Source: Thermoplasmata archaeon (GTDB taxonomy: Archaea > Thermoplasmatota > Thermoplasmata > Lutacidiplasmatales > UBA184). Taken from it: 64,000 nt of DNA. A program made the translations under genes and the position numbers. Shown here one piece after another: positions 1 to 64,000 of this stretch. The notes beneath the pieces were generated by a model. It ran no database searches. It was not told the DNA's origin and saw nothing but the letters and a program-made list of their open reading frames with translations. The stretch is taken from contig JBAUYF010000027.1 in NCBI GenBank assembly GCA_049584655.1, positions 139,836 to 203,835 of the forward strand, given 5' to 3'. Positions within the stretch are counted from its first letter, which is position 1. Each line of letters opens with the position of its first letter.

Positions 1-39
1 GGCAGGAGTCGACCCGGTAACCATATACGGGTCCCCGCG

Positions 40-150
40 GTCGCGCTGCTCGCTGGGGGAGCTACCAGGCTGAGAGGGCGAGCATCGCTCGCCGACCCCA
101 CGAACCTGATCGGGGTAATGCCCGCGAAGGGAACGCGATGCAGCAACGCA
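40..150 (+). promoter_or_regulatory. TPP (THI-box) riboswitch in the 5' leader of the ABC transporter operon
   Basis: Conserved THI-element core read directly: CTGAGA (pos 70-75), a perfect variable P3 hairpin GGCGAGC-atc-GCTCGCC, ACCCC, and GAACCTGATCGGGGTAATGCCCGCGAAGGGAA. The last block matches the consensus GAACCUGAUCUGGAUAAUGCCAGCGUAGGGAA with compensatory changes. GGAGAGG lies immediately before the ATG at 179. Confidence 0.75.
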
Positions 151-178
151 ACGAACTCTCCGCCGGGAAGCGGAGAGG

Positions 179-1360
179 ATGAACTCGGCCCCAGAAAATC
201 TGCCGACCCCTCGCCGTCGGCGATTGATCCGGCCCGGGCGCTCCAGCCGGATTCTCATCGCGATCGCGATTGTGGTGGTGGTAGTCTTGGCCGGATATGG
301 CTTGGCGGAGTACGAATTGTTGAATCCTCCGAATGGGGAGCCCACTCTCACGATCTACACCTATCCGTCGCTATTGGGCGGCGTGGATTGCAGCTCGCCC
401 GTCGCGCCGGCCGTATTTGGAGCGTTCGAATCGGCGCATCACGTTCGATTGGTGGTCGAATGTCCCCCCGGCACCTTGTACAGTACTTTGGAGGAACAGA
501 AGGACGCCCCCGGGGCCGATTTGGTCATCGGCTTAGATGAGATCACGGCGGCTCAAGCCGACGCCGAGGGGCTGCTCGTCCCCTTTGTTAGCCCCCAGCT
601 GGTTAATGTTCCGCCGGCCCTTGTGAACGAACTCAGCGCGGACCACGCCGTGACGCCGTACGAATATGGTTACCTCGCGATCGACTACAACACCTCGTTC
701 GCGGCCGCCACCCGTGGCGCCATCGCGGCATCCGCCTTTCCGAGCTTCACGCAGAATACTTCCTGGGCTCGTCAGCTCTTGGTTGAGAATCCTACGACCG
801 ACATCACGGGGGAGGAGTTCTTGCTGTGGGAGATCGCGTTCTATTCCGAGATCCTCCACGAGCCCTGGCAAAATTGGTGGGAAGCCGTAGACCCTTACCT
901 CCCACCGCCGGCACCTGATTGGGGAACCGCCTTTGACGAGTTTACCTCCCCCCCGAATAATCCCGCGATGGTGGTCAGCTATTCGACGGATCCCGCATAC
1001 GCAGTCGCGAACGGAGCCGGGGGGTCCTACAACTCGACCGTATCGACTTGGAACGGTTCGTTCTACGGCTGGAAAACCCTCTACGGTATCGGGATCGTCC
1101 GCGGGACGACGCACCTGACCCTCGCCGAGGAGTTCATCGATTGGTTCCTCTCGGGCGCGGTTCAGAACGAAATTCCCACGAATGAGTGGGAGTACCCCGC
1201 GAACGACACTATCGGCCTGCCGAGCGCGTACAGCGCGGCGATCCCCCCGTCCTCGATCGTCGCGCTCAACGATGGTTTCCCGCAAACATCGATTGTCGCA
1301 AACTTGACTGGATGGCTGAACACATGGCAACAGATCGAGAATTCGTACGCGCCCGGGTGA
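179..1360 (+). CDS. thiB: ABC transporter substrate-binding protein (ThiB/FbpA-like periplasmic-binding fold) with N-terminal membrane anchor; predicted thiamine/HMP binding
   Basis: First gene of an SBP-permease-ATPase operon directly downstream of a TPP riboswitch. N-terminal TM segment LIAIAIVVVVVLAGYGL. Substrate assignment rests on the riboswitch. Confidence 0.65.
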   Translation: MNSAPENLPTPRRRRLIRPGRSSRILIAIAIVVVVVLAGYGLAEYELLNPPNGEPTLTIYTYPSLLGGVDCSSPVAPAVFGAFESAHHVRLVVECPPGTLYSTLEEQKDAPGADLVIGLDEITAAQADAEGLLVPFVSPQLVNVPPALVNELSADHAVTPYEYGYLAIDYNTSFAAATRGAIAASAFPSFTQNTSWARQLLVENPTTDITGEEFLLWEIAFYSEILHEPWQNWWEAVDPYLPPPAPDWGTAFDEFTSPPNNPAMVVSYSTDPAYAVANGAGGSYNSTVSTWNGSFYGWKTLYGIGIVRGTTHLTLAEEFIDWFLSGAVQNEIPTNEWEYPANDTIGLPSAYSAAIPPSSIVALNDGFPQTSIVANLTGWLNTWQQIENSYAPG

Positions 1361-2979
1361 CCTCTGGGCTACGGATCGGCACGTTCCTCTCGCCGCTCTT
1401 GTTGGTCGTTCTGCTCTTCGGCCTGCTTCCCCCGATTCTCCTGTTCCTATCGGGAGTCGATGCGATCGGCGGACTGGGTTCGGTCCCCGGGATCGTTCAA
1501 CAGCCGTTGAATCTCGATGCGTTCTCTAATTCTCTCGAACAGGGGGCGCTGAGCGCGGCCATTGCCGTCGCGGTCGGCTATCCCGCGGGCGTTTTCCTCG
1601 GTCGGTACGAATGGCCAGGACGCACGGCCATCCGTGGGTTTCTGCTGATTCCGTTCCTGCTCCCGACCGTCGTCGTTGTCCTGGGCATTCTCGATCTCTT
1701 TGGTACCAACGGAATCGCCACGCGTACGTGGCCCGCGCTGGCCGTGTTCCGGCGGGGAATCCCGGCGATCGTCGCGGCAAACCTGGTGTTCAACGTTTCG
1801 ATTGTAGTGCTCCTGACGGCGGTCGGAGTGGAGACGGCCTCCGGCCCTCTCGAAGATAGTGTCGCAACTTTGGGAGGAGGTCCCGTTCGCGCGTATCGGG
1901 AGGTTTGGGGGCCGCCCTCCTGGGTGGGAGCCGCCGCCGCCGGTCTCCTTACTTTCATTTTCTCGGCACTCTCCTTCGCACCGCCGCTGCTCCTCTGTGG
2001 CGCTCGCTGCTACACCTTAGAAGCGCGCGTCTGGTGGCTCGACTATACGCTGGGCGACGCAACCACTTCCGCCGTTCTCGCTTTCGTCATGGTGCTACTC
2101 CTGGTACTCCCGACCGGCGGCTACCTCTACTTGGTCGGAAGGCTCCGCGCCCGGACGGATCCCCAAGCGGTCCAGCCGCGGCCATTTCCAAGACGATCGG
2201 TGTTCGCTTGGGGCCTGCTCGTGGAGACGGTGCTCGTCGTCACCGGCGTTGGGATTCTTCTTGCGGCCCTGCTCGATCGCGCGTTCGTGTCACCGTCCGG
2301 GAGTGCATCGCTCGCGGGTTGGAGCGACCTCTTCGGAGGTCATACGACCGCCGTCCTGGGAATCAGTATTGTAGGAACAGTCGAGAACACCCTCTTCTTT
2401 GCAACGTCCGGCGCGGTGATCGTACTCCTCTTGGCGATCAGCGCCGGATACGTGCTCGCCGGTCGCTCCCGGCTTGGCCGCTCGCTCCGCTTCTATCTCT
2501 TCTTGCCGCTGCTCTTCTCTCCCGTAGTCGTCGCGTTCGGATTGGCCAGCTTCTGGCGGCCGATTCTAGGTGGAGAATCGATGGTATGGGTCTTGATCAT
2601 CTTGAGTCAGACGACCCTGGCCCTACCATTCGCTCTACAGAGCCTGGAACTTCCGCTGCGTCGATTGACGCCGACGCTGCGCGAATCAGCGCGAGTCTTG
2701 GGAGCACCCCCCTGGATCGGTTACGTGGATGCGGATCTACCGCGCGCAAGATCGGGGCTTTTCACGGCGGCGTTGTTCGCCTTTGCCTTTTGTCTGGGCG
2801 AATTCACCGCGACGTATTTTCTGGTGACGCCCAATTTCACCACCCTTCCCGTCGCAGTCTACAATTTGCAGAGCGTCCGCCTAGATACGGTGTCCAATGC
2901 GGCGGCGGGGCTGTTGATCCTGGTGAGCGGGGCAGTCTTCGCGCTCCTACTCGCGGGAGGTCGGCGTGTCGAATTCTGA
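1357..2979 (+). CDS. thiP: ABC transporter permease with two fused transmembrane domains (ThiP/FbpB type)
   Basis: About 540 aa polytopic protein with duplicated permease domains. The in-frame GTG at 1357 overlaps the SBP stop (GTGA). The ORF-track start at 1186 overlaps the SBP and is probably over-extended. Confidence 0.75.
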   Translation: MTSGLRIGTFLSPLLLVVLLFGLLPPILLFLSGVDAIGGLGSVPGIVQQPLNLDAFSNSLEQGALSAAIAVAVGYPAGVFLGRYEWPGRTAIRGFLLIPFLLPTVVVVLGILDLFGTNGIATRTWPALAVFRRGIPAIVAANLVFNVSIVVLLTAVGVETASGPLEDSVATLGGGPVRAYREVWGPPSWVGAAAAGLLTFIFSALSFAPPLLLCGARCYTLEARVWWLDYTLGDATTSAVLAFVMVLLLVLPTGGYLYLVGRLRARTDPQAVQPRPFPRRSVFAWGLLVETVLVVTGVGILLAALLDRAFVSPSGSASLAGWSDLFGGHTTAVLGISIVGTVENTLFFATSGAVIVLLLAISAGYVLAGRSRLGRSLRFYLFLPLLFSPVVVAFGLASFWRPILGGESMVWVLIILSQTTLALPFALQSLELPLRRLTPTLRESARVLGAPPWIGYVDADLPRARSGLFTAALFAFAFCLGEFTATYFLVTPNFTTLPVAVYNLQSVRLDTVSNAAAGLLILVSGAVFALLLAGGRRVEF

Positions 2980-3928
2980 ACCCCTCCTCGTCGTAGACGG
3001 CCTAGGAGCCTCTTGGGGGCAGACTCCCGTGCTGACTCAGATCTCATTCACGGTCCATGCAGGGGAATTCTTGGTGCTCATGGGTCCCAACGGGAGCGGC
3101 AAGACGACGCTGCTCCGATGCCTCGCGGGGCTCGAGACGCCTCGCTCGGGCTCGATCCGACTTCGCGGGACCGAAATCACGAGGATCCCCACGCATCGAC
3201 GCGGGATTGGAATGCTCTTTCAGGAAGCGGCCCTGTTTCCGCGTCGCTCTGTCTGGGAGAATATCGCCTACGGACCACTCCTGCAACGGCTGCCTCCCGC
3301 TACGATCGAAGCACGCGTGCAAGAGACCGTCGCACTGCTACATCTGGAAGCGCTCGAAGACCGAGATCCCGCTACACTTTCCGGCGGCGAGCGTCAGCGG
3401 GTGGCGCTGGCTCGCACTTTGGCGGCGCGACCCTCGCTCGTGCTCCTCGACGAACCGTTCGCCTCGATCGACGCGGAAATCCGAACGGTCCTGCGAACCG
3501 ACTTCCGAAGGGTACTTTCTCGATTGGGGATGGCGGCGATTCACGTGACGCATGATCGAGAGGAGGGGCTCTACTTGGGCGATCGCGTGGCGGTCCTGCT
3601 CGACGGGGCACTGCGGCAGCTCGGTAGCTCCAGGGAAGTCTTCGAAAATCCCAGCGACCAGTCCGTCGCCCGCTTTCTGGGCTACAACGTGATCACATCG
3701 AAGGGGAGAGTATTCGCTGTCCACCCGAGGGAAGTCCGGTGGTCTGCGGACGCAACCCAGGGTACTCCGGCGCACGTAGTCGCCACTGGATTTACTGGGG
3801 ACGGATTTGTCGTGGAACTGCAGGGAGACTCCGGCGAGAGGACCGAAATGCAGCTTACACCCTCCGAACCCGCGCCGGCGATCGGGGCGAAGGTAGGTCT
3901 TACCTGGGCTCATTCGATTCCGCTGTAA
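2966..3928 (+). CDS. thiQ: ABC transporter ATP-binding protein with C-terminal TOBE-like domain
   Basis: Walker A GPNGSGKTT, ABC signature LSGGERQRVALAR, Walker B LLDEPFASID, H-loop VTHD. GTG start at 2966 overlaps the permease stop. Confidence 0.8.
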   Translation: MSNSEPLLVVDGLGASWGQTPVLTQISFTVHAGEFLVLMGPNGSGKTTLLRCLAGLETPRSGSIRLRGTEITRIPTHRRGIGMLFQEAALFPRRSVWENIAYGPLLQRLPPATIEARVQETVALLHLEALEDRDPATLSGGERQRVALARTLAARPSLVLLDEPFASIDAEIRTVLRTDFRRVLSRLGMAAIHVTHDREEGLYLGDRVAVLLDGALRQLGSSREVFENPSDQSVARFLGYNVITSKGRVFAVHPREVRWSADATQGTPAHVVATGFTGDGFVVELQGDSGERTEMQLTPSEPAPAIGAKVGLTWAHSIPL

Positions 3929-4098
3929 GTGGAATTACTTCGGACGAGACCAGGGCACAACGAACGTGTCGAGAGTTTGGATCGAGAAGCTTACCGGCTC
4001 GGAGCCTTTCTCGGTGAAGGGCCCCGACAGAAACCTTCGTTCCAACGCGCCCGGAAGGGGCCGCAGAGCCCAAGAAGGGCTGCTTTCTCTCCCCGCGC

Positions 4099-6855
4099 AT
4101 GAACGCTTCTGACCCCCTGGGAGTCCGGGATCAGGTACCGCTGGGCTCCACTGCCGCGACCGTCTACCGCTTAGACCGACTGGACGGCGTCGATCGAGCC
4201 GCGTTCGACCGCCGCCCCCGAACTATCCGGATCCTGCTCGAGAACCTGCTACGGCACTACGACTCAAAGCAGACCGAGGTCGCCACGCTCCGGGCGCTTG
4301 CCAACGGAACGAAACTATCTTCCGAAACCGAGATCCCGTTCTACCCCGGTCGCGTCCTGTTACAGGACTTCACGGGGCTCCCCGTTCTCGTTGATCTCAC
4401 TACGCTCCGATCCGCCGCAGCCGCCCGGGGATTACCTCCAGGCAGGGTCAATCCGATCGTGCCTGTCGATCTGGTGGTCGACCATTCCGTCCAGGTGGAC
4501 AGCTATGGGTCTGTCCGCTCGCTCGCCGTGAACTTGGACCGAGAGTACGAACGAAACTCGGAGCGCTACCAATTCCTTCGATGGTCGAAAGGCGCGTACC
4601 AAAACCTGCGAATCGTCCCCCCCGGGAACGGCATCGTGCATCAAGTGAACCTCGAACATCTCGCCCAAGTGGTGACCTTGCACGGGGCGAACGGGAACTC
4701 CATCGCGTATCCGGATACTCTGATCGGGACCGATTCACATTCAACGATGGTCAACGGCGTTAGCGTCCTGGGATGGGGCGTCGGCGGGATCGAAGCCGAG
4801 GCGGTGATGCTGGGCGAACCGTATTTTCTGGCACCGCCCGAAGTCGTGGGAGTCGAGCTAAGCGGAAGCTTGCCCGAAGGAGCGACCGCCACAGATCTCG
4901 TCCTCACGGTCACGCGCGCCCTTCGAAAGAAGGGGGTCGTCGACAAGTTCGTAGAATTCACGGGACCAGGGGTTGCCCATCTGACCGTCCCGGATCGCGC
5001 GACGATCTCGAACATGTGTCCCGAGTACGGGGCGACCTCGGCGATGTTCCCGATCGATGAAGCCACTCTCGCATATCTCACGGGAACGGGTCGCGATCCG
5101 CACCTCGTGAGGCGCGTAGAGGCCTACGCGCGCTTGCAGGGATTGTGGGGTACGCGTCCCGTCGGGGAGTTGAAGTTCGATGATGTGCTTCACATCGACC
5201 TCGGATCGATCGTCCCGACGGTGTCGGGCCCCAAGAATCCGGAAGAGAGTGTTGGACTTTCCGAGGCGCCCACTTCGTTCCGCTCCGCCCTAGCAGCGTA
5301 CCGAAAGAGCCACCCTCGGACGACCGAAACGCGGCAGCAGGACTATCCGTCGGACGATCTCTTGCAGCCGTTCAACGGCCCCCGACCGCCCGTGCCGTCC
5401 GGTCAGTTGCCATCCGGCGTTCCCGTGCAGGATGGCGCGGTCGTGATCGCGGCGATCACGAGCTGCACGAATACTTCGAATCCTTCTGTCATGATTGGCG
5501 CCGGGCTGATCGCTCGCCGAGCGTGGGAGTTGGGACTCAAAGTGCCCCCCTACGTCAAGACCTCCCTTGCGCCCGGATCGAAGGTGGTCACTGCGTACTT
5601 GGAAAAGGCTGGTCTCCTCGCTCCCTTGGCAGATTTGGGGTTTGACATCGTGGGGTACGGTTGCACCACTTGTATCGGGAACTCTGGCCCCCTTCCTCCG
5701 GCCGTCGCGGCTAGCATCGTGAACGACGATACGTTTGTCGCGGCGGTGTTGAGCGGCAATCGAAACTTCGAGGCGCGAATCCACAACCTCGTACGGGCGA
5801 ACTATCTGATGTCACCGATGTTGGTCGTGGCGTATGCGCTGGCCGGCCGAATGGATATCGACCTGACACGCGAGCCGCTGGGCAAAGCCAAGGACGGTCG
5901 TGCGATCTATCTCAAGGACTTGTGGCCTCGCGCGGAAGAGATCCGACACTTAGTGGAGCAGAACCTCGACGCCAGCATGTATCGGGACAAGTACCGCGCT
6001 ATCGAGGTGGGCGACGAGCACTGGGAGGCTCTCCAGGTCCCTCCCGGCGAACTCTACCCGTGGGATCCACAATCCACGTACATCCAGGAAGCCCCGTACC
6101 TGCACTTGCCTCTACCCTGGCTCCCGCAACACGGCGTTCTGATTCAGAAGGCGCGCGTCCTCGGAGTCTTTGGCGACCAGATCTCCACGGACCATATCTC
6201 GCCCGCCGGCGAGATCCCCGCCGACACTCCCGCCGGACAATTCCTCGCCGCGCATGGGGTCGCGGCCGCCGAATTCAACACCTATGGCTCGCGGCGAGGG
6301 GACCACGACGTCATGATCCGAGGAACCTTCGCGAACGTGCGGATCAAGAACCAGTTGGTCGCGCCACGCGAAGGCGGATTTACGATCCATGTCCCGTCGG
6401 GAACAACGGGAACGATCTTCGAGATCGCCGAACGATACCGAGCTGAGGGAACGCCCCTCCTCGTCCTCGCCGGGCGCAACTACGGGCAAGGAAGTTCGCG
6501 TGATTGGGCGGCGAAGGGCCCCCGCCTCTTGGGCGTGGGCGCCGTGATCGCGGAGTCGTACGAACGCATCCATCGAAGCAATCTGATCGATATGGGAGTT
6601 TTGCCGCTACAATTCCGTCCCGGAGAAGGGTGGCGACAATTGGACCTCACCGGACGTGAGACGTACCGGCTCGCCCTCGCGCCCGATTCCGAACTAGGCC
6701 CGAACGTGCCCGTCCACGTTGTGGCGATGATTGACGGAGAATCGACCCCGAAGACGTTCACGGTCGATTGCCGACTCCACTCGGCGATCGAGCTCGAGTA
6801 CTATCGGGGGGGTGGAGTTCTCCCGTTCGTCATGGAACGTCGGTTTGGCCGATAA
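4099..6855 (+). CDS. acnA: aconitate hydratase A (918 aa)
   Basis: Aconitase family motifs SCTNTSNP, GYGCTTCIGNSG, SGNRNFEARIH. Full-length AcnA/IRP type. Confidence 0.9.
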   Translation: MNASDPLGVRDQVPLGSTAATVYRLDRLDGVDRAAFDRRPRTIRILLENLLRHYDSKQTEVATLRALANGTKLSSETEIPFYPGRVLLQDFTGLPVLVDLTTLRSAAAARGLPPGRVNPIVPVDLVVDHSVQVDSYGSVRSLAVNLDREYERNSERYQFLRWSKGAYQNLRIVPPGNGIVHQVNLEHLAQVVTLHGANGNSIAYPDTLIGTDSHSTMVNGVSVLGWGVGGIEAEAVMLGEPYFLAPPEVVGVELSGSLPEGATATDLVLTVTRALRKKGVVDKFVEFTGPGVAHLTVPDRATISNMCPEYGATSAMFPIDEATLAYLTGTGRDPHLVRRVEAYARLQGLWGTRPVGELKFDDVLHIDLGSIVPTVSGPKNPEESVGLSEAPTSFRSALAAYRKSHPRTTETRQQDYPSDDLLQPFNGPRPPVPSGQLPSGVPVQDGAVVIAAITSCTNTSNPSVMIGAGLIARRAWELGLKVPPYVKTSLAPGSKVVTAYLEKAGLLAPLADLGFDIVGYGCTTCIGNSGPLPPAVAASIVNDDTFVAAVLSGNRNFEARIHNLVRANYLMSPMLVVAYALAGRMDIDLTREPLGKAKDGRAIYLKDLWPRAEEIRHLVEQNLDASMYRDKYRAIEVGDEHWEALQVPPGELYPWDPQSTYIQEAPYLHLPLPWLPQHGVLIQKARVLGVFGDQISTDHISPAGEIPADTPAGQFLAAHGVAAAEFNTYGSRRGDHDVMIRGTFANVRIKNQLVAPREGGFTIHVPSGTTGTIFEIAERYRAEGTPLLVLAGRNYGQGSSRDWAAKGPRLLGVGAVIAESYERIHRSNLIDMGVLPLQFRPGEGWRQLDLTGRETYRLALAPDSELGPNVPVHVVAMIDGESTPKTFTVDCRLHSAIELEYYRGGGVLPFVMERRFGR

Positions 6856-6983
6856 ACGGGGGAATTACCCGAGTCCTCGGCCCTGCGGGCTCGCCCAATG
6901 GAGGGGTCACGGCCGCCCCCTCCGTTGTTACGATTTTAGAAAACAGCATAACTATTTGTAGCCCGTCCGTGGTTCGCCGCTGA

Positions 6984-8135
6984 ATGAGTTCTTCACTACC
7001 GCCGACCTCGGGACCGGGCGATCTCAACCTCACCCGGCGCGAGAAGTTCCAGATGACGGTGCTCTACGCCGCGATTCTGCTCGCGACGGTCGGAGCGTTC
7101 GCGCTCGCCTTCTTTTACCTCCCTCACAGCCTCCCGAAAGGGGACGGGGTGGCAGGCGGCGGATTGCTCTTCACGGGGCTGGCGATCACCGCCTACATTC
7201 TCGGAATTCGTCACGGATTTGATGCCGACCATATCGCCGCGATCGACAACACAACGCGTAAACTCCTGAATGACGGCGAGCGCCCGCTCACCGTGGGGAC
7301 CTGGTTCTCTCTCGGTCACTCCACGATCGTGTCGGGGATGGTCGTGGGGCTGGTCGTGGCCGCCGAGTTCATTCAGCGCCAGTACAACACCTTCGCGTCC
7401 GTCGGCGCCGTTCTGGGAACGCTCATCTCCGGCGCCTTTCTGTTTATCATCGGTCTCGTCAACGTGATTATTGTTGTCGAGGTCTACCGGATCTTCAAAG
7501 GACTCAAGAACCGAGAGCTCGACCAGAAGGCGCTCGACGCGCAGATGGAAAAGCGCGGGTTCCTCTATCGCTACTTTGGCAAGCTGTTCAAGATCATCAA
7601 GAAGCCGTGGCAGATCTATCCGATTGGGGTCCTCTTCGGCCTCGGCTTCGACACTGCGACGGAGGTGTTGCTGATCGGGATCGCGGTCGTGGTGGCGACC
7701 TCGGGCTCGATCCCGCTGTGGGCTGTCCTGATCTTGCCGCTCTTGTTCACCTGTGGGATGGTGCTCTCCGACACCACGGACGGATTTGCCATGCGCTACG
7801 CGTATGGGTGGGCGTTCCTCAAACCGATCCGCAAGATCTACTACAACCTTACCTTGACGATCATCTCCGTCCTCGTCGCGTTCGTCATCGGGGGCGTAGA
7901 GCTGTTGCAGGTCACGTCGTCCGAGCTCGGCTGGGGCGGCCCGTTCTGGAACTGGCTCAACGGCCTCGATTTTGAAACGCTGGGCTTCGGGATCGTGATC
8001 CTATTCCTTGGGGCGTGGCTGTTGGCGATGGCGATCTACCGGATCAAGCGCTACGAGGACGTCGGATTCGGTCCCGAGCCCACGCCACCGAACCCGCCCG
8101 GACCGGGGGCCGGCCGACTCCCGTCCGAATCGTGA
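6984..8135 (+). CDS. NiCoT family nickel/cobalt high-affinity transporter (HoxN/NixA type)
   Basis: Signature HGFDADHIAAIDNTTRK and LGHSTIVS, with eight predicted TM helices. Confidence 0.85.
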   Translation: MSSSLPPTSGPGDLNLTRREKFQMTVLYAAILLATVGAFALAFFYLPHSLPKGDGVAGGGLLFTGLAITAYILGIRHGFDADHIAAIDNTTRKLLNDGERPLTVGTWFSLGHSTIVSGMVVGLVVAAEFIQRQYNTFASVGAVLGTLISGAFLFIIGLVNVIIVVEVYRIFKGLKNRELDQKALDAQMEKRGFLYRYFGKLFKIIKKPWQIYPIGVLFGLGFDTATEVLLIGIAVVVATSGSIPLWAVLILPLLFTCGMVLSDTTDGFAMRYAYGWAFLKPIRKIYYNLTLTIISVLVAFVIGGVELLQVTSSELGWGGPFWNWLNGLDFETLGFGIVILFLGAWLLAMAIYRIKRYEDVGFGPEPTPPNPPGPGAGRLPSES

Positions 8136-8578
8136 CGCGACGCGTCGTGCGACTCGGGATCTCGATCGAACCCGAGTTGTTGAAGCATCTCGACCGGTGG
8201 GTGCAGGAACGGAACTCCTCCAGCCGGTCCGACGCCCTTCGTGCGATCATTCGGAAAGAGCTCACGCGTGAGGAACTAGGCGACCCGGAGGCGGACGCGG
8301 TTTCGTGCGTGACGCTTCTCTACCGGCATAACGCCCCGAACGTCTTACGACGCTTGGCCGCGGCGCAGCATCGGTGGGGGGACCACATTCGGTTCTCGGG
8401 TCACATCCACCTGCAAGGCAACTCGTGCATGGAAGTCATCGCGCTCGTCGGGAAACGACGCGAGATCGTGCAAGCCGCCGAAGACTTGCGAGGAGTGAAG
8501 GGAGTGGCCGTGGGGGACTATTCTCTCACCTCTCCCGCGGTCATCGGAGGGCGTACCGGTCATCGGCATCCTCACTAG
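8132..8578 (+). CDS. nikR: nickel-responsive transcriptional regulator NikR
   Basis: N-terminal ribbon-helix-helix (RLGISIEPELLKHLDRWV...SRSDALRAIIRKEL) and a C-terminal nickel-binding domain with HxxxH...HIHLQGNSCMEVIALVG. The GTG start overlaps the NiCoT stop (GTGA). Ends with TAG. Confidence 0.8.
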   Translation: MTRRVVRLGISIEPELLKHLDRWVQERNSSSRSDALRAIIRKELTREELGDPEADAVSCVTLLYRHNAPNVLRRLAAAQHRWGDHIRFSGHIHLQGNSCMEVIALVGKRREIVQAAEDLRGVKGVAVGDYSLTSPAVIGGRTGHRHPH

Positions 8579-8680
8579 GGCAGGCTCGACGATGCCGGGG
8601 GGTCGCGTACAGGCATCGGCGCTCTCCCTTCCGATCGAGGAACCAAATCGTCTTCTCTTCGGCAGCCTCCAACTTGTATC

Positions 8681-9289
8681 GTGACCGCGTTGGACGAGAT
8701 CCGCCCGAAGGTTCGATTCTTTGAAGGGCCGGAGCACCTGCGCGCGTGGTTTGAGCACCATCACGCTACTGCGACGGAGCTCTGGATTGGATATTTCAAG
8801 AGGGGGGCTTCTCGCACCGGGCTGAGCTACCTTCAGGCGGTCGAAGAGGCGCTTTGCTTCGGCTGGATTGATGGGCAAGTACGCTCGCTCGACGCGACGA
8901 GTTACACGAATCGGTATACCCCACGACGCACCGGGAGTCCCTGGAGCCAAGTAAACATCGCCAAAGTGCGGGAGCTGACCGCGCGGGGGAGAATGCACAC
9001 CTCGGGCCTTACGGCGTTCGCGGCCCGCGATCCTCAGAAACGCGCCGGCTACACCTTCGAGGAGCCCGCGAAGGTTTTCGACGCCGCGCTGCTGCATGAA
9101 TTCCACCGATCCCCGACCGGCTGGCGGTTCTTCTCTTCCCAGGCTCCCTCGTATCGGCGAACGGTCAGGTTTTGGGTGATGAACGGTCGACGCAGCGAGA
9201 CTCGCTCAAGGCGTCTACAGATTGTCATCGACGCTTCCCGGAGAGGGGAGAGGATCGACCTTCTCGCGCCCGGTCGGCGAAAACAGTGA
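8681..9289 (+). CDS. YdeI/OmpD-associated (OmdA) family protein
   Basis: About 200 aa protein with a family-typical N-terminus (FEGPEHLRAWFEHHHATATELWIGYFKR...LCFGWIDG). GTG start. Confidence 0.55.
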   Translation: MTALDEIRPKVRFFEGPEHLRAWFEHHHATATELWIGYFKRGASRTGLSYLQAVEEALCFGWIDGQVRSLDATSYTNRYTPRRTGSPWSQVNIAKVRELTARGRMHTSGLTAFAARDPQKRAGYTFEEPAKVFDAALLHEFHRSPTGWRFFSSQAPSYRRTVRFWVMNGRRSETRSRRLQIVIDASRRGERIDLLAPGRRKQ

Positions 9290-9312
9290 CTCGAAGTTGC
9301 TCGCTGAGAGCG

Positions 9313-9335
9313 GATTCTACCCCGTTCTTGTAGAA
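9313..9335. terminator. hairpin between convergent genes (ATTCTAC-N9-GTAGAAT)
   Basis: Perfect 7-bp inverted repeat with 9-nt loop in the 94-nt gap between convergent YdeI-like and MFS genes. No oligo-T tract directly follows, so this is only a candidate. Confidence 0.35.
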
Positions 9336-9383
9336 TGAGCGGGCACAGACGGAAATGTGCGTCCCTTTCGGGCGGGAATTGGA

Positions 9384-10982
9384 CTAGTTCGGTCCGGGAT
9401 TCGTCGTCGGAGCCGGCACGGGAGTAGGCGTCGGGACGCCGGAGGAGCTCCGAGGATTGCGGGCGAGCGTCGGGAGGTGCGCGAACTTCTTGTGTCGTCG
9501 AGGACCCAGCACTTCCTCCCCGAACAGAACGACGGCGCCCCCCACCAGGGTGACGACCGCTGCGATCAGGAAAGCGTACTGGAAGGCGACCAGGCTCGGC
9601 AGGTTGGTCCCGGCGAGGGGGCCGCTCGGAACGATGATGCCGGTGACGTACGTCGCGAGCAGCGCTCCGACCAACGGAGCGCCGACGCTTCCCCCCAGGT
9701 TACGGAACACGTTGTTCATGGCCGTGGCTTGTCCCATATCCTTCGGGTCGACCGTGAGCACCAACATGTTGATGATGGACGCATTCAGAAGTGCGATTCC
9801 CGCCCCGGTGACGAACTCGTAGACGAGACACTGGGTCAGCGTCGTCGCCGAGGCGAGCAAAAGGAACCCCACCCCCGTGAGCGCGGAGCCCGCGAGCGCG
9901 AGAGGTTTGACGCCCACACGAGAAACGATTACGCTCGCGATGATCGCGACCACCAGAATGGCGAGCGCCAACGGAACGATGTCGATACCGGCTTGGAGAA
10001 TGTCTTGCGAGAACCCGCCCGACGCGGTCGGGAACTCGAATCGATAGATGAGTGAGAACAACGCCATGTACATCCCGAGGCCGGCGACCGTGAGTACCAC
10101 GTTGGTCACGGCTACGTTCCGCTCTTTGAGGAGCCGGGGATCCACGATCGGCTCGCGCGCCTGCAGGGTCCAGCGCCGCTCCCATAGGGCGAAGGGGACG
10201 AGGAGGACGAGGCCCGTGGTTAGGAATCCCAAAGTCAACGCCGAGCTCCAACCCCAGGCCTGCCCTTGGGAGAGGGCCGCGACGATCCCCGCCAGCGCGC
10301 CACCCAATAATGCCGCACCGACGTAGTCGACCCGCACGTTGGGACGCCGGTAGGGAGATTCCCGGACGAGCAGGAAGACGGCGATGGTCAGGAGGAGCAC
10401 GAACGGAATCGCCGAATGGTAGGTGTATCGCCATCCGTACGTTTGGGAAACGAACGAACCCACCGGAAGACTGATGGCGAACCCCACCCCAAACATGGCA
10501 CTTAGAAGGCCTTGCGCTCGGGGGACCAACTCCCGAGGAAACTCCTCCCGCACGAGCGCCATCCCGAGGGGAAGGATCGTGAGCCCGATTCCCTGTACCG
10601 TCCGGGAAACGATCATGAAGCTAAAGTTCGGAGAAAATCCGGTCACCGAGACCGCTGCTGCGTACGCCAACATGGCGCCCATCAGCACTTTGCGCTTCCC
10701 GTGGATGTCGCCGAGTTTTCCGACAACGGGGCTCAGCGCCACGCCCGAGATCGCGTACGCAGAGATTACGAGCGTAACCTGTGCGGTATCGACATGGAAG
10801 TCGCTTTGGATCGTCGGGAGGGAGGGCGTCAGCATCCCTTCCACATAGAGAACGGTCATCACGATCCCGGCGAGCAGCAGCATTACCCGGTTCGCGTAGC
10901 GACTGTCGAAATTCTCCATCGTCTTCGGGGCGGGAGTAACGGAGGCGGACCGGAGGGCCGACGCAGACTGGGCGGCCGTCAT
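9384..10982 (-). CDS. MFS transporter, DHA2 (EmrB/QacA) 14-TMS drug:H+ antiporter family
   Basis: About 14 TM helices and MFS motifs (GKLGDIHGKRKVL). Pro/Thr-rich C-terminal tail, TAG stop. Start overlaps the MarR stop (ATGA). Confidence 0.85.
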   Translation of the reverse strand: MTAAQSASALRSASVTPAPKTMENFDSRYANRVMLLLAGIVMTVLYVEGMLTPSLPTIQSDFHVDTAQVTLVISAYAISGVALSPVVGKLGDIHGKRKVLMGAMLAYAAAVSVTGFSPNFSFMIVSRTVQGIGLTILPLGMALVREEFPRELVPRAQGLLSAMFGVGFAISLPVGSFVSQTYGWRYTYHSAIPFVLLLTIAVFLLVRESPYRRPNVRVDYVGAALLGGALAGIVAALSQGQAWGWSSALTLGFLTTGLVLLVPFALWERRWTLQAREPIVDPRLLKERNVAVTNVVLTVAGLGMYMALFSLIYRFEFPTASGGFSQDILQAGIDIVPLALAILVVAIIASVIVSRVGVKPLALAGSALTGVGFLLLASATTLTQCLVYEFVTGAGIALLNASIINMLVLTVDPKDMGQATAMNNVFRNLGGSVGAPLVGALLATYVTGIIVPSGPLAGTNLPSLVAFQYAFLIAAVVTLVGGAVVLFGEEVLGPRRHKKFAHLPTLARNPRSSSGVPTPTPVPAPTTNPGPN

Positions 10983-11473
10983 TTCGCGCTCCGCAGAGGA
11001 TTGGCCACTGGGCCGTGGATTTGGCGCAGATTGGCGACGAGCTGAGCCAGGGCGCGAGCCAGGTCGGCTCGCTGGCGATCTCCGATTCCCGCGAGACCCT
11101 TCTCCAAGAATTGGCGGCGCTCGGATTCCACGCCCAACAGGACCCGTCGGGAGCGCGCGGTCAAGGAAGTCCGATGACTGCGACGGTCCGTGTCCGGCGC
11201 GGAGCGTACGACCCAGCCCGCCGATTCTAAGATGTTCAGACTGGAGGTGACGGCGGGACGGCTGATACCAAATTGATCCGCGATCTGGGACGGAGGCAAC
11301 GGTCCCTTCACCTGTAGCATCCGGAGCAACGTAAGTTGGGGAAGGGTCAACCCGTGCCGACGGGCTGCTAGGTGGAGAAAGATCATCGTTTCGCTGAACA
11401 GCTCGCCTAAGGCGGCAGCTCCGGCTTGGAGCTCCTGAGACCGAGCGGAATCAACGTGAGCCGATTTGAGCAT
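10979..11473 (-). CDS. MarR family transcriptional regulator
   Basis: Winged-HTH MarR pattern (LTLPQLTLLRML...GPLPPSQIADQFGISRPAVTSSLNILESAGWVVRSAPDTDRR). Forms a marR-MFS operon. Confidence 0.85.
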   Translation of the reverse strand: MLKSAHVDSARSQELQAGAAALGELFSETMIFLHLAARRHGLTLPQLTLLRMLQVKGPLPPSQIADQFGISRPAVTSSLNILESAGWVVRSAPDTDRRSHRTSLTARSRRVLLGVESERRQFLEKGLAGIGDRQRADLARALAQLVANLRQIHGPVANPLRSAK

Positions 11474-11613
11474 ATGATTAGGACAACAATACTATTTTGA
11501 CTACTTAACGATATTCGGGTGATGGTGGAGAGTTCACTAAGTGACCGTTACTTCAGTCCGCGGTGGGTATCAGCCCCGCGTCCTTGCTCTTCCCCCCCCC
11601 AAGGGAAGCGAAC

Positions 11614-12363
11614 TTAGGGTCCGATATCCCGAGTCAGTTCGTGAAGGGGTCCCGCAAGTCGGTTCGTCAGGTCTGGGACTTGCGTGCCCTCGCTTAACAA
11701 AAGTTCGACGGCGTGGCCCAGCGCTCGTAGAAGATTCGAACGATCGACGCCGTGAACCATCGCTGCCGCGGCCGCGGTGAGTACTTCGGGCGGAAGTCGA
11801 TCCACGCCGCGGCCGTGATCCGGTGGGAGCCCGCGACGCAGGCATGCGAGCGAAAGGGCCTCATCGCGTACGCCCCCGATCCAATACTCCGCCTGCCACA
11901 GCCTTCCCCGCTCGATGCAGAAGCGAGCTCGCACGGCGTGATGGATGCCGCATCCCAACGCGTCTCGTGGGGGTCGAGGGGGCGAATGCTGCTTCCTGGT
12001 GGCGGTCCCGAAAAGAAGCTTGAATCGCGGACCATTATCCGCGACGAAACCCGGGGTCACCGACAAGTCCACCTGAAGAAGGCCTGGCAACAGGAAGACA
12101 CGATAGCTGGTCTCTCGGTCGCGGAGATCGAAGAGTCGGACGGCCCCGAACGTCCGGTCCAAGTCCGCGGCCCAATCGTCGAGAATTTGTGTTGCCGGGG
12201 ATCCGTCGGTAAGACCAAAGGTCAGGTCAAGGTCAGACCAACGATCCGAGCCGCCCACTGCGTCAGATCCAACGACCGCCCCACCGAGGATCCGTTGATC
12301 CTCCCGAGCGACGCGCAGAATGTGCTCTCGGACGCGCTCGCGGTACGCTGAGGTGAACATCAA
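11614..12363 (-). CDS. nucleotidyltransferase-domain protein (aminoglycoside/lincosamide adenylyltransferase-like)
   Basis: N-terminal minimal NTase motif LGGAVVGSDAVGGSDRWSDLDL (GS...DxD) and about 250 aa in length, similar to the ANT(6)/AadK family. Substrate unknown. Confidence 0.5.
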   Translation of the reverse strand: MMFTSAYRERVREHILRVAREDQRILGGAVVGSDAVGGSDRWSDLDLTFGLTDGSPATQILDDWAADLDRTFGAVRLFDLRDRETSYRVFLLPGLLQVDLSVTPGFVADNGPRFKLLFGTATRKQHSPPRPPRDALGCGIHHAVRARFCIERGRLWQAEYWIGGVRDEALSLACLRRGLPPDHGRGVDRLPPEVLTAAAAAMVHGVDRSNLLRALGHAVELLLSEGTQVPDLTNRLAGPLHELTRDIGP

Positions 12364-12648
12364 TCGTTCCGTCGGGTGCAGGAACTTGACGGAATATTAC
12401 AGGGAAGTGTACGCCATTCCTCGCGGTACCCGCGCAGTCGCGCTGTACGGAGTCTCGAATTCAGGCGCCAATATGCCGTGGAGTCGGTTGCTAGATCCCA
12501 GCGCGCGCCGGAGCGCACTGTTCTATCGGTGGGTTTGTGGACGGGACCGTGGGGGACATCTATTCCTATAGGGTCTTGTATTGAGCCATCTACGAAATGG
12601 AGAAGGGTAAATTAGCACAGAGGCCGGCATTCGGCAGCTCGATCAAGG

Positions 12649-13215
12649 ATGCCGCGTAGAGGAACTCGGCCCGGATTACCAATGGCGACAGAGCTCGAGT
12701 CGTTCCGTGCGTGGTTCGCCTACATCGCCGACGCGCGCCAGGGCTACCTGGAGACCTTCGCCAAGCTTCCGGCCGCAGAACTTTCGCGCGACCGAAGTGC
12801 GTCCTACCCCACGCTGCTCGACATTTTCGCCCACTCTCAGGGCGCCCTGTACTTCTGGTTCCAGAACTGCTCGACGGTACCGTTCCCGCCGCAAGATGCT
12901 GAGTCCGATGGTCCCGCCACGGTTGCAGTGCTGAGGAAAGACGAGACGTACCTCCAGACGCAGATTCGTGCGTTCATGGAGCGACTAACCGAAGGCGAAC
13001 TCTCTCGTACCATCCCGGTAAAGAGGAAACAGCCATCGCCTCATGACTGCAACGTCCCCATTCGAGAGGTTCTATGGCATCTGGTAGAAGAGGAGCTGCA
13101 GCACCGCGGTGAGATCAACGCACTACTCTGGCAGATCGACGTCGAACCACCGATAGCCAGCTGGATCGATTGGGGCCATGACGTCGGCCGAATCCAGGAT
13201 TCTTCTTCGAAGTGA
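12649..13215 (+). CDS. DinB/YfiT-like four-helix-bundle metalloprotein (DinB_2 family)
   Basis: His-rich metal-binding motifs (DIFAHSQ ... VLWHLVEEELQHRGEI). The true start may be the Met at 12682 (MATELESF). Confidence 0.5.
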   Translation: MPRRGTRPGLPMATELESFRAWFAYIADARQGYLETFAKLPAAELSRDRSASYPTLLDIFAHSQGALYFWFQNCSTVPFPPQDAESDGPATVAVLRKDETYLQTQIRAFMERLTEGELSRTIPVKRKQPSPHDCNVPIREVLWHLVEEELQHRGEINALLWQIDVEPPIASWIDWGHDVGRIQDSSSK

Positions 13216-13488
13216 CTGTCGAACTCTTACGTGCTGGGGGCGATCTCGCGGTGCCGTGGAACAAGACGTTCGGCGCGTCTTCGAAGCCTGAAACGAGAGT
13301 GGGTCGCGGAAAGCGGCACTCGCGCCCCGCGTACAGTCGAGACGGCTGAGACTGTTCAGACTCGGACTCGAACCGGTTCTGGCCGAACTTGCGAGGAGGT
13401 GAGACGAGCCACGCGGATTCGCGCGCTCCTCGAGAATTCAACCCACCAGTTTCTATCGACGGTCGTCTGGTCGCCGTGGAGGGGTCGG

Positions 13489-13701
13489 CTAGGCCGCCTT
13501 TGTGCCACCCGAATGCGTCCGCGCCGCGAGGCCCAGGAGGAGTGCGCCCACAAATGCAAGGGAAACCAGGAGGAGGCGCACGTCGAACGCGGTCGTACCC
13601 GGCCCTCCCAGAGACGTTTGGAGGTAGGCTCCCACTCCGGCCAAGGCCACGACAATTCCTGCCAAAACTCCGATCAGGGTGGGGGACAAATTGCTCGGCA
13701 T
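13489..13701 (-). CDS. small hypothetical membrane protein (2 TM)
   Basis: ORF with two hydrophobic helices and little Arg, unlike the neighbouring artefact ORFs. No homology recognised. Confidence 0.25.
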   Translation of the reverse strand: MPSNLSPTLIGVLAGIVVALAGVGAYLQTSLGGPGTTAFDVRLLLVSLAFVGALLLGLAARTHSGGTKAA

Positions 13702-13833
13702 AGGATCCCGCTAAGCTGCGGAACGTTTAGAACGGACCCCTTTTCAAAAGAGCATCACATTTCGCCAATTGCCCTTCACCCGCTCGGGTTCTGGGGATAT
13801 CGGGGGCGATTGAAGTCACCGTCCGGGGGAGCA

Positions 13834-13939
13834 CGCCCGTGCTGGGATTTGAACCCAGGTCTGAGGCTCCGCAGGCCTCTAGGATAATCCAGTGTAGCAG
13901 AACCGGTTGAGTACGGTCCCGAAGCTACCCCACACGGGC
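13834..13939 (-). tRNA. tRNA gene, 106 nt, probably with a non-canonical intron; anticodon arm GAGGC-CUGCGGA-GCCUC suggests tRNA-Arg(GCG)
   Basis: The minus strand reads GCCCGTG...(anticodon arm)...AGAC-CTGGG-TTCAAAT-CCCAG-CACGGGC-G. It has a 7-bp acceptor stem, a canonical T-arm and a 5-bp anticodon stem with a 7-nt loop carrying U33. An extra 31 nt or so sits in the D-loop region, flanked by a GTAGC/GCTAC helix. CCA is not encoded. Confidence 0.6.
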
Positions 13940-13981
13940 ACGCGGTCTCCCTTTGTATGACCTCGGCGCGGCGAGAAGGGC

Positions 13982-13996
13982 GGTCTATAAAAGACC
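13982..13996. promoter_or_regulatory. palindromic TATA element GGTCTATAAAAGACC
   Basis: The TATA box CTATAAAAG is flanked by a perfect 5-bp inverted repeat. It lies 43 nt upstream of the tRNA 5' end on the minus strand. A second TATA-like TTTATA at 14030 lies about 52 nt upstream of gatD. Confidence 0.4.
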
Positions 13997-14086
13997 GGGC
14001 TCGCCGCCGAGAGCAATCGAGCCAGACTTTATACCGCCCGAGGCTGACGCGCCCGACAGCGGCACGAAAGCGGACGGAATCGACTG

Positions 14087-15412
14087 ATGGACGGAACGAC
14101 AGCGGGTGATCCTTGGCAAGTCCTCCACGATCTGCCGATGGGTCGGCGCGTGACTATCACGGCACCAAGCGGCCAAACCTGGACAGGGACGATCGTCCCC
14201 CACACTGAGCTTTCCGGTGATAGAGTGATTCAGCTGAAACTATCGAGCGGCTACAACGTCGGGCTACGCGTGGAACCGGAGTTCCGTGTCGAGATTCTTC
14301 CTCAACAAACCGAGGATAACCGAGCCGAGGAGCAAGTCGGACTCACCAAGGAACAGGCCTCGAGTGCTCCGGGGAGCCGGTGGGTAGCGCTGCTAACCAC
14401 GGGGGGAACGATCGCCTCACGCGTCGATTATCAAACCGGGGGTGTCCGTCCGGTCCGAGACGAAAACGAAATCCTCCAGTTCTATCCCGATCTCAACCAA
14501 GACGGGCCGGTGCGCGTCGTATCGGTTTTTGACAAGTTGAGTGAGGATATCGCCCCGTCCGATTGGGCAACGCTCGCCGACAAGATCGTCGCGACGTTTC
14601 GAGCGGGGGCGCGCGGCATCGTGGTGGCGCATGGAACGGACACCCTTGGATTCACCGCGTCTGTGCTGAGTTTCTTGCTCGCGAATCTGCCCGGCCCTGT
14701 GGTGCTCGTGGGTGCGCAACGCTCCCCCGACCGCCCGTCGTCCGATGGGGCCTCTAACCTCCACGCCGCGGTTCGGCTCGCTCGGGAGGGCGAGATTGGA
14801 GAGGTCGTCGTTCTGATGCACGCGGGATTGTCGGATGATCGGTTCGCCATACATCGCGCTACGCACGTACGCAAGATGCACTCGAGCCGGCGCGATGCGT
14901 TTCAGAGTCGCAATGGCCCACCGATTGGTTTCGTCAGTCCGGAGTCCATTACCTGGACGCAATCCGTAAGACCAACACATCCGACAGGGCTCGCGGTCGA
15001 AGGTCCTCTGAGCGACGAGGCGGCCCTCCTTTGGTTCTACCCGGGGCTGGGACCCGAGCAGGCCGCGGCTTTTGCCCGCGGTCGACGGGGCTTAGTCATT
15101 GCGGGGACCGGGCTCGGCCACGTTGCCTCCGCCCATTTCGCGTGGATCCGCGAGGCGGTCGCGAGTGGCATGATCGTGGTGATGACGACGCAGTGTCTCG
15201 AAGGACTCGCCGATCCGTACGTGTATGCAACCGGCAGAGAACTGTTGCGGGCCGGAGTTCTATACGTAGATGATTTACTCCCCGAGACCGCCTACACGAA
15301 GTTGCTCTGGGCGCTCGGTAGATCGAAAGAACCCGCCGAAATCCGAGCCCTCATGATGCAGGACCGCGTCGGAGAATTCGTCCGTCGACATGTCGTCGAG
15401 GGAGCCTCGTGA
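14087..15412 (+). CDS. gatD: glutamyl-tRNA(Gln) amidotransferase subunit D (archaeal, asparaginase-like)
   Basis: Asparaginase motif TTGGTIASR, a 441-aa protein, immediately followed by gatE with a GTGA overlap. Confidence 0.9.
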   Translation: MDGTTAGDPWQVLHDLPMGRRVTITAPSGQTWTGTIVPHTELSGDRVIQLKLSSGYNVGLRVEPEFRVEILPQQTEDNRAEEQVGLTKEQASSAPGSRWVALLTTGGTIASRVDYQTGGVRPVRDENEILQFYPDLNQDGPVRVVSVFDKLSEDIAPSDWATLADKIVATFRAGARGIVVAHGTDTLGFTASVLSFLLANLPGPVVLVGAQRSPDRPSSDGASNLHAAVRLAREGEIGEVVVLMHAGLSDDRFAIHRATHVRKMHSSRRDAFQSRNGPPIGFVSPESITWTQSVRPTHPTGLAVEGPLSDEAALLWFYPGLGPEQAAAFARGRRGLVIAGTGLGHVASAHFAWIREAVASGMIVVMTTQCLEGLADPYVYATGRELLRAGVLYVDDLLPETAYTKLLWALGRSKEPAEIRALMMQDRVGEFVRRHVVEGAS

Positions 15413-17262
15413 AGGCTGGCTTAGAGGTTCATCAACAGCTGGCCACGGGGAAGCTCTTCTGCGCGTGTCCCGCAGAACTCTCCGAGGAGGTGACGGGAAC
15501 TTTCGCCCGCAAGCTGCGCGCTGCAAGCGGGGAAAATATGCACGTCGACGCCGCGGTGGCATTTCAATCAGCTCGCCGTCTGCTGTTTCGATACGAGGTG
15601 ACGCCGTCGAACTGCCTTGTGGACGCCGACGAGGAACCCCCTCATACGCTGAACGCGGAGGCGATGGAGGTCGCGATGACGGTGGCCCTCCTGTTGCACG
15701 CCCATCCCTTGGACGAAGTCGAAGTCATGCGGAAGATCGTCATCGACGGGTCGAACACCACCGGCTTCCAGCGCACCGCTCTGGTGGCGGTCGACGGATA
15801 CGTCGATCTCCACGGGAAGCGCTACTCGATCCCCTCCGTCTGTCTCGAGGAGGATGCGGCCCGGAAGTCCCGAGAGTCGGGGACTGAGGTCGTCTATCGA
15901 CTTGATCGGCTGGGAATTCCACTCGTAGAGATCGCCACGGGTCCCGAGATCACGAGTCCTTCTGAAGCGCGCGAGCTCGCGGAGGAGATCGGCGGTCTGC
16001 TCCGCGCGACCCACCGGGTCCGTCGCGGCATTGGTACGATCCGCGAAGATCTCAACGTCTCGATCGAAGGGGGCCGACGGATCGAGATCAAAGGTGTACA
16101 GGAGCTGCGCCTGATCCACCGGTACGTTGAGTCCGAGATCGAGCGACAACAGGTGCTGCTCCGCGTCCGGGACGAGTTGAGGAAGCGGGCAGCGCCGCCT
16201 CCCGTCAACGACCCTCGAGACGTGACGTTCTTCTTTAGGGAGCACGGAAGCGGTTTCCTAGCCACGACGGCTCGCAAGAACGGAACCGTGCTTGGGGTTC
16301 GCTTGAAGGGCTTCGCCGGCCTGTTCCAGTCTCCCCCCGGTTCCGATGAGCGACTCGGTCGTGAACTCGCCGATTATGCACGAACGACCGGATTGAAGGG
16401 GCTGATCCACTCGGATGAGCTACCGGGGTACGGTATCGCCGCGGAGGAGTGCGATCTGCTACGAAAAGAACTCCAGGCCGGCCCGCAGGACGGATTTGTC
16501 CTCGTGGCCGATCGGTCGGCCGCACGGCTCCGGGAGGCACTCGACCGCGTGGTGCGCCGGGCGACCGCCGCACTCGAGGGGATTCCTGAAGAGACCCGCG
16601 ATCCGCTGCCGGATGGCCGGACCCGCTACTCGCGGCCGCTTCCCGGGCGCGACCGGATGTACCCGGAAACTGACATTCCTCCCATCCCCGTCGACCCTGG
16701 TTGGGTGGATCAACTTCGGCAGCGATTGCCCGAGCGGCCGGAGCAACTTCGAGACCGTCTCGCACAACGCTATGCACTCCCGGTCGAAATGATCGGTCAA
16801 GTCGAAGGAGCCGGCGAGCTCGAACGCTTTGAAGCCCTTGCGGGAATGGGGCACGCTCCGTCCATCGTGGCGCGCCTCCTGATCCAGGACCTCCCCTCCC
16901 TCAACGCCAGCGGTCTGACGGTCGTACCCTCGAATGAACTCCTGAGCGACGTGCTGGGAGCCCAGGAGCGGGGCGAGTTCGCGAAAGAGGGGATCCCGCT
17001 TGTTGTCACGGAACTGTTGCGGGGCGCCAGCGGGATAGGCGCGGCCGTCGATCGCGCGGGATTCTCGGCTCTCTCTACGAGCGAGCTCGATCGCATCGTC
17101 GATGAGATCGTGAAGGCAAATCGTGACGTCATCCGAGAGCGAGGTAAGGCCGCCCTTTCCCCGCTGATGGGAGATGTGATGAAAGTCGTTCGCGGTCGTC
17201 GAGATGGCAAGGACGTGGCCGAAGCCCTCCGTCGATCGATCGATCGGATGCAGAACTCGTAG
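15409..17262 (+). CDS. gatE: glutamyl-tRNA(Gln) amidotransferase subunit E (archaeal)
   Basis: N-terminus (V)KAGLEVHQQLATGKLFCACP is typical of GatE. 617 aa, TAG stop. Confidence 0.9.
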   Translation: MKAGLEVHQQLATGKLFCACPAELSEEVTGTFARKLRAASGENMHVDAAVAFQSARRLLFRYEVTPSNCLVDADEEPPHTLNAEAMEVAMTVALLLHAHPLDEVEVMRKIVIDGSNTTGFQRTALVAVDGYVDLHGKRYSIPSVCLEEDAARKSRESGTEVVYRLDRLGIPLVEIATGPEITSPSEARELAEEIGGLLRATHRVRRGIGTIREDLNVSIEGGRRIEIKGVQELRLIHRYVESEIERQQVLLRVRDELRKRAAPPPVNDPRDVTFFFREHGSGFLATTARKNGTVLGVRLKGFAGLFQSPPGSDERLGRELADYARTTGLKGLIHSDELPGYGIAAEECDLLRKELQAGPQDGFVLVADRSAARLREALDRVVRRATAALEGIPEETRDPLPDGRTRYSRPLPGRDRMYPETDIPPIPVDPGWVDQLRQRLPERPEQLRDRLAQRYALPVEMIGQVEGAGELERFEALAGMGHAPSIVARLLIQDLPSLNASGLTVVPSNELLSDVLGAQERGEFAKEGIPLVVTELLRGASGIGAAVDRAGFSALSTSELDRIVDEIVKANRDVIRERGKAALSPLMGDVMKVVRGRRDGKDVAEALRRSIDRMQNS

Positions 17263-17264
17263 CG

Positions 17265-17996
17265 ATGAGTCCCGTGACCCCTCTCCGCTCCCGACGGCTT
17301 CGAATGAAGGTCCGTGCCGTCGTCACCGACATCGATGGTACTTTAACGGACGCCGACCGCCGACTTTCGACCGAGGCCGTCCAGGCGATCCGCTCGGTAG
17401 AGACGAACGGAATCCCGGTCGTCCTTGCCACGGGCAACGTTCTTCCTGTGGCACTCGCGATCTACCGATCGATCGGACTCAAGGGGCCAATCGTGGCGGA
17501 GAACGGCGGACTCATCTACCGCAGGGACGGGGGGATCGACCGCGTGGAGAAGCTCGCGGACCGCACCCTGGCGCTAATGGCGTATCGCAAACTCCGGAAG
17601 GCCGGGCTGCCGGTCCGACGATTGTTCACGGACCGATGGCGCGAGACGGAGGTGGCGCTCGAACCCAATGTCTCCGTCGCCGCGGTGCGCCGCTGCTTGC
17701 GAGGCGGCTCCGTGTTCGTCGAGGGCACTGGATATGCGCTCCACTTGATGGAACGCGGGGCGGGCAAGGTCTTCGCCGTCCGGAAGGCGCTCGGAACGCT
17801 CGGCATTGCACTCGAAGAATGTCTCGTCGCAGGGGACGGAGACAACGACGTGGCCATGCTTCGCGCCGCGCGATTCGGGGTCAGCTTCCCGACCGCGAGT
17901 CCCCGCGCGCGACGCGCCGCCGACTTCATCGCCCCGTCGGGGTACGCCCGCGGGTTCGTGGAAGGTCTTAAAGCGGGCCGAGTTTACGGCGAGTAG
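17265..17996 (+). CDS. HAD-IIB phosphatase, archaeal phosphoglycolate-phosphatase-like
   Basis: HAD motif I VVTDIDGTLTD, motif LATGN, and a C-terminal GDGDNDVAML. The start may be the Met at 17304 (MKVRAVV). Confidence 0.75.
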   Translation: MSPVTPLRSRRLRMKVRAVVTDIDGTLTDADRRLSTEAVQAIRSVETNGIPVVLATGNVLPVALAIYRSIGLKGPIVAENGGLIYRRDGGIDRVEKLADRTLALMAYRKLRKAGLPVRRLFTDRWRETEVALEPNVSVAAVRRCLRGGSVFVEGTGYALHLMERGAGKVFAVRKALGTLGIALEECLVAGDGDNDVAMLRAARFGVSFPTASPRARRAADFIAPSGYARGFVEGLKAGRVYGE

Positions 17997-18017
17997 GTCC
18001 CTCGGAGGAGGCGGACC

Positions 18018-18218
18018 GTGCTCGTTAGTCAGTGCGCCAAATGTGGCTTGCCCGCCACGTTACATTGTACGATCTGCGGGCGGACGTTTTGCCGAACCTG
18101 CTTGGACGCGGACGAGCGCGTCTGTACCGATTGCTTGACACTTCAGAAGCGAGCCCGGGGCGTGGTCGGAGTGCGACTCCCACCCTCGCGGCGAACAATC
18201 CGTCCGTACAATCAGTAA
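18018..18218 (+). CDS. small double zinc-ribbon protein (8 Cys)
   Basis: CAKCG...CTICG...CRTC...CTDC pattern. GTG start preceded by a strong SD, GGAGGAGG, 7 nt upstream. Confidence 0.45.
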   Translation: MLVSQCAKCGLPATLHCTICGRTFCRTCLDADERVCTDCLTLQKRARGVVGVRLPPSRRTIRPYNQ

Positions 18219-18532
18219 TTGTAACCCGGTAGCACGAACGGTCCCTTGGCCGTCTGCCGGCTCAGGAACATGAACACGACCCCGATCGCTCCCGTGACGA
18301 GGCCAAGACCGAAGGTCGCCCACGCGTAGGGGCCGAGCGTGGGAAAGATCCGAACCACTCCGAAGAGCACCCAGCCGGCCTTGGGAGCATAGGCGTGCAG
18401 CAATAGGTTGGTAAGGAATCCAAGCCCCCAGCCGAGCAAGATTAGGAGACCGCCCGCAATTTTCAGTCCGATTCGCTCGTCACCGCCGTGATCCTCGGGG
18501 GGCGTCGCGGGCAGTTCCTGATCGTCGACCAC
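18212..18532 (-). CDS. hypothetical small membrane protein (3 TM)
   Basis: Hydrophobic segments with a plausible composition. No homology recognised. Confidence 0.35.
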   Translation of the reverse strand: MVDDQELPATPPEDHGGDERIGLKIAGGLLILLGWGLGFLTNLLLHAYAPKAGWVLFGVVRIFPTLGPYAWATFGLGLVTGAIGVVFMFLSRQTAKGPFVLPGYNY

Positions 18533-18678
18533 GATCGGTCTGAGGAGAATCCGAGTCTTAGCCGTTGCGATTCCTTGCGAGGAGGAAGAGATCGGAATAC
18601 GAGTTGCGTGACGCGCGCCGATCGATCGTCGGAGAATGGCACTGATGGGGTCGCTAGTGACCCCGATTTGGGCTCCCG

Positions 18679-20148
18679 CTATAATGCTCGCGCGAACTGG
18701 AGAGCCAGTTGCAGCAGGGTCGCCTCTCCGGGTTCCAGTCCTTGGGAATCCAGGTGGAGATGCGGCACAATCCCCGCGGAGCAGTTGGCGCTTGAATTCG
18801 TACTGAACCCCGTCACTGCGCCGGTAGTACCGTTCACGGTACCATTGACTTCCGTACCCAACCCCGTATTGCCGTTACAGGTGGTGTATTCTCCGATCCA
18901 AAAACCACCGTACGTGTAGTTGTAGTAGGTGCCCATGTACTCGTAGCTGTACGTGATGGTCGGGACCAAGAGCCAGTCCGCGCTCGCGCTTGAGTGGGCT
19001 GAGACGAAGGCCGACGCGTTCGTGTCGAAGTGGGTCGCAGCCTCGCTACTTCCGATGAAGGAGCCGGAAATCGTCGCGTTCTGGTAGACCGAGACGCAAC
19101 TCGGGCCGGAGATTTCTCCCAGGTTTGTTCCCACGCTATTGTAGACCAGGATGAGCTTAGCAGCGGGTGTAGGCGTAGCCGTGTACATGATGACAGCCCA
19201 GACCTCCATCGAGCCCCCACTGTAGGCGCCCGTGTAAGCCGGAATCGTGGGAGGCATAGTCCCTCCGGTAAGCGGACAGGTCGCGTTCGTTAGGTTTTGG
19301 TCCCACTCGCCGGGAGAAACTTGGGCGGTTACCGAGACGCCCACCGCAAATATCGGCGTATAGCCCGGCCCTGCGGTAGTGGCCGCAACCGGCTCCGCCT
19401 GGGAATACGTCGCGGTTCCGGGAGATCCGCCGCCTCCAGAGGAGGTGAAGGTAATGGTCTCCAAAGCCGCGGCGCCTGCCACCGTAACCGAGCCTGAACT
19501 CGGCGCGGCAGTGTAGCCCGTAACGGAACCTACGGTGTACGAAAAGGTCCCGTTCTTCTCGGTGAACAGGATGGTCGTGGTGGTAGAAGCGAGATGGGAG
19601 CCGTTCAGAGTGACCGACCAGCTGGTACCTGCCGTGAGTCCCGTTTCTGTATAGGTCACCGTGTAGGTTCCGGCGGCCAATACCGAGAACGCGATCGACT
19701 GAGCTTTGGCAGCACCTGCGACGGTGATGCTGCCCGAAACTGGAAGGGGAACATATCCGGCAGCTGACGCTGAGAACGTATACGTGCCATTCTTCTCCGA
19801 AAATACAATGGCTGTACTGGTCGAGGATTGCGTAGACCCGCCCAATGTTACGGACCACGATACCCCAGCGAACACACCCGCGCCCCCGGAAGGAAGTCCG
19901 GATTCGGTGAAAGTAACGTTGTAGCTTGGACCGCTCGGTCCGCTCGAGCTCGATCCTCCGATCTTGAAACCGGGGATCAATCCCGAGAACCCGAGCCCTA
20001 TGATCACGATAATGACCACTACGACCGCTACAATCGCCCCCTTCGCTCCGCCGGACATACCCTTCCGCGGGGGCGGGGGAGACGATGGAGGAGGCTGACC
20101 CATCGGCGCCGGAGGCGGAGTGTCAGCCGGAGTACCCGTGGTTGCCAT
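18679..20148 (-). CDS. type-II (N-terminal signal-anchor) cell-surface glycoprotein with tandem beta-sandwich repeats
   Basis: Cytoplasmic poly-Pro N-terminus (PPPAPMGQPPPSSPPPP), a single TM (IVAVVVVIIVIIGLGF), then a Ser/Thr/Gly-rich ectodomain with two repeats of about 95 aa (…SWSVTL.GS…EKNGT…SGS[IV]TVAGAA…) and at least 12 N-glycosylation sequons. Confidence 0.6.
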   Translation of the reverse strand: MATTGTPADTPPPAPMGQPPPSSPPPPRKGMSGGAKGAIVAVVVVIIVIIGLGFSGLIPGFKIGGSSSSGPSGPSYNVTFTESGLPSGGAGVFAGVSWSVTLGGSTQSSTSTAIVFSEKNGTYTFSASAAGYVPLPVSGSITVAGAAKAQSIAFSVLAAGTYTVTYTETGLTAGTSWSVTLNGSHLASTTTTILFTEKNGTFSYTVGSVTGYTAAPSSGSVTVAGAAALETITFTSSGGGGSPGTATYSQAEPVAATTAGPGYTPIFAVGVSVTAQVSPGEWDQNLTNATCPLTGGTMPPTIPAYTGAYSGGSMEVWAVIMYTATPTPAAKLILVYNSVGTNLGEISGPSCVSVYQNATISGSFIGSSEAATHFDTNASAFVSAHSSASADWLLVPTITYSYEYMGTYYNYTYGGFWIGEYTTCNGNTGLGTEVNGTVNGTTGAVTGFSTNSSANCSAGIVPHLHLDSQGLEPGEATLLQLALQFARAL

Positions 20149-20299
20149 AGAGACCGATGTCGGGGCAAAGGTGAGGTCCTACTTAACCCATCCTTTTTTT
20201 CTCAAAATCTGATGAAAAATATCGCTCGCGTCGATCACAATAGTTTCCTACCGGATCGTCCAGCGAGTGGATCTGATAGTCGAACCCGGTACTCACTCA

Positions 20300-20316
20300 C
20301 TTCTTTTATATAGAAG
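20300..20316 (+). promoter_or_regulatory. hsp20 promoter: TATA box inside the palindrome CTTCT-TTTATAT-AGAAG
   Basis: An AT-rich island in a 66% GC genome. The TATA box (20304-20312) lies about 40 nt upstream of the ATG at 20349. A GAGGTGA Shine-Dalgarno sits 5 nt before the ATG. The inverted repeat is a candidate heat-shock repressor site. Confidence 0.5.
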
Positions 20317-20348
20317 TGGAAAATTACTTATGTTGAAATAGAGGTGAC

Positions 20349-20832
20349 AATGTCGAACACTGCCATCGTAGAACTGCCCGCGCTAAGCCCATGGACCGAC
20401 CTCGACACCGTCTGGGACGAGCTCCGAAGCCACTTCTTCGACTCGTTCGGGTTCCTGCCGTTCCCGAACGTCTCCGAAGCGTCCGCGAAGGAACTCGCGC
20501 CGAGACCCCCCCGCACCGACATTCAGGATACCGGCGCCGCGTACAAGATCGTCGCGGAGATTCCGGGAATCCCGAAGGACCGCGTGGAGATCCGCGTGAA
20601 GGGCTCCCAAGTGGAGATACGGGCGGAGAACGAAACCACCACCGAATCCAAGGACCAACCGTTCGTTCACCGCGAACGCTCGTTCCGCGGATTCTACCGG
20701 AGTTTCGAACTCCCGGAACCCGTGGTCGGTTCCGAGGCTACGGCCCATCTCGACCAGGGTGTGCTGGAACTCTCGCTACCAAAGCGAAGTCCCACGCCGT
20801 CCCCGGAAGAGGTCAAGGTCGCGGTACAGTAA
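20349..20832 (+). CDS. Hsp20/alpha-crystallin family small heat-shock protein
   Basis: Alpha-crystallin domain (AYKIVAEIPGIPKDRVEIRVKGSQVEIRAE...ERSFRGFYRSFELPEPV...LDQGVLELSLPK). Confidence 0.9.
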
Positions 20833-20844
20833 GCCCAACCCAAT

Positions 20845-20890
20845 GGGCCGCAGGGACCAAACGGTCCCTTTCGGCCCTTCCCTTTTTTTT
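20845..20890 (+). terminator. hsp20 terminator: GGGCCG-cag-GGGACC-aaac-GGTCCC-ttt-CGGCCC hairpin followed by T8
   Basis: Nested perfect inverted repeats immediately 3' of hsp20, followed by an oligo-T run (20883-20890). This matches the archaeal hairpin plus T-tract terminator signal. Confidence 0.55.
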
Positions 20891-20911
20891 GCCTAATTGG
20901 CTTCGACCGGT

Positions 20912-21211
20912 TCAGCCGAATCCCGGTAGGGATTTCGTGTCCTTGCCGGTCCCGGGCCGCAACGGCGACTTACGGAGCTCTTTGGGAGTCTCCACGAGGC
21001 GAACGAGTGGTGCGGACTGCACGATGTAGGCGGGAAGTCCCGTGTTGGGATCGTTACCCGCCCTTAGAATATTCATGATCTCGAGACGGACCTCGATGAT
21101 TGAGCCGTCCTTCAACTTGAGGCGAACCTTCGCGTCGCCTTCGAGCACGGTGTAATCGACGATCTCGGCATTCGAAAGATCCGGGGGAGGCCCCCCGGGG
21201 CCGCCCATCAT
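20912..21211 (-). CDS. conserved hypothetical protein (about 99 aa), co-transcribed downstream of rpl11
   Basis: The ATG-ATG start abuts the L11 stop. Beta-rich sequence (EIVDYTVLEGDAKVRLKLKDGSIIEVRLEIMNIL). The ORF-track start at 21292 is over-extended into L11. Confidence 0.45.
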   Translation of the reverse strand: MMGGPGGPPPDLSNAEIVDYTVLEGDAKVRLKLKDGSIIEVRLEIMNILRAGNDPNTGLPAYIVQSAPLVRLVETPKELRKSPLRPGTGKDTKSLPGFG

Positions 21212-21684
21212 TTGGCGCCTCGTTCGGCGACCCGTTGCTTGAGCAAGGTGCGCGGGTCCTCGCCTCCGACCGTCAGGCCCATCGAAACGCACGTCCCGAT
21301 GACCTGATTCATCTTCTCTTCGATCGAGCGACCGAACAAGTCCGCACCCTTGGCCTCGGCGATCTGTTTCACTTGCTCCAGCGAGACATCCCCCAGCACC
21401 TCGGACTTCGCCTTGCCCGATCCCTTCTCCTTACCGGCTTCCTTGAGCAGTAACGCCGCGACGGGCGGTCGCCCCACGACCAGCGTGAACTGTCGGGTCG
21501 ACGGATTGACTTTGACGACGACCGGAACCCGCATCCCGGCGAATCCCTTCGTCTGTTCATTGATCGCCTGGACGACCTGGACTACGTTGACGCCGAGTGG
21601 GCCGAGCGCGGGGCCGAGCGGGGGCCCGGCGGTCGCCTTGCCGCCCTCGACCAGGACGCTCACCTCATCCGCCACTCTTGCCAC
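21208..21684 (-). CDS. rpl11: 50S ribosomal protein L11 (uL11)
   Basis: PPLGPALGPLGVNVVQVVQAINEQTK is the L11 signature. 158 aa. Confidence 0.9.
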   Translation of the reverse strand: MARVADEVSVLVEGGKATAGPPLGPALGPLGVNVVQVVQAINEQTKGFAGMRVPVVVKVNPSTRQFTLVVGRPPVAALLLKEAGKEKGSGKAKSEVLGDVSLEQVKQIAEAKGADLFGRSIEEKMNQVIGTCVSMGLTVGGEDPRTLLKQRVAERGAK

Positions 21685-22654
21685 CTCCCTTCTCGAGCAT
21701 GCGCACGTGATCGCCGCGGACCGTAACGGGGATCGGCACGACGGCTTCGATCAGTTCCACCGTGATCTCCTCCTTGCCTTGGTCGATCTTCTTCACACGG
21801 GCCTTCTCGCCCTTGAACGGACCCGCGATCAGCTCGACGATCGCGCCTTCGACAAACCCTTCAACCGTGATCTTAGGTACGAGGAGCGGTTCGACCTCTT
21901 TGAGCGTCGTCTCGCCCGCCACGAGTCCCCGCGCCTTGCGGATGCCTTTCAACATCTCGCGGACCCCTTCGAAACTCATTCCCTCCGCGAATACGTAGCC
22001 ACGCAACGCCGCCGGCACGAGGAGCGAAAAGACGACATCCGACTTCTCTTCCGTACGGGCGAGCAGCGTGTCGGCGACTTCGCGCTCGTAGCCACGGGAG
22101 GTCTTGATCGCCAGCACGGCCTGGCGAGCCACGCACGACAGGACGAGCTTCGCGGGCCGGCTCGTGTCGGGCCATTGGGCGCTGAGGCGAATCTCGACGC
22201 GATCTCCATAGCGCACCCCGACGGGGGCCGTGATCTGGAAAGAGAGTGGGACGCTGGCTCCGGGCATCAGTTCTACGGACGCCTTCGCGGTCCGGGCCAC
22301 GAGATCAGCAAACGAGCGCTTACCCGGCGGAAGCCAGGAGACCGGCCATTCGGCGCCCTCGCCGGGATAGGTCGACGTATAGGCGATCTCGATCGAGAGC
22401 GCGGCGCTCCCCGTTTCAGAGTGTCCGCTCGAAAGCACGGCGGATAGGGTCGTGAGCGTACCCGCCGTCACATCCCGGACGGTGTCGTCAGCGGCTTTGA
22501 GGGTCAACAATGCCGGCGCTTCCGGCGGAGGGCCGGGCTTGGTCGGAGCGGCGGGAATCACCGTTTGCGCGGCCATCGGCTGCGCCGGTTTCGGCGTCTC
22601 GACGGCTTCACCGCCGAGCAGTCCAATGCCATCCTCGTTGGGTTTGCCCGCCAT
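21665..22654 (-). CDS. spt5: transcription elongation factor Spt5 (archaeal NusG homologue) with an atypical 180-aa N-terminal extension
   Basis: The C-terminal 149 aa are a canonical NGN plus KOW (LAIKTSRGYEREVADTL...GPFKGEKARVKKID). The ORF starts 28 nt after secE and is continuous, with plausible non-Arg-rich composition across the extension (22115-22654). Confidence 0.8.
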   Translation of the reverse strand: MAGKPNEDGIGLLGGEAVETPKPAQPMAAQTVIPAAPTKPGPPPEAPALLTLKAADDTVRDVTAGTLTTLSAVLSSGHSETGSAALSIEIAYTSTYPGEGAEWPVSWLPPGKRSFADLVARTAKASVELMPGASVPLSFQITAPVGVRYGDRVEIRLSAQWPDTSRPAKLVLSCVARQAVLAIKTSRGYEREVADTLLARTEEKSDVVFSLLVPAALRGYVFAEGMSFEGVREMLKGIRKARGLVAGETTLKEVEPLLVPKITVEGFVEGAIVELIAGPFKGEKARVKKIDQGKEEITVELIEAVVPIPVTVRGDHVRMLEKGGGKSGG

Positions 22655-22682
22655 AGAACGCCCTCCGTCCGGAAACCGGCGA

Positions 22683-22916
22683 CTACAGATAGCCCCAGAT
22701 CCAAGGTCCGAGGACGGTAAAGAAAAGGTAAATCGAGAAGCCGACGAGGCCGATCAGGATTGCGCCCAACGCCGTGACTTCGAGCACCTTGACGTATTCG
22801 TCGGTGGTGGGCTTCCGCGCCATGCGCAGGATCCGGCCGTACCGGCCGTGCCCGACGGTACGGAGCCGGCCGTCGAACTGGTCCTGGATATGCTTCGCCC
22901 GGTCGAGGAATGCCAT
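22683..22916 (-). CDS. secE: protein translocase subunit SecE/Sec61-gamma
   Basis: 77-aa protein with ARKPTTDEYVKV and a single C-terminal TM. Conserved position between ftsZ and spt5. Confidence 0.8.
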   Translation of the reverse strand: MAFLDRAKHIQDQFDGRLRTVGHGRYGRILRMARKPTTDEYVKVLEVTALGAILIGLVGFSIYLFFTVLGPWIWGYL

Positions 22917-22925
22917 TGTTCAATC

Positions 22926-24050
22926 CTAGCGGACGATGTCCAGCTCCGGACCCGTCTTGCGGGCCGGCGCCGCAGCGCCCGTACCGGAACCGAAAATCTG
23001 AGGGGATTTAACTCCGGTGACCACGAGCATCACGCGGATCGTACTCTGCATCGTGGGATCGACCGCCGCGCCCCAGATGATCCGAGCCGTCGGCGAGATC
23101 GCGCGTTGCACGACCTCGGAGGCCTTCTGCGCTTCGCTGACGGTCATGTCCGGGCCGCCCGTGACATTGATGAGCGCTCCGGTCGCGCCGGCGATATCGA
23201 CCTTCAGGAGCGGGGAATTGATCGCTTCGAGAACCGCATCTTCTGCTCGATTATCGCTCTCGGATTCTCCGATCCCAATTAGGGCCACGCCGCCGCCCTT
23301 CATGATCGTTCGAAGATCGTTGAAGTCGAGATTGACGAGCCCGGGGCGGGTGATGATCTCCGTGATTCCTCGGATTGCGCGGGCGAGTACGGAGTCAGCG
23401 ACCTTGAACGCCGTTTGTATCGGTAGTCGCGGAACGAGCTCGAGGAGTCGATCGTTCGGGATGGTGATCACCGTGTCGACCGAGGCGCGCAAGCGCTCGA
23501 GGCCCTCGGCCGCGTTCTCGCCGCGCACCAAACCCTCGGAGGCGAACGGGAGCGTGCAGACGGCGATCGTGAGTGGGTTCCCGCCGTGTGCGTCTTTGGC
23601 GACCTGCGCGACGACCGGTGCGGAGCCGGTACCGGTTCCGCCGCCGAGACCGAGCGTAATGAACACCATGTCGGAGTCGGCGAGCGCCTTGCGCAACTCG
23701 TCTTCCGCTTCGTGGGCCGCTTGTTCCCCGACGGACGGGATCGCGCCGGCTCCCAGTCCACGCGTCAGGCGGCGACCCAAGAGAATCTTCTTCGGCGCGT
23801 GGATGGCGAGCAGATGTTGCGCGTCGGTATTGCAGGCGACCATGTCCGCGCCCGCGAGTCCTTCCTCCGCGAGACGGTTGATCGTGTTACATCCCCCTCC
23901 GCCACAACCGACGACTTTGATGTTCGTCTTGAGGGAGGCGAGCACCGCTTCGAGTTCGGCGTCGTCGTTCGTCGGAGGGGGCGGAGCCTCGGCTCCACGC
24001 TTCGGATCGCTCGGCAAATGGGACAAGATCTCTTGCGCGAGCGGTCGCAT
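22926..24050 (-). CDS. ftsZ: cell division GTPase FtsZ
   Basis: Tubulin signature [13 protein letters not shown] and GTP-binding motifs. The start is ambiguous: the first Met is at 24098, but the Met at 24050 ([14 protein letters not shown]) fits the upstream TATA better. Confidence 0.85.
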
Positions 24051-24086
24051 GGATGAATTTCCTCGGAGCGGGGGAGCAGTAACCCG

Positions 24087-24095
24087 CTTATAAAG
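24087..24095. promoter_or_regulatory. shared TATA element CTTATAAAG between divergent ftsZ and mptE
   Basis: Near-palindromic TATA box. The centre lies about 33 nt upstream of the mptE GTG (24124), implying a leaderless mRNA, and about 41 nt upstream of ftsZ Met-17 on the opposite strand. Confidence 0.4.
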
Positions 24096-24123
24096 CATTA
24101 ATTCTGAATGGCGGCGGGTAGCC

Positions 24124-24849
24124 GTGGAGTACGCGGAGTGGGCTCCCTACTACGAGAAGATCCAGCAACAGTTTGGTTTTTCGTTCCCCCGCGAGGAAGC
24201 CGCCGCCGCCCGCCTCGTAGAGCTGCTCCCTGAGGCGGCGCGATCGCCGCCGTTGACGCGAATCGGACCTCGCCTCCGCGGACATGATGTAGTCGTCGTC
24301 GGGCTCGCACCCCGGGCCGGTCCCCCGCCGTTGTGGCGCCTGGCCTCCTCACGAGTGCCGCTCGCCGTTCTCGCCGCGGATGGAGCGGCTCGACCTTGCT
24401 TGGAAGCCGGGATCGTGCCGACCGCCATTGTAACGGATCTCGATGGACCGGTCGCTTCCGAGGTCTCGGCGAATGCGCGGGGGGCCTTGACGATCGTACA
24501 TGCTCACGGGGACAACATTCCCGCGCTCGAGGAGTGGGTCCCCCATTTCGCCGGTGAACTGGCCGGATCCTGGGCCGGTGCCCCGACTTCATCTCTCCTC
24601 GACGTGGGAGGTTTTACTGACGGGGATCGCGCCGCTTTCTTGGCGGCCCATCTCGGAGCTCGGCGCGTCTTGCTTTGGGGTTTCGACTTCAAGAATGTCG
24701 AAGAGATCGACGCCGTTACGGCCGATCTCAAACGGGCGAAGCTCGAGTGGGCCCGACAACTACTCGGAGTCTTGGCCGAGCGGTCCACGTCTCCCGTCCT
24801 GACGTGGGAGATCGATGGGACGCTGCATCCCTACGTCGGCGGCAAGTAA
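24124..24849 (+). CDS. mptE: 6-hydroxymethyl-7,8-dihydropterin pyrophosphokinase, archaeal MptE type (DUF115)
   Basis: Motifs IVTDLDG and HAHGDN. About 240 aa. GTG start. Confidence 0.65.
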
Positions 24850-26588
24850 GTCGTGTCGACCAGGTAGATTGCCTGCTGGGCATTTTCGTAGATGAGGACG
24901 AACGGAGCCGACGAAAGCCAGGCGATGGCCGCCGCGCTCAGGGGCGGTGCGGCCCCTGTGGGATTCAGCGCGACGCCGGCGTACATCACCGCATCCACGG
25001 CTACGTAGGAGATGGGGTGAATTACCGAGGGTGACGGCGAACCTCGAAGCTCTGCGGCCGCCGCTGTCCAGTTGGATCCGGTGAAGAGTGCCGGAGTAGA
25101 ATCCCACGTGGCGTTATTCCCATCGAACCCAAAGATCATCGAGCTCAACCGATGGTCAGAAGCGACCGCGGCGTGGGAGGGCACATCGATCCCGACCCAC
25201 ATCCAGAGCGCCGCATCTTGGACCGTGAGACCTTCTTGAAAACCACCGAAGTCATTCTGCGGAGGATAGACGATCGCGGCATTCGCACCCAGGAGCAGGA
25301 CCACCGCGACGGCGCCCACCACGATCGCACGACGTCCGTACCGATCTCCCGCACGAGCCACCAAACGACCGATCCCAACGGCAAACAGCAGTCCGAGAGG
25401 AAGGAAGAGGTATTCGACGTGCCGTGCCGCCGGCACGATCTGACTGAAGTTGGCGTTCGCGAGGTAGGTCGAAATGATCAGCCAGCCTAACGCGGAAAAT
25501 CCCAGCGCGCCGAGCCACGTTAACGAGAACGGCGCCATCCGAGCGGGGGTTAGTACGCGTCGACTACCCGCTCCGAAGAGGGAGAGAGCGAGGATCGGCG
25601 CGAAAAACAAGATCGCCGCAACCGTGGTCGTCTGCGATGTGCCGGGGATGGGGATGAAGACCACCGCGAGCACTCCCCCGAATACGGCAGCCGCGATGAG
25701 AACGGCGTCACGCAGCACACTCCGATCCGTCGGGAGGCGGACCCACGGTCGGTCGGTTCTTCCAGATTGACGGCGAAGGGCGATCAATCCCCCGACGAGG
25801 GCGATCAGCGCCAACCCCGCCGCTTCGAAGCCGGCGAATCCAACGCCCGTGCTGGTGTGGACACCGGGAATGATGACTTTCGATACGAAGGTCGTCGTGC
25901 CGTAGAACCAGAACAGGAACAAGCCTGTGAGGAATGCGGCCAAGAACGCCAGTTCGCGCCTCGGGTAACGGCGGCTCCATAGCCCAGGTCTCCAAAGCTC
26001 CAGCAGAAGAATGCCACCGAGGGCGCTCACGACGAAGAAGTAACTGGAAAGATGGTGCGTCACAATGAGCGCCGCGCTCGTAAGGGAGAGCGGCACGTAC
26101 CAACGAAGATCGCGACGGCCTTCGACGAGCATCCAGAGCGCGGCCACCACGAGAAAGTCCCCGATCGACAGAGGGGCCGGGTGCGCGATCGAGAAGAGGC
26201 GCGGCATCGCGAGGCTCGAAATCGCCGCCGCGAGCAACGCGATCGTGTCCTGCGGAAAGAGACGCCGGAAGAGTAGGAATAGGGGGAACACCGAGAGCAC
26301 GGCGACGACGGGAATGACCACGATGAGTGCGGTGAGCGCATCTGTCCCGTACGCGCCGGCGGCGGCGCCGGAGAGTAGCAAGATCCCCGGGAAGTCGGGA
26401 TAGGCCGCTCCCCATCCCAGGTATCCACCCCCATGGGGGAGGTGACCCGTTGACAACAGCACCGCGGTGAGTCGATAATATTCGCCGGTGTCAGAACCGA
26501 AGAGCGCGTAACTGAACAACGGTTGCAACGCGAGGAACACCAAGAAGAACGCGAGCGAAAAGAGCCAAAGGAAAGTGGCGCGGCTCAT
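24831..26588 (-). CDS. polytopic membrane protein (about 13 TM) with C-terminal extracytoplasmic domain; putative glycosyltransferase of the GT39/ArnT-like fold
   Basis: 585 aa, many TM helices, and an Asp-containing first loop. The C-terminal 130 aa are soluble. Function inferred from topology only. Confidence 0.4.
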   Translation of the reverse strand: MSRATFLWLFSLAFFLVFLALQPLFSYALFGSDTGEYYRLTAVLLSTGHLPHGGGYLGWGAAYPDFPGILLLSGAAAGAYGTDALTALIVVIPVVAVLSVFPLFLLFRRLFPQDTIALLAAAISSLAMPRLFSIAHPAPLSIGDFLVVAALWMLVEGRRDLRWYVPLSLTSAALIVTHHLSSYFFVVSALGGILLLELWRPGLWSRRYPRRELAFLAAFLTGLFLFWFYGTTTFVSKVIIPGVHTSTGVGFAGFEAAGLALIALVGGLIALRRQSGRTDRPWVRLPTDRSVLRDAVLIAAAVFGGVLAVVFIPIPGTSQTTTVAAILFFAPILALSLFGAGSRRVLTPARMAPFSLTWLGALGFSALGWLIISTYLANANFSQIVPAARHVEYLFLPLGLLFAVGIGRLVARAGDRYGRRAIVVGAVAVVLLLGANAAIVYPPQNDFGGFQEGLTVQDAALWMWVGIDVPSHAAVASDHRLSSMIFGFDGNNATWDSTPALFTGSNWTAAAAELRGSPSPSVIHPISYVAVDAVMYAGVALNPTGAAPPLSAAAIAWLSSAPFVLIYENAQQAIYLVDTTYLPPT

Positions 26589-26752
26589 CGCCCTGGTCCG
26601 ATCGCTCTCGGGACCCTCATTCCCTTCGATTGGAGGGTATGGGCTTGCCCGTAAAGCGATGACCCCGGAACGGCGAGGCAGAAATCGAGCGGCGTTCTTC
26701 GGCAGTAGTCATAAATAGGGGGGGTTGGTGCGGCCGACGCGAGGACCCTTGA

Positions 26753-27112
26753 ATGCCAAGTAAGCCGAGCCGCGGAAAGGGGAGCAAACCCCACCGCTCG
26801 CCAGCGAAGCCGGTTCGCAAAGTCGCCGCGAAGAAACCGACTCCTAAGTCCGCACCGCATCGCCCGGCTCCCAAGGTGAAACCTGCTAAAGCGGTCAAAC
26901 CGAGGGCCGAGGCCGAGGTGGCGGAGATCGCCCCGCTTCCGCGCTCCCCGGATTCGCGTCGTCATGTGCTTTCCCTCTCATTCGTTCGCGACGGGGACGA
27001 GTTCATGGCCCGGCTCGAGACGGATGCGGGGCAGATCACCGAGCTCAAGAACCGGTTCCTAGATCAACTGCTCACCCTCGTCGCGAACGAACTCGAAGAC
27101 ATCCTCGAGTGA
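26753..27112 (+). CDS. small basic protein with histone-H1-like Lys/Pro/Ala-rich N-terminal tail and a conserved acidic C-terminal helical domain
   Basis: Residues 1-60 read PSKPSRGKGSKPHRSPAKPVRKVAAKKPTPKSAPHRPAPKVKPAKAVKPR (SPKK/AKP-type repeats). The C-terminus reads HVLSLSFVRDGDEFMARLETDAGQITELKNRFLDQLLTLVANELEDILE. A TATA-like CATAAATAG lies about 45 nt upstream. Confidence 0.5.
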   Translation: MPSKPSRGKGSKPHRSPAKPVRKVAAKKPTPKSAPHRPAPKVKPAKAVKPRAEAEVAEIAPLPRSPDSRRHVLSLSFVRDGDEFMARLETDAGQITELKNRFLDQLLTLVANELEDILE

Positions 27113-27142
27113 GCGAGCGAGCCGAACCCGGGGCTTGGGCGC

Positions 27143-27709
27143 TCAGACCAACCACGTCGTGGGGTCGCCCGGCAACATCGGCTCATCGATCACATAGGTC
27201 CGCCGCGCACCGGCTTGGGTCATGACCAGGACCGTGGCCGTGGGTTGCGGAGAGAGAAGGCCCCTAGCGTGCCGCCGGACGAGTCGAATCTTGATCTCGT
27301 CGGCGCGCGGAAAGTTAACTCGGCGTCCCCAACGCTCCGTGACCACGATTTCCGTGGGTCCGATCAGCGCTCCACGAGGCGCCTGACCGAGCGTCATCCA
27401 CGCCCCGACGATGGCAAGCGCGAGCGCCACCAGCGTAAAACCGAGGATGCCGGACTCGTTGATCGAGGTCCCGGCAGCGGTCGAGTGAAAGTCGAGTTCC
27501 AAAAAGAACGCGTAGAGCGCGACGAGGGCGAGGAGATAGAGCAAGTAAATCCGCAACATTCGAGCGAAACCTCCTGGGTTCGGTCGGAATACCCCACCCT
27601 TTTCGCTACTGGTAGGCGACGCGGGGGCTACTGAGTAAGAAGGATGCATCGCGGCCGGAGCGGCTGGGGGCCCGGTACGAGGGATTCGAATGGGGCGGTC
27701 GGCTTGCAT
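27143..27709 (-). CDS. membrane protein with bacterial-PH-like (DUF304/YdbT-type) domain
   Basis: Two TM helices followed by a soluble domain of about 80 aa ([29 protein letters not shown]). Start uncertain; possibly the internal Met MLRIYLL. Confidence 0.35.
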
Positions 27710-27732
27710 CGACGTCTCTCGGGAATTCAGGC

Positions 27733-28188
27733 GTGAGGCCGAATCTTAAAGTTGGCCCTCCGACTGGCACCGGCTCGATGAAGACCGCGACAGAGTATCT
27801 GTGGTTTGAAACGGGAAAACGACGGGAGTTTCTGAATATTACGGACCAAGTGCGCCGGATCGTGAAATCGAGCCAGGTGCGCGAGGGGTTGGTCCTCGTT
27901 TCGGCGATGCACATCACCGCCGCGGTCTACGTGAACGACGACGAATCCGGATTGATCGGGGATATCGAGCGATGGGCGGACCGGCTCGCTCCTCCCGGAG
28001 ATTACGCGCACCACCACACCGGCGAGTAGAACGGGGATGCGCACCTCAAGAATCTCTTGCTCGGCCACCAGGTCGTATTGCCGATCACGCGTGGCGACCT
28101 CGACCTGGGGCCGTGGGAGCAGGTTTTCTACGCCGAGTTCGACGGGCAGCGGCGCAAGCGCGTCGTGGTGAAAGTATTGGGCGAGTAG
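27733..28188 (+). pseudogene. YjbQ/UPF0047 family (secondary thiamine-phosphate synthase-like) gene interrupted by an in-frame TAG at 28027-28029
   Basis: Upstream 98 aa (…[15 protein letters not shown]…YAHHHTGE) and downstream 52 aa ([52 protein letters not shown]) are colinear with the family consensus (HHTGE-x-N.DAHLK…LGTWQ…GE) in the same frame. There is no frameshift. Confidence 0.65.
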
Positions 28189-28191
28189 CCC

Positions 28192-29310
28192 TCAATTCTG
28201 CAGCTGATCGTCGATCCCCTTCGTCGCCGTCAACGGATGGGGCGCGTAAGCGGGCGCCGGTTTGGTGAGGTCGATTAGCGGAACCTTCCGGGCGATCTCG
28301 CGCGCCATGGCGGAGCAACTCGAGGGAGTGACGGGGCGTGCGGTGTACTGCGGGAGGGCGAGGTCGTAAGTCACGACCTTCTTCTCCGCGATCGTTTCCC
28401 ACACGGCACGCCAGATGCGTTCCGCCGCCTCGTTCTCGCCGAGGTGTCGGAACAAGAGTTCGAGGCAGAGAATCTCGGCGACCGGGTCCGCCTTGTCCTG
28501 TCCCGCGTATTTGGGCGCGGAGCCATGCACCGGTTCGAAAACGGCGATGGAATCGCCGTACAGCGCTCCGGGCGCCACGCCCAATCCCCCGGCGAGGCCC
28601 GCGCAGAGGTCGGACAGGATGTCGCCCATTAGGTTCGTCGTGACGATCACGTCGTATTCGGACGGCTTCTTGACGAGCTGCATGCACATGTTGTCGATCA
28701 GGCGCTCGTCACTCTCGATATCCGGATATTGGGGCGCCATCTCGCGAAAAGCGGTTTGGAAGAGCGCCCCGGTCGTCTTCATGATGTTCGCTTTGTGAAC
28801 CGCGGTGAGGTGGTGCCGGCGCTGTCGGCGCGCGAGCTCGAAGGCGAATCGGATGACCCGATCCGATGCCGCACGAGTCACGATCGCCACTGTCTCCGCC
28901 GCGCTATGATTTCGATCGACCCAATGTTCGACTCCCGAGTAAAGCCCCTCGGTGGTCTCGCGGACTACGATGAGATCGGTCTCGGGAAATCGAGTTCCCT
29001 CGCCCGCGATCGCCCGCGCGGGTCGGACCGATGCGAAGAGATCCAGGTCCACACGTAGTTGAACGTTGACGGAACGGAACCCTCCTCCGATCGGCGTGGT
29101 GATCGGCCCTTTAAGGGCCAGACGATTCTTTCGGACGGATTCGAGAACCGAAGCCGGCAGGGGCGTACCAGTCGCTTCGATCGCCTTTTCGCCGGCTTCG
29201 ACGACGTCCCATGTGATCGGAACTCCCGTCGCCTCCGCGACGACCCGAGCCGCCTGCGTGACTTCCGGTCCGATCCCGTCCCCCGGGATCAGCGTGACGC
29301 GATACGACAT
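28192..29310 (-). CDS. isocitrate/isopropylmalate dehydrogenase family protein, most like NAD-dependent isocitrate (or homoisocitrate) dehydrogenase
   Basis: LIPGDGIGPEV, GPITTPIGGGFRSVNVQLR, and the Mg/substrate motif DLCAGLAGGLG. 372 aa. Confidence 0.8.
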   Translation of the reverse strand: MSYRVTLIPGDGIGPEVTQAARVVAEATGVPITWDVVEAGEKAIEATGTPLPASVLESVRKNRLALKGPITTPIGGGFRSVNVQLRVDLDLFASVRPARAIAGEGTRFPETDLIVVRETTEGLYSGVEHWVDRNHSAAETVAIVTRAASDRVIRFAFELARRQRRHHLTAVHKANIMKTTGALFQTAFREMAPQYPDIESDERLIDNMCMQLVKKPSEYDVIVTTNLMGDILSDLCAGLAGGLGVAPGALYGDSIAVFEPVHGSAPKYAGQDKADPVAEILCLELLFRHLGENEAAERIWRAVWETIAEKKVVTYDLALPQYTARPVTPSSCSAMAREIARKVPLIDLTKPAPAYAPHPLTATKGIDDQLQN

Positions 29311-29450
29311 CCTCTGCTCCAGCGTCGGCGCGAGGACGGCCCGCGGTTAAATCGTGAGCGGCCGTGCCGCTCGCCGTTTGCCCGACTTCACGCCTGCGCC
29401 GGACCGATCGAGCTCTGCGTCTCGCTGAGAAGCGTCGCGCGTGAAGGATG

Positions 29451-29487
29451 CTATTATAAGAATTCTTATAGAAAGAAGAATTCCTAT
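29451..29487 (+). promoter_or_regulatory. AT-rich promoter island with TATA box and duplicated AAGAATTC palindromes upstream of orc1/cdc6
   Basis: The sequence gcTATTATAAGAATTCTTATAGAAAGAAGAATTCCtatg is about 25% GC in a 66% GC context. TATTATAA lies about 35 nt before the ATG at 29493. The palindrome AAGAATTCTT is followed by a direct repeat of AAGAATTC 11 nt later. Confidence 0.45.
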
Positions 29488-29492
29488 GATGC

Positions 29493-30752
29493 ATGCTGCG
29501 TGCGACGTATCCGGAAGTATTGACGACCGATTGGTTGCCTCCCACGGCTCTCGCTCGCCATGCCGAGGTGCAGAAGCTACTCGCTCTGCTCGACCCCGGC
29601 CACCCCCCGAAAGGTCCAGCTCGTGTCGCCGCCGTGACAGGTCCCCGTGGGAGTGGGACCTCGATCATCGCGCGACGAACCGCGCGCGAAGCGGTCGATC
29701 GGCTCCGCACGGTCCGTGACGGACCGCAACCGCTGACCGCGACGGTACGGGTACGTTGGTGTCGTGGAACCCTCGGGGTGGCGACCGCGCTCGTGCAGCA
29801 GCTAGACGAGGGGTTCCACGGCCGAGGATTTCCGGTCGCCGAAATTCTCGCCGGGTATCTACGGCGACTTCGCCGGATGAACCGGCCCACCATCGTGGTT
29901 TTGGAAGATATTGACGTGGGAGGTCCGTCGGTCGTTCCGATCCTACGCGCCTTCCATTCTCCCGACCGCTTCCTTCCGGAGGGCGAGTCCGGCGTTCCGC
30001 CGATTTGGATCATTCTGGCAGGTGGAACTGAGCAATTCGTCGGACTTGGGCGAGAATTGCCCGACTTGGAGCTGCCAAGTCGGTCAATTCGTCTGAGGGA
30101 GTATTCGCGAGCAGAGATCTATCAGATCGTGGAGGAGCGAGCCCGTCGGGCGCTCGGCGGAGATCCCCCTCCAGACCTCGCGCGACAGGTGACGAATCGG
30201 GTTCTCCGAGACGGTGGTGGGGCCCGACGGGCGATGGAACTACTGCGCCGCGAGCTCTCGATTCCCACCACGCTTCCGCCGGCATCGATGGGGCCGCTCA
30301 CCGACTCGTGGTCACGCGGGAACATCGAGCCTCGCGTGCTTTGGGCATTGGACCGCGCGTGCCAGGGCACCTCCGCGTCGGTAGGTATCGTACGCGAATG
30401 GGAAGCCCGATTCGCTCGAGAGACCGGTCATCGTCCTCTCGCGGCCACGACCTTTTGGCGACGCATGATCCGACTCGAACAGGCCGGCGTAGTACGACGC
30501 GAGGTCCGGCCCGGGGGCGACGGGGGCACTCGGACGCTGATCCAACTTCTTGTGCCGGTGGAAGAGTGGGTCAAGAGTCGGGCGCCGCTGGAAACTCGTC
30601 CAGGGTTCGAGGGCGCTTCTGCTTCTCCATGGTTCGCACAACCGGAGTCGCCACCGCAACGGGAGCGAGCGCCGGCGACGTCGAGTCCGTGGCCTCCTTT
30701 CGACCGCGGCGTACCTGGTCGAGCACCGATGCGGCCAGCTGGGGAGACCTGA
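29493..30752 (+). CDS. Orc1/Cdc6-family AAA+ protein with degenerate Walker A (GPRGSGTS, Lys replaced by Thr) and C-terminal winged helix
   Basis: Colinear with archaeal Orc1/Cdc6: LPPTALARHAEVQKLL, P-loop position VTGPRGSGTSIIARR, Walker B IVVLEDID, sensor region, and a wH (TTFWRRMIRLEQAGVVRREV...TRTLIQL). The last 60 aa or so are a Pro-rich tail overlapping the convergent hel308 and may be read-on. Confidence 0.75.
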   Translation: MLRATYPEVLTTDWLPPTALARHAEVQKLLALLDPGHPPKGPARVAAVTGPRGSGTSIIARRTAREAVDRLRTVRDGPQPLTATVRVRWCRGTLGVATALVQQLDEGFHGRGFPVAEILAGYLRRLRRMNRPTIVVLEDIDVGGPSVVPILRAFHSPDRFLPEGESGVPPIWIILAGGTEQFVGLGRELPDLELPSRSIRLREYSRAEIYQIVEERARRALGGDPPPDLARQVTNRVLRDGGGARRAMELLRRELSIPTTLPPASMGPLTDSWSRGNIEPRVLWALDRACQGTSASVGIVREWEARFARETGHRPLAATTFWRRMIRLEQAGVVRREVRPGGDGGTRTLIQLLVPVEEWVKSRAPLETRPGFEGASASPWFAQPESPPQRERAPATSSPWPPFDRGVPGRAPMRPAGET

Positions 30753-32889
30753 GCACTTGGCTGATGCGATCCATAGGAGCCGCTCGGAGAGCGTTCCGAT
30801 CTTCGTAGCCGGCCCGGAAGAGAAGTCGGGCGCGTACGCGTCCGATGCCCCGCAACCGAACGAGGTCGAGGAGCTCTTCCCGGACGCCGTACCGGATGCG
30901 CAATGCGAGGTCGTCGATCGGCCGCGACAGGCGTCGCTGAAACCGGGTGGCGAGCCGCGAGGCCCCGAAGAGTAGCCAATCCGCGTCTTCGACCTTCGTT
31001 CGCAAGTCTCCCGCCCCGATGCCAAATTTTTCCGTCAGGGTTACGATAGGAGTCTCTGCGATCCACTCTTCCAAGATCGCGGCGGTCTTGAGCGTTGAGA
31101 GGAACAGATCCAGATCGAGCTCCAGAGGGGCCTCTTCAGGCTGGACCAACAGTTCGGCGGCCTCGTCGGTAAACCGGGCGAGGTACTGGGCCTCCTCCCC
31201 GCGCCGCAGGAAGACCGGGGGCAGATCCGGTGTCGCAGCGACCGCGGCGAGGATTGAGAACGGCTGCACGCCGATAGGAGCTCGCTCAAGCATCGAGCGG
31301 AGCACGATGGCGCTCAAAGGATCGAGATACAGCTCCGAGGTCATGGCGCCGAACGGCGTCGCCCGCAGGGTCGGTCCGGGCGCCAACAAGTCGTTCTCCT
31401 CGAGAAACCGGCGCACCGTCCGGATGGTGTCGGCGAGTTCCGGTAACGGAAGGGTGTGGCCGTAAAACGTTCCTTGAAAGAAATCCTCGAGTTCGTCCTC
31501 GGTTTGGACTGCTTGGCTCGCGATCAGCGCCAGCACGTGCATTCGAAGCGCGGGTTCGGCGGCGAGGCGAGATCGAATGTCCTCGGGCGGCGCCGAGAGG
31601 TAGTCATCGAGCAATCGTTCCACATCGTCGTCGCTGCGCGCGATCAGGATCGCCTCGCCCGTTCGGTCGAAGCGAGGGCGGCCGGCTCGGCCGCACATCT
31701 GTTGCACTTCCATCGCCGAGATCGGCGCTTGCATGCCGATTCGATCGTCGTACCGCGTGGTGTCCCGAACGATGACCCGTCGCGCCGGTAGATTAATCCC
31801 GGCGGCAAGGGTAGGGGTTGCGACCAAGGCCTTTAACACGCGGTCTCGGAAGGCCCGCTCGACGACGCGACGCTCCGGATTCGTGAGGGACGCGTTATGG
31901 AACGCCACTCCATGCGGGAGCAAGGCGGCCAGCCGACGGATTCCTTCCGTGTCCTCTTCCGACACGGACTGAAGTTCTTCGCCGGAAGCGCGCGCGGCTG
32001 CACGCTCAGCGGTCGTGAGCAGCGGCCGAACAGTGGCCGTCAATTGCTGGGCAGTTTGCTCACTCGCCTTTCGCGTGTTGACGAAAACGAGGGCCTGTCC
32101 GCCGTCTTCAATGACCGTGCGTACGAGTCGTGGAAGCGCTTCCCCCGGCGCGTCCAAATCGCGCGTCGTGAGGTCGGTGAAGAGGATGCGCCCTGCGTGG
32201 TAAACGCCGGACTTCAAAGGGACCGGTCGAAAATCGCTGCGGATGTGCCGCGCCTTGAGCCAGTCGGCGATCTCTTGAGAGTTCCCGACGGTCGCGGACA
32301 GGCCCACGATCTGTAACTCCGGCAGGACCCGTTTCAGTCGGGTGAGGGTCACTTCGAGCGTCGGTCCCCGATCGGGATCCCGCATGAGATGGATCTCGTC
32401 CGCAACTACGACGCCGAGCCGGTCCAGCCAAGGGCTCCCCTTTCGCAAGAGGCCGTCCGCCTTTTCGCTGGTCGCTACGAGAATATCGAGCTTGGCCAGT
32501 CGGTCCGCGGGCAGGTCGAAGTCGCCGATCGAAAGACCTATCCGGAAGCCGAGCTCCTCGAAGGCACGCAGCTCATCATACTTTTCCTGCGCCAAGGCGC
32601 GTAGCGGTACGAGGTAGAGCCCGGTCTGGTGCTTCGTCGCCGCGCGAAGGAGCGCGAGGTAGGCGACCAACGACTTTCCGCTGGCGGTCGGGCAGGCGAG
32701 GACAACGCTCTCGCCCGCGAGCACGTGCGGGACCGCCTCTGCCTGCGGCGGGTAGAGCGACGTAATCCCTTCTCGTTCGAGGATCCGGACCCAGGAAGGG
32801 TCGAGATGCAGATCGGCAATCGGAATGCGTCGTTCGGCGTCCGAAGGCGAGGGAGAGTCGGTGTCGGAATGACCGACCTTAGAGGTCAC
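30571..32889 (-). CDS. hel308: Hel308/Hjm (Ski2-like) DNA helicase
   Basis: LYPPQAEAV, Walker A CPTASGKSLVAYLA, DEIH box VVVADEIHLMRD, SAT motif GLSATVGN, and the ratchet/HhH C-terminal domains. 772 aa with a low-complexity C-terminal tail. Confidence 0.85.
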   Translation of the reverse strand: MTSKVGHSDTDSPSPSDAERRIPIADLHLDPSWVRILEREGITSLYPPQAEAVPHVLAGESVVLACPTASGKSLVAYLALLRAATKHQTGLYLVPLRALAQEKYDELRAFEELGFRIGLSIGDFDLPADRLAKLDILVATSEKADGLLRKGSPWLDRLGVVVADEIHLMRDPDRGPTLEVTLTRLKRVLPELQIVGLSATVGNSQEIADWLKARHIRSDFRPVPLKSGVYHAGRILFTDLTTRDLDAPGEALPRLVRTVIEDGGQALVFVNTRKASEQTAQQLTATVRPLLTTAERAAARASGEELQSVSEEDTEGIRRLAALLPHGVAFHNASLTNPERRVVERAFRDRVLKALVATPTLAAGINLPARRVIVRDTTRYDDRIGMQAPISAMEVQQMCGRAGRPRFDRTGEAILIARSDDDVERLLDDYLSAPPEDIRSRLAAEPALRMHVLALIASQAVQTEDELEDFFQGTFYGHTLPLPELADTIRTVRRFLEENDLLAPGPTLRATPFGAMTSELYLDPLSAIVLRSMLERAPIGVQPFSILAAVAATPDLPPVFLRRGEEAQYLARFTDEAAELLVQPEEAPLELDLDLFLSTLKTAAILEEWIAETPIVTLTEKFGIGAGDLRTKVEDADWLLFGASRLATRFQRRLSRPIDDLALRIRYGVREELLDLVRLRGIGRVRARLLFRAGYEDRNALRAAPMDRISQVLRSPQLAASVLDQVRRGRKEATDSTSPALAPVAVATPVVRTMEKQKRPRTLDEFPAAPDS

Positions 32890-32911
32890 ACGGCTCGAAG
32901 CCTTGCCAGTT

Positions 32912-34072
32912 TTATAGGGTTTCGTGACCGCCTGCCTCCGCCGAGCGATCGAGCAGTGCTCGGCCGAGAATCAGCTCCTGGATTTCAGTCGTTCCCTCGA
33001 CAATCGGAAACACTCGCGCGTCCCGGAACAGTCGTTCGGCACGATGGCCGCTACGCGTCGCGGAAAGACCGGCAATTTCGAGCCCGCGATTGGCCAGCGT
33101 GACGGCCGTGCGGGAGGCGAACAGTTTCGCCGCCGAGGCTTGATCGATGTAGGGGAGCTTCGCCGCCTTGCGCGCGGCCGCGTTTGCGACGAGCGCACTT
33201 GCGGCCGCGAGTTGTGCAAACGAGTCAGCGAGGATCCCCCGCTTCCAGTCGGTGGGATCCTGTTCGACGGAGAGCCGCATCTCATCAAACGCCCCTCGGG
33301 CCACCCCCAGCGCACACGCCGCGATCCCGACGCGGCCGCCCGTCAGAGCACTGAGAGCGATCTTGAAACCGGAACCTTCTGCCCCGAGGAGGGCATCGAA
33401 CGGTAGCTTGGCCGATTGGAATACGAGCTCCGTCGTTTCGCTACCTCGGATACCGAGTTTATCGAGGCGCTGCGCAACGCTGAAACCCGGCGTATCCCGA
33501 GGCACTAGAAAGGCGGAAATCCCACGATGGCCAAGACTCATGTCCTGCGTCGCAAACGCGAGCGTTACACCCGCCAGGCCGGCGTCGGTGATGAACATCT
33601 TGGTACCGTCGAGCACAAACCCGTCGGGTGTTCGTCGGTAGCGACATTGTAATCGCGCCGCATCCGACCCCGCGCCGGGTTCGGTCAGCCCGAACGCTCC
33701 GATGATCCTTCCCTCGCTCAGCGGTCGTAGGAATCGTTCTTTTTGCGCCGTGGTGCCCCATTCGAGAATTGGCGCGGCGCAGACCGAAAGGTGAACTGCA
33801 AGTAACGTCGCAACCGCTCCGCTCGCCCACGCCAGCTCCTCGAGGACGGCCGCGACATCCCGGGCATCGCCTCCAGCCCCGCCCCATTCGCTTGGAGTAC
33901 CAAGGCCCGTGAATCGTTGCGAGGCAAGGCCCTTAAGGATCGTCTCTGAGATTCGATCGGTGCGATCGATTTCGGCGGCCAAAGGCTCGAGTTGATCCCG
34001 CGCATAGGCGTGGGCGCGAGACCTCCACTCTTCACTCTCCCCGGGTAACGAAACTAGGGACGCCATCGACAT
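32912..34072 (-). CDS. acyl-CoA dehydrogenase
   Basis: ACAD motifs (GAFGLTEPGAGSDAARL, catalytic-base region ...IVEGTTEIQEL). The start is chosen at MSMASLV. The ORF-track N-terminus to 34231 is Arg-rich and overlaps the upstream GT4 gene. Confidence 0.8.
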   Translation of the reverse strand: MSMASLVSLPGESEEWRSRAHAYARDQLEPLAAEIDRTDRISETILKGLASQRFTGLGTPSEWGGAGGDARDVAAVLEELAWASGAVATLLAVHLSVCAAPILEWGTTAQKERFLRPLSEGRIIGAFGLTEPGAGSDAARLQCRYRRTPDGFVLDGTKMFITDAGLAGVTLAFATQDMSLGHRGISAFLVPRDTPGFSVAQRLDKLGIRGSETTELVFQSAKLPFDALLGAEGSGFKIALSALTGGRVGIAACALGVARGAFDEMRLSVEQDPTDWKRGILADSFAQLAAASALVANAAARKAAKLPYIDQASAAKLFASRTAVTLANRGLEIAGLSATRSGHRAERLFRDARVFPIVEGTTEIQELILGRALLDRSAEAGGHETL

Positions 34073-34091
34073 CCGGGGCAATCCAACGGGG

Positions 34092-35273
34092 TTAAAGCGC
34101 CGCACTCCGAGTCGGCGTTCCCAGCCGCGCTGAATCGTAAATCCGCCGAAGCCGTTCGAGGTGGGCCGCGGTGGAAAATTCACCTTTGGCCCACTCGCGC
34201 CCTTGCCCCGCGAGCACGCGGTAATGAGCATAATCGCCTAACACGCGTAGGATTGCTTTCGCCAGCGCATCGGAGTCGCCGGGTGGAACGATCGATCCGT
34301 AATTGCCGACCGTTTCGGGGAGACCTCCGCAATTCGACACAATCGATGGAATGCCGTACGTGAGCGCTTCGATCGGTGAGAAACCCAGGTTCTCCCAACC
34401 TAAGGAAGGCACGACGAGAAGATGGATCTGGGAGAACCAAGCGCGCGTGTCGCGGATCCAGCCGTCGACCGTGATGCCCTCGGTCGGAGGTATCGGATGC
34501 GGTCCCTCCCCGGCGATGTGCAAACGGAGATCGGGATATGTTGTGCGGGCGATGTTGAACGCCCGAAGCAAGACGTCGATCCCTTTGTACCACACCACGC
34601 GTCCCAGAAAGCCGAGTGTGAACGGGCCGCTCGGCGGAGCCACCGGGCTGTCCGGAAACGGGATCATTGGCCGCACGAGCGACGTCGGAGCGTAGCCGTT
34701 CGCTTCGAGCGCGGTCTGGGTCGCATGACTTGTCGCGATGTAGGTCCGCACGCGTTCCTTCACGTAGCGATCGAAGTAGTATCGTTCCGCCAAATTCACG
34801 GGTAGACCGTATCCGACCTTGCAGCCCGTAAACTGGCAACGAGGGAGAATCCCGCCCGGACACGCCGTACCGTCCGGGAGAGTGAGGGTCGAGATCGGGC
34901 AGATGATCTCGACGTCATGGGCCGTGAAGACAATCGGTTCCTTTCGTCCGGCGAGCCATGGACCCAATGCCGGAAATCCGCCTCGAAAATGGTGAAGATG
35001 GATGATGTCGGGTCGCGCGTCGGCGGCGACGCGGTCGAGCCACCGCGTCAATGCGGCCGGAGCGACCAGAGTACCCGCGGCCTGCCGCGCGATCGAACGA
35101 GGGAGAAGAAAGGTCTCCATTGGCCCGAGGCGCTCGGGCGGGGGATCGGTCACAATGACGGCGGTCGTAGTATGATGGCCCTCCTGTGCGAGCAGCGGTG
35201 TGATACGCTGGATGTAGATCTCGGCCCCGCCAATTCCGGGGCCGTCCCAGCCATTGAGTCGTAGAATGTTCAT
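34092..35273 (-). CDS. glycosyltransferase family 4 (GT-B, Glycos_transf_1)
   Basis: MNILRLNGWDGPGIGGAEIY N-terminal domain and the C-terminal EGFG-like region ...EALTYGIPSIVSNCGGLPE. Confidence 0.8.
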   Translation of the reverse strand: MNILRLNGWDGPGIGGAEIYIQRITPLLAQEGHHTTTAVIVTDPPPERLGPMETFLLPRSIARQAAGTLVAPAALTRWLDRVAADARPDIIHLHHFRGGFPALGPWLAGRKEPIVFTAHDVEIICPISTLTLPDGTACPGGILPRCQFTGCKVGYGLPVNLAERYYFDRYVKERVRTYIATSHATQTALEANGYAPTSLVRPMIPFPDSPVAPPSGPFTLGFLGRVVWYKGIDVLLRAFNIARTTYPDLRLHIAGEGPHPIPPTEGITVDGWIRDTRAWFSQIHLLVVPSLGWENLGFSPIEALTYGIPSIVSNCGGLPETVGNYGSIVPPGDSDALAKAILRVLGDYAHYRVLAGQGREWAKGEFSTAAHLERLRRIYDSARLGTPTRSAAL

Positions 35274-35406
35274 GCTGCTCCGCTATCGCCGTTTGAAATC
35301 GAATCGTTTTCGCAATTCAAGGAATGGGTCCGGAACTTGGGGGTCCCTCAGACTAGGCAGGAAGGAACTCTTATTGACTGCCTCCACCGGTGGGAATTGA
35401 GACGCC

Positions 35407-37323
35407 ATGGCGCAACCCCCGGCTCCTTCGCTCAAGGATCGATTCACGTCCCTCGATACGCTCGCCGTAGTTCGGGAGCTTCGAGCGCTGGGGCGATGGC
35501 GCGTCGACAAAGTCTTCGACCGAATCGGGGGGGGGTGGATCGTATCTCTCCGGGTCGCCGGAGAAGGGCGTCGCGAACTCGTCCTGGTCCCCGGTCGGTA
35601 CGCCGCCCTCATCCCGGAGCCGATGGCTCATACGGAGGAACTTTCGCCGATGGCGCGCGAGCTGCGTCGGTTGCTCTCTGGAGCCGTGGTCACCGAAGTT
35701 GCAGAACCGGCCGGCGAACGTTACCTGGAGATACAGCTCCAGCGCGCCGACTCCCCAGAAGGATTGACGCTGGCGCTCGAACTGTTTGGGACCGGTAACC
35801 TGCTGGTCGCCCGCGCGGGAACTATCGTGGCAGTTTTGCACGCCAAGACATGGGCCCATCGAGCCGTTCGGAGAGGCGCGACCTACCAGCGACCCCCGGT
35901 GCGATTGAACCCGTGGACCGCAACCTCGAGCGAACTCGAGTCGGAGTTTCTGCGTTCGCGCAACGACCGGACCCACACGCTAGCCGCGCGCCTCGCCCTC
36001 GGCGGACCGCTTGCCGAGGAAGTCATCGATCGTGCGAAGCTCGACGGATCGGTTCCCGCCTCGATCGATGCAGGATTAGCGGCCGGCGAAGTACATCGAA
36101 CCCTTCGAGAGTTACTGGCGGAAGTAGGCGAACGACCGAAGGGCTACCTCTACCGCACCAACGAAACGATCGTCGATGTCGAGCCGTTCCGCTCTGCACG
36201 TTGGTCGAAGGTTCCGGGGGTCGAGGAGAGTAGCACCTCCACGTTTGGCGAAGCCGCCCACGCGTTCTTTGACGGCCTCGTAACGGTAGCACCGCCAACG
36301 CCTGAGCGCGATGCCGGACCGAATCCGGAGCTCCTGCGTCAGCGGGACCAACAGTCTTCGGCAGTCTCTCAGCTACAAACGGAGGTCGCGGAATTCCAGG
36401 CCCAAGCCGACACGCTGTACTCCAACTATACCGAGGCCGAAGCGGCGCTGGCCGCAGCAACACGCGAGAGCGGGGCGCGGGACCGACGCGTGATGATTTC
36501 GGTGAACGGGCGCACCGTATCGGTTTTCCGAGATCGGACGATTCGAGAGTCGGCCCAGGCGCTCTATGACGAGGGTAAACGGGTTCAGGCAAAATTGAGC
36601 GGCGCGGTCGCAGCGCTTGCCGAGACCGAACTGCGAATTCGGGATTCCAAGGACGCGGAGGCCGCGAAGGCGGAAGAGGTTCGCGTTCGCGCGACGATGG
36701 CACCGCCGCGCAAATCCCACTGGTTTGAAAAGTACCGTTGGTTCATATCCTCAGAAGGCGCGGTCGTTGTCGCCGGTCGCGACGCGATTTCCAACGACCA
36801 CATCGTCCGACGCTACCTCCGCGACGGAGACATCTATCTTCACGCGGATATCCACGGCGCCGCGAGCGTGATCGTAAAGCATCCCGCCCCCGGCGCGCCG
36901 GAACTGACGGAGACCACCTATCGCGAAGCCGGTCAGTGGGCCGTCGCATACTCGAAGGCCTGGCGCGCCGGCCTCGCCTCGGCCGCCGCGTTCTGGGTCG
37001 CCCACGACCAAGTCTCTAAATCCGGAGCCAGCGGCGAATTCGTGGCAAAGGGAGCCTGGGTCATTCACGGCACCAAGCACGTCCTGCCCGACCTTCCGCT
37101 GGAACTCGCCATCGGCGAGATCGACTACCAGGGGGCTTCCTTGTGGACCGTGGCCCCGCCCCCCGCGGTGCGAGCTCGGGGAAAAGTCCGGTTCCTGTTG
37201 ACACCGGGGCTCGAACGAGAGCGAGATGAGCGCGAAGTGGCGCTCGCCCGGGACCTCGGCGTCCCACGATCGCGACTCCAATCGCTGCTGCCCGCCGGCG
37301 GCATTGACGTGCGTCGAGCGTAG
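35407..37323 (+). CDS. NFACT-family protein (archaeal RqcH/Tae2/FbpA homologue; ribosome quality control)
   Basis: NFACT-N (SLDTLAVVRELRAL...GRWRVDKVF...LVL...GNLLV), a central coiled coil, and NFACT-R/DUF814 (HWFEKYRWFISSEGAVVVAGRDAISNDHIVRRYLRDGDIYLHADIHGAASVIV). Confidence 0.8.
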   Translation: MAQPPAPSLKDRFTSLDTLAVVRELRALGRWRVDKVFDRIGGGWIVSLRVAGEGRRELVLVPGRYAALIPEPMAHTEELSPMARELRRLLSGAVVTEVAEPAGERYLEIQLQRADSPEGLTLALELFGTGNLLVARAGTIVAVLHAKTWAHRAVRRGATYQRPPVRLNPWTATSSELESEFLRSRNDRTHTLAARLALGGPLAEEVIDRAKLDGSVPASIDAGLAAGEVHRTLRELLAEVGERPKGYLYRTNETIVDVEPFRSARWSKVPGVEESSTSTFGEAAHAFFDGLVTVAPPTPERDAGPNPELLRQRDQQSSAVSQLQTEVAEFQAQADTLYSNYTEAEAALAAATRESGARDRRVMISVNGRTVSVFRDRTIRESAQALYDEGKRVQAKLSGAVAALAETELRIRDSKDAEAAKAEEVRVRATMAPPRKSHWFEKYRWFISSEGAVVVAGRDAISNDHIVRRYLRDGDIYLHADIHGAASVIVKHPAPGAPELTETTYREAGQWAVAYSKAWRAGLASAAAFWVAHDQVSKSGASGEFVAKGAWVIHGTKHVLPDLPLELAIGEIDYQGASLWTVAPPPAVRARGKVRFLLTPGLERERDEREVALARDLGVPRSRLQSLLPAGGIDVRRA

Positions 37324-37937
37324 ATGCGCTGGACCTCGCGGGCTTCAAACCCGTCGTCCTCGCGTCGCCACGTCCGACCGCGTGCCCGCAGACCGGCGAT
37401 GAAGAGTCGGTCTCCCTCCACCTGAATTTCCCCTCCAACCGTCAGGAAGGTCTGGGGCGGAACGACGATGCGGGCCGGTCGAGTTCGTCGCTCCTCAACG
37501 ATCGAAACCGGTACGGCGGCTCCTTCGTCGGGAGTGACCCAAATCGCACTGATCCGATCGACGATTTCGGAGGAGACCCGGTGTCCGGTGCGCGTGTCGA
37601 TCCGAAGAATGCGCACCGCAGGGTTCGAATCGGGGACACGGTGGCCGACCTCGAGTCGTTCCTTGCTCGGCCGTCGAAGGGACGTCGCTATTGAACGTGG
37701 CCCATCCGAAACGATCTGACGGATGCTCCGGAGTTCCGCGCGCTGGGTGGAGAAGGGATGCGTCCATCGACAGTCGTTGCATCGCGCCAATCCCTCGATG
37801 CGCCGAGCCTGCGGATCGGTGACCTTGACGATTCGATGGAGCGTTTCCCTCGCGCAGTTCTCACAATGGATCAACCCGCCCCGCAACCGAGTAGGAGTAG
37901 GGGTAGGCGGGGCTACCGAGCTCGGATCGTCCTCCAT
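37125..37937 (-). CDS. hypothetical Zn-ribbon (CxxC...CxxC) protein with beta-rich C-terminal domain
   Basis: The central 190 aa look protein-like (LIHCENCARETLHRIVKV...CNDCRWTHPF...VRILRIDTRTGHRVSSEIVDRISAIWV). The N- and C-terminal ORF-track extensions are Arg/Ser-rich and overlap the NFACT gene by about 200 nt. The boundaries are unreliable. Confidence 0.3.
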   Translation of the reverse strand: MEDDPSSVAPPTPTPTRLRGGLIHCENCARETLHRIVKVTDPQARRIEGLARCNDCRWTHPFSTQRAELRSIRQIVSDGPRSIATSLRRPSKERLEVGHRVPDSNPAVRILRIDTRTGHRVSSEIVDRISAIWVTPDEGAAVPVSIVEERRTRPARIVVPPQTFLTVGGEIQVEGDRLFIAGLRARGRTWRREDDGFEAREVQRIYARRTSMPPAGSSDWSRDRGTPRSRASATSRSSRSRSSPGVNRNRTFPRARTAGGGATVHKEAPW

Positions 37938-38026
37938 ACGGCTGTGGTGCCTCGAGTTAGACGCGCATAGCGTTTGAGGTTGGGTTTCGGGAACGCAAAC
38001 GTTTACGCGAAGCTGGCGTTCGGCCG

Positions 38027-39196
38027 ATGGGTAGCGCGGTGCGAATTGTCGTAGCGATTCATCGGTACTTTCCAGCGACCGGTGGGAGCGAGCGAACCGC
38101 ACAAGTAATCGCCGAGGGGGCGGCTCATCGGGGTCACGAAGTCACCGTCGTGACTCAAGCCGAAACGGGCGCGCCGGCCCGAGAGGTGCTCAACGGCGTC
38201 ACCGTCATTCGAATCGGGATGCGGAAGTTCGGACGCTTCCGCATCCCCCGCGGGTACCTCCCCGTGCTTCGCTCGTTGCCGGCGGATGTGTTCCATCTTC
38301 ACGGAAATCGGATCTGGTGCGTGGACTACTATCTCCCCTGGGCACGGTCCTTTTCGTGGCCTCAAGTGATCACGCCGCACGGTTTCTATCACTACTGGAT
38401 GCGGAGGGGTTTCATTCGCTGGCTCTACTACCAGCATTACTTTCCGGCTCGCCTCCGGGCGTTCGCCGCGTATGCGGCGCACACGGAAGGCGAGCGCGAC
38501 CAAGCCGTCAGCTGGGGGTATCCATCGGATCAGATCAAGGTCATTCCCGCTTCGGTAGACATCGCCGAATTCTCGTCGCCGCCCGTCGACATTCCGGCGG
38601 TCCGGGCCGCTTGGGGACTCTCTCCCCCTCGAATCGGCCTGTTTGTCGGGGCTCTCTTCGATAACAAGCGGGTCGATCGCTTGATTCGGGCAGTGGCGGC
38701 GACCCACGGGGAGTGGGGACTCGTCGTGATCGGTGCCGACGGCCCGACTTCGCCTTACGATCGAGGCCACTGTGAGCAACTCGCTCAACAGTTGGGCGCC
38801 CCCGTGCGTTTCCTCGGGCCGCAGCCGCGAGCGGCGGTCATCTCGGCAATGTTCGCGGCGGATGCGTACCTCCAGGGAAGCGCGTTCGAGGGTTTCGGAG
38901 TTAGCTTGCTCGAGGCCATGGCGGCAGGCCGCCCCTTCCTCGCCTTCGATACTGGTGCCGCGCATGAATTGAGTCGCACCGGCGCGGGCTTCTGTGTCCA
39001 AAGTGAGGGGGAGATGATCGAACGGCTGAAGGGCTCGACCGCTGAATTCAACTCGATGGGGGCTGTTGGGCGTGCGGCGGCCCGAGAATATTCACCCGAT
39101 CGCATGGTCGATCGCTATCTCGCCGTGTATGAGTCGATCGCCCGCCGATCGGGGGCCGTTTCCGAGAAGACCAGGGGGTCGGCCGGAAACCTGTAG
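38027..39196 (+). CDS. glycosyltransferase family 4
   Basis: Glyco_trans_4-like N-terminus (VRIVVAIHRYFPATGGSERTAQVIAEGAAHRGHEVTVVT) and GT1 C-terminus (EGFGVSLLEAMAAGRPFLAFD). The stop is followed by a T-run (TCCTTTTTT). Confidence 0.8.
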   Translation: MGSAVRIVVAIHRYFPATGGSERTAQVIAEGAAHRGHEVTVVTQAETGAPAREVLNGVTVIRIGMRKFGRFRIPRGYLPVLRSLPADVFHLHGNRIWCVDYYLPWARSFSWPQVITPHGFYHYWMRRGFIRWLYYQHYFPARLRAFAAYAAHTEGERDQAVSWGYPSDQIKVIPASVDIAEFSSPPVDIPAVRAAWGLSPPRIGLFVGALFDNKRVDRLIRAVAATHGEWGLVVIGADGPTSPYDRGHCEQLAQQLGAPVRFLGPQPRAAVISAMFAADAYLQGSAFEGFGVSLLEAMAAGRPFLAFDTGAAHELSRTGAGFCVQSEGEMIERLKGSTAEFNSMGAVGRAAAREYSPDRMVDRYLAVYESIARRSGAVSEKTRGSAGNL

Positions 39197-39381
39197 TCCT
39201 TTTTTCAATTGGGGCGGCCGTCTCGATTGGGGTGACGACGGGGTTCTTCGCTGTCCAGCCCGATTCGGGGGAGACCTTGGGCCCTACCGAGAAAGTTATC
39301 CCAAGATACCCATTCCAGGAATTCCCTCCCGCATCAAGTGCACCGGAGGGGGCGACTTCATCGCATGAAATCGGCTAAATC

Positions 39382-39990
39382 ATGCGGTCAAAAAGGATGA
39401 AGCGAAAGCGACGAACGGGTTGCGCTCCTCGAGCGTCTTGGAACGTTACGACGGCAGTCCTTACCGCCGGACTTCTGCTCCTGCTGGCCGGGTTCGTAGT
39501 AGCTCAAGGAGTGTCTTCTCTTCAGCCTCCCTCATCATCGAGCTCCAAATGCTATGTCAAGGTCGATTCCGTGACGGGAGTCAATTTCAAATCGCTCTCA
39601 AGCACGATCACGATCCACGGACGTTGCTTTGGGACGGATCCCCACTATGTTTCGCTCGCCCCGTACGGATACACAGGAAAGGATACCTATGATTGTGGAG
39701 GCGCGATCGACGGTCCCAGTCTTCGCTTCTTGGATTGGGGACAAGGTCAATGGGCCGCCGGGCGCTTCTTCGGCTCCGACGGGTCCTGCACGAGAACGAA
39801 TGCGATTGGACTGAATTACTTCGGTTGGAACGATACGACGATCGTGATTCACGGATTTGGAGACGGCCTGGGTCTCCCGGGTTCCGGGGCCACTTGGATC
39901 ATGTATCCGGGCGACGCATGTTCGATTGAGGTAGCGCATGACCGCGACGGAAGTCGGTACAACTATACGCTCCCTGCAGGGATTTGCTGA
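39382..39990 (+). CDS. hypothetical secreted Cys-containing protein with N-terminal signal/anchor
   Basis: Basic N-region and hydrophobic core (AVLTAGLLLLLAGFVVAQG), then a 160-aa domain with 7 Cys. No homology recognised. Confidence 0.45.
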   Translation: MRSKRMKRKRRTGCAPRASWNVTTAVLTAGLLLLLAGFVVAQGVSSLQPPSSSSSKCYVKVDSVTGVNFKSLSSTITIHGRCFGTDPHYVSLAPYGYTGKDTYDCGGAIDGPSLRFLDWGQGQWAAGRFFGSDGSCTRTNAIGLNYFGWNDTTIVIHGFGDGLGLPGSGATWIMYPGDACSIEVAHDRDGSRYNYTLPAGIC

Positions 39991-39998
39991 AGCGATAC

Positions 39999-40820
39999 TC
40001 AGTTCGACCGAACGGAGCCGTCGGGTTTCGGCAGGATTCGCGCGGCAACCTGTTGGCCGGCGGCGTTGCAGGCGACATACTCGAACGGATGGCCCGAGGC
40101 GCGGAGAAATTCAGCAAATGCCAGGTACTCGCCTCCCGTTTTCCAACCGGGATAGCCAAAATAGTCGTCGAAGACAAGGATCGTGCCCGGTACGATCCGA
40201 TCTCGTAGCGCTGAGAGGACCGTGGAAGTCGAGGAGTAAAGGTCGGCATCCAGATGGAGGAACGCCGCAGGGCGAGCGTCGAGGCGCTTCACAAATTCGG
40301 GAAGGGTCTGATCAAAATAGCCCGATACGACCACCGCATTCTTCGGGACTTCGGGCGGTTTTCCGTCTGGACGCGCGAACGTACCGGGCCAAACGCCCGG
40401 CTTCCAGTACTCCGGCAGGCCTCGAAACGAGTCGAATCCGTAGACGGTTCGGTTGACATGGCGGCAGATGAAACGCAGGCTCTGGCCGTCAGCCACCCCG
40501 AACTCCGCATAGAGCCCATCAAGGGACACCCGGCCGAGGGCGATCTCGAGGACATCCCAACGAGAAGCGGTCAATCGCGCTTGCGGCATCTGATCCCGAA
40601 TGAATTCGAGCTTCTCGACCGTGGCCGCATCCCGCTCCCCCTCGAGTTCCTGCAGCCAGTCGAGCGAACGGCCCCGCGCCATCGGGTCTACCAAGTTCGA
40701 CACGACGTATCGAAGCAGCCGGGGCGGCTCTTTGTGGGCAAAGTAGGCGAGACAAAGTCGCCCGAGGCAAAACATGCCCCATCGCAATCGGAGTTGGAGG
40801 TCCGATGGGGCAGCGTTCAC
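39999..40820 (-). CDS. class I SAM-dependent O-methyltransferase, TylF/MycF (macrocin-O-methyltransferase) family
   Basis: GLYAEFGVADGQSL, the YGFDSFRGLPE motif, and LHLDADLYSST...ILVFDDY. Confidence 0.7.
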   Translation of the reverse strand: MNAAPSDLQLRLRWGMFCLGRLCLAYFAHKEPPRLLRYVVSNLVDPMARGRSLDWLQELEGERDAATVEKLEFIRDQMPQARLTASRWDVLEIALGRVSLDGLYAEFGVADGQSLRFICRHVNRTVYGFDSFRGLPEYWKPGVWPGTFARPDGKPPEVPKNAVVVSGYFDQTLPEFVKRLDARPAAFLHLDADLYSSTSTVLSALRDRIVPGTILVFDDYFGYPGWKTGGEYLAFAEFLRASGHPFEYVACNAAGQQVAARILPKPDGSVRSN

Positions 40821-41018
40821 AACCCCACCGATGGTCGGCCCCTATAACGGATATCGCACGAACTCGGCTGGGGCAGTTCGGCTCTGCCCGCGGACCTAGA
40901 GAACCGACGAACTTCCAGCAGGTTTCGCCGGAAATCGGCTTGGCGAAATTTCATATCGGCCAGACCCGCCGCGGCAGCCCGCAGCTGCCGCGGGGCACCC
41001 GGGGAGGTCGAGGGGCCT

Positions 41019-41954
41019 TCACGCCTCGTTAATGACTTTCTGCGACCGGATGAACGTTCCCTTCCGGAGGTCGGATACGGCCTCCAATATCTCTTCTCGC
41101 GTGTTCATGACGATAGGGCCGTACCACGAGACCGGCTCGTGAAGTGGTTTCCCCGATACCAGAATGAAGCGCAATCCTCCTTCCTGCGCATGAATGCGTA
41201 CGACGTCCCCGTCGCCATACAGCACGGTATGGCCGGGGCGCGAAACCGATTCATCGGATGGACTGAAGGGGCTACTGTAGAGCGGCTGAGTTTCCTCCCC
41301 GACCGCGGGGGCGCCCATCGGATCGAAGCATCCCGCTCCCTCGATCGCCTGGGCGAACACTGTGTATCCCTTCTTGACCGGCAGATGGAATTTCGCATTC
41401 GGAGGAAGTGTCACGTCGAGATAGAGCGGGTCCACCGGGATGTGCTTGACCGGACCTTCGACTTTATCATAAGATCCGGCGATCACTTTCACGACGCAAC
41501 CGTCCTCGCCATGTACGACGGGGATCTCCGTAGCCCCGACCCCGCGATAGGCGGGCGTCTCCATCTTGAGGGTGTGCGGTAGATTGACCCAAAGCTGGAA
41601 ACCGGAGAGGAGCCCCTCCGTACGTTTGGGCATTTCCTGGTGCATGATACCGCTTCCAGCGCTCATCCACTGAACATCCCCAGAGTCGATGACGCCCTGA
41701 TTGCCGAGGGAGTCTTCGTGTTCCGTTTTCCCGGATAGCATGTACGTGACGGTCTCGAGCCCCCGGTGGGGGTGCCACGGGAATCCCTTCACATAGTCCG
41801 CGGGATCGGTCGATCCGAAATTATCGAGCAAAAGAAAAGGGTCGAGGAGGGGAACCTCGGTATTTCCGAACATCCGATGAAGGCGGACTCCGGCTCCCTC
41901 CATCGTTTCCGCGCCGCGGAACTTTCGACTGACGGTCCGTACGGTTTCTCCCAT
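41019..41954 (-). CDS. pirin family protein (bicupin)
   Basis: Pirin N-terminal motif GFPWHPHRGLETVTYMLSG and a C-terminal cupin. Confidence 0.85.
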   Translation of the reverse strand: MGETVRTVSRKFRGAETMEGAGVRLHRMFGNTEVPLLDPFLLLDNFGSTDPADYVKGFPWHPHRGLETVTYMLSGKTEHEDSLGNQGVIDSGDVQWMSAGSGIMHQEMPKRTEGLLSGFQLWVNLPHTLKMETPAYRGVGATEIPVVHGEDGCVVKVIAGSYDKVEGPVKHIPVDPLYLDVTLPPNAKFHLPVKKGYTVFAQAIEGAGCFDPMGAPAVGEETQPLYSSPFSPSDESVSRPGHTVLYGDGDVVRIHAQEGGLRFILVSGKPLHEPVSWYGPIVMNTREEILEAVSDLRKGTFIRSQKVINEA

Positions 41955-42376
41955 TTACGCCACCTCGTGATACAGAAGGCCTTCGTGACCACTCCTCAGC
42001 GCCCCGGCCGTCCTCCAATTGGACTCAAGAGAGCGCGAGGGATCCATGGTGACCCACAGCAGCACCAGGTCGTACTTAGCCCGGGCGTTACGGTCATTTC
42101 ACTTGGAGAGGTCGGAGTAGAGGCTGAGTTTGATTTCTCGAGTCGCTTTCGAGGAAACACGCGGATTCGGGAGGCAGAACTTCTGGTCGCAAGTCTCACG
42201 GCGCTCAGAAAATTGGACTGGCTACGGGTCGTGCGGGACTGACGGGCGACCCTGGCTTGCGGCGGGCGCTAGTACGAGCGCTAAAAGAACGAAACATCCT
42301 GCGCACGGCCGACTAGTACCGACCTCGAGGTACCGGCCCGCCACCTTTTCCTATTCGCGGTGTTGCCGCTGCCCAC

Positions 42377-44392
42377 ATGGGCGATTTGGATCTGACCCGC
42401 ATTAACACGCTTCGGTTCCTTGCAGTAGACTCGGTAGAAAAGGCGAAGTCCGGTCATCCGGGCCTGCCCCTTGGAGCGGCGCCCATGGCCTACGTTCTCT
42501 GGGACAGATTTCTGCGGCACAATCCAGCCGATCCGAAATGGCCGAATCGAGATCGGTTCGTTCTATCGGCAGGCCACGGGTCCGCCTTACTCTACGCGTT
42601 ACTCCACCTCACCGGCTACGATTTGCCCATCGAGGAGCTCAAGCAATTTCGCCAGTGGGGCAGTCGCACTCCCGGACATCCGGAGTACGGTCGAACCGCG
42701 GGAGTCGAGGCGACGACCGGTCCCTTGGGTCAGGGATTCGCGATGGGCGTAGGCATGGCAATCGCCGAACGCCACCTCGCGGCCACTTGGAACCGGGAGG
42801 GGATTCCGATCGTTGACCACTACACCTACGGCATTGTGTCGGATGGCGATCTGATGGAAGGAATTGCCTCCGAGGCGGCTTCGCTCGCGGGAACGCTCGG
42901 GCTGGGCAAGCTGATCTACCTCTACGACGACAATCACGTCACGCTCGAAGGTCCTACAGTCTGGGCGTTCACGGAGGATGTTCCGAAACGCTTCGAGGCG
43001 TATGGCTGGCAAGTGTTGCGAGTACCCGACGGGAACGACTTGAATGCGATCGATTCCGCGATCCGTCAAGCGCGTGAAGATATCACGCGACCTTCGCTGA
43101 TATGCGTGCGTACTCACCTCGGCTACGGTAGCCCGGTGCAAGACACCCGGGAAGCGCACGGTGAGCCCCTGGGTTCCGCGAACCTGAAAGCGACCAAGGA
43201 AAAGCTCGGATGGCCGTTGGAGCCGACGTTTCTCGTCCCTGAGGAGGTTCGAACGCATTTTCGCGCCGCGTTGAGCCGGGGCTCCCAGTGGCAGAAGGAG
43301 TGGGAAGCAGTTCGAGACCGACTCCGTTCAGAACAACCGGCGCAGGCGCATCAGATTGAAGCGCAGATCGCAGGCATGCTCCCGACAAATTGGGACTCTC
43401 AGTTGCCCACGTTTAAGCCGAGCGACGGGCCGATGGCCACGCGAGATGCCTCCCAGAAGGTTCTGGATGCGCTGGCACCCAAACTACTAGCGCTACTTGG
43501 GGGTGCCGCGGATTTGTCTCCCTCGACGAAGACGCTGCTGCCGGGCGCGCCCGACTACTCCCACTCCGACGCGCTGGGGCGTAACTTCCACTTTGGTGTT
43601 CGCGAACACGCCATGGTCGGCTGCCTCAACGGCATGGCCCTGCACGGTGGATTGATCCCATACGGCGGAACCTTCCTGGTCTTCTCGGATTACGCTCGAG
43701 GTGCTATTCGGCTTGCGGCGCTGCAACAGACCCATATTGTGTTGGTCTTCACGCACGACAGCATCGGAATGGGCGAGGACGGGCCGACTCACCAACCGAT
43801 CGAGCACTTGGCGAGTCTGCGGGCGATCCCGGGTCTCGCAGTGTTTCGACCCGCTGATGCGAATGAGAGTGTTGCCGCCTGGAAGGTGGCCGTCGAGCGC
43901 AACGGACCGTCCGCGCTGGTCTTCACTCGACAGAAGATTCCAATCATGGACCCCAACCGGTATCGGATTGCGGAGGGGACTCCGCGCGGCGGGTATGTGC
44001 TGTCCGAGGCCCCCTCCGGTCAGCCGGACCTGATCCTGATTGCCACGGGCTCGGAAGTTGCGCTCGTATTGGAGGTGCAGAGTCGCTTGGTCGAGAAAGG
44101 AATCCAAACGCGCGTCGTGTCGTTGCCGTGCTGGAAGCTTTTCGACGAACAGTCGACCGACTATCAAGAGTCAGTCCTGCCGAGGAACGTCCCCAAAGTT
44201 TCAGTCGAGGCCGGGAGTACGCTGGGTTGGTCTCGCTACGTGGGCTCGACTGGAGCATCCATCGGGATCGATCACTTCGGCGCTTCCGCACCGGGACCGA
44301 TCCTCCTAAGAGAATTCGGGTTCACCGCAGATCACGTGATTGAGGTGGTCGAGCGGTCGCTCGGCCAGCGTATTCAGGTGAGCGCACCATGA
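42377..44392 (+). CDS. tkt: transketolase, full-length single-chain (671 aa)
   Basis: TPP-binding N-terminus ([27 protein letters not shown]), GDGDLMEG, and pyrimidine-binding and C-terminal domains in one ORF. Confidence 0.9.
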
Positions 44393-47145
44393 CGAGTCTC
44401 ACCGCCCTGCTGGAACGTGGTCAGTCACCCTGGCTCGACTACATTCGTCGAAGCCTCCTGACCAGCGGCGAACTGAAACGGATGGTCGAACAGGATGGGA
44501 TCACGGGGGTCACGATCAACCCCACCATCTTCGAGAAAGCCATCGCCGGAAGTCACGATTACGACGCATCGCTCCAGGAGATCCTGGGGGGCGAACCCCA
44601 CTTGGCCCCCGCGGAACTCTATGAACGGCTCGCGGTGGAAGACGTGCGTTTAGCCGCCGATGTGCTCCGCCCTGTCTTCGATCGCACGGGAGGAAAGGAC
44701 GGATTTGTCAGTCTAGAGGTCGCCCCCGGACTTGCCCATGATACCGCCGGTACGATCTCGGAGGCTCGACGCCTCTGGGGGGAGGTCAACCGGCCGAATC
44801 TTCTCATTAAAGTCCCGGGGACGAAAGAAGGAGTTCCGGCGATCGAGGCGCTTCTCGCCGAGGGCATCAATATCAACATCACGCTTCTGTTCTCGCTTTC
44901 TCAGTACGAAGCGGTCGCGCAAGCCTATCTGCGCGGATTAGCGCGCGTTCACGACCCCGCGCAACTTGCCTCCGTCGCTTCCGTCTTTGTAAGTCGCATC
45001 GATACCGCGGTCGATCGATCGCTTGATGCATCGACTTCCCCCGATGCTTCCGCATTGAAGGGAAAAGTCGCGATCGCCAACTCGCGTGTGATCTACGCGC
45101 GGTTTCAGGAGATCTTCCACGGGACTTCATTCGCGCCATGGCTCGCGCGCGGCGCACGCCCGCAGCGGGTCCTTTGGGCGAGCACGAGCACCAAGGACCC
45201 CCATTTCCGAGATACCCTCTACGTAGAGGAGCTGATCGGGCCCGAGACCGTCGATACGATCCCACCGGCAACTATCACGGCGTTCGAAGACCACGGAGTC
45301 GTACGCGGCGACACGCTCGGAGAAGGACTGTCCGAGGCGCAGGAGTTGCTCCGACGAGCTGCGCGCGCGGGGATCAACCTCGAAAAGATCACCGACGATC
45401 TACAAACCGAGGGTGTCGCGCTGTTCTCGGACTCCTACGCACTCCTCCTCCGGTCGCTTGCGACGAAGAAGGAGACTATCCTAGTCGGTCGGGTCGACCC
45501 GCAGTCCTGGTCGCTGGGGAGCAGTGGGGACCGCGTCGCGGCGCGGCTGCAGAGTTGGCAAGGCAATCGAGTTGCGGAGCGATTCTGGAAGCGCGACGCC
45601 ACATTGTGGCCGGCCGCGCCCCCGACGGACGTGGCGGAGCGAATGGGCTGGCTCCACCTTCCAGAGCTAATGCAGGAACAAGTGGCGCGACTCGAGAATG
45701 TAGCGAACCAAATCCGATCCGAAGGGTTTCGACACGTCGTCGTTCTTGGGATGGGTGGATCGAGCCTTGCCCCGGACGTTCTACGGGGGCTCTTCGGGCA
45801 CCGGCCGGGGTATCCGGAGTTGCTCGTGCTCGATAGCACACACCCCGACGCGATCGCGTCCCTGCGCCGCATCATCGACCCCGCGCATACGTTCTTCCTC
45901 GTCTCCAGCAAATCAGGAACGACCACCGAACCCCTTTCCTTCTATCGTTACTTTTGGGAGCAGTTGCGGGTGGCCGGTGTAGCGCCGGGTCGCGGCTTCG
46001 CGGCGATCACAGATCCCGGCACACCCCTGGAGAAGCTCGCCCGGGAGCAAGGATTCCGCGAGGTGTTCCTAGCGCTCCCGTCCGTCGGGGGGCGGTATTC
46101 CGCCCTCACCATGTTCGGTCTCGTCCCAGCGGCGCTGATCGGCATCGACGTCCGTGCCTTGCTGGACCGCGCCTGGACGATGGCGGAAGCCTGCGCCCCT
46201 TCACTTCCGGTCAGTGAGAATCCGGGACTCAGCCTCGGGGCGGTTCTGGGGGAACTTGGGAACTCGGGTCGGGATAAGTTGACGTTCTTCGCGGCCGCGG
46301 GATTTGCCCCATTTCCGATCTGGGTCGAACAATTAGTGGCGGAAAGTACCGGCAAGATCGATAAAGGAATCGTCCCCGTCGTCGACGAACCCCCGATTTC
46401 CCCCGAGCAGTATGGCTCAGACCGACTCTTCGTCGAGATCCAGGTCGGAGCGACACCGGATGCCGCGCTCGCCGCCCACACGTCTCGACTTGAGTCTGCG
46501 GGCTTCCCGGTCATTCGGATTCGCGTCGCCCACTCGCTCGCGGTCGGAGAGGAGTTCTTCCGGTGGGAGGTCGCGGTGGCCAGTTCGGGAATGATCCTGG
46601 GTATCGACCCCTATGACCAGCCCGATGTCGAGCTCGCGAAGGAACTTGCGCGAAAGGCGATGGCCCAGCCCGGCGGGGTCTCCGGGGCCTCCGGTGTCGT
46701 AACGGTTCCGAGCGCCGATCGCGCCGCACTGGTCGCGGCATTCAACCGGTGGCTGGCTTCCTGTCGGCCCGGGGACTACGTCGGGATCCAGGCGTATCTT
46801 GCGCCCAACGCATCGACGTTGACGACGCTAGAAGCGCTGCGCCAAGGCCTTCTGGAGCGGCTTCACGTCGCCACCACTTTCGGCTACGGACCGCGGTTTC
46901 TCCACTCAACAGGACAGCTTCACAAGGGTGGTCCGAACACCGGTCTATTTCTCCAACTGGTCGACACTCCGACCCAGGACATCCCGGTTCCCGGAGAGAA
47001 CTTCACCTTTGGCGAGCTGATCCGGTCCCAATCGCTGGGCGATTACCAAGCCCTCGAGCAGAAGCATCGTCGGGTTCTTCGGGTGGACTTGGGTGCCGAT
47101 GTCGACGGCGGCCTCCAGATCTTGTTGGGAGCGCTCCGTGGCTGA
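44389..47145 (+). CDS. bifunctional transaldolase / glucose-6-phosphate isomerase (918 aa)
   Basis: The N-terminal 370 aa are transaldolase (SPWLDYIRR...[11 protein letters not shown]...LIKVPGT). The C-terminal 540 aa are PGI ([11 protein letters not shown], ...SKSGTTTEP). Start overlaps the tkt stop (ATGA). Confidence 0.85.
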
Positions 47146-47752
47146 GGTCTCCTTACTCCTCTGGGACGTCGGAGGTGTGTTGCTCTCGAACGGCTGGGAC
47201 CACGCCGCCCGAGCCGCCGCTGCTGCCCATTTCAAACTGGACCCGACCGAATTGGAACGGCGCCACCAACTCGTGGACGCCGCGTTCGAGACCGGGCGAC
47301 TCGACGTGCCCGGCTATCTGGAGTCCACCGTCTTCTACACGCCCCGGTCGTTCTCCCGAGCAGACTACGTCCAATTCATGCGAGACCGGTCGCGTCGTAA
47401 CGCCGCCGCGCTAACCGCGGCCCGGGCCCTCCGGGGGGAAGGTAGGTACGTGATGGCCGCGCTGAACAACGAATCCCGGGATCTTAACGCATATCGAATC
47501 CAGACGTTTGGCTTGAAGGAGGTCTTCCACGTCTTCTTCAGCTCGTGCTACACGGGCTTGCGAAAGCCGGAGCCCGCCGCCTTCCAATACGCGCTAACGC
47601 TCACTCAACGTACGCCCGAAGAGACCCTCTTTCTCGACGATCGGCCCGAGAATATTGCTGCGGCGGCTCAATTGGGTCTCCATACCTTGCAGGTTCGAGA
47701 CCCCGAGCACCTCAGGGAAGAGTTAGCACTCGCCGGCGTTGCGTTGGGGTAG
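47138..47752 (+). CDS. HAD-superfamily hydrolase (subfamily IA-like)
   Basis: Motif I LWDVGGVL and a C-terminal FLDDRPENIAAA. The in-frame GTG at 47138 overlaps the tal-pgi stop. The ORF-track start at 47093 is upstream, inside the tal-pgi gene. Confidence 0.6.
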   Translation: MAEVSLLLWDVGGVLLSNGWDHAARAAAAAHFKLDPTELERRHQLVDAAFETGRLDVPGYLESTVFYTPRSFSRADYVQFMRDRSRRNAAALTAARALRGEGRYVMAALNNESRDLNAYRIQTFGLKEVFHVFFSSCYTGLRKPEPAAFQYALTLTQRTPEETLFLDDRPENIAAAAQLGLHTLQVRDPEHLREELALAGVALG

Positions 47753-47762
47753 GAGAAGAACG

Positions 47763-48671
47763 ATGGAACTGGGAATGGTTGGGCTAGGGAAGATGGGAGC
47801 GAACATGACCGAGCGACTTATCAAAGGAGGCCACCGAGTGGTCGGATTCGCTCGGACGAAGGCGACCGTGGATGCCGTAGTGGCGCAAGGAGCGGTGGGC
47901 GCCTATTCTCTGGCCGAACTGGTCCAGAAGCTGGCGACGCCTCGGATCGTCTGGTTGATGATTCCGTCCGGAGCGCCGGTCGACCAAACGCTCGAGGAAC
48001 TTCACGCACTGCTCGCACCAGGTGACCTGATCGTAGACGGGGGGAACTCCTACTACCGCGACACGCTGCGGAGGGCCGCGCTCGTGAAGAGCTGGGGCTT
48101 CCGGTATGTCGATGTGGGCACCAGTGGCGGCATCTGGGGGCTCGCCGAGGGCTATTCGATGATGGTCGGCGGAGAGAAGACGGATGTCGACCGGATCCGG
48201 CTCGTCCTGGAGACCTTGGCCCCCGGTCCGAAAAAGGGTTGGGGTCACATGGGCGTTGTCGGCTCCGGACACTTCGTGAAGATGGTCCACAACGGGATCG
48301 AGTACGGCATGATGCAAGCCTACGCCGAAGGCTTCGCCGTCATTCAGGGCAAGACGGATTTCGCGCTGGACCTGCATCAAATCGCTCAGGTGTGGCGCTA
48401 CGGGAGCGTGATCCGATCCTGGCTCCTCGAGTTAACCGAATCGGCCCTGGCGGAGAATCCAACGCTCGCCGGGATCGAGCCGTGGGTCGCCGACTCTGGG
48501 GAAGGTCGGTGGACCGTCACCGAGGCGATGGACCTCAACATTCCAGCTCCCGTGATCACGCTGGCGCTCCAGCAGCGTTTGCGATCACGCGAACAAGATC
48601 CGTTCACCGAGCGTCTGCTCGCGATGATGCGCAACAAGTTCGGCGGACACGAAGTCAAGCGGGAGAGCTAG
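47763..48671 (+). CDS. gnd: 6-phosphogluconate dehydrogenase, decarboxylating (short-chain Gnd/YqeC type)
   Basis: Rossmann N-terminus MELGMVGLGKMGANMTERLIKGGH, then GGNSYY. About 300 aa, TAG stop. Confidence 0.8.
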   Translation: MELGMVGLGKMGANMTERLIKGGHRVVGFARTKATVDAVVAQGAVGAYSLAELVQKLATPRIVWLMIPSGAPVDQTLEELHALLAPGDLIVDGGNSYYRDTLRRAALVKSWGFRYVDVGTSGGIWGLAEGYSMMVGGEKTDVDRIRLVLETLAPGPKKGWGHMGVVGSGHFVKMVHNGIEYGMMQAYAEGFAVIQGKTDFALDLHQIAQVWRYGSVIRSWLLELTESALAENPTLAGIEPWVADSGEGRWTVTEAMDLNIPAPVITLALQQRLRSREQDPFTERLLAMMRNKFGGHEVKRES

Positions 48672-48673
48672 GC

Positions 48674-50131
48674 ATGGAAACCGCCGGGGCCGCGAAGCAC
48701 CTCATTGCGGTGTTCGGGGCGACCGGAGATCTGTTTCAACGCAAATTGCTCCCCGTGCTCTACCGCCTCGCGGCGCGGGGCGAATTCCCGGCAGGAAGTA
48801 TCGTGCTCGGGATCGCGCGACGTCCACTCGACGACGAATCGTTCCGGACGCTGGCGGTGCAGTCGCTGAAGGCCGAGAAATCGGGAACGGACGAGGAGAT
48901 CCAGAAGTTCTGCGCTACGACGCTCTTCTATCACACGCTGGACGACGAGTCGCCGACGGGGTACGACGACCTGCGGAAACGGATCGAGACTACGGAGCAG
49001 TCGCACGGACTCCCCGGCAACCGGATCCTTTACCTCGCGCTTCCGCTCGAAGCGTTTACGCCGACGCTCGAGGGGATCGGCCACGCCGGGTTCAACACCG
49101 GTCCGGGCTGGACGCGCGTGGTCGTGGAGAAGCCGTTCGGACGCGACCTCGCTTCCGCCCAAGCGCTCAATCAACTGTTGCTAAAATATTTCCAGGAGCC
49201 GCAGATCTTTCGGATCGACCACTACTTGGGCAAGGAGACGGTCCAGAATCTCTTGATCTTCCGGTTCGCAAACATGTTCGTGGAATCGGCCTGGAACCGC
49301 GCCCAAGTGGAGAAGGTAGAGATCACTGTCGCCGAACAGCTCGGAGTGGAAGGGCGTGCGCAGTACTACGATCGGTCGGGGGCACTTCGGGATATGGTAC
49401 AGAACCACGTCACACAACTCCTCACGTTGGTGGCGATGGAGCCTCCGGCCACGAAGGATGAGGAAGCGATCCGCAACGAGAAGGTCAAGGTGCTCGAGAG
49501 CGTGGTCCCGCTGCGGCCGAAGGACGTCGTTCGAGGGCAATACGCCGCGGGCACCGTGGACGGTCAGTTGGTCAAGGCCTATCGCGAGGAGCCGGGCGTT
49601 TCACCTACCTCGGAAACGGAGACGTTCATCGCCCTCCGCTTGAAGGTCGATAACTGGCGTTGGCAGGGCGTTCCGTTCTTTGTTCGAACGGGGAAACGAT
49701 TGCCCGCGAAGTCCACCCGAGTGGTGCTGACGTTCAAGGCCCCGCCCGTGTCGTTCTTTCAGGCGGAAGGCGAGTACGACGCGAACCCGGATCGAATTTC
49801 GATCCTCATCCAGCCGGACGAAGGCTTCGAGCTCGCCTTCGAGATCAAGGTGCCAGGACGAGAAATTCGCGTGCAGACGAATCGCATGAAATTCCACTAC
49901 GCCGATGTCTTCGGAGAACTCCCGGACGGCTACGAGACCCTGCTGATCGACGTCATGCTCGGGGATCCCACGCTCTTCGTTCGCGCGGACGAGGTCGAGG
50001 AATCCTGGCGTCTGTACGCCCCGCTGTTGGCGCATCCCCCTCCGATCGTCTTCTATCCGGCGAACACGTGGGGGCCGCCCGAGGCGCAAGCGCTCATTCA
50101 GCAGTGGGGACACATGTGGAGCCCGTCGTAG
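48674..50131 (+). CDS. zwf: glucose-6-phosphate 1-dehydrogenase
   Basis: VFGATGDLFQRKLLP, EKPFGRDL, RIDHYLGKE. The start is chosen at METAGAAKH. The ORF-track start at 48239 lies inside gnd. Confidence 0.9.
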   Translation: METAGAAKHLIAVFGATGDLFQRKLLPVLYRLAARGEFPAGSIVLGIARRPLDDESFRTLAVQSLKAEKSGTDEEIQKFCATTLFYHTLDDESPTGYDDLRKRIETTEQSHGLPGNRILYLALPLEAFTPTLEGIGHAGFNTGPGWTRVVVEKPFGRDLASAQALNQLLLKYFQEPQIFRIDHYLGKETVQNLLIFRFANMFVESAWNRAQVEKVEITVAEQLGVEGRAQYYDRSGALRDMVQNHVTQLLTLVAMEPPATKDEEAIRNEKVKVLESVVPLRPKDVVRGQYAAGTVDGQLVKAYREEPGVSPTSETETFIALRLKVDNWRWQGVPFFVRTGKRLPAKSTRVVLTFKAPPVSFFQAEGEYDANPDRISILIQPDEGFELAFEIKVPGREIRVQTNRMKFHYADVFGELPDGYETLLIDVMLGDPTLFVRADEVEESWRLYAPLLAHPPPIVFYPANTWGPPEAQALIQQWGHMWSPS

Positions 50132-50925
50132 CGCGCTTCGTGCACATTTACCCCACACTGGCCTCGGCCAGCTCTGCGTTGGCGCGACATCTGAGCCAGG
50201 CAGCGCGACGATCCGTTCGCGCGCGCGGCGTGTTCTCGTGGGTTGTGGCGGGGGGCCATACCCCGGAAGGCCTGTACGGCTTGCTCGCGAGCGAATACCG
50301 TGTACGCTTCCCCTGGAAGGAGACCGAATTGTTCTTCGGCGATGAACGGTGTGTCGGTCCCCGCGCTCCGTTCAGCAACTACCGCATGGTTAGGAAATCG
50401 CTCATTTCCCTCGTGCCGCTGCGGCGCCGAAACGTACATCGGATGCCCGGCGAAGTCCGCCCCACCTCGGCGGCAGCGCGTGTCTATGCGCGCGAGATCG
50501 AGTCGACTCGACCGCATGACCGTGCTTCACCACGATTCGACGTCGTTCTCCTTGGGATTGGCCCCGATGGTCACACAGCCTCCCTCTTCCCCCGCGCGCC
50601 GGCTTTGCGCGAGCGACGACGCACCGTGGTCCCGGTTCTGCGAGCCGGGCAGCCCCCGTTGGTGCACCGGCTCACGCTCACACTTCCCGCGCTCGCCTCC
50701 TCGAGAGAAGTGTGTTTCCTCATCTCCGGGAGTGACAAGGCAGAGGTAGTGGGGGAGATCTTCCGGTCGTTTCCGCAGGGGTCGACCGCCCTGCCCGCGA
50801 GCCTCGTTAGGAGTCAGGGGCCTACACACTGGTACCTCGATCGTGCGGCCGCCGCCGAGCTACCGTCTTCGATCGCCCGCGCCGCCGCTTCGCGACCGGC
50901 CCAGAACCATCGAACGAGTTCGTGA
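50116..50925 (+). CDS. pgl: 6-phosphogluconolactonase
   Basis: LFFGDERCVGP and GIGPDGHTASLFP motifs. GTG start overlapping the zwf stop. The ORF-track start at 49660 is over-extended. Confidence 0.75.
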   Translation: MEPVVARFVHIYPTLASASSALARHLSQAARRSVRARGVFSWVVAGGHTPEGLYGLLASEYRVRFPWKETELFFGDERCVGPRAPFSNYRMVRKSLISLVPLRRRNVHRMPGEVRPTSAAARVYAREIESTRPHDRASPRFDVVLLGIGPDGHTASLFPRAPALRERRRTVVPVLRAGQPPLVHRLTLTLPALASSREVCFLISGSDKAEVVGEIFRSFPQGSTALPASLVRSQGPTHWYLDRAAAAELPSSIARAAASRPAQNHRTSS

Positions 50926-51630
50926 CTACGACAGATTCTTCGCGCGGATCCTTGCGGGGCTCCAGAGGCGGACCCCTCCGACGATCGCCCTGCTATTGTC
51001 GCCACGTCGAGCGCCGGGGGGCAGAACTTTGAGTTTGCGAACGTTGCCCCCGCCCAAGACGACGTAGTCAGGTTCGAGAGCATCCGAGAGTCGCTTGACG
51101 ACCTCGAAGACTTCCTTGGCCCATTTCTTGCGGCCGAGGCGACGCCGGCCCTTTTCCCCCACGTAATCTTCGAACGACTTCCCTTTCTTGTACGGGAGGT
51201 GGGCGAGTTCCATCGGCTCGATCTCCCCATCGATGATCATCGTGGTCCCCAAGCCGGTCCCGAGCCCGAGGAACAGCATCTTCCCGCCTTCGTAGCTCCC
51301 CAGCGCCTGCATCGCGGCATCATTGATGACTTGGGTCGGGCGGCGGAACGCCTTTTCAAAATCGAAACCGACCCAGCCTTTCCCCAGATTGGCTGGGTCG
51401 TGGATGATCCGGCCCCGAAGCACGGGCCCCGGGTACCCTACCGAAACCGCGTCGAACCGCTCCCCCTTGAGCCACTTCCTGATTTTTCGCAACATCGTCT
51501 GGGGATCCATCGTGGGGCCTGACACGATTCGAAAGGATCGCACGGGGGAGGTGAGAGATGCCCGCACATGGGTTCCTCCAATGTCGAGGATTAGGATCCG
51601 TCGGCGGGGCTTCGGAGTCTTTCGTTTCAT
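50926..51630 (-). CDS. ROK-family polyphosphate/ATP glucokinase
   Basis: ILILDIGGTHVR, INDAAMQALG, FLGLGTGLGTTMI. The start is chosen at MKRKTPKP. Convergent with the PPP operon. Confidence 0.75.
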   Translation of the reverse strand: MKRKTPKPRRRILILDIGGTHVRASLTSPVRSFRIVSGPTMDPQTMLRKIRKWLKGERFDAVSVGYPGPVLRGRIIHDPANLGKGWVGFDFEKAFRRPTQVINDAAMQALGSYEGGKMLFLGLGTGLGTTMIIDGEIEPMELAHLPYKKGKSFEDYVGEKGRRRLGRKKWAKEVFEVVKRLSDALEPDYVVLGGGNVRKLKVLPPGARRGDNSRAIVGGVRLWSPARIRAKNLS

Positions 51631-51746
51631 TGGACTCGAGGCGTCGAGGGACACTGGGGATATAACTCCCCGAGACGAGACCTGCCCGGGAGACATCCTG
51701 CCCCGAGAGTCAGGCATGACCTCACGGTCGCAATCCAACTTCCGCG

Positions 51747-52322
51747 TTACAACCCGTAGACGAGGGCGGCACCGATGAACGATGCCACGGCTAAGAGGGC
51801 CAGAAATATCCTCGGTATCGAGAGGATGCCTGCGAGTCTAAGGGGAATCTCGACGATGTAGAGAATTACGTAAACAAGGAGAAAGACGATCGCACCGACC
51901 GCCACCAGCACTTCGTCGGATAGGGACCCGGGCCCATATCGTTCGGCTGCGTATGCTGCCAACGCGCCCGCCACGACCGAGATGACCCCCGTCCACGGGA
52001 CTTCACGAAGCGATCGCCCGACGAGCACCGCGCCGACCACAAGGCCGATTACGGCTGGGATAGTACCGAGCTGGCTCCACCGAACTCCGATACCGATGAG
52101 TACAACAACCCCCGTCGGAAGTGACAAGACATTGAGGAGAAACCGTTCCGTACCGCCTCGATTTGCCTGGCTTTGAGCCGCGATGTCACCCAGATACAGC
52201 AACCCAGCCGCAACGAGTGCCGACGCGAGCACCCACACCTGGCCGAGATAGCTGAGTACGGTCACGTACCGCTCGATGGAGTGTCGGATTCTATTTCCCT
52301 CGGAGGATTTCGGGGGGCCCAT
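51747..52322 (-). CDS. hypothetical integral membrane protein (5-6 TM)
   Basis: Hydrophobic helices throughout. No homology recognised. Confidence 0.35.
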   Translation of the reverse strand: MGPPKSSEGNRIRHSIERYVTVLSYLGQVWVLASALVAAGLLYLGDIAAQSQANRGGTERFLLNVLSLPTGVVVLIGIGVRWSQLGTIPAVIGLVVGAVLVGRSLREVPWTGVISVVAGALAAYAAERYGPGSLSDEVLVAVGAIVFLLVYVILYIVEIPLRLAGILSIPRIFLALLAVASFIGAALVYGL

Positions 52323-52614
52323 GAGGAGCGCGGTCGCCGTATTCTTTCGATTCGGGGCCCCTCATCTGGTTGGAGCGCCCGCGGTAATCCGAGGAAAAAT
52401 ATGGGTCCCGGATTCCGCAGTACGGGCATTCGAAAACCTGACCTTCGACCAGGCTGGAACCGGCTCCGGGCCCATCAAGCGGGACATCGCTTAGGAACTC
52501 TTGCGCGCAGGCGTGACAGATCATGGACATGGTCGGCATAGATTTCCTCGATCGCATGAGTTTCGTGGACGGTGATATACTCCCGTCCAAAATTTCCTCA
52601 AAATTATTGGACAT
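52291..52614 (-). CDS. hypothetical small zinc-ribbon protein
   Basis: CHAC...CPYC pair. AT-rich 5' end (ATGTCCAATAATTTTGAGGAAATTTTGG). The start is ambiguous among three Met codons. Confidence 0.3.
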   Translation of the reverse strand: MSNNFEEILDGSISPSTKLMRSRKSMPTMSMICHACAQEFLSDVPLDGPGAGSSLVEGQVFECPYCGIRDPYFSSDYRGRSNQMRGPESKEYGDRAPHGPPEILRGK

Positions 52615-52714
52615 CCGAAGATAAGCGGGGCGCAGGAGGGGACCCGAGAGCCCCCGCACCGACCGCCCCCATCTAGGCTGCCGACGTCCCTGGACCGATC
52701 GGATCAACTAACCG

Positions 52715-54202
52715 CTAATCGGCCGGCGGCTTCCGCCGAACCGCGGGCAGCGGCGGTCGAGCAGGATTGTCGGGGAGCGCGAGGGGGTCCAATTGTTCGG
52801 TAGATTCTGCGGCGCCTGGGCTGGAGGGCGGAGCCGAGGGCGATTGTCGAGCGGAAGCGGTCGACGGATCGGCATGGAAATCTCGGACATCCCCAAAAGC
52901 CAGCGCCGGGGTTCGGATCCAAGCGCGTCCGGGGGCGTCCCGAAGGCTGGGAACGCGTTGGTGAAGCTCTTCGGCGGACTCCGGGGTTGACTGCCAGGCC
53001 CGGAGGGCCCCGATCGGAGCGATCATGGTCGTCAAGAGTCCGACTCCGGCCACAATCGTGAACAGTTGCACATCGAAGACTCCATCTTGCAAGAGGATGA
53101 CCGCCATGGCGAGCTCGACCGCGCCCCGACTGGAGACGAGGTAGCCGATCGCTCGGGAATCGACAGCGGACCATCCACGAAGTCGTCCCGCAAGGTCTCC
53201 CACGAGAACCTTGAGCACGACGGCTACCACGAGAAGGACGCCAAAAACCAGGATGAGATCGGGCGTACCGACGAGACGCAGGTTCATCTGAAGTCCCACG
53301 AAGGCGAAGAATAATGGAATGAAGAAGCCCCAACTGATCGTGTCGAAGACCGTACTAATCGACCGGTGAGCGGACGCCCCCGCCGTGTCGCGCGTGACCA
53401 GGATGCCCGCATAGAACGCGCCCACGACGAACGTAAGCCCGAGGAATTGCGAGAAGAGCGAGGCGCCTACCAACAAGACCATAAGGAGAGCAAAACCGAC
53501 TCCTTTGGACCGCCAATCGCGGGCGAAACTGTCCCGGACCCGTTCCCAGATCGGGGTGCGCTGAAGGATCCGAATTCCCACGTAGATCCCGATCATAACT
53601 CCCAGGAATATGGCCAGGTCCAGTACGGCCATTCCGACGGCAACGAATCCGGTACCCTTTCCCAGAAAGAGTTCGAGAAGTACGGCAAAAACCGTTACGG
53701 CGGTCAACTCATTGATGAGCGCCGCATTCATCAGGAACTTCCCGATCGGCTTGTGCAGGAGACCGAACTGGGCGAGCATGATCCCCATGACCGGGAGGGC
53801 GGTGATGGAGAGAGTTAGTGCGATGAACAGTGCTTTGAGGAGCGAAACTCCCGGTAAGAGTACGGTGATGACCAAGAATAGGCCGGAAAACGGGATGACA
53901 AAAATCGCAATGCCAAGTAGGGCCGTCAACGGACCCATCCGGTAAATCTCCTCGGGCGCCGTTTCCAGGCCCGCAAGGAATAGGATGAAGACGGTCGCGA
54001 GAAATTGCAGGGAGGAGAATTCCGGCGGAAGAGTGGAAAGTCCCAAGTACTGTCCTAGGATAGTGGGACCGAGAACCACGCCGACCAGCAATTGACCGAC
54101 TAAGGCCGGTTGGCCCAATCGGCTCGCCAGCTCCCCGGCGAAAAGGGAACCGGCCAGTAGGAGAAAGAGATCAACGATGAACTCGGTCTGGGACAGTGCC
54201 AA
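52715..54202 (-). CDS. cation:proton antiporter (CPA1/CPA2 Na+/H+ exchanger family) with Pro-rich cytoplasmic C-tail
   Basis: N-terminus LLLAGSLFAGELASRLGQPALVGQLLVGVVLGP and about 12 TM helices. The last 90 aa or so are soluble and Pro/Ala-rich. Confidence 0.85.
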   Translation of the reverse strand: MALSQTEFIVDLFLLLAGSLFAGELASRLGQPALVGQLLVGVVLGPTILGQYLGLSTLPPEFSSLQFLATVFILFLAGLETAPEEIYRMGPLTALLGIAIFVIPFSGLFLVITVLLPGVSLLKALFIALTLSITALPVMGIMLAQFGLLHKPIGKFLMNAALINELTAVTVFAVLLELFLGKGTGFVAVGMAVLDLAIFLGVMIGIYVGIRILQRTPIWERVRDSFARDWRSKGVGFALLMVLLVGASLFSQFLGLTFVVGAFYAGILVTRDTAGASAHRSISTVFDTISWGFFIPLFFAFVGLQMNLRLVGTPDLILVFGVLLVVAVVLKVLVGDLAGRLRGWSAVDSRAIGYLVSSRGAVELAMAVILLQDGVFDVQLFTIVAGVGLLTTMIAPIGALRAWQSTPESAEELHQRVPSLRDAPGRAWIRTPALAFGDVRDFHADPSTASARQSPSAPPSSPGAAESTEQLDPLALPDNPARPPLPAVRRKPPAD

Positions 54203-54386
54203 AACGATCTCCTACGCTGAGCGGCGAGGGAGCATTTGTTCACCTGATATAGGATTCGTTTCGGCGGATGGGGCTGCCCGAATTTGAATCGGGGTCCCGG
54301 GCTCCCAAAGCCCGAAGGATGGACCAATAGAGCGAGCCGAGGATTCTCCTCCGACCCGTAGCTACCCCACAGCCCCACATCGCGTG

Positions 54387-54815
54387 TTAGAGCGCGTCCA
54401 CCCGTTTGAGGGTTCGGCCGATGCGGCATTCGGCCGGTTCCTCGTCGACCTTCTCGATCCGAAAGCGCTGTTTCGCTGGCATCAAGGGCCCGGCGCAGAT
54501 CGACCAATTCGGACAATCGAGTCGGCCGCACGCGTACCGTCCGATCTCGACGGAACCGCCGACCACCGCGCTCCGCGCTTCCACGACCAAGGATCGGGCG
54601 ACGGGTCGAACCTCGACCACATTGGCTTGCGTCTCTTGAAGCGCGCAAGGATGCTGCACCGGTCGGACCTTGACCACCGCGTAACGACGACCCGCGTCCA
54701 GGGTGAGGCACGCATGCCGATACGGGCAAGTTCGGCAGATCGGTGCTCCGCCCTGATAGATGAATTCGAAGCCAGGCTGGGCTTGCGTGTGGGAAAGGAG
54801 GGTGATCTCGGCCAT
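54387..54815 (-). CDS. UPF0179 family protein (archaeal, Cys-rich, about 142 aa)
   Basis: MAEITLLSHTQAQPGFEFIYQGGAPICRTCPYRHACLTLDAGRRYAVVKVRPVQHPCAL...VVEV matches the UPF0179 pattern. It is embedded in a longer minus-strand ORF-track entry (54387..55205). The ATG at 54813-54815 lies 2 nt after the egsA stop. Confidence 0.6.
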   Translation of the reverse strand: MAEITLLSHTQAQPGFEFIYQGGAPICRTCPYRHACLTLDAGRRYAVVKVRPVQHPCALQETQANVVEVRPVARSLVVEARSAVVGGSVEIGRYACGRLDCPNWSICAGPLMPAKQRFRIEKVDEEPAECRIGRTLKRVDAL

Positions 54816-54817
54816 GG

Positions 54818-55855
54818 CTAGTTGATGACCCCGGTCACCGTCGCGAGCCGTTCGGCCGCGTCTCGGCTCAGTCCATTGTCTCCTAAGATAGTGTACCGTT
54901 CCGGGCGGATCTGGTGCGCGGCCACCAGTGCATCGATTACCTCTTGGGCGGTGACGCCCAATTCGCGTGCCGTCGTGGGCGCGCCAATCGTTCGCAGCGC
55001 ACTGCGAAGTCGTCCCCAATCGCCGCCGTGCAGGTACATCATCATGATCGAACCCACGCCGCACTGTTCTCCATGCAAACTGGGCTGGCGAGCGCCGCGG
55101 TCCAGCGCATGGCTGAAAAGGTGTTCGCTTCCAGAACAGGGACGAGACGATCCGGCGACGCTCATGGCAATCCCGGCCATGATCATCGGCCGAATCGCGA
55201 TCCACACCGACTCTTCGAGGTTAGGTTTGATCAGTCCGGCTCGGTCGATGATCTCCTGAGCGGTGTACTCGGAGAGCGTCGCCGCGGTACTTGAGTATTC
55301 TTCGTTACGGAGCCTCGCTGCGAGCTTCCAGTCCAATACGGCGGTGGTATTCGAGATGACATCGGCACAGCCGGAAGCGAGCAGTCGAAACGGTGCCTGC
55401 ACGATCACCGAGGTATCCGCGATGACGCCGATGGGAACGACCGCCTGCACACTCGTCGTGCTGTTGGGGTCCCGCAACGAGGCGCGCGGAGAAGAAATGC
55501 CATCATGGGCGGCCGAGGTCGGCACGCTGACGAACGGGATCTTGAGCCGCGCGGCGATCACCTTCGTGATATCGATCTTACTACCGCCCCCCGCCGCGAC
55601 CAGGAATCGGGCATCCACGCTCCGAACTTCCTTCTCCAGCCGATCGACCTCATCGGGTGTCGATTCCTTGGCGAGCAGGGTAGCCACTTCGAATCCCGAA
55701 TCCTTGAGAATCGACGCCGCCCGATTGCCGGCGAGCACCGCCGTCTTGGCGCCTGTAATCACAACGCCGCGACTCGGAAAATCGAATTGAGTGCAAGTGG
55801 CGCCGAGCTCTTGGAGCACGCCGTGGCCCGCGAGTACCACGCGGGGGAAGATCAT
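54818..55855 (-). CDS. egsA: sn-glycerol-1-phosphate dehydrogenase (archaeal lipid backbone synthesis)
   Basis: AAGGGSKIDITKVIAARLKIPFVSVPTSAAHDGISS and the rest of the protein are colinear with archaeal G1PDH. The start is chosen at MIFPRVV. TAG stop. Confidence 0.85.
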   Translation of the reverse strand: MIFPRVVLAGHGVLQELGATCTQFDFPSRGVVITGAKTAVLAGNRAASILKDSGFEVATLLAKESTPDEVDRLEKEVRSVDARFLVAAGGGSKIDITKVIAARLKIPFVSVPTSAAHDGISSPRASLRDPNSTTSVQAVVPIGVIADTSVIVQAPFRLLASGCADVISNTTAVLDWKLAARLRNEEYSSTAATLSEYTAQEIIDRAGLIKPNLEESVWIAIRPMIMAGIAMSVAGSSRPCSGSEHLFSHALDRGARQPSLHGEQCGVGSIMMMYLHGGDWGRLRSALRTIGAPTTARELGVTAQEVIDALVAAHQIRPERYTILGDNGLSRDAAERLATVTGVIN

Positions 55856-56031
55856 CGAACGAGATTTACCGAAGGGACTGTCCAAACCGACCGGCGAGTA
55901 CTTGGGGGAAGAAGATTCCATATGGTATTCGAGGCGAGCAGGTCTGCCGCCTCATTAGGCTTCCCGCGGCGAGCCGTCGTCCCATGCGCGAGCTCGCCGC
56001 GCCGGGCGGCCTCCATCTCGGCGCGAGCCAA

Positions 56032-56661
56032 CTAGCGACCGGCGACATCTCCCCACAGAACTTTGTGTTCTTGCAAGAGCACGCGCACGTCCAGGTGATC
56101 CGCGAGAACCCAATCCGCGAGGCGACCGGCGTCCGTTCCCCAGACCGGCTGGAACACGAGTTGCGCGCGGGTCGGGTGTACCTTGAGGGTTCGCCTGGCG
56201 TAGAGGTAATCGGTGCGGTCCTGTACGACAAATTTCGCCACGTCAGTCGGGCGCAGGAGAGGGAGATTCTCCCAGTGGTTCCGCGAGTCCATTCTCGAAG
56301 CAGGGCACTTAACGTCGACGCTGAGGATGACGCGCGGAATGGCAAGATAGGGAGTCACATCCAGCGAACCGCCCGTCTCCACGACTGTGGTAATTCCCTT
56401 GCGAGAAAGCGCGCGAAGTAGCCGCAGCGACTCCCGCTGAAGAAGTGGTTCCCCTCCCGTCAAACAGGCAAATTTCGTATGGTGGCCGGCGACTTCGCGC
56501 AGGAGAGACTCGATGGTTCGCTCCCGTCCGGGCCCGAAGGAATAGGTCGTGTCACACCACGTACACCGCAGATTGCAGCGGGCCGTTCGAATGAACGACG
56601 TGCGTACACCCGAGAGCGGCCCCTCCCCTTGCAAGGAATAGAAGACCTCGATGATTCGCAT
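56032..56661 (-). CDS. queE: 7-carboxy-7-deazaguanine synthase (radical SAM)
   Basis: EVFYSLQGEG...FIRTARCNLRCTWCDT cluster motif. About 209 aa. Confidence 0.85.
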   Translation of the reverse strand: MRIIEVFYSLQGEGPLSGVRTSFIRTARCNLRCTWCDTTYSFGPGRERTIESLLREVAGHHTKFACLTGGEPLLQRESLRLLRALSRKGITTVVETGGSLDVTPYLAIPRVILSVDVKCPASRMDSRNHWENLPLLRPTDVAKFVVQDRTDYLYARRTLKVHPTRAQLVFQPVWGTDAGRLADWVLADHLDVRVLLQEHKVLWGDVAGR

Positions 56662-56770
56662 GGGATGGACTACGGGAGAACCGGGCTAAAGGCGCTTGCC
56701 TCCGAGCCGGTTCGCGACGCCCGCCGTTCGCAATCATTGAAATACGATTCCCGAATCCGACCGAACATCG

Positions 56771-59650
56771 ATGGATCGCGCACGCGAGGCCTACTGGCAG
56801 GCGGCTTGGGCCCAGGAGCATCTGAGCGTATCGACCCGAATTCCCGGTCGAGAGAAATTTTACGCTCTCGTCGCGTATCCCGGTACCAGCGGGTTCCTCC
56901 ACGTAGGTCATCTTCGTGGTCTCGCGATCGCCGACGCGCTGCATCGTTATCACCGGATGCTCGGCCACCAGGTTTTCTTTCCGACCGGGGCGCACGCTTC
57001 CGGACTCCCGGCCGTGACTTTTGCCCAACGCATTCGCGACCGCGATCCGGCGACGCTGCAACAGCTGGAAAGCCACGGGATCGACCCAATCGACTGGCCT
57101 CATCTCGAGGATCCCGTAGCGACGGCTCGCATGCTCGGGCAGAGCTACCTGCGAACGTTTCGACGGGCCGGGTTCCTGGTCGACGAAAGCGCCTATGTCA
57201 CGACAGTCGACGATGACTACGAAGCGTTCATCCGCTGGCAGTTCCACCGCCTGCACGACCGCCACGCGTTGGTCCAAGCCCCGCATTTTTCGGCGGTGTG
57301 CCCGGTCTGCGGTCCCGTCTCCGTCGATCCGTCGGAGACGGATCTGTCGACCGGTGGCGACGCGGAGGTCATTCGGTACACCACGGTGCCCTTCGCCCTT
57401 GAAGATGGTCGGATCCTCTTGGCCGCCACGCTTCGCCCGGAGACCGTGTTTGGCGTTACCAACCTCTGGCTCGCGCCGGACGAAACCTTGGTCGTTTGGC
57501 ATCACGAACACAGCGAGTTCCTCGTCGCGCGACCCAGTGCGGAGCGGTTGATCGAACAGCATGGTGGGAAAATCGGCCACGAGACCCCGGCCAAGGATCT
57601 CGTGTCGCGAACCGTTTCCGTTCCGCTTTCAGATCGTCGTGTGCCGATCCTGGTGAGCAAGCTCGTTGACCCGCAGATCGGTACTGGGGTCGTGATGTCT
57701 GTTCCGGCGCATGCGCCGGTCGACCATCTGGGCCTCCTCGAGCTATCGCAAGCGGATCGGGCACGACTGGGTGAGGTTCCTGTCATCATCTCCTTGCCGA
57801 ACCCTGATGGGTGGGCCGCCTCGGAGCGCGCCCTGTATGCGGGAGGGGGTACCCCCGCGGAACGCGCTGTTCGGGCCACGGGCGCTCGCTCGCTGGCAGA
57901 TGTCGCGGCGTTGGGGGAAGCAACCGAACGGCTGTACCGTCTCGAATTGGGCCGGGGGCGAATGTCGACCTCGGACTACTCCGGCGAGTCGGTCGCGATC
58001 GCGCGGGAGAAAGTCGCGGCCTCCGTGAAATCGTTGGGGACGAGTTTCGATCTCCAGGAGTTCTCCAAGCCGGTGATCTGTCGGAATGGGCACCAAGTCG
58101 TGATTCGTCGGGTCCCCGAGCAATGGTTCCTGCATTACGGCGACCGTGCGTGGAAGGATCAGACCCTCGACCTCGTCGGCCGAATGACGATCCGACCGGA
58201 GGATTACGCGAAGGAGCTCCCGAGCATCCTCGAGTGGTTCCAAGATCGCCCGTGCACTCGACGCGGTCGTTGGTTGGGCACTCCATTCCCATATGATCCG
58301 GATTGGATCATCGAGCCGATCGCCGACTCGACTCTCTACCCCGCGTACTTCGTGATTCGACGGTACGTCCAGAACGGACGCCTTCAGCTCTCCCAATTGA
58401 CGGACGCGTTCTTTGACTCCGTCATCCTGGGAACCGGCGACGGGGAGCCGTCCGTCGAAGCGAGCCTGCGCGAAGAGCTCCGCAGCGAATTCCTGTACTG
58501 GTATCCGCTCGACCTCAATATTGGCGGGAAGGAGCACAAGCGCGTTCACTTCCCGGTCTTCCTGTATACGCATGCCCTTCTCCTACCCCGCGAGCTCGAG
58601 CCCCACGGACTCTTTGTCCACTGGTGGATGACCGGGGAAGCCGGAGCGAAGCTCTCGAAGAAGCAAGTCGGCCGTGGGGGCGCGATGGTCGGCATCGACG
58701 AAGCGTTCCAGGAGTGGGGCGCCGATGCGTTAAGGCTCTTCCATGCCACAGGCGCTTCCCCTTTCCAGGACGTCGAATGGAACCCCGAACAAGTCGAGGT
58801 AGCCCGAACGCGATTGGAAGAAATTGAGCGAATGGTGCCGGGCATGTTCCGCTCGGGAGATGGACCTCCCGAGTTGGACGCATGGCTCGCCTCCGAGATG
58901 CACGAGATCGTCAGAGCGGTACGGACGCATTTCGAGACCGTTTCGATACGGGAGGCGGCGGAGCTCGTCTATGTCCGAATCCCGAATTTGATTCGTCGTT
59001 ACGCGACGCGGGGCGGGACCTCCGGTCGATTGCTCGAACAGATCGCTCGCGCGTGGATTCGAATGCTAGTGCCAATCACGCCGCATCTGGCAGAAGAGCT
59101 CGGCGAGCACCACTTTCCGGGTTTGGTGAGTGTACAACCGTTTCCGACAGCGGACGAGTTCGAAACGAACCCCGCGGCCCTGGAGGAGGAGGCCTTTCTC
59201 GAGCGCCTCGAAGACGACCTTCGCGCCGTGATGCGTGCCGCCACCGATCGCGGGCAACATCTCGACGAAGCGGTCTTCTACGTGGCCGCGCCGTGGAAGC
59301 GCACGGTCGAGGGTTGGATGCGCGAGGTGACGGAGGCGGGACGTCTGCCCTCCGTCGCTGAAATGATGCAGCAGGTCGCCCGCCATCCGGAGCTCGCCGC
59401 CTACCGGGCTGAGATCCCCGCGTATGTCCAACGGGTGACGCCGCAACTCCGATCCGAACCTGCCCTATCCCCAATCGTCCTCGACGAGCACCGCGCCCTC
59501 CGCACGTCGGAAGGGTATCTCCTACGTCGTTTCCAACTTCGGCAGATCTCGGTATACCCCGAGGCCGAGGCGGCGGCGCACGACCCCAAAGGCCGCCGCG
59601 AACGGGCCCGGCCGGGCCGACCGGCCTTCTACCTCCTGACGGCGGTCTAG
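56771..59650 (+). CDS. leuS: leucyl-tRNA synthetase, archaeal/eukaryotic type
   Basis: HIGH motif LHVGHLRG in the context YPGTSGFLHVGHLRGLAIADALHRYHRMLGHQVFFPTGAHASGLP, KMSKS-like KLSKKQ, and 959 aa in length. Confidence 0.8.
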   Translation: MDRAREAYWQAAWAQEHLSVSTRIPGREKFYALVAYPGTSGFLHVGHLRGLAIADALHRYHRMLGHQVFFPTGAHASGLPAVTFAQRIRDRDPATLQQLESHGIDPIDWPHLEDPVATARMLGQSYLRTFRRAGFLVDESAYVTTVDDDYEAFIRWQFHRLHDRHALVQAPHFSAVCPVCGPVSVDPSETDLSTGGDAEVIRYTTVPFALEDGRILLAATLRPETVFGVTNLWLAPDETLVVWHHEHSEFLVARPSAERLIEQHGGKIGHETPAKDLVSRTVSVPLSDRRVPILVSKLVDPQIGTGVVMSVPAHAPVDHLGLLELSQADRARLGEVPVIISLPNPDGWAASERALYAGGGTPAERAVRATGARSLADVAALGEATERLYRLELGRGRMSTSDYSGESVAIAREKVAASVKSLGTSFDLQEFSKPVICRNGHQVVIRRVPEQWFLHYGDRAWKDQTLDLVGRMTIRPEDYAKELPSILEWFQDRPCTRRGRWLGTPFPYDPDWIIEPIADSTLYPAYFVIRRYVQNGRLQLSQLTDAFFDSVILGTGDGEPSVEASLREELRSEFLYWYPLDLNIGGKEHKRVHFPVFLYTHALLLPRELEPHGLFVHWWMTGEAGAKLSKKQVGRGGAMVGIDEAFQEWGADALRLFHATGASPFQDVEWNPEQVEVARTRLEEIERMVPGMFRSGDGPPELDAWLASEMHEIVRAVRTHFETVSIREAAELVYVRIPNLIRRYATRGGTSGRLLEQIARAWIRMLVPITPHLAEELGEHHFPGLVSVQPFPTADEFETNPAALEEEAFLERLEDDLRAVMRAATDRGQHLDEAVFYVAAPWKRTVEGWMREVTEAGRLPSVAEMMQQVARHPELAAYRAEIPAYVQRVTPQLRSEPALSPIVLDEHRALRTSEGYLLRRFQLRQISVYPEAEAAAHDPKGRRERARPGRPAFYLLTAV

Positions 59651-60222
59651 CGAGTGGATCGTTTCCGCGTCTTGCGGGGCGAGGCGGCGGGAAAATTCAG
59701 ATGCATCCGGGAGGGGATCGGGTGCCGAGAAATGGTGCGGTATTTCGCCGAGGCTTTCTTGGAGTAGCTTCGAGCGACCGGTCCGGAGATTTCGAAATAA
59801 ATCAATTGCCCAACAGGCATGCCCGCGTACACCCGAACCGGGAGCTTGACCGACATCTCGAGTGTCCAGTAGTTGCAGAACCCTTCGTCGCCCTTCCCGG
59901 CGGTTGAGTGGATATCGATCCCCAAACGTCCCACACTCGATTTACCCTCCAGGAACGGTACGAATCCATGCGTTTCCGTATACTCTTCCGTGACACCGAG
60001 ATACAATTGTCCGGGAACTAGGACGAACCCCTCCTTCGGAATACGGAACTCATGAATCGGATTTGCCCGTTGGGAATCCAACGCTCCTTCGCGATACGTT
60101 GCGAGATACGGCCCGAGGTGCACGTCATACGAATTCGTTCCAAGACAGCTGGACCGAAATGGTCGAACGACGATATTCCCGCGCCGCATCTCGGCGCGGA
60201 TCTTGGTGTCACTCAGGATCAT
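59647..60222 (-). CDS. dcd: dCTP deaminase (Dcd/dUTPase fold)
   Basis: N-terminus MILSDTKIRAEM..G.IVV.P and NSYDVHLG. The C-terminal 25 aa are basic and overlap the leuS stop by 4 nt. Confidence 0.85.
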   Translation of the reverse strand: MILSDTKIRAEMRRGNIVVRPFRSSCLGTNSYDVHLGPYLATYREGALDSQRANPIHEFRIPKEGFVLVPGQLYLGVTEEYTETHGFVPFLEGKSSVGRLGIDIHSTAGKGDEGFCNYWTLEMSVKLPVRVYAGMPVGQLIYFEISGPVARSYSKKASAKYRTISRHPIPSRMHLNFPAASPRKTRKRSTR

Positions 60223-60304
60223 GCGAGACGGCGGCGGCGAACTCGGGGTTCTATTTAATGGAGCAAGCAGCCGGTGGATTTCGGCCGGTCGAGGATCAGG
60301 TCAG

Positions 60305-61156
60305 CTATGCGCGAGTCAGGGTGATTGCGGCGTACCCCACAACCTCTGACATTGGTGTCACCTCACCCGAATGGCCCCATCGCAATAGGGTTGGAGTCAG
60401 TGATTCGTTCTGCAGGGCATCGAGGAGAACGGTTGTGGGGGCGATGCCGCACATCGAGATGTCGTGCTGTGCGACCGTGGCGTAGAGACTCTTCGGGTCA
60501 GCCCGAAGGATCTCCGAAATCGCCAGATGGTCCAGTCGATCCGCCTCGGTAGCGGGCACGTAGTGTGAAAAATCAGTCGAGGCGAGTACGAGGATATCGG
60601 GGCGGGCCGCGACAACCGACCGGACCGCGATGGCAATCTCGTGAAGGGAGTCGTAGGACCCGTATCGGACCATCAGCGGAACGAATCGCGGGTGGGGAAG
60701 AACATACTGAAGGAAGGGAAGCTGGACTTCGATCGAGTACTCGAGCGCCTGAGCCCTCTCGTTGATCACAATGGGGGGCTCCGCCAATTGGCCCACCACG
60801 TCGTTATCGATTTCGACCGGCCCGAGCGGCGTCAGCCAATCCTCATTCGAGGTTGCGGCCCGGACCGGACCCCCGTGGTGATCGACTCCGAGGATCAGAA
60901 CGGTCGTCGGGGGCTCTTCCGCCGCTATCGCGGCGTAGACGTAGGCGGCGATGGGTCCTGAATAGAGGTAGCCGGCATGTGGGACGATCGCAGCTCGTAG
61001 TCGACGGGGCTTAGTCCGATGGTGCGGGGGAAGATGACCCGGTCCCCTGGGGTCCAGGAAGCAGCTCTCGATTTGTTTCGCGAGCCGTTGTCCGTCCAAC
61101 TCGTAGAATTGGCCGGCCACGACCGGCGAACGTAGTTTCGCCACAGGGGCCCTCAC
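60305..61156 (-). CDS. MEMO1-family protein (AmmeMemoRadiSam system protein B)
   Basis: PHAGYLYSGPIAAYVY, HSIEVQLPFLQ, and a C-terminal DHH-like fold. The AMMECR1 and radical-SAM partners are not in this window. Confidence 0.8.
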   Translation of the reverse strand: MRAPVAKLRSPVVAGQFYELDGQRLAKQIESCFLDPRGPGHLPPHHRTKPRRLRAAIVPHAGYLYSGPIAAYVYAAIAAEEPPTTVLILGVDHHGGPVRAATSNEDWLTPLGPVEIDNDVVGQLAEPPIVINERAQALEYSIEVQLPFLQYVLPHPRFVPLMVRYGSYDSLHEIAIAVRSVVAARPDILVLASTDFSHYVPATEADRLDHLAISEILRADPKSLYATVAQHDISMCGIAPTTVLLDALQNESLTPTLLRWGHSGEVTPMSEVVGYAAITLTRA

Positions 61157-61575
61157 GGGGCAGATAGTTGGGCAGTCAGTTCGCGAGCTTCGGCCTCGCC
61201 GAGTCGAATCCGGGGTTGTCGGCCGAATGGGTTCGCCTCCCCGTATCGAGGGATGATGTGAAAGTGAAGATGGAAAATGACCTGTCCCGCCTTAGCCCCT
61301 TGATTCATCGCGACGTTGTAGTCACTCGACAGTCGTTCGACTCGTTGACAAACCGCGCTCAGGGCACGCAAGTAGTCCGCATGTTCGTCGTTCCGTAGAT
61401 CGGTGAGTCGGGGCACGTGGCGCTTCGGTACGACCAGCAAATGGCCCCGCGTAAAGGGGAACAGGTCGAGGAAGGCCATCGCATGCGGGTCCTCGTAGAC
61501 GACGTACGCTGGGGCGCGCCCGGCGACTATCTCGCAAAAGATGCACCGCTCGGACGTCGATTCCGGCGGGCTCAT
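61153..61575 (-). CDS. HIT (histidine triad) family hydrolase
   Basis: CIFCEIVAG...HLLVVPKRHV...HLHFHIIPR. Confidence 0.85.
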   Translation of the reverse strand: MSPPESTSERCIFCEIVAGRAPAYVVYEDPHAMAFLDLFPFTRGHLLVVPKRHVPRLTDLRNDEHADYLRALSAVCQRVERLSSDYNVAMNQGAKAGQVIFHLHFHIIPRYGEANPFGRQPRIRLGEAEARELTAQLSAP

Positions 61576-61676
61576 AACGCAGGCACTGACCCCCGAGATA
61601 AAGAGTTGGCGCGGGCGGACACGTTCTCACGAATCCCCCACGGTTATCTGCCGTGCGCATCTTGTACATTCTGATA

Positions 61677-64000
61677 ATGCGCGGACCGACGCTCGCTCTC
61701 GTTTTCCTGACGGTCGTACTCTTGCTCGCGGTTCCGGCGTCGGGCTTGGCACCCCGTGACGCGTCCGCCTCCGCTGCCCCGACCCCGAGCGTGTCCGGGT
61801 TCATGACCGATGCCACACCCATTCCATCCGGCGAAGCGACTCGGCCCCTTGCTTCGTCCGCGGAGGTTGACATCACGCTGACGCTTGCCCCCCAAGATCC
61901 GGCGGCGCTCAACGTCCTCCTTAACGAATTGTCCGATCCGTCAGCGCCCGAGTACCGGCATTATCTGACGGAGTCGGAGTTCGAGCAACGAATTGCACCG
62001 ACGGCGAGAACCCTCCAGTCGGTTGAATCCATTCTCGCGCAATCAGGAGGACGCGGGATCCAGGCCACCCCGGACCGAATGGGAGTTACCGCGACGATGG
62101 CCGTGCAATCGATTGATACCGCTTTCCACACCACTCTCGTTCAGTATCGGACGCCAACGGGCCGATCGGTCTATACGACGATGATGCCACCCGTACTGCC
62201 CTCGTCACTCGAGGGACAGGTGGTCGGCGCCGGAGGATTCAGCGATCTCTCAAATGTGGCTTCTGCGGTCGCCGCTACGCTCGTCTCTCAGCGGGAGGGG
62301 CGGGTCGCTTCGGCGCCAAGCTCGTTCGTTGTAGATCCCCCCACTGGCGACCAGTGGTTCCTCGGATCCGACTTCACGCAAGCGTACGGTGTGAGCAGCT
62401 TGTTTCCCAGCAACTCCTCGAGTCCCAACGCTTCTTTCGGGGCCGGCGAAGCGATCGCGACCCTGCTGGCATCGGCGTACAATGTCACGATCGGGGCGAA
62501 TCTTCCGCCGTGGGACCCGACCGTCCTTCAAGAATACTTCAACGACACGCTTCCGTCGTGGTGGCCCGTGCCTCAGTACACTGGGGTCCCAGTTCCGATC
62601 GCGGGTTACTCGACGGCACCCGCACCCGGCTACTTCGGGAATTGGAGCGACGACACGTCCGACGAGCTCGAGAATTCCTTGGATCTCGAGATGGCGGGCA
62701 GTCTCGCCCCGGGCGCGTCCCTTTACAATTTTTACATCCCCGGCAGCGTGTTCGTAGGCAACCCAACCTATTCGGATCTCGCGGACGACCTCGCCCAGGG
62801 TCTTGCCTCGGCTCTCTCCTACAACTACGAGGCGGACCAGCTGGCGGTCGTGAGTGGTTCCTTCGGTCTCCCCGACCTGAACGATTCGATGTGGGATGCG
62901 GAGTTGATGCACGCGGCGGCGATCGGGGCGACAGTCGTTGCATCGAGCGGCGATGCGGGCAATGCCCCCAATTCACTTACGGGGGGTGAGGACGGCCAGT
63001 GGCCGGTTTGGCCGGCCTCGGCGGGGTTCTCCTCCTTCGGCTCCGTGGCGGTCGGCGGCACCGAGATCGAGCTTCTGGGGAGCCCCGCGGGTACCTGGAA
63101 TGGGACGGACCTCAACGCGAGTTTCGACGCGCGGGCCGGGACGATCCTCTCGCAGGCGACATGGTATCAGACTTCGTTTGCGGGCGTCGCCGGGAGTGAG
63201 GGAGGCATCAGTACGGTTTACCCTGAACCATCATGGCAGATGCATTCCGCCGCGCAACCGGCCATCGTCAATGCCACCATCCTTCAAGGCGCCGGTTCGC
63301 TCGGGCGATCCGAGCCGGACGTCGCGTTCGTGGCGAATTCCACGATCGCCTATGTCGAGCGAAATGCCTCGGGAACCTTCTTCACGTTGCTCGGGGGCAC
63401 GAGCGTGGCAGCTCCCGTCTTCGCCGGAATCTTAGCCGTACTGGCGGGCAGTTCCCATCATCTCTTTGGTTACATCGACCCCGAGCTCTACCGGATCGCA
63501 AGTTTCTACGCCCAGAATCCGGGGCCTGATGACCCGTTCGAGGATGTCACCCAAGGGTCCAACTACGTCTTCTCGGCCGGTCCGGGCTGGGACGCGACCA
63601 CCGGCTGGGGCTCGATCGCCCCGTCGGCTTTCCTCGCCGCCGACGCGAATCCTGCCATTCAGAACTATACGTACACGGGACCGGTGCCCCTGCTTCCCCC
63701 GTCGAGCAGCCCCACAAGCCCCATTCCAATATCCCTCCTGTTCGTCATCATCGGAGTTGCCCTCGCCGTCGCGGTCGTACTGATCATCGTCTTCGGACGA
63801 ACCAAGCAGCCCACCGGACCGATCATTCCGCCGCCGGGCAGTTATGGATGGCCCTCTACCTCCTACGGGGTGCTACTGCCTCCACCAACCCCTCCCCCGC
63901 TCGCAGGTGCGACCGTGGGAACCTCAGGAATGTTGGCCTGTCCGTATTGCGGCGGACCCCGTCCCTCCGAACCGGTCCGTTGCCCGTACTGTGGGCAACT
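61677..64000 (+). CDS. S53 (sedolisin/kumamolisin-type) serine peptidase precursor with signal peptide, pro-domain, C-terminal TM anchor and cytoplasmic Pro-rich CPYC-x12-CPYC zinc-ribbon tail; 3' end beyond window
   Basis: Signal peptide MRGPTLALVFLTVVLLLAVPASG, an S53 propeptide-like region (LNELSDPSAPEYRHYLTESEFEQR), the catalytic Ser motif LLGGTSVAAPVFAGI, at least 14 N-glycosylation sequons, a TM (LLFVIIGVALAVAVVLIIVF), then PPPGSYGWP...PPPTPPP...CPYCGGPRPSEPVRCPYCGQ. Absent from the ORF track because there is no stop in the window. Confidence 0.75.
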   Translation, partial: MRGPTLALVFLTVVLLLAVPASGLAPRDASASAAPTPSVSGFMTDATPIPSGEATRPLASSAEVDITLTLAPQDPAALNVLLNELSDPSAPEYRHYLTESEFEQRIAPTARTLQSVESILAQSGGRGIQATPDRMGVTATMAVQSIDTAFHTTLVQYRTPTGRSVYTTMMPPVLPSSLEGQVVGAGGFSDLSNVASAVAATLVSQREGRVASAPSSFVVDPPTGDQWFLGSDFTQAYGVSSLFPSNSSSPNASFGAGEAIATLLASAYNVTIGANLPPWDPTVLQEYFNDTLPSWWPVPQYTGVPVPIAGYSTAPAPGYFGNWSDDTSDELENSLDLEMAGSLAPGASLYNFYIPGSVFVGNPTYSDLADDLAQGLASALSYNYEADQLAVVSGSFGLPDLNDSMWDAELMHAAAIGATVVASSGDAGNAPNSLTGGEDGQWPVWPASAGFSSFGSVAVGGTEIELLGSPAGTWNGTDLNASFDARAGTILSQATWYQTSFAGVAGSEGGISTVYPEPSWQMHSAAQPAIVNATILQGAGSLGRSEPDVAFVANSTIAYVERNASGTFFTLLGGTSVAAPVFAGILAVLAGSSHHLFGYIDPELYRIASFYAQNPGPDDPFEDVTQGSNYVFSAGPGWDATTGWGSIAPSAFLAADANPAIQNYTYTGPVPLLPPSSSPTSPIPISLLFVIIGVALAVAVVLIIVFGRTKQPTGPIIPPPGSYGWPSTSYGVLLPPPTPPPLAGATVGTSGMLACPYCGGPRPSEPVRCPYCGQ

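Follow-up and report, generated by a model that had tools for sequence, protein, structure and literature searches.

The spt5 locus and its neighboring genes

The window, by which we mean the whole stretch of 64,000 nucleotides that was analyzed, contains an spt5 ORF at 21665..22654, which begins with ATG and encodes 329 aa plus stop. This ORF and all other features given below lie on the minus strand. Immediately upstream, secE (22683..22916, 77 aa) was identified through NCBIfam TIGR00327 (50 bits; cut-off, 36) and is preceded by ftsZ (22926..24098), in which the Pfam domains Tubulin and FtsZ_C were found; the longest ORF of the latter spans 390 aa, and public records give 374 aa. Immediately downstream, rpl11 (21208..21684), encoding L11, was recognized by Ribosomal_L11_N and Ribosomal_L11. 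The ftsZ-secE-spt5-rpl11 cluster read by the initial annotation was thus confirmed by Pfam and NCBIfam with all four genes on one strand, as were the length of 329 aa and the spacer of 28 nt that separates spt5 from the end of secE at 22683. A Shine-Dalgarno-like GGAGGG, read directly from the sequence at 22661..22666, is located 6 nt upstream of the start codon, the ATG at 22654. At the opposite end of the gene, the sequence encodes a Gly-rich tail, GGGKSGG plus stop (aa 323-329, 21665..21688). The codons of this tail and that of Lys322 overlap the Shine-Dalgarno sequence (GGGAGG) and the start of rpl11, and GGAGG occurs within the final 36 nt of spt5 in 70 of 79 loci. Gene callers place the start of rpl11 at the second GTG, giving a product of 155 aa, and the true start is likely at 21675.

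Full-length homologs number more than 100, with an identity of 71-96% and a coverage of 85-100%. On six contigs, which come from at least three different samples, gene calls give the identical 329-aa protein, and the spt5 ORF is therefore not a sequencing error of the window. The gene is the Spt5 of a Lutacidiplasmatales-like Thermoplasmata archaeon, situated at the conserved secE-spt5-rpl11 position that it shares with canonical archaeal Spt5.

The canonical Spt5 core

To our knowledge, no transcription factor other than Spt5/NusG is conserved throughout cellular life, and the archaeal protein is regarded as the minimal form of this factor, composed of NGN and KOW. Profile matches and alignment identify residues 179-322, which lie within the C-terminal 151 aa, as an archaeal Spt5 that is both canonical and complete. 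The NGN domain occupies aa 179-258 (21881..22120; Pfam PF03439 at aa 182-258, E 3e-11) and the KOW domain aa 266-322 (21689..21859; Pfam PF00467 at aa 270-300, E 2e-7), the KOW region being 94-100% identical among homologs. The archaeal Spt5 equivalog model of NCBIfam, TIGR00405, covers aa 182-322 with profile positions 2-142 of 145 and scores 148.2 bits (cut-off, 69.95). Both Pfam models and TIGR00405 bear out the C-terminal NGN plus KOW that had been proposed for this ORF. Moreover, the core matches 4zn1_A and 3p8b_B ungapped and over equal spans (E 5e-35 to 6e-33), and A179 aligns with Met1 of the canonical M. jannaschii Spt5.

The functional residues of M. jannaschii Spt5 were taken from PMC2896526. 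Alignment to 4zn1_A demonstrates that A182, Y220, F222, and E224 correspond to A4, Y42, L44, and E46 of that protein, and all four are invariant in 50 sequences. The hydrophobic pocket predicted to grip the RNAP clamp coiled-coil (A182, Y220, F222) is intact at the sequence level, and the Glu predicted to contact Spt4 (E224, corresponding to Glu46) is retained. Pocket residues and Spt4-contact Glu are accordingly shared with the canonical proteins of M. jannaschii (4ZN1/3LPE) and P. furiosus (3P8B/3QQC) and with TIGR00405. Within the 64-kb window, neither an spt4-like gene nor a second NGN/KOW gene was found. Replacement of Spt4 by the additional domain described below was considered and is unlikely because the Spt4-contact residue E224 is invariant. 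The difference from the canonical form lies in front of the core: canonical archaeal Spt5 has 147-152 aa and starts at the equivalent of A179, whereas the protein of the window adds 178 N-terminal residues. With 329 aa and such a module in place of the two-domain form of ~145-155 aa, it represents a variant architecture of the Spt5 family.

Structure of the N-terminal module

Residues 1-178 are a conserved, selected, lineage-specific module that consists of a short hydrophobic motif, a tether, and an Ig-like sandwich. The extension noticed in the initial annotation is consequently real, although it comprises three parts rather than the single 180-aa domain that had been suggested; the Pro/Ala-rich linker and beta-rich domain already suspected in it are both present. 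No Pfam or NCBIfam match was obtained for the first 180 aa.

The N-terminal motif, M-x-G-x-P-x-(D/E)-(E/D)-G-I-G-L-L-x-G (aa 1-15, 22610..22654), was delineated by conservation around a GIGLLxG core. Its mean identity is 63%, G11 and L12 are invariant, and G9, I10, L13, and G15 are conserved at ≥90%. Counterparts in distant clades read MGLLDDF, MGLFGDIE, VDLFDGM, and LSILEGF. In the AlphaFold2 (AF2) model the motif is disordered and docked nowhere. It is followed by a flexible Pro/Ala-rich linker (aa 16-45, 22520..22609) with pLDDT <50, ~25% identity, and a dN/dS of 0.77. Low-GC clades have in its place a linker of 16-25 aa that is rich in Lys, Glu, and Pro. The disordered residues 1-45 carry a net charge of -2. 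The extension contains no hydrophobic segment resembling a signal peptide, and its N-terminus is acidic and disordered.

Residues 46-178 (22121..22519) are predicted by AlphaFold2 to form a nine-strand Ig-like (E-set/MG/NEW3-like) beta-sandwich with a pLDDT of 90.4, aa 50-178 being all-beta in the models. In the full-length AF2 model, from which the orientation of sandwich and NGN was taken and in which the NGN-KOW part is poorly predicted (pLDDT 40-70), the final strand of the sandwich (168-178) runs directly into NGN beta1 (180-184). The junction is only three residues from A182 of the RNAP pocket, and R177 and Q178, which are located at the junction, are invariant within the clade. The net charge of the sandwich ranges from 0 to -6 and its pI from 4.9 to 6.8 in five clades, the folded domain of the window having a net charge of 0. 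A nucleic-acid-binding role was set aside in view of this charge of 0 to -6 in the five clades.

The modelled fold is a generic E-set/MG/NEW3-like sandwich and, being generic, provides no functional clue. A profile search of PDB sequences gave chance-level matches only (E 0.28 and 1.1). The domain of the window does not match NEW3/NPCBM_assoc (PF10633) at any threshold; that family was matched by 4 of 22 relatives with a best E of 3.8e-5, and the relative P0151 scores 22.0 bits, below the gathering score of 24.4. The Ig-like sandwich fold is shared with NEW3/NPCBM_assoc (PF10633), CARDB, macroglobulin MG, and the GH123 N-terminal domain at an identity of ≤15%. E-set domains of the NEW3, CARDB, MG, and GH123 types are typically extracellular modules of enzymes and surface proteins; unlike these, the sandwich of the window is fused to a cytoplasmic transcription factor.

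Coding and translation of the extension

The module is almost certainly real, translated, and conserved. GC3 is 0.77 in the extension and 0.78 in NGN-KOW, with 0.76-0.85 in the flanking genes. The sandwich (aa 46-177) is conserved as protein with a mean identity of 67%, and dN/dS is 0.40 for the sandwich, 0.38 for the motif, and 0.07 for NGN-KOW, values that are approximate because dS is near saturation (0.6-1.1). In the fetched DNA, 73 species genomes have the ORF complete; in every one of them it is unbroken, and it measures 326-345 aa. Initiation signals are found at the long start, which is ATG in 62 of 72 species: a strong SD-like 5-mer is present at -18..-3 in 32 of these 72 against a background of 0.17, and no such motif occurs upstream of the NGN boundary in any of them (0/72). 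Neither was an AT-rich element detected in the 390 nt before that boundary.

Three other accounts of the ORF were weighed against this evidence. The one that survives best, itself quite improbable, assumes two products in this genome, namely the long form together with an Spt5 of canonical length that arises through initiation at GTG-175 or GTG-180 or through cleavage at the C-V-A-R-Q junction. GTG is indeed present at both positions in the window, and the invariance of R177 and Q178 within the clade could reflect such a site. However, the continuous beta-strand explains conservation of the junction equally well, a protease site is without support, neither an SD motif nor an AT-rich element precedes the boundary, and the internal start is absent in 40% of species.

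A mis-called start is highly improbable; it would shift initiation of Spt5 to a GTG inside the ORF, near 22115-22132, and turn the 540 nt in front of it into non-coding DNA or a spurious ORF of a GC-rich genome. In the window, V175 and V180 are in-frame GTG codons just where canonical Spt5 begins, and PGAP did choose an internal start in one distant clade, L083. Yet the Val codons at the NGN boundary are mostly GTC across species, the codons at V175 and V180 are GTC or non-Val in most of them, and 29 of 73 species have no in-frame ATG, GTG, or TTG at residues 160-185. In 24 of the 73, the first in-frame ATG past residue 20 is residue 226, within NGN. The SD counts likewise speak against an internal start, the upstream part has gene-like GC3, a dN/dS of 0.4, and a fold at pLDDT 90, and in L083 the domain is encoded, in frame, by the very "gap" that the short annotation leaves. 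Fusion of two adjacent genes by an assembly or sequencing error, through a lost stop codon or a frameshift, has a negligible probability: some public fragments of the gene (P0014, P0148, and P0149) show obvious frameshifts or are chimeras, but the ORF is continuous in 73 species genomes from many studies, the identical protein recurs on six contigs, and no separate copy of the domain was found among 1.84e9 representative proteins.

The initial annotation had itself named three observations that would overturn its reading, and each is contradicted by these comparative sequence data: a start at the NGN domain by the 29 of 73 species without a start codon and by the SD motifs (0/72 versus 32/72), an upstream region not conserved as coding by the 67% identity, the dN/dS of ~0.4, and the confident fold, and a stop codon lost by sequencing error by the 73 intact ORFs and the six contigs with identical protein. 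The structure prediction and the search for fused or free-standing relatives that it had proposed yielded the nine-strand Ig-like sandwich at pLDDT 90 and matches fused to Spt5 only.

Distribution among archaea

The long Spt5 was found in 153 species-representative genomes, all of them Thermoplasmata, and the module, as read from genome sequences, characterizes a large Thermoplasmata clade of uncultured soil archaea. At least four further sequence groups of Thermoplasmatota, which are more distant and low in GC (P0150, P0153, P0155, and the L083 group), have the same architecture. In the three distant groups examined, the ftsZ-secE-spt5-rpl11 context is kept in all three, synteny having been established from called genes in L082-L090. 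The sandwich is only ~20% identical between groups. When 1.84 billion representative proteins were searched exhaustively by profile, 13 matches were returned, all of which are Spt5, and a free-standing copy of the sandwich domain was not found among them.

The long proteins are already in public databases, where they are labelled only "Spt5" or "NusG". In the distant L083 clade, PGAP annotated the internal start and thereby trimmed the module. The module is invisible in databases because pipelines either label the proteins simply Spt5 or, as in L083, remove it. No description of this N-terminal module was found in the literature. The extra domain, which the initial annotation had expected to be novel, is not unique to this genome.

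Comparison with known systems

As in bacterial NusG with DII, a member of the NusG/Spt5 family has gained one extra folded domain near NGN. Aquifex aeolicus NusG also carries the accessory domain DII. The position is different, since DII sits inside NGN whereas the NGN of the window is without insertion, as the equal spans of the alignment indicate, and the extra domain is wholly N-terminal. In Thermotoga maritima, DII reportedly helps to recruit NusG to the elongation complex and stabilizes NusG:RNAP (PMC7819879). By analogy, the module may functionally parallel Thermotoga NusG DII and, more loosely, could resemble the platform role of eukaryotic Spt5 extensions.

In eukaryotic Spt5, the N-terminal region functions in part as an interaction platform; it is a long, disordered stretch of strongly acidic character. 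In the extension of the window, in contrast, only aa 1-45 are disordered, with a net charge of -2, and most of the extension is a beta-sandwich, folded and neutral. Eukaryotic Spt5 does extend N-terminal to NGN on an RNAP-bound elongation factor (PMC7819879), so the parallel drawn in the initial annotation holds for the presence of an extension but not for the long acidic region, which is not comparable. An independent origin of the two extensions is likely.

Proposed role of the module

We consider it somewhat probable that the full reading applies, namely one translated Spt5 of 329 aa with a real, conserved module and an RNAP-proximal contact role. Spt5 would be translated from the ATG at 22654 as a single polypeptide. 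With NGN bound to the clamp, the sandwich would be placed on or beside the RNAP clamp/cleft surface, a position suggested by its attachment three residues before the pocket residue and by its neutral to acidic charge. There, the sandwich would most likely represent an extra protein-protein contact that stabilizes or modulates the Spt5-RNAP complex. The N-terminal motif, held on a tether of 16-30 aa, may capture a partner, or bind back to the complex itself, in the manner of a short linear motif. Taken by itself, the RNAP-proximal protein-contact or adaptor role, to which the attachment site and the charge point, is a tentative assignment.

Two further proposals concern what the module might do at this location. 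A lineage-specific compensation for the reported loss of initiation factor TFE, in which the module takes over part of the clamp/stalk-side contacts or the control of clamp opening, is improbable. It would fit the restriction of the module to Thermoplasmatota and its attachment beside A182; Thermoplasmata lack TFE alpha and beta according to a review (PMC7289017), and TFE competes with Spt4/5 for one site on the clamp coiled-coil (PMC3223566), both of which were counted in favor. Nevertheless, the sandwich fold is unlike the winged-helix or Zn-ribbon domains of TFE, and the link is a correlation only. Mimicry of the C-terminal tail of the aP1 stalk by the N-terminal motif, which would recruit translational GTPases to RNAP and strengthen transcription-translation coupling, is very unlikely. 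A loose likeness exists in the hydrophobic pair (LL/LF) next to Gly, the acidic context, and the position where a long Ala/Pro/Glu/Lys-rich tether ends, and the aP1 tail acts through L103, L106, and F107 (PMC4267659). The spacing of the hydrophobic residues differs, however, and aP1 binding uses the free C-terminal carboxylate of Gly108 (PMC4267659), which an N-terminal motif cannot supply, so this proposal was downgraded.

[quoted passage not shown]

Significance

Given uncultured organisms, a generic fold, and a function that is hypothetical, the module represents a well-supported lead rather than a mechanism. Throughout an entire lineage of archaea, Spt5 has an additional folded domain that is obligatory, together with a conserved motif at its terminus, attached three residues from the RNAP pocket, which shows that archaeal Spt5 has also been elaborated. 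If the platform reading is true, the module would be a convergent archaeal counterpart of the N- and C-terminal regions with which eukaryotic Spt5 recruits. The long Spt5 offers a tangible starting point for exploring which other activities can be coupled to an elongation factor bound at the clamp.

Gene organisation and coding status of the extension

The spt5 ORF (21665-22654, minus strand) encodes a 329-aa protein, and its ATG start lies 28 nt past the secE stop codon. Its neighbours are ftsZ, secE (TIGR00327 match, 50 bits versus a cut-off of 36) and rpl11, and the C-terminal part contains an NGN domain (aa 182-258) and a KOW motif (aa 270-300) in Pfam. The archaeal Spt5 equivalog of NCBIfam, TIGR00405, matches aa 182-322 over nearly its full profile with 148 bits (cut-off 70 bits). 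The cluster, the long ORF, its spacing from secE and the NGN-KOW ending proposed in the initial annotation were thus all recovered. The first 180 aa gave no match in Pfam or NCBIfam.

The GC3 of the extension is 0.77, compared with 0.78 for the NGN-KOW part and 0.76-0.85 for ftsZ, secE and rpl11. When the full-length protein was used as query, over 100 homologs of 325-338 aa were retrieved, with 71-96% identity and mostly 98-100% query coverage, from NCBI, JGI, ENA and Logan assemblies labelled “Thermoplasmata archaeon” and “Candidatus Lutacidiplasmatales”. Four zones can be observed in the alignment: a conserved motif at aa 1-15 (63% identity, G11 and L12 invariant), a variable Pro/Ala linker at aa 16-45 (about 25%), a conserved domain at aa 46-180 (67%) and NGN-KOW at aa 181-329 (95%). 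Among 80 loci fetched, 73 were complete, and in all 73 the ORF is intact from just past secE through KOW. Pairwise dN/dS (Nei-Gojobori, 400 pairs) was lowest in NGN-KOW (0.07), intermediate in the motif (0.38) and the domain (0.40) and highest in the linker (0.77); at dS of 0.6-1.1 these values are approximate. Because GC3, homologs, intact ORFs and dN/dS agree, the extension is, on sequence evidence, protein-coding and under purifying selection.

Translation from a canonical internal start was an alternative raised at the outset. At V175 and V180, the expected start region of canonical Spt5, the window does carry in-frame GTG codons; across species, these codons are mostly GTC or non-Val. No in-frame ATG, GTG or TTG occurs at residues 160-185 in 29 of 73 species, and in 24 species the first in-frame ATG past residue 20 is residue 226, within NGN. 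A strong SD-like 5-mer precedes the long start in 32 of 72 species (background 0.17), GGAGGG at 22661-22666 in the window, and the NGN boundary in none of the 72. ATG serves as the long start in 62 of 72 species. The 390 nt preceding the boundary contained no AT-rich element. The internal start is therefore not supported, and fusion of the module to Spt5 can be regarded as obligatory in this clade. The sole AT-rich patch near the spt5 start (22717-22736, minus strand) lies about 65-80 nt upstream of the ATG, at the secE 3' end and inside its coding region; it may represent a promoter element or simply the codons of the hydrophobic segment. A sequencing or assembly error that removed a stop codon is ruled out by the unbroken ORF in the 73 complete loci and by the identical 329-aa protein called on six contigs from at least three samples. 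Separately, P0014, P0148, P0149, P0203 and P0218, public fragments of the long Spt5, are frameshifted or chimeric; they contain Arg-rich stretches read out of frame or end in an unrelated C-terminus, and look like assembly errors rather than alternative architectures.

Core factor and neighbouring genes

From C174 to the end, the protein aligns with solved Spt5 structures over spans of equal length (P. furiosus 3P8B, E 5e-35), and residues 7-149 of this query align to residues 2-144 of M. jannaschii 4ZN1. Accordingly, A182, Y220 and F222 correspond to Ala4, Tyr42 and Leu44 of M. jannaschii, which line the hydrophobic depression binding the RNAP clamp coiled-coil, while E224 corresponds to Glu46, a conserved contact to Spt4 (PMC2896526). 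All four residues are invariant in 50 sequences, and the NGN-KOW core is intact. Canonical Met1 corresponds to A179, so that the extra domain is attached three residues before a pocket residue.

The Gly-rich tail KGGGKSGG (AAG GGA GGT GGC AAG AGT GGC GGA TGA, 21665-21691, minus strand) overlaps rpl11 and holds its SD (GGGAGG) and probable GTG start (21675). Of 79 loci, 70 have GGAGG within the final 36 nt of spt5; conservation of the tail therefore probably reflects the overlapping rpl11 initiation signal. L11 has 155 aa according to gene callers and 158 aa as the longest ORF. Right after rpl11 lies a small ORF (20912-21292, minus strand; up to 126 aa as the longest reading frame, called at 98-99 aa in public records) that lacks a Pfam match and keeps its position in nearly identical contigs. 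The usual L1-L10-L12 genes are absent downstream of rpl11, and an Hsp20 gene (20344-20832, plus strand) is next in line. Pfam searches also gave no match for a 489-aa ORF (18679-20148, minus strand) and a 585-aa protein (24831-26588, minus strand). The former, whose product is Pro-rich at the N-terminus and has a single hydrophobic segment and internal ~90-aa repeats (“YTVTYTETGL...GTSWSVTLNGS”), probably encodes a surface protein; the latter has many hydrophobic segments, and its gene adjoins that of an MptE-like kinase (24124-24849, plus strand).

Structure and distribution of the module

In the AlphaFold2 model from the full-length alignment, residues 50-178 form a confident all-beta domain and residues 1-45 are disordered. 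The last strand of the sandwich (168-178) runs directly into NGN strand beta1 (180-184). NGN-KOW itself was poorly modelled, presumably owing to the near absence of variation in that part of the alignment, and the relative domain orientation is unreliable. A model of the domain by itself, built on an alignment that included distant relatives, displayed nine strands (pLDDT 90.4, pTM 0.84). The extra folded domain first proposed for the N-terminus is retained, though the extension as a whole has three parts, with the motif (aa 1-15) and linker (aa 16-45) preceding the sandwich.

When GTDB was scanned with one genome per species, 153 genomes proved to encode the domain, all Thermoplasmata, including Candidatus Lutacidiplasma silvani. 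An exhaustive profile search with the N-region against 1.84 billion representative proteins returned only 13 proteins. The close matches were full-length, fragment or frameshifted copies of the same spt5 gene; the five distant ones include Lys/Glu/Ile-rich homologs of 305-326 aa from low-GC Thermoplasmatota (P0150, P0153 and the P0152/P0155 cluster), ordered as N-terminal motif, charged linker, sandwich, NGN and KOW. A second search including these relatives added a soil clade with the N-terminus MGLLDDFS. The ftsZ-secE-spt5-rpl11 context occurs in all three distant clades examined. Compared with the window protein, NGN-KOW is 54-64% identical in the distant clades and the sandwich only about 20%, with Y, W and P-x-G-x-R-Y-G kept, as is a hydrophobic pair near the N-terminus (GIGLL, MGLLDDF, MGLFGD, VDLFDG, LSILEGF). 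These searches, which also address whether relatives carry the extension fused or free-standing, showed it conserved in fusion with Spt5, and found it neither alone nor in other proteins.

In L083 (3692-4618) and L084, loci of a distant clade (GCA_005879065.1 / GCA_005879105.1), the deposited Spt5 has 205 aa and starts at an internal ATG. The real ORF of L083 has 308 aa and starts with MGLLDDFSKRE 4 nt past the secE stop codon, so the extra domain is missing from the public annotation. At both loci, secE is preceded by two ftsZ genes in tandem.

Proposed role and implications

NGN most likely keeps its usual partners, the clamp coiled-coil and Spt4. We infer that the sandwich, joined rigidly or closely to beta1, would then have to adjoin or sit on the RNAP clamp/cleft surface. 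As it is not basic, it is more likely to contact protein than DNA or RNA. The terminal motif, on a tether of 16-30 residues, is a candidate short linear motif through which a partner could bind or the chain could dock back; in the full-length AlphaFold2 model it was not docked anywhere. Any similarity between this motif and the tail of the ribosomal stalk protein aP1 is weak, since the latter acts through a free C-terminal carboxylate (PMC4267659). In terms of function, the closest precedent for the extra domain is DII in NusG from Thermotoga maritima, which reportedly aids recruitment and makes the NusG:RNAP complex more stable (PMC7819879). According to a review, Thermoplasmata are without TFE alpha and beta (PMC7289017), and TFE and Spt4/5 compete for the clamp (PMC3223566); the module is possibly linked to TFE loss in Thermoplasmata.

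In our literature search, no paper was found to describe archaeal Spt5 with a folded domain at its N-terminus. Neither the NusG review (PMC7819879) nor a 2026 survey of elongation-factor architectures, which identifies Spt5 by NGN and at least one KOW, describes such a domain, and the Lutacidiplasmatales genome paper mentions neither Spt5 nor NusG. Module-bearing proteins are already public, labelled merely Spt5 or NusG, and apart from its architecture the window protein fits the Spt5 family on all criteria tested. The long Spt5 represents a clean, conserved elaboration of a universal factor, found in uncultured archaea.

What the first reader, a model, noticed from the sequence alone, without database searches (positions are those of the whole stretch)
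29311..30752. Orc1/Cdc6 paralogue with a dead P-loop behind an AT-rich palindromic promoter, convergent with Hel308
The protein is colinear with archaeal Orc1/Cdc6 (AAA+ plus wH), but the Walker A reads GPRGSGTS, with the invariant lysine replaced by Thr, so ATP binding is probably lost. Its promoter is a 37-bp AT-rich island (TATTATAAGAATTCTTATAGAAAGAAGAATTCC) with a TATA box and two AAGAATTC palindromic units that look like a repressor or initiator operator. No ORB-like repeats or extended DUE are present, so this is more likely a regulatory or specialised paralogue than the main initiator. The C-terminus overlaps the convergent hel308 by about 180 nt. A degenerate initiator paralogue next to the fork-repair helicase could be a replication-restart or regulatory pairing.
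Basis: partly seen in the sequence, partly recalled or inferred. Interest (0 to 1): 0.5.

Follow-up and report, generated by a model that had tools for sequence, protein, structure and literature searches.

The report
Dead-ATPase Orc1/Cdc6 paralogue in soil Thermoplasmata
This soil archaeon carries a relative of the replication initiator Orc1/Cdc6 that keeps its DNA-binding parts but has lost every ATP-handling motif, a state conserved in at least 134 related species, so it is probably a DNA-binding regulator or accessory factor, not a conventional initiator.

Summary
ORF 29493..30752(+) has the Orc1/Cdc6 fold (AAA+, lid, winged helix). Its Walker A reads GPRGSGTS, with Thr56 (codon ACC) in place of the lysine. 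This is not a sequencing error: three independent assemblies give the identical protein, and 134 species-level Thermoplasmata genomes (UBA184 / Ca. Lutacidiplasma lineage) lack the lysine too. Walker B Glu, sensor-1 Asn and sensor-2 Arg are also gone. The initiator-specific motif and the winged helix are the best-conserved parts, and the core is under purifying selection (dN/dS 0.07-0.14).

The gene lies in a conserved housekeeping region (L11-NusG-FtsZ...IDH-[it]-Hel308). No ORB or DUE is nearby.

Its promoter motif TTCTTATA sits 29-30 nt before the ATG, which implies a leaderless mRNA. Of 82 copies in 1.39 Mb of related loci, 81 lie at this promoter. The second AAGAATTC unit is specific to the window's clade.

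The 182-nt overlap with hel308 is real and conserved (79/80 loci). The overlapping tail is disordered and unconstrained (dN/dS about 1).

Most likely this is a nucleotide-independent DNA-binding paralogue. I could not test whether a canonical Orc1 coexists in the same genome. I rate it a new variant of a known kind, of moderate interest.

The parts
29311..29492 (.). 182-bp divergent intergenic region between the IDH-family gene (-) and the Orc1/Cdc6-like gene (+)
   Evidence: In about half of the related loci a 302-aa MscS-like gene is inserted here.
29452..29484 (+). 33-nt AT-rich island, the promoter of the Orc1/Cdc6-like gene
   Evidence: It holds the longest of the 20 AT-rich islands (19 nt, 29452-29470) found in the 64-kb window.
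29455..29470 (.). Perfect 16-bp palindrome TATAAGAATTCTTATA. It places the TTCTTATA motif on both strands.
   Evidence: Identical in L001 and L002, near-palindromic in the 'ATTAGAATTCTTATA' group of relatives, not palindromic in the 'AACAGTATTCTTATA' group.
29463..29470 (+). TTCTTATA, a near-invariant TATA-box motif 30 nt before the ATG. The distance implies a leaderless mRNA.
   Evidence: The motif starts 29-30 nt before the start codon in 75 of 81 loci. Of 82 occurrences in 1.39 Mb, 78 are at this position and 3 are palindromic partners. It is unique in the window.
29458..29465 (+). First AAGAATTC unit, at the BRE position. Conserved in relatives as AG(A/T)ATTC.
29476..29483 (+). Second AAGAATTC unit, between the TATA box and the start codon. 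Specific to this clade; most relatives have TAGTTAT(A/C)C here.
29493..30752 (+). Orc1/Cdc6-like pseudo-ATPase gene, 419 aa
29640..29663 (+). Degenerate Walker A, G50-P-R-G53-S-G55-T56-S57, with Thr (ACC) in place of Lys
29802..29834 (+). Initiator-specific-motif loop LDEGFHGRGFP (residues 104-114), among the most conserved segments
   Evidence: Invariant D105, G107, F108, G110, R111, G112, F113. It aligns with FDxGFPDRGFS of canonical relatives and with the FTGLS of Sso Orc1-1.
29892..29915 (+). Degenerate Walker B IVVLEDID (residues 134-141), with Asp139 in place of the catalytic Glu
29961..30002 (+). Family-specific invariant motif PDRFLPEGESGxPP (residues 157-170), before strand beta4. Function unknown.
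   Evidence: It was one of the two peptide patterns specific enough to retrieve the family.
30330..30563 (+). Winged-helix domain (residues ~280-357), with recognition helix TTFWRRMIRLEQAG and wing RPGGDGGT
30564..30749 (+). Disordered, unconstrained C-terminal tail (residues 358-419). Translation runs on antisense to the hel308 3' end.
   Evidence: pLDDT below 50. dN/dS 0.7-1.3.
30571..30752 (.). 182-nt convergent ORF overlap with hel308
   Evidence: An overlap is present in 79 of 80 related loci, median 137 nt.
30571..32889 (-). Hel308 helicase gene. Its C-terminal linker and RTLDEFP motif are encoded inside the overlap.
28192..29310 (-). Isocitrate/isopropylmalate dehydrogenase-family gene, the divergent upstream neighbour

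Best explanation
The gene encodes a vertically inherited, chromosomal Orc1/Cdc6 paralogue that has become a pseudo-ATPase.

Shown:
- It keeps the three-domain initiator fold.
- Its two DNA-contacting modules, the initiator-specific motif and the winged helix with its wing, are the most conserved parts.
- It has lost the Walker A Lys, the Walker B catalytic Glu, the sensor-1 Asn and the sensor-2 Arg.
- It is made from a highly conserved, gene-specific promoter, AG(A/T)ATTC-TTATA. The fixed 29-30 nt distance to the ATG implies a leaderless mRNA.
- Translation runs past the folded core into a disordered, unconstrained tail that is antisense to the 3' end of hel308.

Inferred:
- The protein binds DNA without the ATP/ADP switch that controls real initiators. 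It acts as a site-specific DNA-binding factor: a transcriptional or chromosomal regulator, possibly autoregulating at its own BRE/TATA-overlapping element.
- A separate canonical Orc1/Cdc6 elsewhere in the genome fires the origin.
For: Fold and homology:
- TIGR02928 matches at E 1.2e-12.
- The family profile matches Sso Orc1-1 (2qby_A) at E 1.1e-8.
- The AF2 model has pLDDT 75.5. Its top Foldseek hits are 2qby_A, 1w5t, 2v1u and 1fnn, at E 1e-16 to 1e-13 over about 390 columns.

Motif loss:
- In 29 homologues the P-loop reads G..G.G[T/S/A]S. Walker B is LDD or LED. The sensor-1 position is AG. The sensor-2 Arg position varies.
- In the all-database representative search, every representative of the lysine-less clade with a resolved P-loop lacks the canonical Walker A GK[ST] and the Walker B DE (all but three also lack GDAR). 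Two of them carry Arg at the Lys position.
- Among the listed canonical relatives, nearly all carry GK[ST] and most carry DE and GDAR; they score 81 bits or less.

Selection and inheritance:
- The family is present in 134 species-level genomes.
- Core dN/dS is 0.07-0.14.
- The exact protein occurs in 3 independent assemblies.

DNA-binding modules are conserved: see the invariant columns.

Core chromosomal context: L11, NusG/Spt5, FtsZ, IDH, Hel308 and NFACT, syntenic across the order. There are no PADLOC hits and no viral contigs.

No origin signature.

Promoter.

Precedents:
- Sulfolobales Orc1-2 is a non-initiator Orc1 that regulates transcription and binds its own promoter (PMC9738581).
- Thermoplasmatota commonly carry a second, fast-evolving Orc1/Cdc6.2 suggested to be 'inactive or accessory' (PMC4153887).
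Against: - No canonical Orc1/Cdc6 was shown in the same genome. The window and 80 loci of 3-21 kb contain none, and my attempts to link canonical copies to the same assemblies failed.
- No DNA target is demonstrated. Autoregulation rests only on the unusually conserved promoter.
- In the one characterised non-initiator (Orc1-2), Walker A is required for DNA binding and function (K72A is defective; PMC9738581). Loss of the lysine could therefore weaken DNA binding.
- The P-loop glycines, Ser57 and Asp139 are invariant, so some ligand binding may persist.
Confidence: 0.55

Rival explanations
1. It is an accessory replication subunit. The dead-ATPase paralogue would work with a canonical Orc1/Cdc6 or with MCM as a structural, non-catalytic partner at origins or at restarted forks. 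This would resemble Orc2/Orc3 in eukaryotic ORC, or a Cdt1/WhiP-like recruiter.
For: - The full initiator architecture, with ISM and wH, is retained under purifying selection.
- There is an invariant family-specific surface motif, PDRFLPEGESGxPP, of unknown role.
- The position next to hel308 is conserved.
- The one outlying lysine-less homologue with context sits beside a 202-aa ORF with an MCM_OB domain.
- In Haloferax, orc1 at oriC1 lies in the vicinity of hel308 (PMC1868953).
Against: - No origin elements lie nearby.
- The hel308 adjacency cannot be separated from general synteny. It is absent in the outlying homologue.
- The MCM_OB link is a single case.
- No interaction data exist.
Confidence: 0.2
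2. It is the initiator itself: the main or only Orc1/Cdc6 of this lineage, working without an ATP switch.
For: - It appears universal and single-copy, with a fixed chromosomal place, in 134 species.
- I found no canonical copy in the window or loci, or among the 120 best-scoring hits listed by each of two canonical-Orc1 searches, on the same contigs.
- Methanococcales and Methanopyrus show that very divergent initiators exist (PMC3914693 lists them as lacking a recognisable Cdc6/Orc1).
Against: - No ORB or DUE is adjacent, and there is no skew inflection at the gene.
- It evolves much faster than its neighbours: 44-52% identity against 63-93% for Hel308 and 78-95% for IDH.
- All four ATP elements are lost, whereas ATP binding governs MCM loading in the studied archaeal initiators (established knowledge).
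- My canonical-copy searches were limited to 120 listed hits each. Both used one canonical subgroup and did not cover the classic Orc1-1 type, so absence is not shown.
- Canonical copies of both types exist in other high-GC Thermoplasmatota.
Confidence: 0.1
3. It is a decaying relic with no function, or an artefact (sequencing error, or a spurious ORF in GC-rich DNA).
For: - Scores fall below the curated family cut-offs.
- The catalytic motifs are lost.
- It evolves faster than its neighbours.
Against: - Core dN/dS is 0.07-0.14.
- The ORF is intact in 134 species.
- Eighty columns are invariant.
- The fold is predicted with confidence.
- The identical protein occurs in three assemblies.
- The promoter is conserved.
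Confidence: 0.02
4. It is a mobile-element or defence-island STAND/AAA_16 NTPase that only resembles Orc1/Cdc6.
For: - The best Pfam hit is AAA_16. There is a weak nSTAND_NTPase5 hit (E 0.0064).
- Extra Orc1/Cdc6 copies in archaea often come from integrated elements (PMC3914693).
Against: - The housekeeping synteny is conserved across the order.
- There are no PADLOC hits and no viral contigs.
- The fold hits are Orc1/Cdc6 over the full length, including lid and wH.
- The ISM is shared with canonical Thermoplasmatota Orc1.
Confidence: 0.02

Closest known systems
Archaeal Orc1/Cdc6 initiators (S. solfataricus Orc1-1 2qby_A, A. pernix ORC1 2v1u and ORC2 1w5s/1w5t, P. aerophilum Cdc6 1fnn; TIGR02928)
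   Same: - Same three-domain fold and collinear sequence: N-terminal 'vL..dW/YvP' segment, P-loop, ISM, Walker B strand, lid with a GxxxRRAxDLLR-like helix, and wH with wing.
   Different: - Walker A Lys, Walker B Glu, sensor-1 Asn and sensor-2 Arg are all replaced.
- It scores 47 bits against a 181-bit cut-off.
- No adjacent ORB/DUE origin.
- It has an extra invariant PDRFLPEGESGxPP loop and a disordered tail.
Thermoplasmatota Orc1/Cdc6 group with the ISM 'FDxGFPDRGFS' (includes Methanomethylophilus Cdc6), and the 'fast-evolving Orc1/Cdc6.2' described for Methanomassiliicoccales (PMC4153887)
   Same: - These are the nearest ATP-competent relatives in the all-database profile search (81 bits and below).
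- They share the ISM loop and the wH 'TQFW' (ours: 'TTLW') helix.
- The literature already suspects that one Thermoplasmatota paralogue is 'inactive or accessory'.
   Different: - Those proteins keep GKT, DE and GDAR.
- The published Cdc6.2 lies in a non-conserved context, whereas this family is strictly syntenic.
- Whether this family is the orthologue of Cdc6.1 or Cdc6.2 is unresolved.
Sulfolobales Orc1-2, the non-initiator DNA-damage-response regulator (PMC9738581)
   Same: - An Orc1 paralogue that does not initiate replication. It binds promoters, including its own, through ISM and wH. This makes it a functional model for a regulatory Orc1.
   Different: - Orc1-2 has intact Walker A and B motifs and needs ATP binding and hydrolysis as its on/off switch. 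This family has neither.
- Its DDRE motif ANTTTC is absent from this intergenic region.
- It belongs to a different phylum, and no orthology is shown.
Eukaryotic catalytically inactive initiator paralogues (Orc2, Orc3; Sir3 AAA+-like domain)
   Same: - Initiator-clade AAA+ folds that lost nucleotide catalysis and serve as structural or chromatin-binding modules (established knowledge; the model also matches Orc4/Orc5 chains).
   Different: - The relation is analogy only. There is no specific sequence relationship and no evidence of a hetero-oligomeric ORC here.

Membership tests
Orc1/Cdc6 (archaeal initiator family, TIGR02928 / Pfam Cdc6_lid + Cdc6_C) | AAA+ base, helical lid and C-terminal winged-helix architecture | tested here: met
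   The AF2 secondary structure fits this architecture. Full-length Foldseek matches to 2qby_A, 1w5t, 2v1u and 1fnn, E 1e-16 to 1e-13.
Orc1/Cdc6 (archaeal initiator family, TIGR02928 / Pfam Cdc6_lid + Cdc6_C) | Score above the curated family thresholds | tested here: not met
   TIGR02928: 47.4 bits against 181.3. Cdc6_C: 15.6 against 25.1. Cdc6_lid: 11.5 against 27.
Orc1/Cdc6 (archaeal initiator family, TIGR02928 / Pfam Cdc6_lid + Cdc6_C) | Walker A GxxGxGK[ST] | tested here: not met
   The motif reads GPRGSGTS. Lys is absent in all 29 aligned members and in every representative of the clade with a resolved P-loop.
Orc1/Cdc6 (archaeal initiator family, TIGR02928 / Pfam Cdc6_lid + Cdc6_C) | Walker B hhhhDE, sensor-1 Asn, sensor-2 Arg (GDAR) | tested here: not met
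   Walker B is LED/LDD. The sensor-1 position is AG. GDAR is replaced by GGGAx, with the Arg position variable.
Orc1/Cdc6 (archaeal initiator family, TIGR02928 / Pfam Cdc6_lid + Cdc6_C) | Initiator-specific motif between Walker A and Walker B | tested here: met
   Helix-loop-helix at residues 92-129 with an invariant DxGFxGRGF loop. It aligns with the canonical FPDRGFS and FTGLS.
Orc1/Cdc6 (archaeal initiator family, TIGR02928 / Pfam Cdc6_lid + Cdc6_C) | Gene adjacent to an origin with ORB repeats and an AT-rich unwinding element | tested here: not met
   ORB-core matches are at chance level. The only AT-rich island is the 33-nt promoter. There is no skew inflection.
Orc1/Cdc6 (archaeal initiator family, TIGR02928 / Pfam Cdc6_lid + Cdc6_C) | Origin binding and ATP-dependent MCM loading | not testable with these tools
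   Needs biochemistry or genetics.
Sulfolobales-type Orc1-2 non-initiator regulator | Intact Walker A/B acting as an ATP on/off switch | tested here: not met
   The requirement is described in PMC9738581.
Sulfolobales-type Orc1-2 non-initiator regulator | DDRE (ANTTTC) in its own promoter | tested here: not met
   Absent on both strands of 29311-29492. Present in only 15 of 81 related upstream regions.
Sulfolobales-type Orc1-2 non-initiator regulator | Coexists with true initiator paralogues; dispensable for initiation | not tested
Mobile-element / defence STAND NTPases | Variable, island-like context and matches to defence or viral models | tested here: not met
   Conserved housekeeping synteny. 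No PADLOC match. No viral contigs.

The most novel reading that the evidence does not exclude
The soil Thermoplasmata of the UBA184 / Lutacidiplasma lineage may have evolved a catalytically dead Orc1/Cdc6 subunit that acts in replication itself. It could be a structural partner of a canonical Orc1 or of MCM, which would be an archaeal counterpart of the inactive Orc2/Orc3 subunits of eukaryotic ORC. In the extreme case it could be a nucleotide-independent sole initiator.
Probability: 0.2. Interest if true: 0.8.

Novelty: new variant of a known kind. Interest (0 to 1): 0.45.

Why it matters
Orc1/Cdc6 proteins are the textbook ATP-switched initiators shared by archaea and eukaryotes. Here a whole archaeal order keeps, under purifying selection and at a fixed chromosomal place, a copy whose four ATP-handling elements are all gone while its DNA-binding modules are intact.

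This family offers three things:
- A natural 'Walker-dead' experiment on what the initiator fold can do without nucleotide.
- A possible parallel to the way eukaryotic ORC gained inactive subunits and Sir3 became a chromatin protein.
- A case that current annotation misses. Sources call these proteins 'AAA family ATPase' or 'hypothetical protein', and they fall below the TIGR02928 cut-off.

The promoter element, which is almost exclusive to this gene, gives a directly testable candidate operator.

Tried and rejected
1. Coexistence with a canonical Orc1/Cdc6 in the same genome: not resolved.
   - An HMM of the family found no paralogue in the window or in the 80 loci.
   - I used the two remaining homologue searches on canonical Thermoplasmatota Orc1. 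I compared contig lengths and WGS prefixes by look-up. Nothing matched.
   - Both searches list only 120 hits, and both used the 'FPDRGFS' subgroup. They did not cover the classic Orc1-1 type, so absence is not evidence.
   - The supplements of the Lutacidiplasmatales paper mention no Cdc6, Orc1 or Hel308.
2. Origin search: the ORB core is at chance level. The AT-rich stretch at 20.2-20.35 kb is an ordinary divergent promoter region.
3. A possible second target site at 6933-6957 resembles the upstream elements of relatives. It lies before a NicO nickel transporter. I dropped it as coincidental.
4. Deeper link to hel308: only one outlying homologue with context could be fetched (L089). It is not next to hel308 or IDH.
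5. Palindrome significance from the window alone: rejected.
6. Orc1-2 DDRE: absent.
7. Defence or viral origin: rejected.
8. Assigning the family to the Cdc6.1 or the Cdc6.2 lineage by PDB similarity: inconclusive.
Full report
**What is there**

The window has about 62% GC. ORF 29493..30752(+) encodes 419 aa. An in-frame TGA at 29487-29489 fixes the ATG at 29493 as the only possible start. Upstream, on the other strand, lies an isocitrate/isopropylmalate-dehydrogenase-family gene (28192..29310). Downstream and convergent is Hel308 (30571..32889; PRK02362, 777 bits). The two convergent ORFs overlap by 182 nt.

**Is it Orc1/Cdc6?**

Sequence models see it only weakly. TIGR02928 gives 47 bits (E 1.2e-12) against a cut-off of 181. 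Pfam AAA_16, Cdc6_lid and Cdc6_C all fall below threshold. A profile of 29 homologues matches S. solfataricus Orc1-1 (2qby_A, E 1.1e-8) and P. aerophilum Cdc6 (1fnn).

An AlphaFold2 model was built on that alignment (pLDDT 75.5). Residues 20-256 and 280-356 are confident; residues 358-419 are disordered. The model matches archaeal Orc1/Cdc6 structures over its full length: 2qby_A, 1w5t, 2v1u and 1fnn, at E 1e-16 to 1e-13, followed by eukaryotic Orc1, Cdc6, Orc4 and Orc5. So the fold and domain order are those of an initiator.

**The dead P-loop**

Residues 50-57 read GPRGSGTS. Thr56 is encoded by ACC, two changes away from a Lys codon. The identical 419-aa protein is encoded in three independent assemblies of public sequencing runs, which rules out a sequencing error.

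In the 29-sequence alignment:
- The P-loop glycines and Ser57 are invariant, but position 56 is T, S or A and never K.
- Walker B is L-[E/D]-D, with Asp139 in place of the catalytic Glu.
- The sensor-1 position is an invariant Ala-Gly.
- The Arg of the canonical GDAR (sensor 2) is variable.

A profile search of 1.84 billion cluster representatives found 431 relatives. I aligned the top 150 to the profile. Every member of the clade with a resolved P-loop lacks the lysine; two carry Arg there. This covers about 48 full or partial representatives above 270 bits and an outlying group at 60-157 bits. All of them also lack DE, and all but three lack GDAR. The outlying group has W[LF]D[QN], a natural 'E-to-Q'. 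The canonical relatives score 81 bits or less. Nearly all of them have GK[ST], and most have DE and GDAR. The loss is therefore ancient, clade-wide and affects all four ATP elements together.

**What is conserved instead**

- The ISM loop (D105, G107, F108, G110, R111, G112, F113). It matches the FDxGFPDRGFS of the nearest canonical Thermoplasmatota Orc1 group, which includes Methanomethylophilus Cdc6.
- The wH recognition helix and wing (T319, T320, W322, R323, R324 ... R335, R336, R339, G341, G342, G344, G345, T346).
- A family-specific loop, PDRFLPEGESGxPP.

Between the window and its two closest relatives, dN/dS of the core is 0.07-0.14. IDH gives 0.04-0.05 and Hel308 about 0.05. The gene is functional, not a relic.

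**Distribution and context**

A scan of one genome per species found the family in 134 genomes. All but two of the 80 listed record titles name a Thermoplasmata/Thermoplasmatota archaeon, and most look like soil or peat MAGs from their isolate names. They include UBA184, UBA61 and Ca. Lutacidiplasma silvani, that is, the Lutacidiplasmatales / TMEG lineage (PMC9287336).

- In 77 of the 80 fetched loci the order is IDH(-), the Orc-like gene(+), Hel308(-); two short loci lack IDH and one lacks Hel308.
- In about half of them an MscS-like gene lies between IDH and the Orc-like gene.
- Outside the window's own clade the Orc-like protein is 44-52% identical. Hel308 is 63-76% and IDH 78-86% identical, so the Orc-like protein evolves faster than its neighbours.
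- The wider region is also syntenic: L11, Spt5/NusG, FtsZ, MptE-like..., acyl-CoA dehydrogenase, NFACT.

This is a core chromosomal gene and not an island. There are no PADLOC matches and no viral contigs. It also means that adjacency to hel308 carries no special weight. The single outlying lysine-less homologue with context (L089) is not next to hel308. It sits beside a short ORF with an MCM_OB domain.

**Promoter**

The quoted AT-rich string is at 29452-29484 (33 nt). It contains a perfect 16-bp palindrome (29455-29470) and AAGAATTC at 29458 and 29476. A 16-bp palindrome by itself is expected about twice per window. The comparison with relatives is what matters:

- TTCTTATA starts 29-30 nt before the start codon in 75 of 81 loci.
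- In 1.39 Mb of related sequence this 8-mer occurs 82 times. Of these, 78 are at that position and 3 are the palindromic partners. In the window it occurs only here.
- Upstream it extends to AG(A/T)ATTC.
- Downstream most relatives have TAGTTAT(A/C)C. The window's clade alone has the second AAGAATTC unit.
- Many relatives have a further element, TAGC(A/C)nTTT(T/C)C, near -65.

The fixed TATA-to-ATG distance implies a leaderless mRNA (inference from standard archaeal promoter geometry). An element this specific, overlapping BRE/TATA, is what a dedicated repressor or activator site looks like. Which protein binds it is unknown. Autoregulation is a hypothesis.

**Origin**

ORB-core matches in the window are at chance level. 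There is no DUE-like AT-rich stretch and no skew inflection at the gene.

**The overlap with hel308**

An overlap exists in 79 of 80 loci, with a median of 137 nt. The folded core of the Orc-like protein ends almost exactly at the hel308 stop codon. The 60-residue tail is disordered and has dN/dS of 0.7-1.3, whereas the Hel308 frame in the same DNA has 0.37-0.58.

The Hel308 tail carries a conserved terminal motif, R(T/R)L(D/E)(E/D)(F/Y)P, after a Pro/Ala/Arg-rich linker. The only conserved residues in the Orc-like tail (E-T-R-P) are the antisense shadow of that motif. So the overlap is real, but the overlapping peptide is translational run-on. What is conserved is the tight 3'-3' packing, which forces convergent transcripts to overlap.

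**Interpretation**

The best-supported reading is a pseudo-ATPase Orc1/Cdc6 paralogue that binds DNA through ISM and wH without a nucleotide switch. It probably acts as a regulator, possibly an autoregulated one.

Two precedents support this. Sulfolobales Orc1-2 is a non-initiator that regulates the DNA-damage response and binds its own promoter. It needs its Walker motifs, however, and its ANTTTC element is absent here (PMC9738581). Thermoplasmatota also carry a fast-evolving Orc1/Cdc6.2 that has been suggested to be inactive or accessory (PMC4153887, PMC3914693).

**The main gap**

I could not show that a canonical Orc1/Cdc6 coexists in these genomes. Two readings therefore stay open at lower probability: a structural replication subunit, or a nucleotide-independent initiator.

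**Verdict**

This is a new variant of a known kind: a clade-wide, ATPase-dead Orc1/Cdc6 family that current annotation does not recognise. I rate its interest as moderate.

Noticed in passing
window 45-150 (+): TPP riboswitch (RF00059, 62.5 bits, above the gathering score) at the very start of the window. It is the only Rfam hit in the 64 kb.
   Followed up: no
window 28027-28029, inside the UPF0047/YjbQ-family ORF 27733..28185 (+): An in-frame TAG interrupts an otherwise intact, conserved UPF0047 gene (...HHHTGE*NGDAHLK...). In 49 related loci the same position is Thr, Ser or Ala. This genome therefore has a recent nonsense mutation, an assembly error, or possibly a recoded stop.
   Followed up: partly
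window 26753..27112 (+): A 119-aa protein with a Lys/Pro/Ala-rich basic N-terminal half and a conserved C-terminal half. It has no Pfam match, yet is found in 63 of 80 related loci at a median 83% identity. That is more conserved than most neighbours. It could be a chromatin or nucleic-acid-binding protein.
   Followed up: no
window 30571-30650 (-), and the equivalent position in L001-L080: Hel308 of this lineage ends in a conserved short motif, R(T/R)L(D/E)(E/D)(F/Y)P, after a Pro/Ala/Arg-rich linker. It looks like a partner-docking peptide (PIP-box-like, but without the Gln and the second aromatic residue).
   Followed up: partly
L003 9000..9908 (-), and about half of loci L003-L080: A 302-aa MscS-like membrane protein gene is present between IDH and the Orc-like gene in about half of the species. 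It is absent in the window's clade. Despite this presence/absence difference, the Orc-like promoter is unchanged.
   Followed up: partly
L089 4606..5211 (-), next to 5989..7125 (+): In the only outlying lysine-less Orc-like locus that could be fetched, the divergent neighbour is a 202-aa ORF with an MCM_OB domain (28.6 bits, above the cut-off). A resolvase-type HTH protein and a Cdc48-like ATPase are nearby. This may be an integrated element, or a hint of a link to MCM.
   Followed up: partly
window 20149-20350: The second most AT-rich stretch of the window: a 200-bp divergent intergenic region with TTCTTTTATATAGAA about 37 nt before an ATG at 20351. It looks like an ordinary strong promoter and not an origin.
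   Followed up: partly
L085 and L086 (canonical Orc1 loci of other high-GC Thermoplasmatota): The canonical 'FPDRGFS'-type orc1/cdc6 is followed by a PCMT-type methyltransferase and a family-B DNA polymerase gene in two unrelated assemblies. This looks like a conserved replication-gene cluster, unlike the context of the dead-ATPase family.
   Followed up: no

Follow-up and report, generated by a model that had tools for sequence, protein, structure and literature searches.

A bacterial-type pentose-phosphate operon in a Thermoplasmata archaeon, probably acquired by an ancestor of the Lutacidiplasmatales

How does an archaeon come to carry a pentose-phosphate operon built from bacterial-type enzymes, and what might it use it for? 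Archaea typically obtain their pentoses through the reverse RuMP pathway (Hps-Phi) and possess a split transketolase. That pathway serves the same purpose as the operon described here, the supply of ribulose-5-phosphate and ribose-5-phosphate, but its enzymes are unrelated and it yields no NADPH. The operon lies in a window of 64,000 nucleotides (the whole stretch of DNA that was analysed) from a soil-type Thermoplasmata archaeon.

Six co-directional genes (tkt, tal-pgi, a HAD-IA hydrolase gene, gnd, zwf and pgl) span positions 42377-50925 of the plus strand and are followed by a convergent gene for a ROK-family kinase; the stop codons of this gene and of pgl are immediately adjacent (Table 1). 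A preliminary description had noted six packed or overlapping genes on one strand with a convergent neighbour, and all seven were located accordingly. Gene boundaries were refined and then compared with the gene calls on relatives. For the HAD gene, gnd, zwf and pgl, the longer open reading frames of the mechanical list merely extend the genes upstream, and the zwf-pgl overlap was called identically on identical contigs. The intergenic spacing in operon order (-4, -8, +10, +2 and -16 nt) and the purine-rich, Shine-Dalgarno-like stretches ahead of the internal starts (four of five) point to a single transcript with translational coupling. When the window is compared with its 87%-identical relative L001, CTTTTCCTATTCG is the sole conserved block in the 120 nt upstream of tkt. 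The spacing between it and the ATG would suit an archaeal TATA box followed by a short leader or none; this AT-rich motif is missing from the region preceding tkt in L089 and L090, two other archaeal contigs with the operon.

Table 1. Positions of the operon genes and neighbouring features in the window.
Feature	Position	Strand	Description
candidate promoter element CTTTTCCTATTCG	42345-42357	+	AT-rich, 32 to 20 nt before tkt ATG
tkt	42377-44392	+	single-chain bacterial-type transketolase, 671 aa
tal-pgi	44389-47145	+	fused transaldolase / glucose-6-phosphate isomerase, 918 aa; ATGA overlap with tkt stop
HAD-IA hydrolase	47138-47752	+	204 aa, GTG start, 8-nt overlap with tal-pgi
gnd	47763-48671	+	short-chain 6-phosphogluconate dehydrogenase, 302 aa, ATG start, 10-nt gap
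zwf	48674-50131	+	glucose-6-phosphate dehydrogenase, 485 aa, ATG start, 2-nt gap
pgl	50116-50925	+	6-phosphogluconolactonase, 269 aa, GTG start, 16-nt overlap with zwf
ROK-like kinase gene	50926-51654	-	about 242 aa; ORF reaches 51738, start uncertain

Five of the six operon proteins score above curated NCBIfam equivalog or subfamily cut-offs. Tkt (879 bits against TIGR00232, cut-off 682) combines the Pfam domains Transketolase_N, Transket_pyr and Transketolase_C in one chain and shows the GDG...DDN thiamine-diphosphate motif. It is 62-87% identical to archaeal relatives and, among the matches listed, 49-59% identical to bacterial loci with a full-length match. This fused enzyme differs from the split Tkt typical of archaea, which was reported in 441 archaeal assemblies, fused Tkt being confined to a few DPANN and Thorarchaeota (PMC11237513). 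Tal-Pgi (1171 bits against NF007080, cut-off 712) unites PF00923 and PF00342 in a single ORF and carries the LIKVPGT lysine motif, SKSGTTTE and GGRYS. Gnd is of the short form (NF007161, 445 bits, cut-off 271; TIGR00872, 373 bits, cut-off 297), and its top solved relatives are the short 6PGDHs 6VPB, 4E21, 6XEQ and 8IHE. Zwf (563 bits against TIGR00871, cut-off 400.6) matches P0001 (labelled 'Thermoplasmata archaeon') at 100% identity, and its motifs GATGDL, EKPFG and RIDHYLGKE are invariant or nearly so in alignment A1. Pgl matches TIGR01198 (202 bits, cut-off 124) and PF01182. These family matches agree with the earlier reading of an unsplit, full-length Tkt and a Tal-Pgi fusion as bacterial architectures; Zwf and Pgl, both canonical, are likewise the bacterial enzymes. 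The HAD hydrolase matches PF00702 and TIGR01509, with the uncharacterised 'hydrolase family protein' 3CNH as top solved relative (179 bits); its substrate is presumed to be a sugar phosphate. Genes for Rpe and Rpi are absent from the window and must be encoded elsewhere in the genome.

The convergent gene had been called a ROK glucokinase. The family assignment holds, whereas the glucokinase identity is not established; the scores lie far below the cut-offs of the glucokinase models: 24 bits against the ROK glucokinase model (cut-off 260) and 66.5 bits against the polyphosphate glucokinase model (cut-off 250). The match to Pfam ROK is weak (32 bits, cut-off 22.9); among solved structures PDB 3LM2 ('putative kinase' in its deposition) comes top with 262 bits, and the polyphosphate/ATP-glucomannokinase 1WOQ reaches 45 bits. 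The predicted product is best described as a short kinase of the ROK family, from a subfamily that is uncharacterised. The gene also adjoins the operon in L001, L006 and L089, and a related one is found in a Blastocatellia PPP cluster (L049). Its product is presumed, though unproven, to be a hexose kinase providing glucose-6-phosphate.

The operon encodes bacterial-type proteins throughout (six of six) and the source is a metagenome assembly, as would be expected if a bacterial fragment had been joined to archaeal DNA during assembly or binning. Within the same window, however, archaeal markers lie both upstream (GatDE, Spt5, FtsZ, Hel308, RqcH) and downstream (EgsA, a G1P dehydrogenase, and an archaeal LeuRS), in line with the archaeal host proposed earlier. 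An independent 699-kb JGI contig shows the operon and its flanks arranged identically, and different projects have yielded at least six more archaeal contigs with the operon. GC shows no break across the operon, GC3 is 0.70-0.79 in operon and flanks alike, and pooled synonymous codon usage of the two correlates with r = 0.98; the comparison with the flanks that the preliminary description had proposed thus found a match, and the composition is fully ameliorated. Because the same operon is found on seven or more independent archaeal contigs (L001, L003/L004, L006, L089, L090 and L092), a chimera or mis-assembly is effectively refuted, and we regard an artefact of this kind as practically inconceivable.

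To describe the distribution of the operon, clusters matching its proteins were considered. More than 120 clusters match Zwf and about 100 match Tal-Pgi, at 62-100% identity. Wherever a cluster is named, the label is 'Thermoplasmata archaeon', for Zwf throughout and for Tal-Pgi down to about 62% identity. For Tal-Pgi, Acidobacteria, Methylomirabilales and Bryobacterales come next (57-60%). The nearest named Zwf proteins outside the Thermoplasmata clade are bacterial, at 45-50% identity for cluster representatives and 51-56% for bacterial genome loci among the matches listed; the one representative closer than these clusters (52%) comes from the archaeal contig L002. In neighbour-joining trees (Kimura distances; taxa weighted towards similarity to the query, loci taken from the 600 genome-scan matches listed) the Thermoplasmata are monophyletic for five genes with 97-100% bootstrap and branch within bacterial sequences. 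Bootstrap support for the Zwf subfamily is 99%, and Zwf, Gnd and Tkt, the three best-supported genes, show a congruent branching order within the archaeal clade. One member of this clade is L089, contig JAKIWQ010000006 of MAG SubAcS13-64, with an identical six-gene operon, the ROK gene and a Zwf 70% identical to that of the window. According to Supplementary Data 2, SubAcS13-64 belongs to the Lutacidiplasmatales, o__UBA184 (PMC9287336). The window organism sits with L001 on a separate branch and has 62% GC, compared to 66-69% in described Lutacidiplasmatales; it may represent a different genus or family.

Bacterial operons of Acidobacteriota, Rhodothermia (Salinibacter, Salinivenus) and Bacteroidota resemble that of the window in enzyme families, fused Tal-Pgi, unsplit Tkt, short Gnd and gene order. 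They differ in that the window host is archaeal, the proteins are 42-62% identical and the window genes overlap more tightly. The order is tkt-talpgi-gnd-zwf(-pgl) in four bacterial loci (L025, L036, L062, L076), tal-pgi-HAD-gnd-zwf-pgl without an adjacent tkt in the Acidobacteriota MAG L009, and tkt-HAD-zwf-pgl in L078, also from Acidobacteriota; all six genes in identical order occur in no bacterium sampled among the matches listed. Both Acidobacteriota loci share the HAD gene, which is 46% identical to that of the window in L078 and, in L009 (44%), occupies the same position as in the window and its archaeal relatives. Unlike many bacterial loci, the window has no opcA-sized gap between zwf and pgl; bacterial members of the window's Zwf subfamily likewise have pgl, where present, after zwf without such a gap. 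Of the bacterial versions sampled among the matches listed, those of Acidobacteriota and Rhodothermia come nearest.

The archaeal clade thus sits within bacterial diversity and bacterial MAGs share its gene order, including the HAD gene, which bears out the horizontal acquisition proposed earlier. The implied reading of a recent event, specific to this genome, did not survive. Bacterial gene architectures and flanks that vary between distant clade members would suit it, but composition gives no signal of it, the flanking ORFs scanned showed neither integrase nor transposase, and operon proteins (70-94% identity) and native flanking proteins (72-94%) are equally diverged from L001. A recent arrival, which we consider highly improbable, also fits poorly with an operon common to a large Thermoplasmata clade, with archaeal monophyly and congruent internal order for Zwf, Gnd and Tkt, and with closest bacterial proteins that, among the matches listed, are just 42-62% identical.

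The opposite reading, that Archaea or Thermoplasmatota had the oxidative branch from early on, that it was lost nearly everywhere else and that any transfers ran from archaea to bacteria, draws on the size, age and cohesion of the archaeal clade, on related genes on two other archaeal contigs (L002 and L010), and on the weakly supported sister group: the archaeal clade pairs with an Acidobacteriota sequence with bootstrap values of 41% (Zwf) and 14% (Gnd). We nevertheless find it very improbable. Clustered at 50% identity, the Zwf family has over 21,000 representatives, of which the top named ones are bacterial and from many phyla. The L002 Tal-Pgi falls, at 98%, with its bacterial counterparts from L005 and L009 and apart from the Thermoplasmata, which indicates separate acquisitions. 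The oxidative enzymes are lacking in a published genome of the Angelarchaeales, also Thermoplasmata (PMC9038741), and the oxidative phase is 'not widespread among archaea' according to a 2024 survey (PMC11237513). By independent reconciliation, Sheridan et al. (2022) inferred in their supplementary text that zwf and gnd were gained only at the Lutacidiplasmatales (TMEG, GTDB UBA184) last common ancestor (PMC9287336). The preliminary description had taken a deep archaeal clade shared across the lineage as grounds against acquisition; the clade is lineage-wide and archaeal, yet nested in bacteria, so this objection holds only by half.

Taken together, the operon was very probably acquired as a block from bacteria by an ancestor of the Lutacidiplasmatales (GTDB UBA184) or close relatives and then inherited vertically as a unit, providing a pathway to NADPH and pentoses. 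We infer the single-block nature of the transfer; given the low support for the sister pairing, its direction and the donor phylum are read mainly from the overwhelmingly bacterial make-up of the families. The operon is real, and the lineage gain of two of its genes, zwf and gnd, is not new, as our conclusion is the one already reported by the study from which SubAcS13-64 comes. That study names zwf and gnd only, in a supplement, with no operon, fused tal-pgi, unsplit tkt, HAD, pgl, bacterial synteny or donor found in the parts searched; its ancestral reconstruction retains hxlB (phi) at the Lutacidiplasmatales ancestor (PMC9287336).

Another archaeal route from glucose-6-phosphate to ribulose-5-phosphate through a short-chain 6-phosphogluconate dehydrogenase is found in haloarchaea. 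Pickl and Schoenheit reportedly described in 2015 a modified, NAD+-using oxidative pentose-phosphate pathway in Haloferax volcanii, consisting of Azf and a short Gnd. Azf, the subject of a separate paper (PMC8506132), is an unrelated G6PDH of the short-chain-dehydrogenase type that uses NAD+, whereas the window encodes a canonical Zwf (PF00479, PF02781) with its own Pgl and also holds tkt and tal of the non-oxidative branch in the same operon.

The cofactor loop of the window Gnd reads G-F-A-R-T, where NADP enzymes have N-R-T and NAD-type relatives an Asp. This Asp is replaced by Ala-Arg in all five Thermoplasmata Gnd sequences and in that of L002. The Zwf loop 'GIAR-R' keeps the Arg linked with NADP binding, again in five of five Thermoplasmata. 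L009 differs in both, with Asp in Gnd and Val instead of Arg in Zwf. Because of the Arg-containing loops, NADP+ is the likely acceptor for both dehydrogenases; the earlier label 'NADPH-generating' fits these NADP-type loops, whose residues are its sole basis. The same origin could go with a different main role, in glucan or hexose catabolism or in pentose supply or use, with dehydrogenases that are NAD+-linked or of dual specificity. In L003/L004 and L092 the operon is immediately followed by a GH15 glucoamylase or trehalase gene, short-chain 6PGDHs include NAD+-dependent members such as 8IHE, TIGR00872 is named NAD+-dependent in NCBIfam, and the nearest bacterial Gnd proteins have the NAD-type Asp, with L009 Zwf lacking the Arg. 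We consider such a role unlikely, though credible, in view of the loop residues shared by all five Thermoplasmata sequences of each enzyme and of the top-scoring Gnd model, NF007161, which is named NADP-dependent; NADPH production and catabolic or pentose roles can also coexist.

In the proposed pathway, hexose would be converted to glucose-6-phosphate, possibly by the ROK kinase, and Zwf, Pgl and Gnd would turn this into ribulose-5-phosphate and CO2 with reduction of two nicotinamide cofactors. Tkt and Tal would then convert pentose phosphates to fructose-6-phosphate and glyceraldehyde-3-phosphate, and the fused Pgi would return fructose-6-phosphate to glucose-6-phosphate, so that the pathway could operate as a cycle. 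We infer this cyclic flux, and equally the roles of the HAD and ROK proteins. The operon likely provides this lineage with a complete or cyclic pentose-phosphate pathway yielding both NADPH and pentoses.

The six forward-strand genes that the preliminary description had read as a bacterial-style oxidative pentose-phosphate operon were identified correctly, as five of the encoded proteins score above curated equivalog or subfamily cut-offs and the remaining one is a HAD-IA match (see table). Profile searches placed three Pfam domains (N-terminal, pyrimidine-binding and C-terminal) within the one transketolase chain (Tkt), and the alignment of the fused transaldolase/phosphoglucose isomerase (Tal-Pgi) to its model spans residues 1-916 of 918, with both domains in a single polypeptide. 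The 6-phosphogluconate dehydrogenase (Gnd) also matches TIGR00872 (373 bits versus 297), is composed of NAD_binding_2 and a truncated 6PGD C-terminal domain, and has short 6PGDHs as its closest PDB relatives. The glucose-6-phosphate dehydrogenase (Zwf) contains PF00479 (G6PD_N, 190 bits) and PF02781 (G6PD_C, 367 bits), and the 6-phosphogluconolactonase (Pgl) stays far under the nagB model (29 bits versus 237), which sets it apart from NagB-type deaminases. The Zwf motifs GATGDL, EKPFG and RIDHYLGKE are present and are invariant or nearly invariant in an alignment of 11 archaeal sequences. Intact catalytic-type motifs were also found in the translations of Tal (the LIKVPGT lysine motif), Pgi (SKSGTTTE and GGRYS) and Tkt (GDG...DDN).

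Start codons were chosen by inspecting the gene junctions and comparing them with the genes called on contigs that are identical or related. With these starts the spacings are -4, -8, +10, +2 and -16 nt in operon order, and the purine-rich, Shine-Dalgarno-like stretches GGGAG, GGAGA, GGGAGAG and GGGGA precede the starts of the HAD gene, gnd, zwf and pgl, respectively. An AT-rich motif upstream of the operon is kept only between the window and L001, an archaeal relative, and is a candidate promoter element, nothing more.

Features of the window in and around the pentose-phosphate operon (scores in bits, with the cut-off of the model in brackets)
Feature	Position (nt)	Strand	Start	Length	Match
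TPP riboswitch	45-150	+			RF00059, 62.5 (gathering score 54.3)
Thiamine-type ABC transporter genes	179-3928				binding protein, fused permease, ATPase
Aconitase AcnA	4099-6855
HoxN/NicT nickel transporter	6984-8135
ORF	18679-20148	-		489 aa	no NCBIfam or Pfam match
ORF	24831-26588	-		585 aa	no NCBIfam match
Isocitrate/isopropylmalate-type dehydrogenase	28192-29310
AT-rich motif	42345-42357			13 nt
Six-gene operon	42377-50925	+
tkt, single-chain transketolase		+		671 aa	TIGR00232, 879 (682)
tal-pgi, fused transaldolase/phosphoglucose isomerase		+		918 aa	NF007080, 1171 (712)
HAD-IA hydrolase		+	GTG 47138	204 aa	PF00702 and TIGR01509, above cut-offs
gnd, short 6-phosphogluconate dehydrogenase		+	ATG 47763	302 aa	NF007161, 445 (271)
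zwf, glucose-6-phosphate dehydrogenase		+	ATG 48674	485 aa	TIGR00871, 563 (400.6)
pgl, 6-phosphogluconolactonase		+	GTG 50116	269 aa	TIGR01198, 202 (124)
ROK-like gene, convergent with pgl	50926-51654 (ORF to 51738)	-			Pfam ROK, 32 (22.9)

The convergent gene had been labelled a ROK glucokinase, a label that the sequence models do not support. The protein passes only the Pfam ROK threshold and misses by a wide margin the cut-offs of the glucokinase model TIGR00744 (24 bits versus 260) and of the polyphosphate glucokinase model NF045942 (66.5 bits versus 250). Since its nearest solved structure (3LM2) is an uncharacterised 'putative kinase', glucokinase activity would follow from gene context. 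The ROK-like gene lies beside the operon in L001 and in the archaeal contigs L006 and L089, and a relative is found inside a Blastocatellia pentose-phosphate cluster (L049). A role of this putative kinase in making glucose-6-phosphate would be plausible. At 50925/50926 pgl and the ROK-like gene meet stop codon to stop codon with no intergenic bases and no T-run, and the two convergent transcripts would need to terminate inside the opposite gene. The HAD protein occupies the same operon position in archaea and in the Acidobacteriota locus L009, and its gene is also present in a second Acidobacteriota locus (L078). The one solved structure close to the HAD protein (3CNH) is uncharacterised.

The archaeal host is borne out by genes elsewhere in the window that encode GatD/GatE, Hel308, archaeal RqcH, glycerol-1-phosphate dehydrogenase, archaeal-type LeuRS, Spt5 (NGN-KOW), FtsZ and an MptE-like kinase, and by proteins identical to the window Zwf and Tal-Pgi, which lie on a 269-kb contig and were deposited under the label 'MAG: Thermoplasmata archaeon'. 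A bacterial operon in an archaeal contig could also result from a chimeric mis-assembly. This was excluded by the archaeal genes, by a GC content that is level throughout the window (~0.62) and by L001, an independent 699-kb JGI contig on which the same operon lies between the same neighbours (pirin upstream; ROK, Kef, glycerol-1-phosphate dehydrogenase and LeuRS downstream). The window Zwf clade includes a 70% identical protein of MAG SubAcS13-64 (L089, contig JAKIWQ010000006), which is listed as Lutacidiplasmatales, GTDB o__UBA184, in Supplementary Data 2 of Sheridan et al. (2022; PMC9287336). The Zwf clade, the protein label and the high GC content are indirect signs that the window organism may belong to this order. 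Angelarchaeales, also Thermoplasmata, is an unlikely host, as the one genome of that order analysed is without oxidative enzymes (PMC9038741).

The aconitase and the isocitrate/isopropylmalate-type dehydrogenase encoded in the window are in keeping with an aerobic, heterotrophic way of life that includes a TCA cycle, which is how Lutacidiplasmatales have been described; the window also encodes a nickel transporter. A TPP riboswitch precedes the thiamine-type transporter genes. Among Archaea, where such riboswitches are rare, they have been described in Thermoplasmata, and the presence of one here would fit the host assignment.

With Zwf as the query, more than 120 clusters (at 90% identity) were retrieved that are 67-92% identical to the window protein, and all named ones among these are Thermoplasmata MAGs. 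The corresponding Tal-Pgi search returned ~100 clusters at 62-100% identity. The order tkt-talpgi-HAD-gnd-zwf-pgl was found in all retrieved contexts of the clade (L003/L004, L006, L089, L090 and L092), and the flanks vary in its more distant members. In L003 (14688-17084), L004 (7973-10369) and L092 (15480-17888) a convergent GH15 glucoamylase-/trehalase-like gene just 3' of pgl takes the place of the ROK-like gene, which connects the operon with the breakdown of glucans or trehalose, and in L092 a NiFe hydrogenase and maturation cluster lies upstream of the operon. Related genes occur on two further loci. L002 (1-10227, JGI contig Ga0452214_012892, 44% GC) is an archaeal contig encoding Sec61-beta, with the order ROK-YjeF_N-tkt-talpgi-gnd-zwf-pgl, a convergent rpe and no HAD gene. 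L010 (8176-11449, 42% GC) has an unfused pgi followed by zwf; its Pgi is 47% identical to the Pgi half of the fusion and its Zwf belongs to the same subfamily (49%). L010 is classed as archaeal by the MAG title, Nitrososphaeria archaeon, only, and a Pfam scan of flanking genes detected no domain-diagnostic gene among those scanned.

Outside the Thermoplasmata clade, the next named Tal-Pgi matches are from Acidobacteria, Methylomirabilales and Bryobacterales (57-60% identity). When the representatives of clusters at 50% identity were searched exhaustively, the Zwf of L002 came closest (52%), followed by others at 45-50%, the named ones of which are from Bacteroidota/Rhodothermales, Gemmatimonadota, Edaphobacter, Actinomycetota and cyanobacteria. 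A genome scan gave, among the matches listed, bacterial Zwf proteins at 51-56% identity from a 'delta proteobacterium' MAG, Salinibacter/Salinivenus, an Acidobacteriota MAG, Bryobacterales, Bacteroidetes and Gemmatimonadales; at least one Thermoplasmata genome is among these matches, and the scan gives no count of archaeal carriers. When the seven window proteins were mapped onto every fetched locus, the gene order of the operon proved to be a bacterial order. The Acidobacteriota locus L009 has talpgi (50-58%)-HAD (44%)-gnd (62%)-zwf (54%)-pgl (42%), the Salinivenus locus L025 has tkt-talpgi-gnd-zwf, three further bacterial loci (L036, L062 and L076) have tkt-talpgi-gnd-zwf-pgl, and L078 has tkt-HAD-zwf-pgl. 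L009 is the closest bacterial operon among the loci compared; its Tal-Pgi gene (5637-8336, Acidobacteriota MAG MFD00008) falls into four tblastn segments in different frames, most likely as a result of indel errors of long-read assembly rather than as a pseudogene.

Neighbour-joining trees were constructed with Kimura distances and 100-200 bootstraps; they are coarse, and their sampling is skewed towards the query. In each of five trees the Thermoplasmata sequences are monophyletic (bootstrap 100% for Zwf, Gnd, Tal-Pgi and Pgl and 97% for Tkt) and are nested among bacterial sequences. They support a placing of the archaeal clade within the bacteria and do not single out a donor. The Zwf clade falls in a subfamily with 99% support that also holds the L002/L010 pair (86%) and nine bacteria, which by their record titles come from approximately seven phylum-level groups. 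Branching within this subfamily is poorly supported, and the pairing of the clade with the Acidobacteriota locus L009 received only 41%. In the Tal-Pgi tree L002 joins the bacterial loci L005 and L009 (98%) and not the Thermoplasmata, which points to separate acquisitions by different archaea. Within the clade the same branching order, the window with L001, then L006, then L003/L004, was obtained for Zwf, Gnd, Tkt and HAD, as would be expected under inheritance as a unit; the Pgl tree departs from it at a node with 41% support, and L006 is absent from the Tal-Pgi tree.

The horizontal acquisition put forward in the preliminary description is favoured by the position of the archaeal clade within bacteria and by the bacterial gene order. 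A recent transfer might be recognized by atypical composition, but the operon genes match the flanking genes in GC3 (0.70-0.79 versus 0.67-0.83) and in pooled relative synonymous codon usage (r = 0.98), and the flanking ORFs that were scanned include no mobility genes. The operon proteins are 70-94% identical to their L001 counterparts, and the flanking native proteins 72-94% (LeuRS 87%, EgsA 94%, Kef 85%). Composition, codon usage and this co-divergence rule out a recent transfer and show that the operon has long evolved together with the genome, in line with the reconciliation analysis by Sheridan et al. (PMC9287336). The transfer, if any, is therefore ancient. Taken together, we regard an ancient, lineage-wide interdomain transfer of the operon as real and as essentially already known.

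Zwf, Pgl and Gnd would convert glucose-6-phosphate to ribulose-5-phosphate, Tkt and Tal would shuffle carbon, and Pgi would recycle fructose-6-phosphate to glucose-6-phosphate. With these steps covered, a cyclic oxidative mode is possible. Rpe and Rpi were not found in the 64-kb window; rpe adjoins the operon in L002. The cofactor-binding loops were compared in alignments of loci L001-L085. At the end of strand beta-2, Gnd has A-R-T in the window (47763-47900) and A-R-T/H/A/S in the archaeal members, and Ala-Arg is also found in the low-GC archaeon L002. N-R-T takes this position in the NADP-specific yeast Gnd1 (2P4Q), and Asp is found in the NAD-dependent Gnd2 (8IHE), in the short 6PGDH structures 4E21, 6VPB and 6XEQ, and in L009, Salinibacter and a Bacteroidetes MAG. 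In the Zwf loop 'GIAR-R' (window 48674-48830), the Arg of 'AR', the 2'-phosphate-binding residue of characterised NADP-using glucose-6-phosphate dehydrogenases, is kept in all five Thermoplasmata sequences and L002; its counterpart is 'AVE' in L009 and His in the Nitrososphaeria locus L010. Judged from these residues, the loops of both enzymes would favour NADPH production, and the specificity of Gnd and Zwf may have changed from NAD to NADP after transfer.

A wider scenario, which we put forward tentatively and consider rather unlikely, is that an aerobic order of soil archaea owes all of its hexose-to-pentose and NADPH metabolism to a single operon transferred from bacteria, with both dehydrogenases re-tuned afterwards from an NAD+-type loop, as in L009, to an NADP+-type loop, and that the archaeal RuMP route may have been displaced. 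If true, this would be a natural pathway transplantation with later cofactor re-engineering. On the RuMP route, the reconstruction of Sheridan et al. retains hxlB at the Lutacidiplasmatales ancestor, and the 'key pathways' sheet of its supplement contains RuMP and non-oxidative genes only (PMC9287336); no KEGG identifiers for zwf, gnd or pgl turned up in the portion of the supplement that was searched.

The preliminary description regarded a bacterial-type oxidative pathway as odd for an archaeon. Haloarchaea use a modified pathway, in which the glucose-6-phosphate dehydrogenase is Azf, a member of the short-chain-dehydrogenase family and different from Zwf; the window instead encodes a canonical Zwf. 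The haloarchaeal Azf, the rarity of the oxidative phase in archaea and its absence from Angelarchaeales justify this sense of oddity in general. [quoted passage not shown] For the Lutacidiplasmatales lineage, the gain of zwf and gnd is already published (PMC9287336). Searches of a full-text library found no description of the operon, of its bacterial synteny or of a fused Tal-Pgi and unsplit Tkt in this order, and no paper on a Tal-Pgi fusion in archaea. Since the enzymes are canonical, public MAGs already carry annotations of the proteins and the zwf and gnd gain is published, the details of operon, synteny and architecture are incremental. They add an operon-level view, a gene order common to the window and Acidobacteriota, independent occurrences both in a low-GC archaeon and in a Nitrososphaeria MAG, and a testable hint of a cofactor change after transfer. 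The operon offers a clean and well-documented example of an entire central-metabolic pathway that crossed from Bacteria into an archaeal order and is now stable and native-looking, and it fits the published picture in which gene gains on a large scale turned Lutacidiplasmatales into aerobic, sugar-using heterotrophs.
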